From: Pseudomonadota bacterium
GTDB taxonomy: Bacteria; Pseudomonadota; Gammaproteobacteria; Ga0077536
Direction: 5' to 3'
Assembly: GCA_031418675.1 (NCBI GenBank)
Contig: JANOXY010000151.1
Span: 1-34,624 of the forward strand
DNA: 34,624 bases
Shown here: piece after piece, positions 1 to 34,624 of the stretch
Layout of the letters: every line of letters begins with the position of its first letter
Numbering within the stretch: position 1 is the first letter of the stretch
The notes under the pieces: model-generated
Seen by the model: only the letters and a program-made list of their open reading frames with translations
Told to the model about the DNA's origin: nothing
Database searches by the model: none
Translations under genes and position numbers: made by a program

Positions 1-276
1 TTTGAAGTTGTGGTGACTTACACCGAGGCAGAAACCCAGGCGACGGTGATCAGGGTATTCAGCTGGACGCACGAGCTATTGCAGCCTATCAAGCTGGCCG
101 AACTTGATGACCGACAAAAACAGGGCTATCGAGGTGACGACGAGGTCGCAGTTATAGACGGAAAACTGGTTCGCCTGTTCCAGATTTACGAGCCACGTGA
201 CGGCGGCTGGGCGGTGACGGCCGCGCAGCGCAAACTACACTATGCGTTTGACAGCGGCCGGTGGGTCGCCGATTGA
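1..276 (+). CDS. 5'-truncated protein, C-terminus resembling PliI-like (I-type lysozyme inhibitor-annotated) periplasmic proteins
   Basis: Frame 1 is open from base 1 to TGA at 274-276. The motif GYRGDDEVAVIDGKLVRLFQIY resembles the GYxGxDxFxxxxxxLxRxFPIY motif I recall from PliI-family-annotated proteins. The start lies outside the window. Confidence 0.45.
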   Translation, partial: FEVVVTYTEAETQATVIRVFSWTHELLQPIKLAELDDRQKQGYRGDDEVAVIDGKLVRLFQIYEPRDGGWAVTAAQRKLHYAFDSGRWVAD

Positions 277-363
277 CGAAGGACTGGAGTTAACCGACAA
301 GTGACAGACGCTGCCGCGCCGCACCGGGTCGACTTATCCGCAAAAATTAAGGAGTACACAAGC

Positions 364-1029
364 ATGTCGCTGCTGACGAATACCGTCGAGCAATCGATAG
401 CCAAGCTGCTGGCGCATTGCCACCGTCGAGTTTTTTCGACCAAGGCGGCCATCATTCGGCAAGGCGATCCGGCCGGTGAACTCTTCTTCATCATTCGCGG
501 TTCGGTGACAGTGTTGTTGGAGGACGATAAAGGACACGAAATTGTCCTCGCCTATCTCAATCCCGGTGAGTTCTTCGGAGAAATTGGACTCTTCAACGAA
601 GACGCCAGCCGCACCGCGCTGGTCCGCGCGCGCGGTGAATGCGAAATCGCGCAAATCGGCTACAAGAAGCTCAAAGCCCTGACCGAAATCTATCCTGATT
701 TAATTATTGCCATGACTTCCCAGCTGGCACGTCGGCTACGGAATACCAATCGTAAGCTCGGCGATCTCGCTTTTATGGATGTGTATGGTCGCGTGGCCCG
801 CACGCTGCTCGATCTTTGCGAGCAGCCCGACGCGATGACCCATCCCAATGGCATGCAGGTGCGTGTCACGCGACAGGAATTGTCGCGTCTGGTCGGCTGT
901 TCGCGGGAGATGGTCGGCAAGGTCCTCAAAGACATGGAAGACCAGAATCATATTTCGGCGACCGGCAAGAACATTGTGGTGCTCGGCGTCAGACCCAAGC
1001 GCCTGCAAACCGCCGGGAAATTTCGCTGA
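364..1029 (+). CDS. crp: cAMP receptor protein CRP/Vfr family transcriptional regulator
   Basis: RBS AAGGAG (349-354) precedes ATG 364. cNMP-binding domain (IIRQGD...LFFIIRGSV...FFGEIGLF...RTALVRA), C-helix RRLRNTNRKLGDLAFMDVYGRVARTL and HTH TRQELSRLVGCSREMVGKVLK closely match Vfr/CRP. Confidence 0.95.
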   Translation: MSLLTNTVEQSIAKLLAHCHRRVFSTKAAIIRQGDPAGELFFIIRGSVTVLLEDDKGHEIVLAYLNPGEFFGEIGLFNEDASRTALVRARGECEIAQIGYKKLKALTEIYPDLIIAMTSQLARRLRNTNRKLGDLAFMDVYGRVARTLLDLCEQPDAMTHPNGMQVRVTRQELSRLVGCSREMVGKVLKDMEDQNHISATGKNIVVLGVRPKRLQTAGKFR

Positions 1030-1046
1030 CGATCACTGCTCGACGA

Positions 1047-1286
1047 TTACACCGCCACATCAATATCGCGCAGCTGACGGCGTTTGTCCGATAGAATTTT
1101 CTGCAGCCAGGTGCGACCGAATAGGGCATCTCGGTCGTGGGCCGCACCGCATTCGAGCAGGATGTCCTCAAGCTCCGCGATCTGTTCAACCAGCGATCGC
1201 CAATCCGGCGCGGTGTCGGTGAGCATGAGCCGACCTGGCATTGCGGAACTTGACGCTATCTCTAGGGTTTTATTTCGTTTGCCCAT
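1047..1286 (-). CDS. small hypothetical protein (79 aa)
   Basis: GGGAG RBS upstream of ATG on the minus strand. Fills the gap between crp and the Sel1 gene, with protein-like helical composition. No family recognised. Confidence 0.55.
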   Translation of the reverse strand: MGKRNKTLEIASSSAMPGRLMLTDTAPDWRSLVEQIAELEDILLECGAAHDRDALFGRTWLQKILSDKRRQLRDIDVAV

Positions 1287-1385
1287 GTCTGCTCGCTCCC
1301 GTGTTGTTCGGGATCGCAGTTTAAGCGTGCTGTTTTACCGCCTTGTGACCACACGAGCGACGATGCAGGCAGCACGGCATAACGA

Positions 1386-1414
1386 TGGCCTCTGCTGGCT
1401 CTGCTCCCTATAAT
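1386..1414 (+). promoter_or_regulatory. putative sigma70 promoter for the Sel1-repeat gene
   Basis: Perfect -10 TATAAT at 1409-1414, weak -35 TGGCCT 17 bp upstream, ~90 bp before ATG 1502. Confidence 0.45.
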
Positions 1415-1501
1415 GTGCCGCTAAATCAAGCAGATTTCGACCGGACGCCTTGGCGCGCTTAGGTGGCCACGGCGCTCTCACGCTGCATCCGGAGGACCTC
1501 G

Positions 1502-3643
1502 ATGCGTCTGGCACGCATACTTTGCGCCGCACTTGCACTTTGGTGCGCGGCGCTGACCGCTGACGACTTCGAGCAATTGCGCGATGCTGCTGCGCGGGGC
1601 GACTACTCCGTCGCGGTGCCGGCCCTACAAGCGGCCGCAGCGCGTGATGATCCCCGTGCCATCGGCCTACTGGCTTCGCTCTATCAGCATGGTCGGGGCT
1701 TTCCCCACGACGCCGCCAAGGCGCTGTCCCTGTACAGCCGTGCAGCCGAGCTCGGTGACGCCGACGCACAGTTCAAGCTCGGCAACATGTATAGGCTGGG
1801 TGAGGGTGTGCCAATCGATGAGGCTTGGGCGCTGACGTATTACCGCCAGGCAGCGGCGCAGGGACACAGCGCCGCTGCGCGAAATCTGGATGAGCTGTAT
1901 CGCGCTTCTGGACTTTTGCCAACGCCTGCTGCTGCAAGTGTCAGCCCGCCGGTCCGCCTACTCCCCGCCGCTGCGGCACCGCCAGACACTGCGACTGCCG
2001 CATCGCGCGATCAGCCAGCAGCTTCTGCTTCAAGCGCGACGAGTGGCGCAACCAGTGGACCGTCGGACGATGAGCTGCGCGCGATTGAGCTCGCTCGCGC
2101 GGCCGGCATCGAAGTCGTACTCGACGCCGATGCGGCTAGCCCCGCGCCGCCGGTGGTGCCCATGCCGCGTTCTACTGCTGCCAAGGGCAGCGCGGAGGGG
2201 CCTCCGGTTTTCACGCCATCGTCCGCGGTTTCCGATCCCGATACCGTGGAGAACAACGAAGAAGGAATGGCGGCTTACCAGACGGCTCAACGCCACATGC
2301 GCGGACAAGGCGTCCCGCGTGATCAGGCGACGGGTCTGCAATGGTTGCAGCGCGCTGCCCGTGCCGGCCATGTTGAAGCAAAATTCGAACTTGCTCTTCA
2401 TTATTTTACAGGCCAAGGCGTCAATCCTGACGAAGCCATGGCTATCACGCTTCTGCGCGATGCAACCCAGGCTGGTCACCCGCAGGCACGCGCAAAGCTC
2501 AAGCAGGTTTATGCAGCCGCCGGTGTGCCCATGCCGGCGCTGGTGCGTCCGCAGGCGTCGGCCATGCCGATGTCCACGGGTGACAGGGTCGCGGCGGCAC
2601 TTCCTGTGAATGCCGTGCAAGCGCCTGCCGAGCGCATCGCCCCAGCGCTGCCGACTGCAGTAGTGGCAGGTAATTCGGACCTTGCCGGTCCGACCAGCGA
2701 GCGCCACGCGACGCGTGGCGCTGTGGCCGGCATGATGGCCAACGCCGCTGCTGAGGAAGAGTCGGATCTGGTCGAACCGGCTGTAGACATCGAAGAATCA
2801 GTACCCGCGTCCGTAACGGAGGTCGAAACGGCGCCACAAGCACAGGTGGCCGCCGTGGCAAAATCTGCAACCGTGACCAACACCGTTTCCGGCGCGTCAG
2901 CGCCCACAGCTGTGTCCTCACTGCCGCAGAATGTTAAGCGCGGCGAAAGCGTCGCTCTCAACCCGGCTGCGACCTTGGCGGATGCGCGTGCTGCCCTCGA
3001 TGCCCACGAGCTCACTCGCGCAGCTTCGATTTTTACCACCTTGGCTGAGCGAGGTGATGCAGAGGCCCAGGCACATATTGGTTACATGACCTATCAAGGC
3101 GAAGGTGTGCGCGGCGACAAGGCCAAGGCTGTGCAGTGGTATCGCAAGGCGGCGCTGCAAGGCAATCGTGATGCACAGTACAACCTTGCCGTTGCGTTGG
3201 CGTTTGGCGACGGTGTGGCACGCAACGATGCCGAAGCTTTGCAGTGGTATCGCCGCGCCGCGGAGCAGGGTAGCGCCGTTGCGCAATACAGCTTAGGCCT
3301 GTCTTACGCTCTTGGTGATGGCGCGGTGCAAAGCGATCAGGATGCGATCAAATGGTACAGCGCTGCAGCGGAGCAGGGCTACGCAGATGCCCAATACAAT
3401 CTCGGTGAGATGCTGTATGCCGGCCGCGGAGCGGCTACCAGCGAACATGACGCATTGCACTGGTTCCGGGAAGCGGCGAGAAATGGCAACGCCGCGGCCC
3501 AGTACCGGCTAGGCAATTTTTATCGTGATGGTAACGGCGTCAAGCGTGACGCGACGGAAGCCAAACATTGGTACCAACTTGCCGCAGCGCAAGGTCATCG
3601 CGAAGCCCAGGCTGGGCTCGCAGCACTGCAGGCCGCTCGATGA
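1502..3643 (+). CDS. secreted Sel1-like repeat (SLR) protein
   Basis: RBS GGAGG (1491-1495) before ATG 1502 and signal peptide MRLARILCAALALWCAALTA. Nine 36-aa Sel1 repeats (e.g. ADAQYNLGEMLYAGRGAATSEHDALHWFREAARNGN) in clusters of 2+2+5, separated by Ala/Pro/Ser-rich linkers. Confidence 0.9.
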   Translation: MRLARILCAALALWCAALTADDFEQLRDAAARGDYSVAVPALQAAAARDDPRAIGLLASLYQHGRGFPHDAAKALSLYSRAAELGDADAQFKLGNMYRLGEGVPIDEAWALTYYRQAAAQGHSAAARNLDELYRASGLLPTPAAASVSPPVRLLPAAAAPPDTATAASRDQPAASASSATSGATSGPSDDELRAIELARAAGIEVVLDADAASPAPPVVPMPRSTAAKGSAEGPPVFTPSSAVSDPDTVENNEEGMAAYQTAQRHMRGQGVPRDQATGLQWLQRAARAGHVEAKFELALHYFTGQGVNPDEAMAITLLRDATQAGHPQARAKLKQVYAAAGVPMPALVRPQASAMPMSTGDRVAAALPVNAVQAPAERIAPALPTAVVAGNSDLAGPTSERHATRGAVAGMMANAAAEEESDLVEPAVDIEESVPASVTEVETAPQAQVAAVAKSATVTNTVSGASAPTAVSSLPQNVKRGESVALNPAATLADARAALDAHELTRAASIFTTLAERGDAEAQAHIGYMTYQGEGVRGDKAKAVQWYRKAALQGNRDAQYNLAVALAFGDGVARNDAEALQWYRRAAEQGSAVAQYSLGLSYALGDGAVQSDQDAIKWYSAAAEQGYADAQYNLGEMLYAGRGAATSEHDALHWFREAARNGNAAAQYRLGNFYRDGNGVKRDATEAKHWYQLAAAQGHREAQAGLAALQAAR

Positions 3644-3661
3644 GTACTAGACGGTCAGGGC

Positions 3662-3718
3662 CAGGCTGCCGGGTCTGCAGCCGAGGAAGACGCCAGTACT
3701 GGCTGCGTGTGCAGCCTG
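3662..3718. terminator. paired GC-rich hairpins between convergent genes
   Basis: GGCTGC/GCAGCC inverted repeats at 3664-3682 and 3701-3716, outer CAGGCTGC/GCAGCCTG pairing and a central palindrome CCAGTACTGG. No U-tract, so the terminator role is uncertain. Confidence 0.3.
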
Positions 3719-3730
3719 TGCGCGGTTAGT

Positions 3731-5302
3731 TCAGCCCACTAGCCGTTCGACGTCAACGGCTACCGGACCGCTGAATGGTGGACGACCGGGCGCGATTACC
3801 TTACCCATGCGCATCAAGCGTGCCCAATCGTCGTCGCTTATGTCGCTGCGGTGGCGGCGATGGATCTCCTCGCACAACGCCACGAATTCGTCGTGCCGCT
3901 CGTTCAGATAATAGATTTCCGCGAGTCGAAGTTTGGCGCGACGGTTGTCGGGCCCAGCCGCTATGACCTGCTTGAGCATGCTTTCGGCATCGTCGTAGCG
4001 GCCGTGGGCGATGTGAGACTCGATATCTTCCATTGATGTGAGCCCACCGCCCAGAAGGTCGGCAGGTCGCAAACCACTGGACATGGAATCTTCGGCAGTG
4101 GTCTTACGGCCGGTGATCATGCGTCGGACTTCATCCTCAAGCCGTACGCGCTTTTCAGTCTTGCGCGCGATCTCTGCTACGCGGTCGCGGTCCGCGCTGC
4201 GCACGCCCGCGTCGACTCGCCGGCCGCGCACACGCTGAGCGCGATGTAATGTCAGCGTTACCAGCGCAATTCCGAGCGCAGCACCAGCTAGGATCAGCAG
4301 CGGTCTACCACCAACGTAGTTGTCGCGTATGGTTGATTCCAGGTTCGTGATATTGGACGCCGCTGGCGGCGGCAACTGCGTCTTCGCAACTGGAGCGGCT
4401 TTGCTGAGGGTTTTCGGCGATTTCCCGCTCGCTTCCATGACCTGCGCCGCGGCAGGTCTGTTTTGGGCCGGCGCACTCGTTGCCAGCGAAATATCGGGTC
4501 GAGTGACCTTCGGTTTTTCCTGATCGGCATAGCGCGCTCGAATCAATGCAAACTGCCGTCCGAGCCGATCGAGGCGAGCGGTCAGCGCCGGGTCGCCAAC
4601 AGCGGAGCCGTTTCCGGTACGCGGTGCTACCGATGTAAGGGTGCTGGCCGTCGCTGTGGCGATACCCACCGTACCGGGTAAGCGCAGCATCGCACCTACG
4701 CGCAGGCGGGTTGCATCACCGCCAACAAATGCGGACGGATTCATGGCCACAATCGTTTTCATGAGCCTCGCGGACGGGCCGCGGGCAAGGCCGATTTCCT
4801 GCAGGATGCGCCACAACGATTGCCCAGGCCGCACAGGGCCATAGCTGCCATTGGGCGTCATTGCCACGGTGGGCGCGGCGGGCGCCGGCAATGACCGTGA
4901 GATGGTGCGGGCGGGAGGCGGCGTCGTCGCAGCCGGCAGCGTTAACGAATAGCGCTGGATGAGGGCAAGCGAGCCTTCTTTCAGCCGGACCCGTAATGCG
5001 AGCTGCGCCCGATCGAGTGCCGTGCTGCTGGCGATCGCAATGTAAAGCTCACCGCTGTCGTTGCTCTCGATCCGGGCATGCACACCAAGTTTTGCAAGGG
5101 TGTCCTGCGGGGCTCCAAACTCAGGCATGATCTCAACCGATAGAGCGTCGCCCGCGGTGGCTGGCGTGCCATAGAGCGCGACGCGCGCTGACAATGGTTG
5201 ACCGCGCGACGACTCACTGCTGATCTGACCCAGCTGCAGCGCCAAGGCATCGCGGCCCAAGGTCAATATGAACAGCACACTGGAAATTCTCGGTATAGTC
5301 AT
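3731..5302 (-). CDS. FimV/HubP-like polar landmark protein, short form (FimV N-domain + LysM + TM + TPR)
   Basis: Signal peptide, then ALQLGQISSESSRGQPLSARVAL (FimV N-terminus), LysM-like YGPVRPGQSLWRI...NPSAFVGGDATRLRVGAMLRLP, TM PLLILAGAALGIALVTLTL, and cytoplasmic TPR HIAHGRYDDAESMLKQVIAAGPDNRRAKLRLAEIY. Confidence 0.8.
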   Translation of the reverse strand: MTIPRISSVLFILTLGRDALALQLGQISSESSRGQPLSARVALYGTPATAGDALSVEIMPEFGAPQDTLAKLGVHARIESNDSGELYIAIASSTALDRAQLALRVRLKEGSLALIQRYSLTLPAATTPPPARTISRSLPAPAAPTVAMTPNGSYGPVRPGQSLWRILQEIGLARGPSARLMKTIVAMNPSAFVGGDATRLRVGAMLRLPGTVGIATATASTLTSVAPRTGNGSAVGDPALTARLDRLGRQFALIRARYADQEKPKVTRPDISLATSAPAQNRPAAAQVMEASGKSPKTLSKAAPVAKTQLPPPAASNITNLESTIRDNYVGGRPLLILAGAALGIALVTLTLHRAQRVRGRRVDAGVRSADRDRVAEIARKTEKRVRLEDEVRRMITGRKTTAEDSMSSGLRPADLLGGGLTSMEDIESHIAHGRYDDAESMLKQVIAAGPDNRRAKLRLAEIYYLNERHDEFVALCEEIHRRHRSDISDDDWARLMRMGKVIAPGRPPFSGPVAVDVERLVG

Positions 5303-5476
5303 AGATATCTCTGCGCGCCGGACCTGGCTAAAACAGATGTCCTTGTGGATGCATCAAAGGCGTTACCGCGGGATTTCTCGCGAGTGCCGTGAGTGCCAGC
5401 CATCTGTGTCAGGCTTAGCGGCGGGGGCTGGCGATTCTTAACCCCCCCCAATTGTCGCTCAGCTGGAGTGTTCATC

Positions 5477-6064
5477 TTGCAGGCCAAAGCTTTTGATCAA
5501 GCCTATTTCGAACGGTTTTATTACAACCGGCGCACACGTATTGCCGAGCCGACCTATTTTGACGAGCTGGCGGGTTTTGTCGGGACCTACCTGAAACTGC
5601 TGGATTGCCCCGTGGGTCGGATCCTCGATATCGGCTGTGGCGCGGGCCTGCTCCATCGCGGGCTGCGTCGAGCTTTTCATGGCGTGAAAATTGATGCCTG
5701 CGATGTCAGCGAATACGCTTGCCAACGTTATGGTTGGCAACACTGCAGTATCGAAGACCTCGAAGTGAAAGGCAGCTACGACTTGGTCATCTGTCACGAC
5801 GTTTTGCAGTACCTGGACGACGATGCCGCCGCCCATGCCATCGAAAAGCTCGCGGCACTCAGCCATTGCGCTTTACTGTTTGGTGTTTTGACCCGCGAAG
5901 ACTGGGAAGAGAACTGCGACCAGGAATTGACCGATGGTCAGGCCTACATGCGACCCACGCAATGGTATCGGCCGCGGCTCGGTGCGCATTTCCGCAACGC
6001 CGGTGGCGGCGTGTTTATCCGGCGCGATGCGGGTGTTGTCATGTATTCGCTGGAAGCAATTTGA
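5477..6064 (+). CDS. class I SAM-dependent methyltransferase
   Basis: Motif I ILDIGCGAG, IDACDVS and YDLVICHDVLQY. RBS GGAG (5465-5468) 8 nt before a TTG start at 5477. Confidence 0.85.
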   Translation: MQAKAFDQAYFERFYYNRRTRIAEPTYFDELAGFVGTYLKLLDCPVGRILDIGCGAGLLHRGLRRAFHGVKIDACDVSEYACQRYGWQHCSIEDLEVKGSYDLVICHDVLQYLDDDAAAHAIEKLAALSHCALLFGVLTREDWEENCDQELTDGQAYMRPTQWYRPRLGAHFRNAGGGVFIRRDAGVVMYSLEAI

Positions 6065-6076
6065 ACGGGCCGGGTG

Positions 6077-6637
6077 TTAGGTTCCGAATGGAACGAAACT
6101 CAAAGCCAGACCATTGTTGCACCAGCGTTGCCCACTAGGGGCGGGGCCGTCGTCGAATACATGGCCTTGATGGCCGCCGCATTTCACGCAGTGGTATTCG
6201 GTGCGCGGCCACACCAGTTTGAAGTCCTTTTTGGATGCCAGATGAGCTTCGATGCTGGTGAAGAAACTGGGCCAGCCGGTACCGCTGTCGTATTTCATGG
6301 CTGAAGTAAAGAGCGGCAGATTGCAGGCACGGCAGACAAACAGGCCATCGCGCTTTTCTTCGTTCAGGTCGTTGCTGAAGGGACGTTCAGTATCCTCTTC
6401 AAACAACACGCGGTAGGCATCGGCCGGCAATTGCGCGCGCCATTCAGCGTGGCTGCGTTTCAGCGCTGGCTGCGGTTCGATGATCGCTAAGCCTGCAGTC
6501 CGCAAAGCTTGCCAGTTGTTGCGCAGCTGGGCCAAGGCAGCCGCGTTAGTGGGTGGCGCGGCGAGCGCAGGGCGCAAGCCCAATACGCCACTGATAAGAC
6601 CGCTGACACCCAATTGCAAAATGATTCTGCGTTTCAT
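6077..6637 (-). CDS. msrB: peptide-methionine (R)-S-oxide reductase MsrB, Tat signal peptide
   Basis: TERPF, Zn motifs CRAC and CVKC, KYDSGTGWPSF, HQGHVFDDGP and catalytic RWCNNG. The N-terminus MKRRIILQLGVSGLISGVLGLRPALA is a twin-arginine signal. Confidence 0.93.
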   Translation of the reverse strand: MKRRIILQLGVSGLISGVLGLRPALAAPPTNAAALAQLRNNWQALRTAGLAIIEPQPALKRSHAEWRAQLPADAYRVLFEEDTERPFSNDLNEEKRDGLFVCRACNLPLFTSAMKYDSGTGWPSFFTSIEAHLASKKDFKLVWPRTEYHCVKCGGHQGHVFDDGPAPSGQRWCNNGLALSFVPFGT

Positions 6638-6712
6638 CAATGTATTCCCTATCCGCAATGGCCATTGAGAGCGCCATTGCGCACCGAGGTTCCCGCACTC
6701 CGGCAAAGGACA

Positions 6713-8281
6713 TCAGTTTTCGAGATAGCGGGCCATGAACTGTTCGAAGGGCTCGGATTGCTCGGCTTCCAGCCGTGCCTGTTCGGCGTGGGAAGCACTC
6801 GCCAGGGACTCAAATTCGCGACTGGCCTCGGCACTCGGTGGTCGCGCGAGGAAGTTGGCGCGGTGTTGCAGGGAAAGTTGGCGGGTATAGCTGTGGAATT
6901 CGCCTTGCGATTCGCGCAGTGCCGCCAGCACCCGCGCCGACGGTAGTAATTCCGGCGCATTCAGCGCTTCGACCTGACGTGCCACCGCATCCCGGTAAAC
7001 CGTGCTGTCCTGGTGCGCGTCCAGGTGAGCAGCGAGGGCTTGCATTCGGGTACAGATTTCAAGGCTCCAATCGTGCAACAGCACGCGCCCTCCGTTTCGT
7101 ACCAGTTCCAGTCCAGGTGTGCGACCACGCAGCGCGATGGTTAATTCGTTGTATTCGATCTCGTGCAATTCTTCGGCGGTCAGGTTGGGGCTTTCTTCCA
7201 GCAGGCAAAACAGCAGAAAAACCTCGGTGAAGTACAACTGCTCGATGGCGACGCCGGTCGGCTCCATACAATTTACGTCCAAGGCGCGCACTTCAACGTA
7301 CTCCACACCGCGTTTTTCGAGCGCGTCGCTCGGCCGTTCGCCGGGCATGGTGGTGCGTTTGGGGCGAATGTAGCTGTAGTACTCGTTTTCGATCTGCAGC
7401 ACGCTGGTCGTGAGTTGAATTATTTTGTCACCATCGCGCGTGCCGATGGCCTCGTATTCCGGATACGGCAGTTTGAGTGCGCGACGCAGGTCGGCGACAT
7501 AGCTCGCAAGATTGTCGTGAGACACTAACAACGCCGACTGATTTTTGTTCTTGTAGCCGATATCGCTCATGCGCAACGAAGTGGCATAGGGCAGATAGAA
7601 AGTGCCGCGCTGCATCTGATGAAAGCGGGTGGTGCGGCCGGCCAGGAACGATTTGCATACCGCCGGTGAATTACCGAACAACAGCGGCACCATCCAGCCA
7701 AAGCGCTTAAAGTTGCGGATCAGGGCGAAATAGCGATCGTTGATAAAGTCCTGCAACGCGCCACGATGGCCTTCGTCGCTTTGAAAGGCCGGCCAGAATT
7801 CCGTAGGGAAGGAGTAGTTGAAATGTACGCCAGCAATGGCCTGCATGCGCCGGCCGTAGCGGTAGTCGAGGCCGACGCGATAGGTGTGTTTGAGGCGGCC
7901 GATGTTCGAGCTGCCATAATCGGCGAGTGGTATCGCGCTGTCGTCGGCCACGGCGCAAGGCATACTGCCCGCCCAGAGTACTTCGCCATCCGCCAGATGC
8001 TGGTAAGCAAAGCGATGCACATCGTCCAGAAAGCGCACGGTGTCGCGACAATCGGCAAAGGCCGGCGTGATGAACTCGGCCAGCGCTTCGGAATAGTCGG
8101 TCGTGATGCACGGATGGGTGAGGGCCGCGCCCCAGGCATGGGGATGGGGCGTCAGGGCGATGGCGCCATTGGCTGAGATCCTGAGACTTTCCTTTTCGAG
8201 TCCTTTTCTGCCGCCACCAAGTAACTTGGCGGCGCCGGAAGCGAGCATGCGCTCCAGGCGTTGTTCTAATTGTGGTCGCAT
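6713..8281 (-). CDS. gshA: glutamate--cysteine ligase
   Basis: GLEKESLRI, LTHPCITTDYSEALAEFIT, RYGRRMQAIAGVHFNYSF, LPYATSLRMSDIGY, LQIENEYYSYIRPKR, GVEYVEVRALDVN. Confidence 0.96.
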   Translation of the reverse strand: MRPQLEQRLERMLASGAAKLLGGGRKGLEKESLRISANGAIALTPHPHAWGAALTHPCITTDYSEALAEFITPAFADCRDTVRFLDDVHRFAYQHLADGEVLWAGSMPCAVADDSAIPLADYGSSNIGRLKHTYRVGLDYRYGRRMQAIAGVHFNYSFPTEFWPAFQSDEGHRGALQDFINDRYFALIRNFKRFGWMVPLLFGNSPAVCKSFLAGRTTRFHQMQRGTFYLPYATSLRMSDIGYKNKNQSALLVSHDNLASYVADLRRALKLPYPEYEAIGTRDGDKIIQLTTSVLQIENEYYSYIRPKRTTMPGERPSDALEKRGVEYVEVRALDVNCMEPTGVAIEQLYFTEVFLLFCLLEESPNLTAEELHEIEYNELTIALRGRTPGLELVRNGGRVLLHDWSLEICTRMQALAAHLDAHQDSTVYRDAVARQVEALNAPELLPSARVLAALRESQGEFHSYTRQLSLQHRANFLARPPSAEASREFESLASASHAEQARLEAEQSEPFEQFMARYLEN

Positions 8282-8338
8282 AAGGTGTGAAGCTCGAAGC
8301 GCATGCTTGGGCGAGCACGCGAGGTTGATCGAAGCGCC

Positions 8339-8347
8339 AGTATAGCA
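8339..8347 (-). promoter_or_regulatory. extended -10 promoter element for gshA
   Basis: Minus strand reads TGC-TATACT (TGn plus near-consensus -10), ~58 bp upstream of the gshA ATG. Confidence 0.45.
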
Positions 8348-8517
8348 GCGCCGTTCGCTGCCGAGACCAGGCTAAAGCCACCGCAACACGGCACCAGCGA
8401 GTACCTGGACTTGTCACACGACAGCAAGCAAGAATGGGCTATCCATGGATAGGCCAGTCGCCGACCAGGCGAGCGGCGAATTCGGCGTCGGACGCGCATC
8501 ATACGAGGGTGTTTGAG

Positions 8518-9390
8518 ATGATTTACGCACAGCCGAAGTTCAGTCCGGGCGGTGATCGTTACATGCTGATCGAGTTCGGTGATGAAATGAATCTCGATCT
8601 CAATTTCATGGGCCAGGGTCTGGCGTCCGCCCTGGCTGGTGGCACGATTGACGGTGTGATCGAGACTGCGCCGTGTTTCGCAACCACGCTCATTCACTAC
8701 GAGCCTGAAGTCATCGGCTATGACGATCTCAAGCGCGAAGTCGAACAACTGATTGGCGCGCTTGGCAGCAGCGATGATATCGAGATGGACAGTCGCTTGT
8801 TTTACTTCCCCACGCTCTATCTCGATCCCTGGAGCAAGGAATGCATCGACGACTACCGCAGCAAAATCAATCCGAGCAAAGAGCACGACCCCGAATTTGT
8901 TGCGCGCATCAACGGCCTAAGCGACGTCGAACAATTTGTGCGGGTCCATTCGGGCACGGAGTATTGGGCGGCCAGCCTGGGTTTCTGGCCGGGCTTGGCA
9001 TTTCTCATGCCGCTCGATCCACGTTGTCGCTTGACTGCACCGAAGTACAACCCACCGCGCACCTGGACGCCGCAGGGCACCTTGTCCATGGGTGGCATGT
9101 CGACGGCTATCTATCCGGTGGCCAGTCCCGGTGGTTATCAGCTGTTCGGGCGCACGCCCGTGCCGATCTGGGATCGCGAACGGCGCTTTGCCGAATTTGA
9201 AGGGGACCTTTGCATCTTCAAGCCCGGTGACCGTCTGAAATTTGTACCGTGCTCCATGGCGGAATACCTCGAAGTCGAACGCAAGGTCGCCGACGGGAGC
9301 TACAAGTACAACATCGTTGAGTATCAACGCTTCTCGGTTCGCAACTACAAGAACTGGGTGAAGCGTCTTGATCTGACCGCGCGATTCTGA
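8518..9390 (+). CDS. carboxyltransferase CT_C_D / allophanate hydrolase subunit 1 (5-oxoprolinase PxpB-like)
   Basis: GGDRYMLIEFG, EFVARINGL, LGFWPGLAFL, KYNPPRTWTPQG, IYPVASPGGYQLFGRTP, PGDRLKF. RBS GAGGG before ATG 8518. Confidence 0.85.
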   Translation: MIYAQPKFSPGGDRYMLIEFGDEMNLDLNFMGQGLASALAGGTIDGVIETAPCFATTLIHYEPEVIGYDDLKREVEQLIGALGSSDDIEMDSRLFYFPTLYLDPWSKECIDDYRSKINPSKEHDPEFVARINGLSDVEQFVRVHSGTEYWAASLGFWPGLAFLMPLDPRCRLTAPKYNPPRTWTPQGTLSMGGMSTAIYPVASPGGYQLFGRTPVPIWDRERRFAEFEGDLCIFKPGDRLKFVPCSMAEYLEVERKVADGSYKYNIVEYQRFSVRNYKNWVKRLDLTARF

Positions 9391-9402
9391 CGGAGATTGA
9401 TG

Positions 9403-10374
9403 ATGTTCGAAGTGATCAAAGCGGGCCTTGAAACCTCGATTCAGGATTGGCCCGGGCGCATCGGTTATTGGAACAAGGGCTTTCCGCCGTCGGGTCCCAT
9501 GGACTCGTGGTCCTTTCGCCTGGCCAATCTGCTGGTCGGCAACGCACCGGGCGAGGCGGGCCTCGAATGTCAATTCATGGGACCTACATTACGCTTTCGG
9601 CGCGACACCATCATCGCTCTAACCGGAGCCGACATGCAGGCCAAACTCGACGAGCTGCCGTGCCCAATGTGGGAGAGCGTTGCGGTGCGTGCCGGGCAGA
9701 CCCTGGCCATGTCATTTGCCAAGCTGGGTGCGCGGGCTTACATCGCATTTGCCGGCGGCATCGATGCGCCGTTTGTACTCGGCTCGCGCGCAACTTTCCA
9801 TAAGGCTGGCGTCGGCGGTCTGGATGGTTATGCGCTGAAGGCCGGTCAGGTCGTACCGGGATTGCCCGGACAGGGTCGCGCCGGGCGACGGGTGAAAGCG
9901 GCCGCCCGGCCGGTGATCCGCACCGACAAACAATGGCAAGTGGAAGCCGTTGCAGGCCCCAACGACGACTGGATCGACAGCCAAGGCCACGAGCGGTTTT
10001 TGTCGACGCCTTGGAAAGTGTCGAGCAAAAGTGACCGCGCCGGCTTTCGTCTGGAAGGTCCGCCCTGGACCTTTACCGCCAAGGCTTACAACAAATTGCC
10101 CGAGCACGGATCGGAGCCTGCCAACATTCTTGATCAGGGTTATCCGCTGGGCGCCATTAATCTGGCCGGACAGACACCCATCATCCTGGTCAGCGATGGC
10201 CCGAGCATGGGCGGTTTTATCAATCCCTACACGGTGCCGAGCTGTGCGTTTTGGAAACTGGCACAGGCGCGACCGGGCGAGGTCCTCAATTTCAAAGCGG
10301 TGAGCGTGACGGATGCGCAAGCCACGGCGCTTGCCATCAAAAAACTGTGTGTCGAGGACAGTATCGAAAACTAA
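9403..10374 (+). CDS. carboxyltransferase CT_A_B / allophanate hydrolase subunit 2 (5-oxoprolinase PxpC-like)
   Basis: GLETSIQDWPGRIGY...GFPPSGPMD...ANLLVGN, GLECQFMGP, GARAYIAFAGG, SDRAGFRL, TPIILVSDGPSMGGF. RBS GGAG at 9392-9395 (start could also be 9400). Confidence 0.87.
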   Translation: MFEVIKAGLETSIQDWPGRIGYWNKGFPPSGPMDSWSFRLANLLVGNAPGEAGLECQFMGPTLRFRRDTIIALTGADMQAKLDELPCPMWESVAVRAGQTLAMSFAKLGARAYIAFAGGIDAPFVLGSRATFHKAGVGGLDGYALKAGQVVPGLPGQGRAGRRVKAAARPVIRTDKQWQVEAVAGPNDDWIDSQGHERFLSTPWKVSSKSDRAGFRLEGPPWTFTAKAYNKLPEHGSEPANILDQGYPLGAINLAGQTPIILVSDGPSMGGFINPYTVPSCAFWKLAQARPGEVLNFKAVSVTDAQATALAIKKLCVEDSIEN

Positions 10375-10395
10375 CGCGGCGCACAGGCAGCCGGT

Positions 10396-11880
10396 TCAGG
10401 CTGCGGGTTCCAAACCGTTCTGCGCCATCGCCACGGCGCGGAATATGGCGCGGCCTTTGTTCATGGTCTCTTCCCACTCAAGCTGCGGCACGGAGTCGGC
10501 GACAATGCCTGCACCCGCTTCGATATACAGCCGGCCCCGATGCATGACGGCGGTGCGGATGGCAATGGCCGTATCCATATTGCCGTTCCACGAGAGATAA
10601 CCCACCGCGCCGCCGTAGATACCCCGTTTGACCGGCTCGAGTTCGTCGATGATCTGCATCGCGCGTATTTTTGGTGCGCCCGACAGCGTGCCTACTGGCA
10701 GCGTCGCGCGCAGCACATCCAGGGCACTCTTATCCGCGCGCAGTCGACCTTCAACGTTCGACGAGATGTGCATGACATGGGAGTAGCGCTCAATAATCAT
10801 CTGCTCGGTGATGCGCACGCTGCCAATTTCGACCACCCGACCGATGTCGTTGCGGTGCAGGTCGATAAGCATGAGGTGCTCGGCAAGTTCTTTCGGATCG
10901 TTGAGTAACTCCTGCTCAAGCGCGGCATCTTCTTCTGGGGTGCGGCCGCGCGACCGGGTACCCGCCAGCGGCCGCGAAGTGACGATGCCGTTTTCGAGTC
11001 GGACTAATACCTCGGGCGACGAACCGATTACTTGGAAATCGCCAAGATCGAGGAAGAATAGATAGGGCGATGGATTGAGATGGCGCAGGGCGCGATAGAT
11101 GTTGAGTGGCGGCAGCGAAAGCTCCACTGACATACGCTGAGCGAGTACCACCTGCATCACATCACCATCGACAATGTACTGCTTGATGCGCTCTACCGCT
11201 TGTTTGAATGCGTCGCTGCCAAACTCCGATTGAAAATCAATCTCGTCCAACGGGGCGCCGTTTGAGTGCAATGGGAAGGTCGGTGCTGGCGACCGCAGGC
11301 GAGCGGCCAATGTTTCCAACTCTCGTTTAGCGTCCTCCAGCAGCGTATCGTCGGCCACGTCGACATACTGGACCAGCAGCAGTTCGCCACGCAGATTATC
11401 GAAGACCACAAACTTGTCGACCTGCATGAGATAGATGTCAGGTGTACCCAGCGGGTCGGGCGGGGTTGAGGTGCGCAGACGGGGTTCGACATAACGCACG
11501 GTGTCGTAGCCGAAGTAACCGACCAGCCCACCACAGAAGCGCGGTAGTTCGGCCACCGCCGGCGCATGGATACGAGCCTGATAGGTGGCGATGAAAGTTA
11601 ACGGATCGTCGCTATCAAACTGCTCGACCGGCACCCCGTTGTCGCACACTGAAACCTGTGTACCGCGTACCACGATGGTCCGCACTGCCGGCAGGCCGAT
11701 AATGGAATAGCGCCCCCACTTCTCGCCGCCCTCGACCGATTCGAGCAGAAAAGAATGACGACCTAGCGCCAGCTTGGCATAAGCGCTGAGCGGGGTGTCG
11801 AGGTCGGCCAGCACGCGGCGCGTGACCGGAATGCGGTTGTAACCGGCCGCGCGCAGTTGTCTGAATTGTTCAGGTGTCAC
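10396..11880 (-). CDS. trpE: anthranilate synthase component I
   Basis: GTG start giving MTPEQF...GYNRIPV...[94 protein letters not shown]. Confidence 0.96.
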
Positions 11881-12210
11881 GGGTGCGTTCTCTGCTGTGG
11901 GCGTGTCTCGATTCGGCGGGTCGCCGCAGAGGCACCGCGTCCGCTGCGGGGCGGCAAGCGTAATCGATTCGCGACAGCCCAACAAGGCGACGCCTCGAGC
12001 TGGACATGGCCACGGGTTATGTCCCCGCGGCCCCCCCAATTTGGCCTTCGAGCAGTTGCATTGGTCTGGTAGTTCGCGCCGCGTTCGCTTTTATCGGCGC
12101 GCGTGAGCGAACTAAAAGCCATCCGTCGCCAGTGTCCCGTCAGCGCGGGATCACTTGGAAAATCCAGGTAGCAGAGAGCGTTTAAATTCTCGTTTGGATA
12201 GGCTCGTGAG

Positions 12211-12417
12211 TCAGGAACTCAAGGACTGGTCATTGGTGTAGAAAATGCCCGTCAGCTCCTGCTTTTCGGTCAAGGCGAGACGCAACAGCACCCGTGCGCC
12301 AATTGCGCGGGCGCGGCTGAATACTTCATCGGCGGTCTCAAACGGAATGTATTCGCCATTGAGATCTCGATACCCGTGAAAGCGGGCGGACTGGTTTAGC
12401 TTCTTGATCGCGTTCAT
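12211..12417 (-). CDS. small hypothetical protein (68 aa)
   Basis: RBS GGAG 7 nt before ATG, protein-like composition, lies in otherwise non-coding space. No family recognised. Confidence 0.6.
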   Translation of the reverse strand: MNAIKKLNQSARFHGYRDLNGEYIPFETADEVFSRARAIGARVLLRLALTEKQELTGIFYTNDQSLSS

Positions 12418-12536
12418 GGTCGGCTCCGTGGCTCAAAAATCATTTGCCAGTGACCTAGCAACTAGCGTTCCAATGGCCACAAGCCCTATGTAGAGCCCTC
12501 AGGAATGAGAACCGGTTGGTGTTTCTATCGGCGTTC

Positions 12537-12552
12537 TGTGATGGGTGTCTCG
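12537..12552. promoter_or_regulatory. possible CRP/Vfr site
   Basis: TGTGA-tgggtg-TCTCG, 8/10 match to TGTGA-N6-TCACA, intergenic, ~120 bp upstream of the 68-aa ORF. Confidence 0.35.
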
Positions 12553-12772
12553 CCCGCCTGGAAATTTGTCTTTCAAGTCGCGAGGCAGATTGTCTCCTGC
12601 AGGCGACGGCGCTCTTCCGACGCAACCCGTGTGCCATGCCACAGCATGTGTGAGCGCAACGGCGACGCCAATCGGTAGAGAAATTAGCTGTCATCGCGTT
12701 CCCTGCGGGTGAAAGCACACTAAATATGTCGAGCTCACGCGGCTTGCATGTGAAACGCCGCAAGCTCAGGTC

Positions 12773-13957
12773 TCAATGCTGCTTTTTTAGCGCCTTCATG
12801 GCTCGTTCCAGGCCATCGATAGTCAGCGGAAACATGCGATCTGTCATGAGTTCCTTGACCATTCCTATCGACGGAATATGACCCCAATATTCTTCCGCTT
12901 GGGGGTTTAACCACACCGCATAGGGAAACACGGAAAGCATGCGCGCTATCCAGGTGGCGCCGGCTTCTTCGTTCCAATGCTCGACGCTGCCACCGACTGC
13001 CATGATCTCATAGGGGCTCATGGTTCCGTCGCCGACGAAAACCAGTTTGTGATCGGCGCCGTAGGTATGCATCACCTTCTGGGTTGGTACACGTACATTG
13101 GCGCGCAGGCTGTTGTCGCGCCACATCGTTTCATAAATGAAGTTGTGAAAATAATAATGTTCGAGATGCTTGAACTCACTGCGTGCTGCGGAAAACAGTT
13201 CTTCGCACACCCGTACATAGGGGTCCATCGAACCGCCGACGTCAAGGAACAGCAGCAGCTTGGTGGCATTGTGCCGCTCGGGCACCATTTTTATGTCGAG
13301 CAGGCCGGCGTTACGCGCTGTCGAACGGATCGTATCCGGCAGATCCAGTTCATCGGCGGCGCCCTCTCGTGCAAAGCGTCGCAGCTTGCGCAGCGCGAGA
13401 TTGATATTGCGCGTACCGAGCTCTACCGAATCATCGAGGTTTTTGAATTCGCGCCGCTCCCAGACCTTGGTCGCGCGCCCATGTTTGCCTTCGTCCTGAC
13501 CGATACGCACGCCTTCCGGGTTATAACCGTGGGCGCCAAACGGTGATGTGCCACCGGTACCGATCATTTTGTTGCCGCCGTGATGGGCTTTTTTCTGTTC
13601 TTCAAGTCGCTGACGCAAGGTTTCCATTAGCTTGTCCCAGCCACCCAGCGCTTCGATCTGTGCTTTTTCCTCCTCAGTAAGATTCAACTCTTTCTGCTTG
13701 CGCAGCCACTCCAAGGGAATCTCACCGAGCAGATGATCAAAAAGCATTTCCTGGCCGCGGAAATGTTCGCCAAACACTTGATCGAAACGATCAAAAAATC
13801 GTTCGTCCTTGACCAGCGAGGCCCGCGACAGGTAATAAAAATCATTGATGCTGAAACCGCACACACGCGCTTCGAGGGCGCCCATCAAGGTCAGATACTC
13901 AGTGATCGACACCGGTATCTGCACCTTGCGCAGCTTGTAGAAGAGCTCAGTTAGCAC
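12773..13957 (-). CDS. VWA (CoxE-like) domain protein, partner of the MoxR ATPase
   Basis: GTG start overlapping the moxR stop by 11 bp. FYYLSRASLVKDERFFDRFDQVF, HGGNKMIGTGGTSPFG, MIDAS-like FLDVGGSMD, YFHNFIYE, VFVGDGTMSPYEI, WLNP. Confidence 0.88.
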   Translation of the reverse strand: MLTELFYKLRKVQIPVSITEYLTLMGALEARVCGFSINDFYYLSRASLVKDERFFDRFDQVFGEHFRGQEMLFDHLLGEIPLEWLRKQKELNLTEEEKAQIEALGGWDKLMETLRQRLEEQKKAHHGGNKMIGTGGTSPFGAHGYNPEGVRIGQDEGKHGRATKVWERREFKNLDDSVELGTRNINLALRKLRRFAREGAADELDLPDTIRSTARNAGLLDIKMVPERHNATKLLLFLDVGGSMDPYVRVCEELFSAARSEFKHLEHYYFHNFIYETMWRDNSLRANVRVPTQKVMHTYGADHKLVFVGDGTMSPYEIMAVGGSVEHWNEEAGATWIARMLSVFPYAVWLNPQAEEYWGHIPSIGMVKELMTDRMFPLTIDGLERAMKALKKQH

Positions 13958-14807
13958 CAGTCGTACGCCTCGACATAAACACCAGGCGCTCAAACAAGTG
14001 CATGTCCTGTTCGTTCTTCAGCATCGCGCCGTAGAGTTTCGGTATCGCGCGGCGGGTGTCTTTTTCCCGTAGCGCTTCGGGTGGAATGTCCTCGGCTACC
14101 AGCAGCTTGATCCAATCCAGCAACTCTGAGGTCGATGGGCGCTTTTTTAAGCCTGGAATCTCGCGCAGTTCAAAGAAACATTCCATTGCTTCAGCGAGCA
14201 GACGCTTTTTGATGTCCGGGAAGTGGACATGAATGATGGAGTCCATCGTCTCGCGATCGGGGAACTGAATGTAGTGAAAGAAGCAGCGCCGCAGGAACGC
14301 GTCAGGTAGTTCCTTTTCATTGTTGCTGGTGATGATGATGATCGGACGGTTCTTGGCTTTGATGGTCTGCTGGGTTTCGTAGACGTAAAACTCCATGCGG
14401 TCGAGTTCCAGCAGCAAATCGTTAGGAAACTCTATGTCTGCCTTGTCGATTTCGTCGATCAGCAGTACCGGCTGGTTGTCGGCTTCGAATGCTTCCCACA
14501 ACTTACCTTTGACGATGTAGTTGGCGATGTCGTTGACGCCTCTTTCGCCAAGCTGTGAATCCCGCAGTCGTGCCACGGCGTCGTATTCATACAGCCCTTG
14601 AGCAGCCTTGGTCGTGGATTTGATGTGCCATTGAATTAGCGGGCGACCGAGCGAACTGGCAATCTCCTCGGCAAGCATGGTCTTGCCGGTGCCCGGTTCA
14701 CCTTTGACGAGCAACGGACGTTGCAAGGTGACCGCAGCGTTCACTGCCATCATAAGGTCTTCGGTTACGATGTATTTATCGGTGCCGGAAAAGCGTTGGT
14801 TCGACAT
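13947..14807 (-). CDS. MoxR family AAA+ ATPase (PA2707-like)
   Basis: Walker A GEPGTGKT, Walker B LLIDEIDKADIEFPNDLL, TSNNEKELPDAFLRRC. Start MSNQRFSGTDKY at ATG 14807. Confidence 0.93.
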   Translation of the reverse strand: MSNQRFSGTDKYIVTEDLMMAVNAAVTLQRPLLVKGEPGTGKTMLAEEIASSLGRPLIQWHIKSTTKAAQGLYEYDAVARLRDSQLGERGVNDIANYIVKGKLWEAFEADNQPVLLIDEIDKADIEFPNDLLLELDRMEFYVYETQQTIKAKNRPIIIITSNNEKELPDAFLRRCFFHYIQFPDRETMDSIIHVHFPDIKKRLLAEAMECFFELREIPGLKKRPSTSELLDWIKLLVAEDIPPEALREKDTRRAIPKLYGAMLKNEQDMHLFERLVFMSRRTTGAN

Positions 14808-14836
14808 GTGGCCCACAGGTGTTGAAATACAAAGCC

Positions 14837-14867
14837 ATTGTAAAACACGGTCGCGGCCAGGATTCAA
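14837..14867 (-). promoter_or_regulatory. possible sigma70 promoter for moxR-vWA
   Basis: Minus strand TTGAAT-N19-TACAAT, 30 bp upstream of the ATG. The spacer is longer than optimal. Confidence 0.3.
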
Positions 14868-15216
14868 CCACCGGTAACACGACAAACGGCATGCGGCACG
14901 AGAATTACACGCAGTCGGGCCCGGCGCAGCGTGGCGCAGCCTGTTGCCACTGCCTGATTTGCAGCTGCCGTTGGGTCCAGGGCTATCGGCCACCAGGTCA
15001 TTTTTGGGGGCCTACTAGAAAGTGTGGGGACAATCGACGGCTGAGACTTGAGCACGGTCACCGACGCGACCGCAGTGTTGCGCCGCCGGCGGGTTCTAGT
15101 GCGCAGGTCAGCTGCATGACACTGGGTTGGGGGGAGGCCAATCAGGCCGCCGCGTGCCTGACCAGAAGAATTCAATAACACGCTTGCCGCCGTGCACGGT
15201 AGGAGACAATCCCCGC

Positions 15217-18200
15217 TCAGCTGCGCGGTGTGAGTTGTGACCGAATTTCGTCCAACATACTTTGGGCCTGTTGTTTCTGCTGGGCTTTAGCAGCCGCGGC
15301 GCGCGCACGGATACGGTCGACCATATCCTTTTGCCGGGACAGAATCTCCCGTTGCAGGTGGGATTCCTGGGCGTCGTCCTGTTCGCCCACCCAGTCCTTG
15401 AGTTCCTTGTGCAATAGCTGATTGATCTCGGTGGCGGTGTTATAGGTCCGCTCGAGTTCGTCTTCATGTTCCTCTGCGGCGTTAACGATAGCGGACTCGG
15501 CTTCGATGGCTTGGGCAAGTTCGCGGCTGGCCGCTGACGCGCGCTCTTCGATTTCGCTGATATGACTATCGATTTCACGGGCGGTGGCGGCGCTTTCGGC
15601 GGCGGCCTTGCGGCTACGAGCCGCGGCAAGTTCGCGTTCAGCGGCGACTTTGAACGCTTCTGCTTCCTTGCGCGCACGCACGGCCTCGGTTTTGAGTTTT
15701 TCAATGCGTTCGGCTTCGGCGCGCAGTTTTTCGCGCTCGCGTGCAAATAAGGCCTGCTGCTCCGCCAGCAGGTTCTGCTGCTGACGCTTGTACTCGGCGA
15801 TCGTGTGTTGCGCATCGGCTGCGGTGGCTTCTTTGGCGGCAATTGCCGCAGCCCGCTCTTCGCGTGCCCGGTCAAGCTCAGTGGTGGCGTGGGATACCGC
15901 CAGTTCGAACTTGTGGCGCTCGCTTGCCAGTTCTTTACGCAAGGCATCACGCAGTTCCGCCTCTCGTCCAGCCTGCATGGATTCGAGCTTGTCAGCCTGT
16001 TGCTGGTAAAGCTCGGCGAGGCGACGTTCTTCGTCTTGCAGGCGCAGCGCTGCCGCGCGCTCGAGTTCTTCGAGTCGCTTGTCCACCTCGGCGTGTTCTC
16101 GCGCAACCGCTTCTTCGGCCAGTGCTTGCTGTGTGAGCAATGTGGCTTTGAGTTTTTCGGCTTCAGCCAGGCGCGTGGTCAGGAGTTCGGCCTCGCGCTC
16201 AATGCGCTGTTGCTGTTCTTGCAAACGTTGACGGCTAGCGGCTTCCGCTGCGCTGGAACGTTGTTGCCGCTCAAGATCTGCTTTGAGCTGCTCGACTTCG
16301 GCGAGCTTTTCGTCGAGCTCGAGGGCTTCCTGCTGGATGCGCAATTGTTCTTCGACGAGGCGCTGGCGGGCGCTTTCTGCACGGGCGGCCTCCCGCTGCC
16401 GTTCGGCAAGATCGGCCTTGAGCTGCTCGGCTTCGGCCAGGCGCGCATTGAGCAAGGCTGCTTCGCTTTCCATGCGTTGTTGCAGTTCCTGTGCGCGCGC
16501 GGCCAAGGCTTCTTCGTGCAGCCTGGCCTGGGCAGCAATCTCAGCTTGTTGTGCTGCCAAGGCAATTTGCGCAGCCTGCTCACGGCTGGCGGCCTCAGCC
16601 TGGCGCCGTTCGAGCTCAAGACGACTGGCCTGCTCGCGGGCTGCAACTTCAGCTTGCTGGCGCTCAAGCTCGGCACGCGCGGCCTGTTCGCGGGTGGCGG
16701 CGTCGACTTGTAGGCGTTCGAGCTCGGCACGCGCTGCGTGTTCACGGGTGGCGGCTTCGGTTTGCAGGCGCTCGAGCTCGGCGCGCGCGGCCTGCTCACG
16801 AGCCAAGGTTTCAGCTTGTCGACGTTCGAGCTCCGCCCGGGCGTTTTGGTCGCGCGCCGATGTCGCCTGCTGGCGTTCGATTTCCATACGTACGGCGAGC
16901 TCGTGTGCCGCCACTTCGCTCTCGCGCCGTTCGGCTTCTGCGCGCTTTGCCTGCTCGCGTGCTTGCACCTCGGCCTGCTGGCGAATAGCTTCGGTCTGGG
17001 CTGCACGTTCACGTTCTGCCAGCGCGTTTTTGAGCGACTCGGCTTCAGCCATTTTGCGCTCGAGTGCCGAGAACTCGGCCGCCAGCCGCGCCCGTTCACG
17101 TTCGAGTTTTTCGGCTACGTATTGTTCTGCTTCAGCCTTCATGGCCTGCGCTTCGGCCATCATTTTCTGGGCTTGTTCGATGGTCAGATCCGCTTTCGCG
17201 ACCTCGGCACCGAGTGATGAGGCCCGCGCGGCGGCCTCCAGCACGGCATCGGCAGGCGGCGGCGCTGCGACCACCACGGGTGCGACAGCGGAGACCACCG
17301 GTGCTGTCAGGCCGGGCGCCTCGCGCGCTGTTGCTGGTGGGCCGGCCACCGGCGTAGGTTCAGCGAGTGCGCCGTCTTCGACAAAACAAACCTCGAAGCC
17401 CCGCTCGGCGAGCAGAAAAGCCGCCGCTGAGCTGCGACCGCCGGTGTCGCAATAAGCAACGTAGCGACCGGAGTTGTCGAGTTCGCCGGCGCGGGTCCGC
17501 AGCACGCCAAGCGGAATGTTGAGACTACCGGGCAGGCCGTTGTGGGCATGTTCGTCTTCAAAGCGCACGTCCAACCAGCGCGCGCCAGCGGCGACTAATC
17601 GCTCAGCCTCCGCTCGGTCGACCTGGTTCAAGAGGGGTGCTTTGACCAGCCGCGTGAAGTCGGCCTTAGTTAACCGCGCCAGCTCGCCGGCGGAGGTCAT
17701 GCGTACCGTGGCGTTACGGCGCGCGCCTGAAATCAGCGCCTCCTCACCAAAGGTATCACCGGGGCCCAGTTCGGCCAGCCGTATCTCACGTTTGTTGCTG
17801 CCTTTGCGTACCACTTCGCAGGTGCCGCTTTGCACCGCGTAGTAATAATCACCAGGCTCACCCTGCTTGATGACCTCATCGCCGGCCGCGACCGAGACCG
17901 CCTCCAGGGTATCGAGCAGACCCTGAATATTGGACGGTGGGATGCGGGTGAACAGTTCCGACTGCAGCAGGGTCATTAGCCAGTCGCCCGATTGACCAGC
18001 TTCCATTTCTTCCACTTCAACGCCGCTGGGGATGCCGTTATCGCCATCGACCGGGCTGTCCAGGCTGAGCAATTGTTCAAGCAAGCTGCGCCGCACGCGC
18101 AGCACATTTGCCTTGGTTTTTGCGATGGCTGTCATCTGTCGCGGCTGAAGTTGTGCCAAAGGCTGAAAGGATGCGCCTTCGCCGCCGCTAACTCGTTTGA

Positions 18201-18411
18201 TAAGCGATTCGTCAGCGAACATTTCGAGGTCGCCGTCTAGTATGTAGAAGGTAAAGTCGTCGCGGTCGCCCTGTCTGAACAGGGTCTCCTTCTTGCGTAG
18301 CTCGATTACGTCGGATTGGGCAAGCAGGCGCGACTGTCGGTCGGCCGGCAGCTTGTTGAGCGGAACCAGAAAAGCGAACCGAGATTTAAGTGATTCTTGA
18401 TCTACTGCCAT
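15217..18411 (-). CDS. tandem cNMP-binding domains + rhodanese + long coiled-coil protein (paralog A, 1064 aa)
   Basis: CNB-1 (LFRQGDRDDFTFYILDG...AQLQPRQMTAIA), CNB-2 (VIKQGEPGDYYYAVQSG...FGEEALISGARRNATV), rhodanese (WLDVR...LPGSLNIP...YCDTGGRSSAAAFLLAERGF), Pro/Ala linker, then ~675 aa E/A/R/Q-rich helical tail. Confidence 0.92.
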   Translation of the reverse strand: MAVDQESLKSRFAFLVPLNKLPADRQSRLLAQSDVIELRKKETLFRQGDRDDFTFYILDGDLEMFADESLIKRVSGGEGASFQPLAQLQPRQMTAIAKTKANVLRVRRSLLEQLLSLDSPVDGDNGIPSGVEVEEMEAGQSGDWLMTLLQSELFTRIPPSNIQGLLDTLEAVSVAAGDEVIKQGEPGDYYYAVQSGTCEVVRKGSNKREIRLAELGPGDTFGEEALISGARRNATVRMTSAGELARLTKADFTRLVKAPLLNQVDRAEAERLVAAGARWLDVRFEDEHAHNGLPGSLNIPLGVLRTRAGELDNSGRYVAYCDTGGRSSAAAFLLAERGFEVCFVEDGALAEPTPVAGPPATAREAPGLTAPVVSAVAPVVVAAPPPADAVLEAAARASSLGAEVAKADLTIEQAQKMMAEAQAMKAEAEQYVAEKLERERARLAAEFSALERKMAEAESLKNALAERERAAQTEAIRQQAEVQAREQAKRAEAERRESEVAAHELAVRMEIERQQATSARDQNARAELERRQAETLAREQAARAELERLQTEAATREHAARAELERLQVDAATREQAARAELERQQAEVAAREQASRLELERRQAEAASREQAAQIALAAQQAEIAAQARLHEEALAARAQELQQRMESEAALLNARLAEAEQLKADLAERQREAARAESARQRLVEEQLRIQQEALELDEKLAEVEQLKADLERQQRSSAAEAASRQRLQEQQQRIEREAELLTTRLAEAEKLKATLLTQQALAEEAVAREHAEVDKRLEELERAAALRLQDEERRLAELYQQQADKLESMQAGREAELRDALRKELASERHKFELAVSHATTELDRAREERAAAIAAKEATAADAQHTIAEYKRQQQNLLAEQQALFAREREKLRAEAERIEKLKTEAVRARKEAEAFKVAAERELAAARSRKAAAESAATAREIDSHISEIEERASAASRELAQAIEAESAIVNAAEEHEDELERTYNTATEINQLLHKELKDWVGEQDDAQESHLQREILSRQKDMVDRIRARAAAAKAQQKQQAQSMLDEIRSQLTPRS
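16090..16452 (-). repeat. ~135-bp (45-aa) tandem repeat in paralog A, ~2.7 copies
   Basis: LNARLAEAEQLKADL..., LDEKLAEVEQLKADL... and LTTRLAEAEKLKATL... are spaced exactly 45 aa apart. Confidence 0.75.
16522..17001 (-). repeat. 54-bp (18-aa) tandem repeat in paralog A, ~9 copies
   Basis: ARAELERRQAETLAREQA / ARAELERLQTEAATREHA / ARAELERLQVDAATREQA / ARAELERQQAEVAAREQA / SRLELERRQAEAASREQA, plus more diverged flanking units. Confidence 0.9.
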
Positions 18412-18450
18412 GAGGCGCTCGTTGTTGAAAAACCCGCTTTTTGGCGCGGA

Positions 18451-18657
18451 TCAGGCGTCGAGATCGGGGATTAGCTGGCTTTTCCAGCGCGCGATCTGGT
18501 CCTTGAGCTGCAGCTTGCGCTTCTTCATGCGACGCAGTAGCAGCTGGTCCACATCGATACGACTCGACAGTGTATTGACTACTTCGTCCAAATCACGGTG
18601 CTCAGTTTGCAATTCCAGAATACGGCGCTGGATGGACTTTATCTCCTCGGTGACCAC
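18451..18657 (-). CDS. DUF465/YdcH family small coiled-coil protein
   Basis: ELQTEHRDLDEVV...LLLRRMKKRKLQLKDQIARW...IPDLDA is the DUF465 signature. GTG start at 18657 with GGGA upstream; 39 bp gap to paralog A. Confidence 0.88.
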   Translation of the reverse strand: MVTEEIKSIQRRILELQTEHRDLDEVVNTLSSRIDVDQLLLRRMKKRKLQLKDQIARWKSQLIPDLDA

Positions 18658-18859
18658 GACTCGCTTCCCGGGCTGGCTGAACTGCCAACATTCTACGCTG
18701 ATTCGATTAGCGCGCGGACCAGCTGACCAGGCACTGGCGACAGGCTCCAAGGGACAGCCGTTTCCAGGGGCAGCCATGATTACAAACCCAGGCTGGGCGT
18801 CACCAGGCAAGTGTGGGGCAGCCAAAGTCGGTCACAGATCTGCGCGCCGGATCGCGGGA

Positions 18860-18881
18860 GATCGTGATCCGGTTCACATTT
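18860..18881. promoter_or_regulatory. CRP/Vfr binding site in the divergent promoter region
   Basis: gatCGTGAtccggtTCACAttt: 9/10 match to the core TGTGA-N6-TCACA and 16/22 to the full consensus AAATGTGATCTAGATCACATTT. Intergenic, between divergent cNMP-binding genes. Confidence 0.75.
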
Positions 18882-19007
18882 GGGTTGGACCGAAGACGAA
18901 CCGCTGCCGCTCTAGGAATAGCCTTATGAACCATGGTCGTCCTGATTTTGTGGGCGGACGGCCGGAGAACAACAATAGCCCCGCGCTCGCTACCCCCTGT
19001 GACCCAC

Positions 19008-22000
19008 ATGTCGGCACTGGAACCTAAATTCGAAACCCTGATCGACACCCTGGTGCCGCTTGCTGCACTGTCGGCGGCGAGCCGGACGCAGCTGCTTGAT
19101 CAGGCCGAAGTGTTGCGCTTTCGGCGCGGGGACATCCTGTTCAAGGAAGGTGACCGCGACACCTACACCATGTACCTGCTCGAAGGCCGGCTCGAATTGC
19201 GCAGCGGTGGCCAGATTGTGCAGCGTCTCAGTGGTGGTACGTCCACAGCCGCCCACCCCATTGCCCAGCTGCAGCCGCGCAAGATGACCGCCAGGGCCGA
19301 GACCCAGGTCGCGGTGTTGCGTGTAGCGCGTGATCTGCTCGACCGCCTGACAGCAGCCGACGGCACCGGCAATTACTGCTCGGTGCAGGTTAACGAGCTC
19401 GACGCCAGCGACGAGGACGACGGCGATTGGATGACGCGCATGCTGCAGTCAAAACTGTTCTCGCGCCTGCCCGCTTCGAACATCCATCGCATTTTCACCC
19501 TGTTCGAGGAATTTGACGTTCGCGAAGGTGAAGAAATTGTCAGTCAGGGCGACCCGGGTGACTACTACTACATCATCGCCCAGGGCCGCTGCGAGGTGAT
19601 GCGTAGTGCCGGCCCCGGCGCGCCCGGTTATCGATTGGCGCTGATCGGGCCAGGGGACGCTTTTGGCGAAGAAGCACTCGTGGCTGGGTCAAATCGCAAT
19701 GCGACCGTGCGCACGCTGTGTGATGGTCAGCTAGTGCGCCTACCCAAAGAAGCCTTCGCAGAATTGATTCAAAAGCCTTTGTTAAGCGGGGTGAACCTCG
19801 AGCAGGGTGAAAATATCCTGGCGACCAAACCGGCCGTGTGGCTCGATGTGCGCTTCCCTGAAGAGCATCAGCGCGACGGTGTGCAGGGCAGCGTCAACTA
19901 TCCGCTGAATACCCTGCGCATGCACTCCGGTCGGCTCGATACTGAGCTTACTTATGTCGTTTACTGTGATACCGGCACGCGCAGCGCGGTAGCCGCCTTT
20001 CTGCTCGCTGAGCGCGGATTTGATGTCCACTATCTCGAAGGTGGACTGATGCGCTACGACATGTTGCCAGCGGCGGCACTCGACCTCAGTGTGCACGACG
20101 GTGACAGCGACTCAGTGACGGCGCCCGTGCCGACCTCGCAAAAGACCGCGCGCGAACTCGGTAGCGACCCTGCGACGCAGGCCGCTGCGTTGAGTGTCGA
20201 ACTTGCCATTACCGATATCCGCATCGCCGATGCCAATGCGGCCATCGCGGGAGCACAGCATGACGCGCGCGATGCAGCCGCGGAGGCCTTGCGCATCGCC
20301 ACCGATCTCGCGCGCCGCGAGGCCGAACTCGAAGCCGGGCAGAAGATTGAAGCCGAGCGCCAACGTATCGCTGCCGAAATGGAGCGCGAGCGGGCCGAGG
20401 TGGAGCGTCGCACCGCCGAAAAACTGCGCGCCGAAAAGAAACGCATTCAAGCCACGGCGGTAGCGGCCCACCGCGAACTGACCGAAGCCCAGCGCCTGAA
20501 AGCCGAAATTGAACAAGCGCGTGTTGAAGTGCAGGCCGCTGCCGTGGCCGCTGCCCAGGGCGACGCGATCGAAGCACGCCGTTTGAAGGACGAGCTGGAG
20601 CAGGCGCGCAGCGCCGCCGAAGCCGCCGCCGCCGCCCATGCTGCACGCGAGCAAGCCGACCGCGAACGACTCACGGCCGAAGTTGAGCGCGCTCGTCTCG
20701 ACGCACAGGCAGCGGCGTCGGCCGCCGCCGCCGCTGCGCAACGCGAGGCCCAGGAAGCCCAGCGCCTCAAGGAGGAAGTGGAGAAGGTAAGAGCCGCCGC
20801 TGAAGCCGCCGCCGCGACCCATGCGGCGCGCGATCAGGTCAAGACCGCGCGTCTGCTGGCGGAAATTGAACAAGCTCGGGCGGAGGCCGAAGCCGCTGCC
20901 ACGGCTGCCGCCGCGGCGACTGCACGCGAGGCCCAGGAAGCGCGCCGCCTCAATGAGGAGCTCGAACGGGTGCGGGCCGAAGTGGAAGCCTCGGCTTCCG
21001 CCCTCGCCGCCCGCGATCAGATCGAAAGTGCTCGTCTGCGCGCCGAAATAGAACGCACGCGTGCTGAAGCCGAGGCGGCCGTCGCTGCTGCTGCCGCTGC
21101 CGCCGAGCGCGAGACCATCGCAGCACAGAACCTGAAAGAAGAGCTGGAGCGTGCGCGCCTGGAAGCAGAGACGAGCGCCGCCATCATGGCGGAGCGCGAA
21201 GCCCGCGAATCACAACGCCTGAAAGAAGAACTCGAGCTTGCGCGTGCGCAGGCCCACGCCGCCGCCAACGCGGCAGCCGCGGCCGCTGAGCGGGAAGCGG
21301 CACAAACCCAACGCATGCGCGAGGAGCTTGAGCGCGCCCATGCCGAGGCCCAGGCCCGTGCGGCTGCTGCCGCCGAGCGCGACCACGCCGAAGCCGCTCG
21401 CCTCAAAGCCGAAATCGAACGCGCCCATGCTGAGGCCGAAGCGCTCGCTAGCGCTGCGGCGGAACGCGAACGTGCCGACGCCGAGCGCATGCGTATTGCC
21501 CTTGAACAGGCGCGCGCCGAAGCAGCACAGCGCGAACTGGCTGAAGCGCAACGTATCAAGGCTGAGATCGAACGGGCCAAAGCGGAAGCCGATGCCGCCG
21601 TACAGCGCGAACGCGACGCGCAGCGCGAACGGGTTGAGCAGGTGCGCGCCGAAATGGAGCGCCGCTTGGCGGAAGAAGAACGTAAGTTGCGTGAGAGTTA
21701 TGCCTGGCAGGCGGAAGAGCTCAAGCGTCTCAAGAGTCAGAAAGCCGACGCCGAAGTGCGGCTGCGCGAGGAACAGGAGCGTTTGCGCCTGCAGGCGGAA
21801 GAATCGCGCGTACGCCTGGCCGAGGCTCGTGATTACCAGCGCCGTCTGGAAGAAGTCCAAGAAGCCAGTGCCCGCGAAACCGAAATGCGTGAGCAACAGC
21901 AGCTCGCGCTTGAGCGCAGGTTGCGCGAAGAACTCCGTCACAAAGTAAAAGACGAACGTCGCCAGCTCGAAGAGGAGCTGGCCCGCAACGCCGGCGAACT

Positions 22001-22649
22001 CGACCGCGCGCGCCGCGAGCGCGACGCGGCCGAAGCCGCACGGCTCGCCGCCGCTGCCGAAGCAGAGCAAATTGTGTCCGAATTCAAGGACGCCCATGCC
22101 CGCAAGCGGATGCAGGAAGAAGCCGAAATGCGCTTCGAACGCGAGCGACTGGAAGCCGACGCTCGGCGCTTGCGCTTGGCACTCGAACTTGCGCAGCGCG
22201 AAAAGCAGGCGGCACTGGAACAGCAGCGCGCGATCGAAACGGAAATCGCAGACCGCCAGCGCACCGCCGCTGACAGTGATACTGCCGCGGCTTCCGATTT
22301 ACTCGCGTTGCAAGCGCAGGCCCAAACCCTCGCGGAGCAGATCGCGGCCAATGATCGTGCGCAAGCCGACGCCCAGGCCGCGGCAGTGACGTCGGCGGGT
22401 GATCTGGCTGCGCATCGCATCCATGAAGAGCAGGTGCGGGCCGAACTCAAGCGCGAAATTGACGATTGGCTACAAGAGCAGGATGCGGCCGAGAACAATG
22501 TTTCTCAGCGCGGCATCCTCGCCAGCCAGCGCGCCCATCTCGATCGCATAAAACTGCGTGCACAGGCCGTGCGAGCGGCGGCCAAGGCCCACGACCAGGC
22601 GCTCATCAACGAATTGGCCGACAAGCTCAAACGGGGCGAAAGCGACTGA
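19008..22649 (+). CDS. tandem cNMP-binding domains + rhodanese + long coiled-coil protein (paralog B, ~1213 aa)
   Basis: ATG 19008 aligns with the paralog A N-terminus (LVPL motif). CNB-1 (LFKEGDRDTYTMYLLEG...AQLQPRKMTARA), CNB-2 (IVSQGDPGDYYYIIAQG...FGEEALVAGSNRNATV), rhodanese (YCDTGTRSAVAAFLLAERGF), then ~825 aa helical tail. Confidence 0.92.
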   Translation: MSALEPKFETLIDTLVPLAALSAASRTQLLDQAEVLRFRRGDILFKEGDRDTYTMYLLEGRLELRSGGQIVQRLSGGTSTAAHPIAQLQPRKMTARAETQVAVLRVARDLLDRLTAADGTGNYCSVQVNELDASDEDDGDWMTRMLQSKLFSRLPASNIHRIFTLFEEFDVREGEEIVSQGDPGDYYYIIAQGRCEVMRSAGPGAPGYRLALIGPGDAFGEEALVAGSNRNATVRTLCDGQLVRLPKEAFAELIQKPLLSGVNLEQGENILATKPAVWLDVRFPEEHQRDGVQGSVNYPLNTLRMHSGRLDTELTYVVYCDTGTRSAVAAFLLAERGFDVHYLEGGLMRYDMLPAAALDLSVHDGDSDSVTAPVPTSQKTARELGSDPATQAAALSVELAITDIRIADANAAIAGAQHDARDAAAEALRIATDLARREAELEAGQKIEAERQRIAAEMERERAEVERRTAEKLRAEKKRIQATAVAAHRELTEAQRLKAEIEQARVEVQAAAVAAAQGDAIEARRLKDELEQARSAAEAAAAAHAAREQADRERLTAEVERARLDAQAAASAAAAAAQREAQEAQRLKEEVEKVRAAAEAAAATHAARDQVKTARLLAEIEQARAEAEAAATAAAAATAREAQEARRLNEELERVRAEVEASASALAARDQIESARLRAEIERTRAEAEAAVAAAAAAAERETIAAQNLKEELERARLEAETSAAIMAEREARESQRLKEELELARAQAHAAANAAAAAAEREAAQTQRMREELERAHAEAQARAAAAAERDHAEAARLKAEIERAHAEAEALASAAAERERADAERMRIALEQARAEAAQRELAEAQRIKAEIERAKAEADAAVQRERDAQRERVEQVRAEMERRLAEEERKLRESYAWQAEELKRLKSQKADAEVRLREEQERLRLQAEESRVRLAEARDYQRRLEEVQEASARETEMREQQQLALERRLREELRHKVKDERRQLEEELARNAGELDRARRERDAAEAARLAAAAEAEQIVSEFKDAHARKRMQEEAEMRFERERLEADARRLRLALELAQREKQAALEQQRAIETEIADRQRTAADSDTAAASDLLALQAQAQTLAEQIAANDRAQADAQAAAVTSAGDLAAHRIHEEQVRAELKREIDDWLQEQDAAENNVSQRGILASQRAHLDRIKLRAQAVRAAAKAHDQALINELADKLKRGESD
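20493..21600 (+). repeat. alternating 87/96-bp (29/32-aa) tandem repeat forming a 183-bp higher-order unit in paralog B
   Basis: Units starting RLKAEIEQAR, RLKDELEQAR, RLTAEVERAR, RLKEEVEKVR, RLLAEIEQAR, RLNEELERVR, RLRAEIERTR, NLKEELERAR, RLKEELELAR, RMREELERAH, RLKAEIERAH... Four exact 61-aa super-units span 20580-21311. Confidence 0.9.
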
Positions 22650-22664
22650 GTTCCCGCACGGTGC

Positions 22665-23003
22665 TCAATTGCGCGCCGACAAGTCGATGTGGATAGCGCC
22701 ATCGGGGTGATCAAGATGCACCCAGTACGGCCAATTGCCGTGCAAGCAGATCTCGCCGCGACGTCTATCGGCGCCATTGACACTGAATTCGAAGCGAAAT
22801 ACCCGTTCCAGGCGCAGGCCATAGGCGGTGTGGGCCAAGCCCATGCGACGCAGTGCAATGGCCTCATCGAGGCGCTGCACATTGAGATCCTTGCACACTT
22901 CACGGCTGATCATGTCGACCCGGTCATGGGCCTGCATGGACCACCACCAGAGTCCGATGCCAAACGCACCGCAGAACAGCAAGCTTAATTCGGTGACGCT
23001 CAC
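22665..23003 (-). CDS. DUF3301 domain membrane-anchored protein
   Basis: N-terminal TM ending in WWW, then CKDLNVQRLDEAIAL, RVFRFEFSVNGADRRRGEI. Confidence 0.8.
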   Translation of the reverse strand: MSVTELSLLFCGAFGIGLWWWSMQAHDRVDMISREVCKDLNVQRLDEAIALRRMGLAHTAYGLRLERVFRFEFSVNGADRRRGEICLHGNWPYWVHLDHPDGAIHIDLSARN

Positions 23004-23033
23004 GTTGCCGATGATGACAAGGCGAGATGAATC

Positions 23034-23222
23034 TCAATCATCGCCACGCCGAGCCAGCACGTGCACTGCGTCGTCTTCGTCGATGTGTACGGCAAGCGCT
23101 ATTGGGCGGCAGCAGACCTCACAATCCTCGATGTAATCCTGCTCGGTCGCCGAGTGATCGACAAGCACGCTGATCCGCTCGCCGCAGTATGGGCATCGAA
23201 ACCGCTGTTCGCTCTGTTGCAT
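23034..23222 (-). CDS. CPXCG motif cysteine-rich (zinc ribbon) protein
   Basis: CPYCGERISVLVD...QDYIEDCEVCCRPI. Confidence 0.9.
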   Translation of the reverse strand: MQQSEQRFRCPYCGERISVLVDHSATEQDYIEDCEVCCRPIALAVHIDEDDAVHVLARRGDD

Positions 23223-23234
23223 GACAGTCGGCAG

Positions 23235-23717
23235 TCAATCACGGAAATTGGTGAACTGGAATGGAAATCCCAGCTTGGCGTTTTTGATCAGTGCGATGAC
23301 TGCTTGCAGGTCATCACGATTTTTGCCGGTTATGCGTAATTGATTCTGTTGCATCTGAGCCTGGACCTTGAGCTTGCTGTCCTTGATCAGCTTGGTCAGC
23401 TTGCGGCCAGTGTCCGCATCGACACCCTCGCGCACCGTCACCGGCAGACGCGCCTCGGCGATGTTGGAATTGAAGTCACCGACTTCCAGGCAATCGATAT
23501 CGATGCCGCGTTTGGCGAGTCGCGTCTCGAGGATCTCCAGCAGTTGCTTGGCTTGAAACTCACCATCGGCGATGATGGTCAGCTTGTTATCTTCGCGTTC
23601 GACGCGCGCTTTGCTGCCCTTGAAGTCAAAGCGCTGGCCAACTTCTCGATTGGTCTGGTCGACGGCGTTAGTGAGTTCGTGTTTGTCGATTTCGGATACC
23701 ACATCGAACGTAGGCAT
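23235..23717 (-). CDS. yajQ: YajQ family nucleotide/c-di-GMP-binding protein
   Basis: MPTFDVVSEIDKHELTNAVDQ...RFDFKGS...IKDSKLKVQAQ...LRITGKNRDDLQAVI...QFTNFRD. RBS GAGGAGG. Confidence 0.95.
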   Translation of the reverse strand: MPTFDVVSEIDKHELTNAVDQTNREVGQRFDFKGSKARVEREDNKLTIIADGEFQAKQLLEILETRLAKRGIDIDCLEVGDFNSNIAEARLPVTVREGVDADTGRKLTKLIKDSKLKVQAQMQQNQLRITGKNRDDLQAVIALIKNAKLGFPFQFTNFRD

Positions 23718-23797
23718 TGACGGAACCTCCTCTCGGCCGGGGCGGAAGTATAGCGTGTGGGCGTCGCGAGGCGGCGTGTGTCCAGCCATGAGCAGCA

Positions 23798-24487
23798 ATG
23801 ATGTTTGAAGTAATCACCTTCGACCTGGACGACACGCTGTGGGACGCACGACCTGCGCTGCTGCGCGCCGAACAGCTGCAGCACACCTGGATTGTCGCTC
23901 ACGCACCGCGCCTCGCGGCCGCCCACGACAATGAATCCTTACGTCGTTGGCGCTGGGAGTTGGCCAGCAAACGCCCGGACATCGCCCACGATTTCACGGC
24001 ACTGCGCCTGCTTGCATTGCGCGAGCAACTGACCACGTTTGGCTACGATCCGGCGCTTGCTGAGCCCGGCATTGCGCTGTTTGTGCACGAGCGTAGCGTG
24101 GTGACGCTCTACGCCGATGTGCGCCCGGTGCTGGCAGACCTCAGCCGCGATTTCACCCTCGTGGCCTTGACCAATGGCAATGCCGACCTTGAAGTCGCGG
24201 GGGTCAGCCCCTATTTCGCCTTTTGCATCTCACCCGCCGAAGCGGGCGTGCAGAAGCCCGACCCGCGCATGTTCGAAGTCGCACTGGCACGGGCCGGCGT
24301 CAGCGCGGCGCGTGCCGTGCATGTCGGCGACCAGCCGCTGTACGATGTCGAAGGTGCGCGCCGAGCGTCACTCGCCAGTGTGTGGCTGAACCGTGGCGGG
24401 CAAGCATGGCCCGACGACTACGCGCGACCTCAGGCTGAAATTGCCTCCTTGACTGAGCTGCGTGCCGCGCTGGCGCGTATTGTTTGA
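23798..24487 (+). CDS. HAD-IA family hydrolase (YigB-like phosphatase)
   Basis: Motif I FDLDDTLWD, motif II ALTNGN, motif III KPDPRMF, motif IV HVGDQPLYDVEGA. Confidence 0.9.
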   Translation: MMFEVITFDLDDTLWDARPALLRAEQLQHTWIVAHAPRLAAAHDNESLRRWRWELASKRPDIAHDFTALRLLALREQLTTFGYDPALAEPGIALFVHERSVVTLYADVRPVLADLSRDFTLVALTNGNADLEVAGVSPYFAFCISPAEAGVQKPDPRMFEVALARAGVSAARAVHVGDQPLYDVEGARRASLASVWLNRGGQAWPDDYARPQAEIASLTELRAALARIV

Positions 24488-24527
24488 CGGTCTGCACTAC
24501 GACCAGCACAGAGTGATATGAGTACCG

Positions 24528-27419
24528 ATGTCCAAACCTGATTTTGACCTGATCTCGACCACCGCTATCGAATCACTGGGTTTAGAGCTACGCCAGTATC
24601 AGCACGCTGCCAGCGGCGCTCGCCATCTGCACTTTGCGTGTGCCGATGCCAATAACGCTTTCATGGTGGTACTGCCAACCTTGCCGCAGGATTCCAGCGG
24701 CGTGGCCCATATCCTCGAACACACCACGTTATGTGGCAGCCAGCGGTACCCGGTGCGCGATCCGTTTTTCATGATGCTGCGTCGTTCGCTGAACACCTTC
24801 ATGAACGCCTTCACCAGCAGCGACAGCACGGCCTACCCGTTCGCCACACAGAATCGCAAAGACTTCGACAATCTGCTCAAGGTCTATCTCGATGCGGTGT
24901 TTTTCCCGAATCTTCATCCGCTCGATTTTGCCCAGGAAGGCTGGCGCGTCGAACTTGCTGAAGACAACACCGCACCGACGCCGCGCCTGGAATACCACGG
25001 CGTGGTCTACAACGAAATGAAGGGCGCGATGAGCGCCCCCATTTCGCAGCTCTACCATCATCTGCACGCAGCCTTGTTTCCCGACACCGTTTATCGCCAC
25101 AACAGCGGTGGTGAACCGCTCGCCATTCCCAGCCTCACCCACGCCGCGCTGCGTGCTTTTCACAGCCGCCACTATCATCCAGGCAACGCGGTTTTTATGA
25201 CCTATGGGAGCTTCCCTGAAGCTGAACATCAGCGCCATATCGCCGATTTGGTGCTGCGCCAGTTCGAGCGACCGGCTGAACTTGTGATGAGTCCCTTGCA
25301 GGCCCCATTTCCTGCCGCGCGTGACATTGAAACCAGCTATGGCGCTGAAGACGAGGTGGAGCAGGCGACGCATATCGTATGGGCGTGGTTGCTGGGCGAA
25401 GCGGCCGAACCCGACGATGTCGTGCAGGCCCACCTGTTGTCGTCGATCCTGCTTGAGCACAGTGCGTCGCCGCTACGCCAGTATCTCGAAACCACCGAGC
25501 TCGCCAACGCACCATCGGAATTGTGCGGGGTAGACGACTCGGCCCGGCAGTTGGTGTTTGTGTGTGGTGTTGAAGGCAGCGAACGGGACCATGCCGCGGC
25601 CCTGGAACAAGGCCTGCTCGATGTGATCGCCGCCGTGGCGCGCGACGGCGTCGACGTGGCCACCCTCGACGCCGTGCTTGACCGTATCGAGATGGCGCAG
25701 CGCGATATCGGTGGTGGCAGTTATCCCTTTGGCCTGCAACTCATGGGTCGCGTGATGGCTGCTGCGATGTACCGCCGCGATCCGGCCCGTCTGCTGGAGC
25801 TCGAGCGGGTGCTGGAAGGTCTGCGTCGCGAAATTCGCGAGCCGGGTTTTGTCGCGCGTCTGTTGCGACGCTGTTTACTCGACAACCCCCATCGTGTGCG
25901 TGTGCTTATGGTGCCGGATACGCACAAGGCCGAACGAGATGAGGCCCTGGAGCAAGATCGTCTGGCACAGCTGGCGCGCGGTCTGACAGCCGCTGATCGG
26001 GAACAACTCATCGCCCAAAGCGTGGCCTTGCGTGAACGCCAAGCGCGTATTGACGACCCCGATATTCTGCCCTGTGTGACACTTGCCGATGTGCCGGCAC
26101 CGAGTCCCGCGCCGCGCGCGCGCATCGAACGCCTGAACGGTGTGGATGTGCATAACTACGATTGTGCCGCCAATGGCATTTTCCGCATGCAGCTGGTCTA
26201 TGACTTGCCGCACCTGAGTGCTGCCGAGTTACGCGTGCTGCCCTTGATGACCGAATACCTGACGGAACTGGGTCAGGGCAGCGAAGACTATCTTGCCGTG
26301 CAATCACGCCGTGCACTGTCCGGTAGCTTCGGTACCAATACCATGGCCCGCGCGCCGATCGCCGGCGGCGATTTGCACGGCTGGTTTGTGATCACGGGCA
26401 AGGGCCTGGCACGTAAGCGCGATGCCGTGATCAACATCGTCAACGAAATGCTCGACGGCGTGCGATTTGACGAAACCGAACGTTTGCGCGAGCTGCTCAT
26501 GCAGTCGCGCGCTGAAGCGGAACAATCCTTGACGGAGCGCGGCCATCAGCTTGCGGTGATCAGCGCTGCGAGCAGTTATTCCACGGCTGCCGCGCTGGAC
26601 GATCTCTGGGATGGTCCCCGTGCGCACCGCATTTTGAAGGACCTTGCTGGCGCTGATGACAGCGCTGCGCTCAACGAGTTGTTCGGATTATTCGAGGCCA
26701 TCCGCAGCAAGTTACGTCACGCGCCGCGACGGGTGGCTCTATTCGGCGACGCTGCGGTACTCGAAGGCGCGCCCGCACGCGCCGCCGAGGTCGGCGCGCC
26801 GCTCATGCCGGTGTGCGCACCGTTTGTCGCTGATATTGAGGGGCACGCGTCAAACAACGCTTGGCTGATCAATTCGCAGGTCAATTTTGTCGCCAAGGCC
26901 TATGGCGCGGTGCCGGAAGATCATGCCGACGCACCTCTGCTGGCGGTACTGGGTCGTTATCTGCAGGACGGATTTCTGCACGGTGAGATCCGCGAGAAGG
27001 GTGGTGCCTATGGTTCGGGTGCCAACTACGACGCCGATAGTGCGACCTTCCGCTTTATGTCCTATCGCGATCCGCGCGCGCTGTCCACTTTGCAGGATTT
27101 TGATCGGGCTTTAACGTGGTTTGCCGCAGACGACGACAAACAACGGCTGGAAGAGGCCATTCTCGGCACCATTCGTGCCCTCGATCAGCCGCGCTCACCA
27201 GCGGGTGAGGCCGAACGGGCATTCACCAATGCGCTCTATGGCCGTGACGATGCTTTTCGCCAGCGCTTTCGCGCGCGCGTACTGGCCGCTGATCATCCAT
27301 CTCTGCGCGCGGTGGCCGCACGTTATCTCGATCCGGCGCGCGGACAGCTCGGTGTAGTTTGCAGCAGCACAGCCGTGGCCGATTTTGAGGGTGCCGAGCT
27401 TAATTTCGCCAAGTTGTGA
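24528..27419 (+). CDS. M16C zinc metallopeptidase (presequence protease PreP/insulinase family)
   Basis: Inverted zinc motif HILEH in GVAHILEHTTLCGSQRYPVRDPFF, FMNAFT, GVVYNEMKG, IREKGGAYG, SYRDP. Confidence 0.94.
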   Translation: MSKPDFDLISTTAIESLGLELRQYQHAASGARHLHFACADANNAFMVVLPTLPQDSSGVAHILEHTTLCGSQRYPVRDPFFMMLRRSLNTFMNAFTSSDSTAYPFATQNRKDFDNLLKVYLDAVFFPNLHPLDFAQEGWRVELAEDNTAPTPRLEYHGVVYNEMKGAMSAPISQLYHHLHAALFPDTVYRHNSGGEPLAIPSLTHAALRAFHSRHYHPGNAVFMTYGSFPEAEHQRHIADLVLRQFERPAELVMSPLQAPFPAARDIETSYGAEDEVEQATHIVWAWLLGEAAEPDDVVQAHLLSSILLEHSASPLRQYLETTELANAPSELCGVDDSARQLVFVCGVEGSERDHAAALEQGLLDVIAAVARDGVDVATLDAVLDRIEMAQRDIGGGSYPFGLQLMGRVMAAAMYRRDPARLLELERVLEGLRREIREPGFVARLLRRCLLDNPHRVRVLMVPDTHKAERDEALEQDRLAQLARGLTAADREQLIAQSVALRERQARIDDPDILPCVTLADVPAPSPAPRARIERLNGVDVHNYDCAANGIFRMQLVYDLPHLSAAELRVLPLMTEYLTELGQGSEDYLAVQSRRALSGSFGTNTMARAPIAGGDLHGWFVITGKGLARKRDAVINIVNEMLDGVRFDETERLRELLMQSRAEAEQSLTERGHQLAVISAASSYSTAAALDDLWDGPRAHRILKDLAGADDSAALNELFGLFEAIRSKLRHAPRRVALFGDAAVLEGAPARAAEVGAPLMPVCAPFVADIEGHASNNAWLINSQVNFVAKAYGAVPEDHADAPLLAVLGRYLQDGFLHGEIREKGGAYGSGANYDADSATFRFMSYRDPRALSTLQDFDRALTWFAADDDKQRLEEAILGTIRALDQPRSPAGEAERAFTNALYGRDDAFRQRFRARVLAADHPSLRAVAARYLDPARGQLGVVCSSTAVADFEGAELNFAKL

Positions 27420-27457
27420 TCCTGGCGAGTGCGGTTGGCGGCACCGGGAGGGCGGGG

Positions 27458-27892
27458 ATGAACATTGAGTTCGAGCAGGGCGAGGCGGGTTTTCACGAGG
27501 CGCGTGTGTTACTCGCCATCGCGCGAGAAGCGGCGTTTGATGAGCTCAACGACGAACACCAGGCGGCGCTGCTCGATGCGCTGAAGACGGTCTGCGAAGT
27601 GCACCTGGCAAGGATAGAGTTCGCCGCCTTGCGCACCGAGTTTGCGGTTGACGCCAGCGTGCGTGGTGCCGCAGCGGAAGAAGACGCCTGGTGGGAGCGC
27701 CTGTTTGGCCCTTCGCGTCGTGAACAACGCCTGGCCGAACAGCGCGGCGCCGCCCTGGAGCGTGCTAGCCGTGCTGAACTGTCGTCCTTCGAAGCGTTGG
27801 CCGAAACCACGCGCGTGGCGCGCGAACGTGATGCCGCGCGCGCGCGGATCGCCGAACTCGAGATCGAACTGCACAAGCTGCGCCAGCGTTAA
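27458..27892 (+). CDS. hypothetical helical/coiled-coil protein
   Basis: GGGAGG upstream of ATG 27458. Contains WWERLFG and a coiled-coil C-terminus; its stop overlaps the next ATG (TAATG). Confidence 0.65.
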   Translation: MNIEFEQGEAGFHEARVLLAIAREAAFDELNDEHQAALLDALKTVCEVHLARIEFAALRTEFAVDASVRGAAAEEDAWWERLFGPSRREQRLAEQRGAALERASRAELSSFEALAETTRVARERDAARARIAELEIELHKLRQR

Positions 27893-28197
27893 TGGATCAA
27901 GCTCGCGCGCTGGTGAGGATGGTGTTGCTTGCCATCGCGCTTGCAACGCCCGCCACCGCGCGCGCGGAGTTCTACACCTGGCACGACGCGCGCGGTCAGC
28001 CGCGGGTCAGCAATATCCCACCCCGTGGCGTGCGGGCCGACGGCAGCATCGATGCGCGCTTCAATCCGCTCTCGATCACTGCGCAGCAAGCAGCCTTGCG
28101 CGATCGTCTCAAAGCCCGCGACCGGCAACTTGCGACCGAGCGCGCAGCGCTTCAATCCCGCGATGCAGCGGACGCCGAATCCACCCGTTCAAAATAG
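27892..28197 (+). CDS. DUF4124 domain secreted protein
   Basis: Signal peptide ...LLAIALATPATARA followed by EFYTWHDARGQPRVSNIPP, the DUF4124 pattern YxWxDxxGxxxxSxxPP. Confidence 0.8.
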   Translation: MDQARALVRMVLLAIALATPATARAEFYTWHDARGQPRVSNIPPRGVRADGSIDARFNPLSITAQQAALRDRLKARDRQLATERAALQSRDAADAESTRSK

Positions 28198-29609
28198 CGC
28201 TCGAACAAACGTGCATCGTCGAAGTGCCGGCGTCCGACAAAGGCGGTCGGCTGGTGACCCCACTGCCGCATGCTGCCGGGTGCCACGATGCCCATGGGCC
28301 ACAAAAACCAGCGCTCGCCGCGCGCGCTGCCAGGCACCAGGCCGTGGGCATCAAACAAACTGACGCGCTGCGCGCCAAGCGGCAGTGCGCGCAGTTGGCG
28401 GTAGGCTTGCAAGGTGTAGGACTGATGCGGGGCTGTTGCAGTGGCGGGCGCAATCGCCGTCAGGTAGTGGCTGCCGCTTGCCAGCGCCAGCTGGAGTCGA
28501 CCCTGCCAGTGGGTCGGGATGCTAAACGGTACCCACGGCGGTTCTTGCAGCCCATTGGTCGCTGGTCGTGTGCGCAGTCGTGGGCCGGGAAAGAGCATGT
28601 GATAACACCCGCAGTTGTGCACCAGGTCATAGGCCAGCGGCTGGCCGTCGGTGTCGAGCGTGACGCGCCAACTCAGGCCATCCAGGGGCCCGGCCAGGGG
28701 ATCAACGGGTCCGCGTGCCGTGCGCGCCGCAAACCACCAGGTGTAAACCAGCTGGGGTAATACCTGGCCGTCAAAGCGGGTGTAGGCAAGCTGGGTATAG
28801 AGCACCGCCTGGCTGCTGTCGACGAAGGGTGCACGGTTGTGCGTGACCCGGCCGAGGTAGTCGTCGGCGCTGCGGATATCGACGGCTATTTCTGGCGCGT
28901 GACGGCGCAGCAGCGTGGCAACCTCGAGCTCGCTGAACAGCGGCAAACCAAGTGCGTCGCGACGCCACGGCGCGGCTGCGGGTAACGAGGTTTCGTTGTT
29001 TGTGTCGCTGGCCAGGCTATAACGTTTGGTAGCCGGGCCAGTAACTGCGGGGTGGTCGCGCAGGCGCGGCATCTCACGCGCCTGCAAGCCCGCCACACCG
29101 GCGAGCACGACGCGGGCACTGATGGGATAAACACCCAGCACGCGCCGCGTGGTGCGATAGTCATCGGCGACCTGAGCACCACCGAGCATGGCGCGCCACG
29201 CGTTGTCATCGTCATGTAATGCCGCGCCGAGCATGGCGCGACAGGTTTGCAGCTGTTCGATCACGCTGCCGTCTGGCGCAGGCGACAGCCGCGCCAGCTC
29301 AAGCCCACGGCCCTCGGCGTCCAGGGCCATGGCCCGTGCCAGCCAGGCCTGCCGCTGGGCGTTGTTGTGGGCTTCCGCAGCCAGCGAAACGAGCAAACGA
29401 TCAACGCGCAGAAAGGTATAACCGGTCACCCGCGCGGCCTGGGCATCGTGACTATCCGCGTTGCGCAGCAAGGCGTCGTTCTCGACAAAAAGCTGCTGAC
29501 AACGCGCCACTTCCGGTTTGCTGGTGGCATCAGGCTGCGGTGTCGTGGTGCAGGCACTCACCATCGCGAGCAGCATCAGCACGACCAGCGGTGGCGGTCG
29601 GTACGTCAT
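28152..29609 (-). CDS. conserved hypothetical lipoprotein
   Basis: Start MTYRPPPLVVLMLLAMVSA-C (lipobox). Conserved-looking motifs LPQLVYTWWF, DGLSWRVTLD, HNCGCYH, MRQWGHQPTAFVGRRHFDD. Overlaps the DUF4124 gene 3' end by 46 bp. Confidence 0.75.
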   Translation of the reverse strand: MTYRPPPLVVLMLLAMVSACTTTPQPDATSKPEVARCQQLFVENDALLRNADSHDAQAARVTGYTFLRVDRLLVSLAAEAHNNAQRQAWLARAMALDAEGRGLELARLSPAPDGSVIEQLQTCRAMLGAALHDDDNAWRAMLGGAQVADDYRTTRRVLGVYPISARVVLAGVAGLQAREMPRLRDHPAVTGPATKRYSLASDTNNETSLPAAAPWRRDALGLPLFSELEVATLLRRHAPEIAVDIRSADDYLGRVTHNRAPFVDSSQAVLYTQLAYTRFDGQVLPQLVYTWWFAARTARGPVDPLAGPLDGLSWRVTLDTDGQPLAYDLVHNCGCYHMLFPGPRLRTRPATNGLQEPPWVPFSIPTHWQGRLQLALASGSHYLTAIAPATATAPHQSYTLQAYRQLRALPLGAQRVSLFDAHGLVPGSARGERWFLWPMGIVAPGSMRQWGHQPTAFVGRRHFDDARLFERYFERVDSASAASRD

Positions 29610-29707
29610 GACAGGTCGGCTATCGCGGTATGCTGAAGCACGACCAGTTCCTTGCCCATCAAGCGCGCACGGGCTGCGTCGAAGTGAATGGAAGGGATGA
29701 TGACAAG

Positions 29708-30766
29708 GTGACACTCGCAAGTGATGAATCCTGGCGGCGCGATGCGCAGGCCGTACTCAAAGCCTATGCCCTGGATGTGGTGAACATAACGCCCATCACC
29801 CAGGGCCTGGTCAATCTTACGCTCAAGCTCACAAGCCGGCATGGCGAACGATTTGCGTTGCAACGCCTGCATCCGATCTTCGGTCCCGGCGTTAATCACA
29901 ATCTCGAGCGAGTCACCGCCCATCTCGCCGCACGTGGCATGTTGACGCCGCGTCTTGTGCGCACCCGCGACGGTGCACTCGCCGTCGAACACGACGGCGC
30001 GCGTTGGCGCATGTTGAGCTGGATCGAGGGGCGGGCTTTCGATTTTCTCGCGCAGCCGGCGCAAGCGGCCCAAGCGGGCGCACTGCTGGCGCGCTTCCAT
30101 GGCCTGCTCGCCGATTTTGCCGAGACCTTGATCATCGAGCGCGCGCCCATTCACGAATTTGCCCGGCACCGCGCGCGCCTCGCGGCGGCGCAGCAGGAGG
30201 CGCCTGTTCATCGGCTGCGTGACGACGTCGCCCGCGCCGTGGACCAACTCGATGCCATGCGCGCGGCCTACGCCGCGCCACGTGGCACACCGGCGCGTCT
30301 GGTGCACGGCGATCCAAAAATTTCGAATGTCCTGTTCGATGAGGCGGGCAGTCAGGCTTTGTGCCTGGTTGATCTCGATACCCTGGCACACATGGCGCTG
30401 CCCTTGGAATTGGGTGACGCGCTACGCTCCTGGTGCAATCCGCGCCGCGAAGACGATCAGGCAGCGCGCTTTGAAATGGCACTTTTCGCCGCCGCAGTGG
30501 ATGGCTATGGCGCTGCAGCGCGCAACTTCATCACTGCCGACGAAGTCGCCGCGCTCGTACCCGCAACGTTCGAGATATATCTTGAACTGGCGGCGCGCTT
30601 TCTGGTCGACGCCCTCGAAGAATGTTATTTCGGCTGGGACGCAGCGCGTTATGACAGCCGTGGTGCGCACAACCTGGCCCGCGCCCGCGGTCAACTCAGC
30701 GCCGCGACCAGTTTGTTGGCGCAGCGCGCGACTGCCGAAGACGCCGTGCTCAACGCGTTCGGTTAA
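29708..30766 (+). CDS. aminoglycoside phosphotransferase (APH)/NahK-like small-molecule kinase
   Basis: GLVNLT, FALQRL, Brenner motif HGDPKISNVLF, CLVDLDT, ELGDALRS. Start uncertain (GTG 29708 chosen). Confidence 0.85.
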   Translation: MTLASDESWRRDAQAVLKAYALDVVNITPITQGLVNLTLKLTSRHGERFALQRLHPIFGPGVNHNLERVTAHLAARGMLTPRLVRTRDGALAVEHDGARWRMLSWIEGRAFDFLAQPAQAAQAGALLARFHGLLADFAETLIIERAPIHEFARHRARLAAAQQEAPVHRLRDDVARAVDQLDAMRAAYAAPRGTPARLVHGDPKISNVLFDEAGSQALCLVDLDTLAHMALPLELGDALRSWCNPRREDDQAARFEMALFAAAVDGYGAAARNFITADEVAALVPATFEIYLELAARFLVDALEECYFGWDAARYDSRGAHNLARARGQLSAATSLLAQRATAEDAVLNAFG

Positions 30767-30776
30767 CGCACCACGC

Positions 30777-30785
30777 TGCTAGACT
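30777..30785 (+). promoter_or_regulatory. extended -10 element
   Basis: TGC-TAGACT, 28 bp before ATG 30814. Confidence 0.35.
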
Positions 30786-30813
30786 CAATTGCCGACCGCG
30801 AGCAGCAAAGCGC

Positions 30814-31212
30814 ATGGGTAATTCAAGTCAACGGCGCCACACACCATGGCTCATGATCTTCGCCCTGCTGGGCGGTTGTGCCAGTGTTGATGTGCACTAT
30901 CCCGATGGGCGCCGCGCGCGCATGAGCAAAGCAGAATTCAAGGCCTATGCCGAACGCGTATTCCGCTATCAGAACCACGTTGTCGATCGTTTGATCAGTG
31001 CCGATGAACAAGGCGAGCCAGAGGCCCGACTGTTGCACGCCGAAGAAACCATGGAAGAAGCCTGCCGGCCGTTGATAGCCTTGGTCAGTGCCAAGGCGGA
31101 ACGTCGCGCCATGCAGATATCGGACAAACTCGAAATGCCCCGTGCGACGCCGGCCTGTGAACAGGCCGTGAGGGCGGTCGATGCGCTGTTGCCGGCGGCA
31201 GCGGACCGTTGA
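30814..31212 (+). CDS. hypothetical lipoprotein
   Basis: Hydrophobic stretch WLMIFALLGG-C (lipobox LGGC) and two further Cys (possible disulfide). Confidence 0.7.
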   Translation: MGNSSQRRHTPWLMIFALLGGCASVDVHYPDGRRARMSKAEFKAYAERVFRYQNHVVDRLISADEQGEPEARLLHAEETMEEACRPLIALVSAKAERRAMQISDKLEMPRATPACEQAVRAVDALLPAAADR

Positions 31213-31284
31213 TAACACGCCCCACCCTGTTTGCGGCGCGGTGTCGCTATACTCGCGCTTTAACTCGTCTGCACCGAGGGAGCC

Positions 31285-31647
31285 ATGAGCAATACCGCCC
31301 TGCCGGCTGATCGTCAGCTGCTCGCTTACGCGCGTTTCATCGACGAACTGAAAGCGCAACTGCGTGGCTTGGTCACGGAAGATTTGATCGAAGAGCATCG
31401 GCGCCGACCGCTCGGTCAGCACAGTGACGCGTTGATGCGCTTGCTCAATCTGTTCCGTCGCACACCGGTCTACGCGCTCTACTCGCGCACACCCTGTCGC
31501 GAATACCAGGTCATCCGCCTGCCGGTGCTGGAAGGTACCGATCCGCAGCCGCTCGACGACATCATCTACACCGATCAGAACGAGGCTTTGCACGCGGTGT
31601 TCCTGCGCAACCTCGACGATCTCATGCGCAGCGCGGGAGCGAAATAA
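31285..31647 (+). CDS. dmfA1: N,N-dimethylformamidase small (alpha) subunit-like protein
   Basis: LIEEHRRRPLGQHSDALMRLLNLFRR and EALHAVFLR motifs. RBS GAGGGGAG. Translationally coupled (TAATG) to the large subunit. Confidence 0.8.
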   Translation: MSNTALPADRQLLAYARFIDELKAQLRGLVTEDLIEEHRRRPLGQHSDALMRLLNLFRRTPVYALYSRTPCREYQVIRLPVLEGTDPQPLDDIIYTDQNEALHAVFLRNLDDLMRSAGAK

Positions 31648-33914
31648 TGGCCAAACCCTATATCACCGGCTATTGCGACAGCCTGAGCGTGCGTCCGGGT
31701 GAGACGCTGCAATTCATGATCAGCGCCGAAGGGGTGAGCAGTGCCGAGGTGCAGCTGGTGCGCGTGCTGCACGGCGACGTGGCGCCGGGCGGTCCGGGCT
31801 TTGTTGAACACGAACTGGCGGCCAGCATGAACGGCGTGCTCGCGCTGCAGACGCAATTTACCCAGGTCGGCAATTTTGTGCAGGTGGCGGACCGCGATGG
31901 GCGACTGCTGCCTGAGGGAAGTTTTACGGTCCATGCTTTTGCGTGGCCGACCACGCCCGGCAAGGGCCGTCAGGGCCTGGTCGCACAGTTTGATGCTGCG
32001 GGTCAGCGCGGCTATGGCCTCGGTATTAACGACGCGGGTTGTCTGTCGTTCTGGGCAGGTGATGGCCAGGCGGTGCACGAAGTCGCGGGCGCACGGCCGC
32101 TGGCGCCACGCCTGTGGTACTTCGTGGCAGCGTCTTACGACGCCGAGCGTGGCACCGTCGAGCTTTATCAGGAAGCGGTGGTGAACGCCTACAACAGCCA
32201 CTTGAGCCCGCTATTGGAACTGGACGACGGTACACGGGTAGCGGGGGTGTTGGCCTTGACGCCGCAAGCGGCGCAGACGGATCTGCTCTTGGGCGGTTAC
32301 TACGACGAAAAGCCTGGCCATGGGCGCTGCGTGACTGGCCTGTTCAACGGCAAAATTGACCGGCCCGGTGTGCAGGCCGGTGCACTCGGGCTCACTGAAC
32401 TGATACGCCTGCGCGAAGGGCACGCGCCGCAGGCCACCGGCACCATCGCGTACTGGGATACGACGGTTGGATATACCGACAATGGCATCGGCGATCGGGT
32501 GGTCGATGTGGGCCCCCATGGCCTGCACGGGCAAGGTTACAACCGCCCGGTGCGGGCCATGACGGGCTATAACTGGCGCGGCAAGGATGACTGCTTCCGC
32601 CTCGCGCCCGAGCAATACGGCGGGATCTATTTTAACGACGACGCGATTATCGACTGCCGCTGGCAACCGAGCTTGCGCTGGACGCTACCTTTGGATCTGA
32701 AAAGCGGCGTTTATGCTGCCCGTCTCACGGCGGGAAATGTCGAAGATCACATCGTGTTTTTTGTGCGACCGACCACCGCCCAGGCCAAAGTCGCCATGCT
32801 GATGCCGACCGCTAGTTATCTTGCTTATGCCAATGAGCGTTTTGTACTGGGAGATCCGGGGCCGGTCGAAGCCATCACCGGCCACGGCCTGATTCTGCAC
32901 GACGACGACTATCTGCTCGGCCAGCATCCTGAGTTTGGCGCGTCAACCTACGACCACCATGCCGACGGCGCCGGCGTTTGCCACGTCTCTTACCGGCGGC
33001 CGATCATGGGCCTGCGTCCACGTCATCGTATGGCAGCCACAGGGGTGCCCTGGCAGTTCGCGGCCGATCTTTCCATCGTCTGGTGGTTGTCCCAGTGTGG
33101 CCACGATTTTGATGTGATTACCGATGAAGACCTCGACCGCGAGGGCGCGGCTCTGCTCGCCCCCTATAAAGTCATCATCAACGGCACCCACTCCGAGTAC
33201 TACTCGGAGCGCATGATGGATGCCACCGACACCTATCTGGCCGGTGGTGGGCGCGTCATGTACCTGGGCGCCAATGGTTATTACTGGGTGGTGGGCTTCC
33301 GCCCGGACGAACCCTGGTGCATGGAAGTGCGCAAGCTCAACTCAGGTTCGCGTGCCTGGCAGGCCGCGCCCGGTGAGTACTACTTGGCGTCGACCGGCGA
33401 AAAGAGCGGGATCTGGCGCGACCGCGGCCGCGCGCCCCAGAAATCCATGGGCGTGGGCTTCACCAGCGAAGGTATGGACGAGAGCAAGCCCTATCGACGC
33501 CTGCCCGATTCCTACGACAGTCGGGTGTCGTGGATATTCGATGGGGTAGGCGAGGAGTTTGGCAGCCAAGGGTTAGCGCTGGGTGGAGCCGCCGGCCTGG
33601 AGCTTGATCGTTATGACTTGATGTGGGGCACCCCGCCCGACACCTTCCTGCTGGCCTGTTCGAGCGGCCATTCGGATAACTATCCCCACGTCGGCGAAGA
33701 AGTGATGTTCAACCTGCCGGGCATGGGCGGCACCCAGGACTTCCAGGTGCGTGCTGACATGACGCTGTTCAAATGCCGCAATGGCGGGGCGGTGTTCTCC
33801 ACCGGCTCGATCGCCTGGGGCCAGGCTTTGCCCTGGAACAATGGGCGTAACGACGTGGCGCGTCTTACACAAAACGTCTTGGATGCCTTCGTAAAGGACG
33901 CTGACGTGGTGTAA
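31647..33914 (+). CDS. dmfA2: N,N-dimethylformamidase large (beta) subunit family protein
   Basis: GYCDSLSVRPGETL, LamG-like insertion, NRPVRAMTGYNW, LKSGVYAARL, PTASYLAYANE, STYDHH, GTHSEY, YLGANGYYW, GLELDR, GAVFSTGSIAW. 755 aa. Confidence 0.9.
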   Translation: MAKPYITGYCDSLSVRPGETLQFMISAEGVSSAEVQLVRVLHGDVAPGGPGFVEHELAASMNGVLALQTQFTQVGNFVQVADRDGRLLPEGSFTVHAFAWPTTPGKGRQGLVAQFDAAGQRGYGLGINDAGCLSFWAGDGQAVHEVAGARPLAPRLWYFVAASYDAERGTVELYQEAVVNAYNSHLSPLLELDDGTRVAGVLALTPQAAQTDLLLGGYYDEKPGHGRCVTGLFNGKIDRPGVQAGALGLTELIRLREGHAPQATGTIAYWDTTVGYTDNGIGDRVVDVGPHGLHGQGYNRPVRAMTGYNWRGKDDCFRLAPEQYGGIYFNDDAIIDCRWQPSLRWTLPLDLKSGVYAARLTAGNVEDHIVFFVRPTTAQAKVAMLMPTASYLAYANERFVLGDPGPVEAITGHGLILHDDDYLLGQHPEFGASTYDHHADGAGVCHVSYRRPIMGLRPRHRMAATGVPWQFAADLSIVWWLSQCGHDFDVITDEDLDREGAALLAPYKVIINGTHSEYYSERMMDATDTYLAGGGRVMYLGANGYYWVVGFRPDEPWCMEVRKLNSGSRAWQAAPGEYYLASTGEKSGIWRDRGRAPQKSMGVGFTSEGMDESKPYRRLPDSYDSRVSWIFDGVGEEFGSQGLALGGAAGLELDRYDLMWGTPPDTFLLACSSGHSDNYPHVGEEVMFNLPGMGGTQDFQVRADMTLFKCRNGGAVFSTGSIAWGQALPWNNGRNDVARLTQNVLDAFVKDADVV

Positions 33915-33924
33915 ATGCCTAGTA

Positions 33925-33962
33925 GTTGTGGCGCAGCTGTGGCTGCCCCACAACGCGTTTTC
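33925..33962 (+). terminator. putative intrinsic terminator after the DMFase operon
   Basis: GTTGTGG-c-GCAGC-tgtg-GCTGC-c-CCACAAC hairpin starting 10 nt after the stop, followed by GCGTTTTC. Confidence 0.5.
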
Positions 33963-34065
33963 CGTGCTGGCCGACCCTGCTTTCGCGTGTTAGTGTTCAG
34001 GCCGCAGGGGAGTCGAAAGATATACAAGAAGAAGTGCCCAAACTCACCTAATTGAGCTTGCCTTT

Positions 34066-34081
34066 TTTGAACTGAATCTCA
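34066..34081. promoter_or_regulatory. possible CRP/FNR-family site
   Basis: TTTGA-actgaa-TCTCA (8/10 to the CRP core), with a weaker AGTGC-N6-TCACC 33 bp upstream (34033-34048). Confidence 0.3.
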
Positions 34082-34203
34082 CCCCGCACCAGTCGGCTTC
34101 GTGCCGCATGCCTGCCCGCGCGGCTAGCGTGGGCGTTTCCGTACTGCCATCGACTTCGGTTCCTCGAAGTCGCCGCGTGGTGCGCCGTAAATGGAGAGCA
34201 AGC

Positions 34204-34488
34204 ATGAGTGCAGTAATAAAGATTGACGAGGCCAAGCTGGACAGCGTCCCGGGTACGCCACCAGCCATCTACCACGTCACCAAGCTCGAGAAGTGCAAGC
34301 TGGATCAGGCGGGTCCGAGCGGCTACCGCTATGTCATTGAGGGTGGTTATGCGCCCATCACTGGCTTTCATATCGGCAGTAAAGAAGCGGTCCTGACCCA
34401 TGCTTCGGCCTTAGCCAAAGAAATGAATGCGCGCCGCGGCGTGAAGGGCACGCGCCACATCGTCATCGGCAAACCGAAACACGCCTGA
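34204..34488 (+). CDS. small hypothetical protein (94 aa)
   Basis: RBS GGAG ~7 nt before ATG 34204, typical codon usage, YRYVI...ITGF...G...V...A...MNAR pattern and a basic C-terminus. Confidence 0.75.
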   Translation: MSAVIKIDEAKLDSVPGTPPAIYHVTKLEKCKLDQAGPSGYRYVIEGGYAPITGFHIGSKEAVLTHASALAKEMNARRGVKGTRHIVIGKPKHA

Positions 34489-34624
34489 ACCAGGGCCGAG
34501 GCGCCGCGGCAGCCGCGCGGCCCCGCCCGGGGGTGGGGCATGGCCGCGTGAAAAACCCAGGGTGGGATAAGGTTGATAGATTTGTTTTCGGCCCGCTTGG
34601 GCGGGCCCGTAAATGTGGCCCTGG

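What the first reader, a model, noticed from the sequence alone, without database searches (positions are those of the whole stretch)
15217..22649. Candidate novel system: divergent pair of giant cNMP-sensing rhodanese coiled-coil proteins under CRP control
Seen: two head-to-head paralogs share a ~350-aa head (CNB-CNB-rhodanese, with common motifs AQLQPR, DWxxxxLQSxLFxRxPxSNI, GDYYY, FGEEAL..RNATV, YCDTGxRS..AAFLLAERGF). Each has a Pro-free E/A/R/Q helical tail (~675 and ~825 aa, about 100 and 120 nm at 0.15 nm per residue) and a shared C-terminal motif, with no signal peptide or TM. Between them sit a DUF465 gene and a near-consensus CRP box, and crp is in the same window. Established: tandem CNB domains resemble PKA regulatory subunits, and P. 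aeruginosa CbpA is a Vfr-induced protein with one degenerate and one intact CNB that localises to the pole in a cAMP-dependent way. Inference: cAMP both induces these genes and switches the proteins, which may form hetero- or homo-oligomeric filaments, tethers or molecular rulers with a sulfurtransferase/redox head. I know of no characterised protein with this full architecture.
Basis: partly seen in the sequence, partly recalled or inferred. Interest (0 to 1): 0.85.

Follow-up and report, generated by a model that had tools for sequence, protein, structure and literature searches.

The report
CRP-controlled cAMP-sensor rhodanese rod proteins
Two old paralogous genes encode very long, mostly helical proteins whose heads look like cAMP sensors fused to a sulfur-transfer domain; they sit with a small conserved gene behind a conserved CRP-type binding site, forming an uncharacterised module found in a minority of Gammaproteobacteria.

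Summary
Genes A (15217-18411, minus strand, 1064 aa) and B (true start 19008, to 22649, 1213 aa) share a head of degenerate CNB, intact CNB and Cys-bearing rhodanese. Each has an Ala/Glu/Arg/Gln-rich, nearly Pro-free helical tail and a shared C-terminal module.

Additions and corrections:
- DUF465 (68 aa) is the first gene of the A operon, 39 nt upstream of A.
- A MoxR-like AAA+ gene and a CoxE-like VWA gene follow A.
- The box TGTGA-N6-TCACG has invariant half-sites and a drifting spacer in 15 of 15 close loci. It recurs about 100-165 nt upstream of the B-type gene in other GTDB families.
- The A/B duplication is old.
- The C-terminal module occurs only in this family: 54 of 54 long hits carry the head. 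It was found in 21 of 400 sampled genomes of the class.
- The DUF465 orthologue is far more widespread (138 of 400), so it is not a dedicated partner.
- A canonical heptad coiled coil is not shown. The conserved C-terminal third is amphipathic, with a period of 3.63.

My literature searches found no characterised protein with this architecture. cAMP binding, sulfurtransferase activity, oligomerisation and cellular role remain inference. Verdict: a real, conserved, uncharacterised non-transcriptional cAMP-effector module, a new variant of a known kind.

The parts
301..1029 (+). crp (cAMP receptor protein / Vfr-like global regulator)
   Evidence: Pfam cNMP_binding + HTH_Crp_2 + Crp. NCBIfam CRP equivalog NF008732, 311 bits against cut-off 266, residues 22-231. 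The recognition helix reads ...SREMVGK....
12773..13993 (-). VWA protein, CoxE-like (394 aa in relatives; start probably near 13957)
   Evidence: Pfam VWA_CoxE, 37.2 bits against cut-off 26.4. It follows the AAA gene with an 11-nt overlap in relatives. Present wherever enough downstream DNA was held: 10 of 14 close loci, and L058-60, L066-68, L076-77.
13947..14993 (-). AAA+ ATPase, MoxR/midasin-like (about 300 aa in relatives)
   Evidence: Pfam AAA and AAA_5. The best PDB sequence hits are midasin AAA modules. No PADLOC family at full length. It lies downstream of A in close loci, and directly after DUF465 where A is missing.
15217..18411 (-). Gene A: CNB(degenerate)-CNB-rhodanese head plus helical tail, 1064 aa
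   Evidence: Orthologues are 731-1076 aa. The A-type clade holds the paralogs downstream of DUF465 from GTDB families f1, f204 and f16.
18064..18369 (-). A, CNB-A: degenerate phosphate-binding cassette (SFQPLAQLQPR; Gly and Glu of FGE lost, Arg kept)
   Evidence: Alignment A2 of 41 heads: P90 in 39 of 41, R91 in 34 of 41, no G-E. The AF2 model shows a beta-barrel plus helices.
17632..17985 (-). A, CNB-B: intact phosphate-binding cassette FGEEAL...RNAT
   Evidence: F221, G222, L226, R232 and N233 in 41 of 41; E223 in 37 of 41. Pfam best stretch is 172-257.
17371..17628 (-). A, rhodanese domain with active-site-type loop C-D-T-G-G-R
   Evidence: Pfam Rhodanese, 37.3 bits. Cys321 in 36 of 41 and R326 in 35 of 41 aligned heads. 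The Cys is lost in the 339-aa Pseudomonadales relatives.
17212..17370 (-). A, Pro/Ala/Val-rich linker
   Evidence: Sequence. Low conservation (identity 0.29 at residues 351-375). pLDDT below 50 at 352-356.
16237..16986 (-). A, hypervariable, length-variable helical spacer; includes the 54-nt (18-aa) tandem repeat at 16569-16833
   Evidence: Occupancy among 12 orthologues is 0.18-0.50. TRF finds period 54, 4.3 copies, 73% matches.
15220..16164 (-). A, conserved C-terminal helical region (315 aa). The last 100 aa (15220-15519) are the family-specific module with the invariant Trp.
   Evidence: Conservation 0.45-0.72. AF2 gives two helices, 2-188 and 192-311, pLDDT 88.7. Hydrophobic period 3.63 exceeds all 200 shuffles. 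The profile of the last 100 aa finds 123 representatives, and 54 of 54 long ones carry the head.
18451..18657 (-). DUF465 gene (68 aa, GTG start), first gene of the DUF465-A operon
   Evidence: Pfam DUF465, 50.3 bits. It lies 39 nt upstream of A. Alignment of 25 orthologues has mean column identity 73%, with invariant EHRDLD, KKRKL.LKD.I and IPDL.A. It is adjacent to family genes in GTDB families f1, f11, f16, f59, f99 and f204.
18690..18695 (-). -10-like hexamer TAGAAT inside the invariant block GCGTAGA.T, about 33 nt upstream of the DUF465 start
   Evidence: Invariant columns G323-T331 in the alignment of 12 intergenic regions. Not listed by the sigma-70 consensus scan, which needs both hexamers.
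18863..18878 (.). CRP-type box TGTGAACCGGATCACG, centre 137.5 nt upstream of the B start codon
   Evidence: Only match in the window. One of 9 strict matches in the 5.34-Mb assembly. Half-sites are invariant and the spacer varies in 15 of 15 loci. Boxes sit at similar distance in distant families.
19008..22649 (+). Gene B: paralog of A, 1213 aa (the ORF opens at 18933)
   Evidence: Orthologues are 897-1472 aa. CNB-A 19053-19358, CNB-B 19446-19793, rhodanese 19803-20057, linker 20058-20267, variable spacer 20355-21482, conserved C-terminal region 21555-22646.
23235..23798 (-). yajQ (DUF520, YajQ-family c-di-GMP-binding protein), convergent with B; a conserved neighbour, with no shown link to the module
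   Evidence: Pfam DUF520, 200 bits. NCBIfam YajQ equivalog, 205.8 bits against cut-off 146. Beside B in most f1 loci and in L082, L084, L087.

Best explanation
This is a conserved, chromosomally encoded cAMP-effector module of a subset of Gammaproteobacteria. The window comes from an uncultured freshwater-sediment lineage.

Components:
- Two anciently duplicated proteins, A-type and B-type. Each has a PKA-regulatory-subunit-like head: a degenerate CNB, a canonical CNB and a Cys-bearing rhodanese domain.
- A Pro/Ala linker follows the head.
- Next comes an Ala/Glu/Arg/Gln-rich alpha-helical spacer whose length changes freely through repeat gain and loss.
- The protein ends in a conserved amphipathic helical region of about 300 aa, closing with a family-specific module of about 100 aa.

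Proposed working (inferred):
1. cAMP-CRP binds the conserved TGTGA-N6-TCACG box about 100-165 nt upstream of the B-type gene and activates it. DUF465-A has its own promoter and may or may not share this control.
2. cAMP also binds the intact second CNB of each head. As in PKA-R and Epac, this changes how the head packs against the rhodanese domain, and so changes its activity or its partners.
3. The conserved C-terminal region bundles the helices, within one chain or between chains (A with A, A with B), and docks the protein.
4. The variable helix holds the sensor/rhodanese head at a distance from that dock.

DUF465 and, in families f1 and f204, a MoxR-type AAA+ / CoxE-like VWA pair are co-located and may act on the same assembly.

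Shown: domain make-up, residue conservation, gene order, the footprint of the box, the age of the duplication and the taxonomic spread. Inferred: ligand, catalysis, oligomeric state, localisation and physiological role.
For: Domains and residues:
- Pfam CNB x2 plus Rhodanese in both proteins.
- The profile of 41 heads hits PKG and PKA-R tandem CNBs at 1e-56 to 1e-37, and thiosulfate sulfurtransferase at 5.6e-21.
- The AF2 head has pLDDT 86.5. The Foldseek top hits are PKA RI-alpha and PKG I-beta tandem CNBs at 5e-20.
- In CNB-B, F, G, L, R and N of the cassette are in 41 of 41 heads. CNB-A lacks Gly and Glu. The rhodanese Cys is in 36 of 41.

Regulation:
- The box half-sites are invariant and the spacer varies in 15 of 15 loci, at a fixed distance from the B start.
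- Among 29 further loci, boxes with at most 1 mismatch lie 100-165 nt upstream of a family gene in L058, L059, L060, L066, L067, L068, L077, L079, L080, L082, L083 and L073. The background in those loci is 0.089 boxes per kb.
- CRP passes its equivalog model. A class I cyaA and 6 class III cyclase-domain matches are in the genome.

Conservation of the module:
- The divergent pair is in G000 and 14 of 24 relatives of the same GTDB family.
- The block yajQ / B / box / DUF465 / A / AAA / VWA is seen in every close locus as far as the held DNA reaches: B, DUF465 and A in 14 of 14, AAA in 12 of 14, VWA in 10 of 14.
- Two paralogs with DUF465 recur in f204, f99, f59 and f16.
- In the head tree, the tail-bearing clade has 54 of 64 rows (SH-aLRT 95). 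The A-type clade has 17 rows (SH-aLRT 95) and spans f1, f204 and f16.

Tail:
- It is all-helical in AF2.
- The conserved C-terminal region has hydrophobic period 3.63, above all 200 shuffles.
- A-tail and B-tail profiles align at probability 99.5.
- The C-terminal module is found only with this head: 54 of 54 long hits.
Against: - No experiment or ligand test exists. cAMP against cGMP or another ligand cannot be told from sequence.
- The residue after the catalytic-type Cys is Asp in 31 of 41 heads. From my own knowledge, this is unusual for thiosulfate-binding loops.
- Whole-tail heptad periodicity is not significant. The A peak of 1.55 compares with a shuffle maximum of 1.41; the B peak of 1.30 compares with 1.32. 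The spacer may therefore be a single helix or only loosely structured.
- Tail length is not conserved (A 731-1076 aa, B 897-1472 aa). This argues against a precise ruler.
- The DUF465 orthologue occurs in 138 of 400 sampled genomes, against 21 of 400 for the family. In 11 of 12 sampled loci without the family it has no such neighbours. Adjacency could be partly historical.
- AAA/VWA linkage was seen only in f1 and f204.
- In 4 single-copy distant loci (L084-L087) no box was found near the gene.
- The strict box is not enriched genome-wide: 9 sites in 5.34 Mb. Another CRP/FNR-family protein could be the binder.
Confidence: 0.55

Rival explanations
1. The tails form true homo- or heteromeric coiled-coil rods or filaments: a cAMP-gated cytoskeletal or polar scaffold. 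A and B co-assemble, and that is why both paralogs are kept side by side.
For: - Two adjacent paralogs are retained in many lineages: 11 of 21 positive genomes have two copies, and the duplication is old.
- The C-terminal region is amphipathic, with conserved hydrophobic spacings of 3, 4, 7 and 11.
- A Methylococcales relative gives a weak Pfam 'Filament' hit, E 2.5e-4, below the cut-off.
- By recall, CbpA localises to the pole in a cAMP-dependent way. I saw only its title in reference lists.
Against: - There is no significant heptad signal over the whole tails.
- The middle of the tail is Ala/Glu/Arg-rich with only 16-18% large hydrophobic residues. That composition fits a stable single helix as well.
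- Some lineages keep one paralog only: G011, G012, G015 and L084-L087.
Confidence: 0.25
2. The head is chiefly a regulated sulfur-trafficking enzyme. cAMP gates a rhodanese that passes persulfide sulfur to a client. The co-located MoxR AAA+/CoxE-like VWA pair is a cofactor-maturation chaperone for that client. The tail is a spacer or tether to the client complex.
For: - The catalytic-type Cys-X4-Arg loop is kept in A, B and head-only paralogs: 36 of 41.
- The AAA+ and VWA_CoxE genes lie directly downstream, and fuse into a DUF465-AAA-VWA operon where A is missing.
- By recall, CoxD and CoxE act in the sulfuration and Cu insertion of CO dehydrogenase.
Against: - AAA/VWA linkage is confined to f1 and f204 among the loci examined.
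- No candidate client enzyme is conserved in the neighbourhood.
- Asp after the Cys and loss of the Cys in some relatives (L052-L054) show the fold can persist without catalysis.
Confidence: 0.15
3. The box is bound by a different CRP/FNR-family regulator, or the CNB domain senses a ligand other than cAMP (cGMP or none). In that case the module is not a cAMP circuit.
For: - The genome holds many CNB proteins: 14 matches to the head query, including several short CNB-only frames.
- The strict box is rare and not enriched.
- The cassette reads R-N-A-T rather than the R-S-A of CAP or the R-A-A of PKA (the comparison is from recall).
Against: - The half-sites are the classical CRP/Vfr ones.
- The window's CRP keeps Arg and Glu of the recognition helix and passes the equivalog model.
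- Adenylate cyclases are present.
Confidence: 0.15
4. The tails are fast-evolving low-complexity extensions without a structural role. The conserved gene order reflects shared ancestry only.
For: - The middle third is hypervariable in length and sequence and contains recent tandem repeats.
- DUF465 is widespread on its own.
Against: - The last 300 aa or so are as conserved as the head and carry an invariant Trp.
- Gene neighbourhood persists through rearrangements from divergent to tandem order across at least 6 GTDB families.
- AF2 gives confident helices, pLDDT 88.7.
Confidence: 0.05

Closest known systems
CbpA (PA4704) of Pseudomonas aeruginosa, a non-transcriptional cAMP-binding protein
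   Same: By recall of Endoh & Engel 2009, it has an N-terminal degenerate CNB plus a C-terminal intact CNB, resembles PKA-R, is transcribed from a Vfr (CRP) site, and has no DNA-binding domain. Here I see the same degenerate-plus-intact order and a conserved CRP-type box.
   Different: As far as I recall, no rhodanese domain, long helical tail or C-terminal module is described for CbpA. Orthology could not be tested. The paper is not held, I had no CbpA sequence, and a search from the Pseudomonadales relative returned only unnamed MAG proteins.
Regulatory subunits of PKA and the tandem CNB-A/B of PKG (eukaryotes)
   Same: Tandem CNB folds are the best sequence and structure matches: 1e-56 to 1e-37 and Foldseek 5e-20.
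   Different: There is no kinase partner, inhibitor sequence or docking/dimerisation domain. The first CNB is degenerate. The head is fused to rhodanese and a tail of 660-790 aa. TM-scores of about 0.3 over the whole head show that only the CNB part matches.
Single-domain rhodanese sulfurtransferases (PspE, GlpE, ThiI C-terminal domain)
   Same: The fold and a six-residue Cys loop ending in Arg are shared. There are weak NCBIfam hits to PspE (41 bits) and ThiI_C.
   Different: Scores are far below those families' cut-offs. Asp follows the Cys. The domain is embedded in a sensor protein.
Bacterial coiled-coil-rich and intermediate-filament-like proteins (crescentin, FilP, Scy, Ccrp) and polar landmark proteins such as FimV/HubP (from recall)
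   Same: These are very long, Pro-free, charged helical proteins without membrane segments, with length-variable repeats.
   Different: Heptad periodicity is not shown. There is no Pfam match above the cut-off. There is a globular second-messenger sensor head. The C-terminal module is unique to this family.
MoxR AAA+ / VWA chaperone pairs (CoxD/CoxE, RavA/ViaA, NorQ/NorD)
   Same: An AAA_5-type ATPase of about 300 aa is followed by an overlapping VWA_CoxE gene.
   Different: No known client enzyme is nearby. Here the pair is linked to DUF465 and the CNB-rhodanese proteins. Any functional link is inferred from gene order only.

Membership tests
CbpA-like / PKA-R-like tandem-CNB cAMP receptors | Two CNB folds in tandem | tested here: met
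   Pfam gives 2 stretches in each protein. The AF2 model shows two beta-barrel domains. Foldseek and PDB profile hits are PKA-R and PKG.
CbpA-like / PKA-R-like tandem-CNB cAMP receptors | Intact phosphate-binding cassette (F-G-E ... R-x-A) in the ligand-binding CNB | tested here: met
   In CNB-B, F221, G222 and R232 are in 41 of 41 heads, E223 in 37 of 41 and A234 in 38 of 41. CNB-A is degenerate.
CbpA-like / PKA-R-like tandem-CNB cAMP receptors | Binds cAMP and changes conformation | not testable with these tools
   Needs ITC, cAMP-agarose or protease protection.
CbpA-like / PKA-R-like tandem-CNB cAMP receptors | Sequence orthology to PA4704 | not tested
   No CbpA sequence was available and the paper is not held. 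One search returned no named Pseudomonas protein.
Rhodanese sulfurtransferase | Rhodanese fold above the Pfam gathering score | tested here: met
   37.3 and 43.1 bits against cut-off 22.2.
Rhodanese sulfurtransferase | Catalytic Cys at the start of a six-residue active-site loop | tested here: met
   C321-D-T-G-G-R326. Cys is in 36 of 41 and Arg in 35 of 41 aligned heads.
Rhodanese sulfurtransferase | Persulfide formation / sulfur transfer | not testable with these tools
   Needs an enzyme assay.
CRP regulon member | TGTGA-N6-TCACA-type site in the promoter region, conserved in orthologous promoters | tested here: met
   The site is at 18863-18878. It is kept in 15 of 15 close loci with a drifting spacer and recurs in distant families.
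CRP regulon member | cAMP-CRP binds the site and changes transcription | not testable with these tools
   Needs EMSA or a reporter. CRP and cyclases are present.
Coiled-coil-rich / intermediate-filament-like proteins | Long alpha-helical, Pro-free rod | tested here: met
   1 and 0 Pro in 664 and 793 aa. AF2 gives helices 2-188 and 192-311 in the last 315 aa.
Coiled-coil-rich / intermediate-filament-like proteins | Heptad (3.5) hydrophobic periodicity along the rod | tested here: inconclusive
   Whole tails peak at 3.60-3.62 and are not clearly above shuffles. The conserved C-terminal region peaks at 3.63, above all 200 shuffles.
Coiled-coil-rich / intermediate-filament-like proteins | Self-assembly into dimers or filaments | not testable with these tools
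DUF465 (YdcH-like) | Pfam PF04325 above the gathering score | tested here: met
   50.3 bits against cut-off 25. A weak PDB relative is HP1242, 1zhc, E 0.0013.
MoxR AAA+ / VWA pair | AAA_5-type ATPase followed by a VWA protein in one operon | tested here: met
   Pfam hits. The two genes overlap by 11 nt in relatives.
Anti-phage defence system | Match to a PADLOC model over the protein | tested here: not met
   There are no hits for A, B, DUF465 or VWA. The AAA gives only short P-loop matches.

The most novel reading that the evidence does not exclude
A and B form a cAMP-gated heteromeric rod, tens of nanometres long. It holds a regulated sulfurtransferase head at a set distance from a docking site bound by the family-specific C-terminal module. 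DUF465 acts as an adaptor, perhaps through its invariant acidic C-terminus IPDLDA engaging the VWA metal site. The MoxR AAA+/VWA pair assembles or remodels the structure. This would be a second-messenger-controlled cytoskeletal or tethering device of a kind not described in bacteria.
Probability: 0.1. Interest if true: 0.85.

Novelty: new variant of a known kind. Interest (0 to 1): 0.6.

Why it matters
In bacteria, cAMP is thought to act almost only through CRP. The review I read in passages (PMC11139211) names CbpA as the one other effector in P. aeruginosa, and its function is still unknown.

Here a whole family appears built on the same degenerate-plus-intact CNB plan. At least 628 protein clusters match the head. 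The tail-bearing form is in about 5% of sampled Gammaproteobacteria. It is extended by a potentially catalytic rhodanese domain and a helical tail of up to about 100 nm, and it sits behind a conserved CRP-type site.

If cAMP both induces and allosterically controls these proteins, they would be a tractable example of a non-transcriptional cAMP output. They would also link second-messenger signalling to sulfur transfer or to cell architecture. The conserved neighbours (DUF465, MoxR AAA+, VWA) offer testable partners, and could give DUF465, a widespread orphan family, its first functional context.

Tried and rejected
1. Complex prediction with three chains: A head (alignment A2), A C-terminal 315 aa (A4) and DUF465 (A5) as the partner. 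The verdict was 'no answer', scores 0.00 and 0.00 against a mark of 0.32, and the controls were not run. This is no evidence either way.

2. Foldseek of the C-terminal model against the PDB gave no match at E <= 0.001. The weak rows are long helical hairpins. The PDB profile search with A4 gave 0 hits.

5. The CbpA paper is not held by DOI or by PMC id, so CbpA features are recalled.

6. Search for CbpA-named relatives from the 339-aa Pseudomonadales homologue: 124 hits, none named beyond 'cyclic nucleotide-binding domain-containing' or 'CRP-like cAMP-binding protein'.

7. Conserved neighbours of head-only homologues in 18 loci: none beyond close kin.

8. A hairpin plus T-run between DUF465 and A as an attenuator: present in the window, not conserved in 12 other loci.

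9. Genome-wide enrichment of the strict box: only 9 sites. My crude ORF mask placed the window's own site inside a spurious ORF, so the coding/non-coding split is not usable.

10. Defence-system reading: no PADLOC support.

11. Reads: all four runs were contigs. RNA run X16 has two 151-nt contigs at 19007-19157 and 19197-19347, with 1 difference each. The tool states that this does not show transcription, since DNA can be in such libraries. Parts of the stretch without RNA cover mean nothing.

12. The sigma-70 consensus scan found no promoter in the A/B intergenic region. It found 2 sites in 11.4 kb, against 2.3 expected.

Full report
WHAT IS THERE

The finding's coordinates hold two divergent genes. 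A is 15217-18411 on the minus strand, 1064 aa. The B open frame runs 18933-22649 on the plus strand, 1238 aa. Every aligned B orthologue begins at MSAL/MSAV, which matches ATG 19008, and the DNA around that codon is conserved while the upstream extension is not. B is therefore 1213 aa.

Pfam finds two cNMP_binding stretches and one Rhodanese domain in each protein, and DUF465 in the small ORF between them. A and B are 40% identical over the head and linker (2e-105) and again over the last ~60 residues (6e-7). At profile level the whole tails align (hhalign probability 99.5, 620 columns).

crp lies at 301-1029 and passes NCBI's CRP equivalog model (311 bits against 266). Its recognition helix keeps Arg and Glu. 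The assembly also holds a class I adenylate cyclase and six class III cyclase-domain matches.

ANATOMY OF THE PROTEINS

I aligned 41 heads: A-type, B-type, head-only and more distant relatives.

- Second CNB. It has a fully canonical phosphate-binding cassette. F221, G222, L226, R232 and N233 are in 41 of 41, E223 in 37 of 41 and A234 in 38 of 41.
- First CNB. It is degenerate. The Gly and Glu of F-G-E are replaced (SFQPLAQLQPR), while the Pro-Arg is kept (39 and 34 of 41).
- Rhodanese domain. It keeps a catalytic-type loop C-D-T-G-G-R, with Cys in 36 of 41 and Arg in 35 of 41. The Cys is lost in 339-aa Pseudomonadales relatives.

AlphaFold2 on this alignment gives a confident head (pLDDT 86.5), with a disordered acidic linker at residues 120-140. 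Foldseek and a PDB profile search both return tandem-CNB regulatory modules of PKA and PKG, and for the last domain thiosulfate sulfurtransferases. No solved chain matches the three domains together.

After the head comes a Pro/Ala/Val-rich linker. It is the only stretch above the Kyte-Doolittle 1.6 mark, but it is Pro-rich and unconserved. The tail follows. It has 1 Pro in 664 aa in A and 0 in 793 aa in B, with A 23-28%, E 18%, R 12-15% and Q 7-10%.

Comparison with 12 A and 11 B orthologues splits the tail into three parts:
- a moderately conserved first ~70 aa;
- a hypervariable middle (A 476-725, B ~450-825) that is absent or different in most orthologues and carries a 54-nt (18-aa) tandem repeat in A;
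- a last 300-360 aa as conserved as the head.

Orthologue lengths range over 731-1076 aa for A and 897-1472 aa for B.

AF2 models the last 315 aa of A as two long helices, 2-188 and 192-311, with pLDDT 88.7.

Hydrophobic periodicity over the whole tails peaks at 3.60-3.62 and does not clearly exceed shuffles. Over the conserved C-terminal region, averaged across 30 sequences, it peaks at 3.63 and exceeds all 200 shuffles. The tails are helical, and their conserved third is amphipathic. A classical heptad coiled coil is not shown. The Ala/Glu/Arg-rich middle could equally be a stable single helix, which is my inference from composition.

THE C-TERMINAL MODULE IS FAMILY-SPECIFIC

A profile of the last 100 aa (36 sequences, invariant Trp) was scored against 1.84 billion representatives. 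It found 123 proteins, always at the very C-terminus. All 54 hits of 560 aa or more carry the CNB-rhodanese head. The 69 shorter ones look like fragments. There is no PDB relative by sequence or by fold.

GENE NEIGHBOURHOOD

DUF465 is 68 aa with a GTG start at 18657. It lies on the same strand as A and 39 nt upstream of it, so it is the first gene of the A operon.

In the 14 close loci from public MAGs the order is yajQ, B (leftward), box, DUF465, A, AAA+, VWA (rightward). B, DUF465 and A are seen in 14 of 14. AAA is seen in 12 and VWA in 10, limited by contig ends.

Within the same GTDB family, the divergent pair is present in G000 and 14 of 24 relatives. In three genera (G011, G012, G015) A is missing and DUF465-AAA-VWA is a tight operon divergent from B.

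In more distant families the parts recur in other orders:
- f204: the full cluster with AAA/VWA;
- f99 and f59: two tandem paralogs divergent from DUF465;
- f16: paralog, DUF465, paralog on one strand;
- f210 and f161: two paralogs without DUF465.

A tree of 64 heads was built with IQ-TREE quick search. I used 43 of the loci held and left out near-duplicates and partial heads. It places all tail-bearing proteins in one clade (54 rows, SH-aLRT 95). It also groups the paralogs that follow DUF465 in f1, f204 and f16 into one A-type clade (17 rows, SH-aLRT 95). The duplication therefore predates these families. Several long branches and open forks mean that the B-type side is less well resolved.

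HOW SPECIFIC IS DUF465?

The DUF465 protein is under strong constraint, with 73% mean column identity and invariant EHRDLD, KKRKL.LKD.I and IPDL.A. But its orthologue group is found in 138 of 400 sampled genomes of the class, nearly always as a single copy. The C-terminal module is found in only 21 of 400. Both tallies include unpublished genomes.

In 12 sampled loci from genomes without the module, DUF465 has no AAA, VWA, yajQ or upstream box beside it. In one of them (L095) it is directly followed by a 776-aa protein with the same head but another C-terminus.

DUF465 is therefore a widespread gene next to which these proteins are repeatedly found. That is suggestive of a link, but it is not a dedicated partner. 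AAA/VWA linkage was seen only in f1 and f204.

THE CRP BOX

TGTGAACCGGATCACG (18863-18878) is the only match in the window and one of 9 strict matches in the 5.34-Mb assembly.

In 15 of 15 close loci the half-sites TGTGA and TCACG are invariant while the six spacer bases drift. In the alignment of 12 intergenic regions the box keeps a fixed distance of about 135 nt from the B start codon. Its distance to DUF465 varies by hundreds of bases. Six of the more distant of these loci have a second box 42-43 bp away.

DUF465-A has its own invariant block GCGTAGA.T (TAGAAT in the window and in most loci; a -10-like hexamer at 18690-18695) about 33 nt before its start.

Among 29 further loci, boxes with at most one mismatch lie 100-165 nt upstream of a family gene in 12 of them. 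The background is 0.089 boxes per kb, and most of that background is these same sites. Four single-copy loci (L084-L087) have none.

This is good comparative evidence that a CRP-type regulator controls at least the B-type gene. It does not prove that cAMP-CRP is the binder.

SPREAD AND HABITAT

The head query finds 628 protein clusters among the 8000 candidates scored. The best 120 all carry CNB plus rhodanese, are 609-1076 aa long, and are named only 'cyclic nucleotide-binding domain-containing protein' or 'CRP-like cAMP-binding protein'. Record titles of the related loci are uncultured Gammaproteobacteria or Pseudomonadota MAGs.

Runs that hold the stretch are mostly freshwater-sediment metagenomes from several studies. 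One of them may be the source. Run X2 carries pieces of up to 3075 nt with 0-3 differences.

The own genome has two more head paralogs: a head-only gene of 353 aa on C476, and a longer one on C639.

WHAT IT MOST LIKELY DOES

Shown: the domain make-up, the conservation of ligand-binding and catalytic-type residues, the operon structure, the footprint of the box, the age of the duplication, and the uniqueness of the C-terminal module.

Inferred:
- cAMP-CRP turns on B, and perhaps the DUF465-A operon.
- cAMP binds the second CNB and, as in PKA-R and Epac, re-packs the head, changing what the rhodanese domain can do or whom it meets.
- The conserved C-terminal third bundles and docks the protein.
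- The variable helix acts as a spacer.

I put about 0.55 on this general reading: a non-transcriptional cAMP effector module under CRP-type control. I put much less on any specific cellular role. The rivals differ mainly in what the tail does (true coiled-coil scaffold or filament, 0.25) and what the head does (regulated sulfur donor working with the MoxR/VWA pair, 0.15). These are not mutually exclusive with the main reading.

COMPARISON WITH THE KNOWN

The nearest characterised protein is P. aeruginosa CbpA. By recall it has a degenerate plus an intact CNB, is Vfr-dependent, localises to the pole and has no known function. I saw only its title in two reference lists and one sentence in a review. 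The paper itself is not held, and I could not test orthology.

The module works like a PKA-R or CbpA-type receptor at its head, and perhaps like a coiled-coil-rich scaffold at its tail. I do not file it as a member of either family.

Full-text searches gave nothing on this architecture:
- 'cyclic nucleotide-binding' + rhodanese + coiled-coil: 2 papers, irrelevant;
- rhodanese + 'cNMP-binding': 5 papers, on encapsulins and others;
- 'coiled-coil rich protein' + 'cyclic nucleotide': 0 papers;
- DUF465: 14 papers, and none of the listed titles or abstract openings concerns its function.

The library lacks most subscription journals, so 'not in print' is limited to these searches.

VERDICT

This is a real, conserved and uncharacterised module. 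I class it as a new variant of a known kind, namely bacterial CNB-domain cAMP effectors. Interest is moderate to high (0.6). The biology is open and testable, but everything beyond sequence and synteny is inference.

Noticed in passing
window 1463-3643 (+) and 3731-5302 (-): Next to crp lie a 726-aa Sel1-repeat protein and a 523-aa protein with a FimV N-terminal Ig-like domain plus TPRs. From recall, FimV-type proteins are polar landmarks tied to cAMP/Vfr signalling in Pseudomonas. No link to A/B was tested.
   Followed up: no
window 23235-23798 (-): A YajQ-family (c-di-GMP-binding) gene is convergent with B. It stays beside the B-type gene in most f1 loci and in some distant ones (L082, L084, L087).
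   Followed up: partly
L069:2362-8316 (-), L070:3136-8256 (-), L043:5725-9999 (+): One relative (G012) has two further giant proteins of 1984 and 1706 aa with the same kind of head (27-32% identity). A Methylococcales MAG has a 1424-aa one whose tail gives a weak, sub-threshold Pfam 'Filament' hit. They lack the C-terminal module by BLAST.
   Followed up: partly
L095:4433-6969 (+): In a genome without the C-terminal module, the DUF465 orthologue is directly followed (stop/start overlap) by a 776-aa protein with the CNB-rhodanese head (E 6e-56) but a different C-terminus.
   Followed up: no
G000:C476:2600-3628 (-) and G000:C639:390-1385 (-): There are two more paralogs of the head in the same genome. 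One is a head-only 353-aa protein whose type is widespread (Stagnimonas, Sulfuritalea, Cellvibrionaceae, Methylomonas MAGs). The other is a longer one of about 630 aa in relatives. No box with at most one mismatch lies near them.
   Followed up: partly
window 18420-18445 (-): A 7-bp stem followed by TTTTT lies between the DUF465 stop and the A start (-14.8 kcal/mol for the 55-nt stretch). It is terminator-like but not conserved in 12 other loci.
   Followed up: yes
whole assembly G000: Only 9 strict TGTGA-N6-TCAC(A/G) sites occur in 5.34 Mb. Either the CRP regulon here uses looser sites or it is small.
   Followed up: partly
window 18454-18474 (-), C-terminus of DUF465: The last residues IPDL(D/N)A are almost invariant in 25 orthologues: 24 have D at the last-but-one position and 1 has N. 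An acidic C-terminal motif next to a VWA gene might be a MIDAS ligand. This is speculation and was not tested.
   Followed up: no
window 19007-19347: A freshwater metatranscriptome run (X16) holds two read-length contigs, 1 difference each, at the very 5' end of gene B. One begins at 19007, one base before the ATG. Contigs cannot show a transcript start, and DNA carry-over is possible.
   Followed up: no
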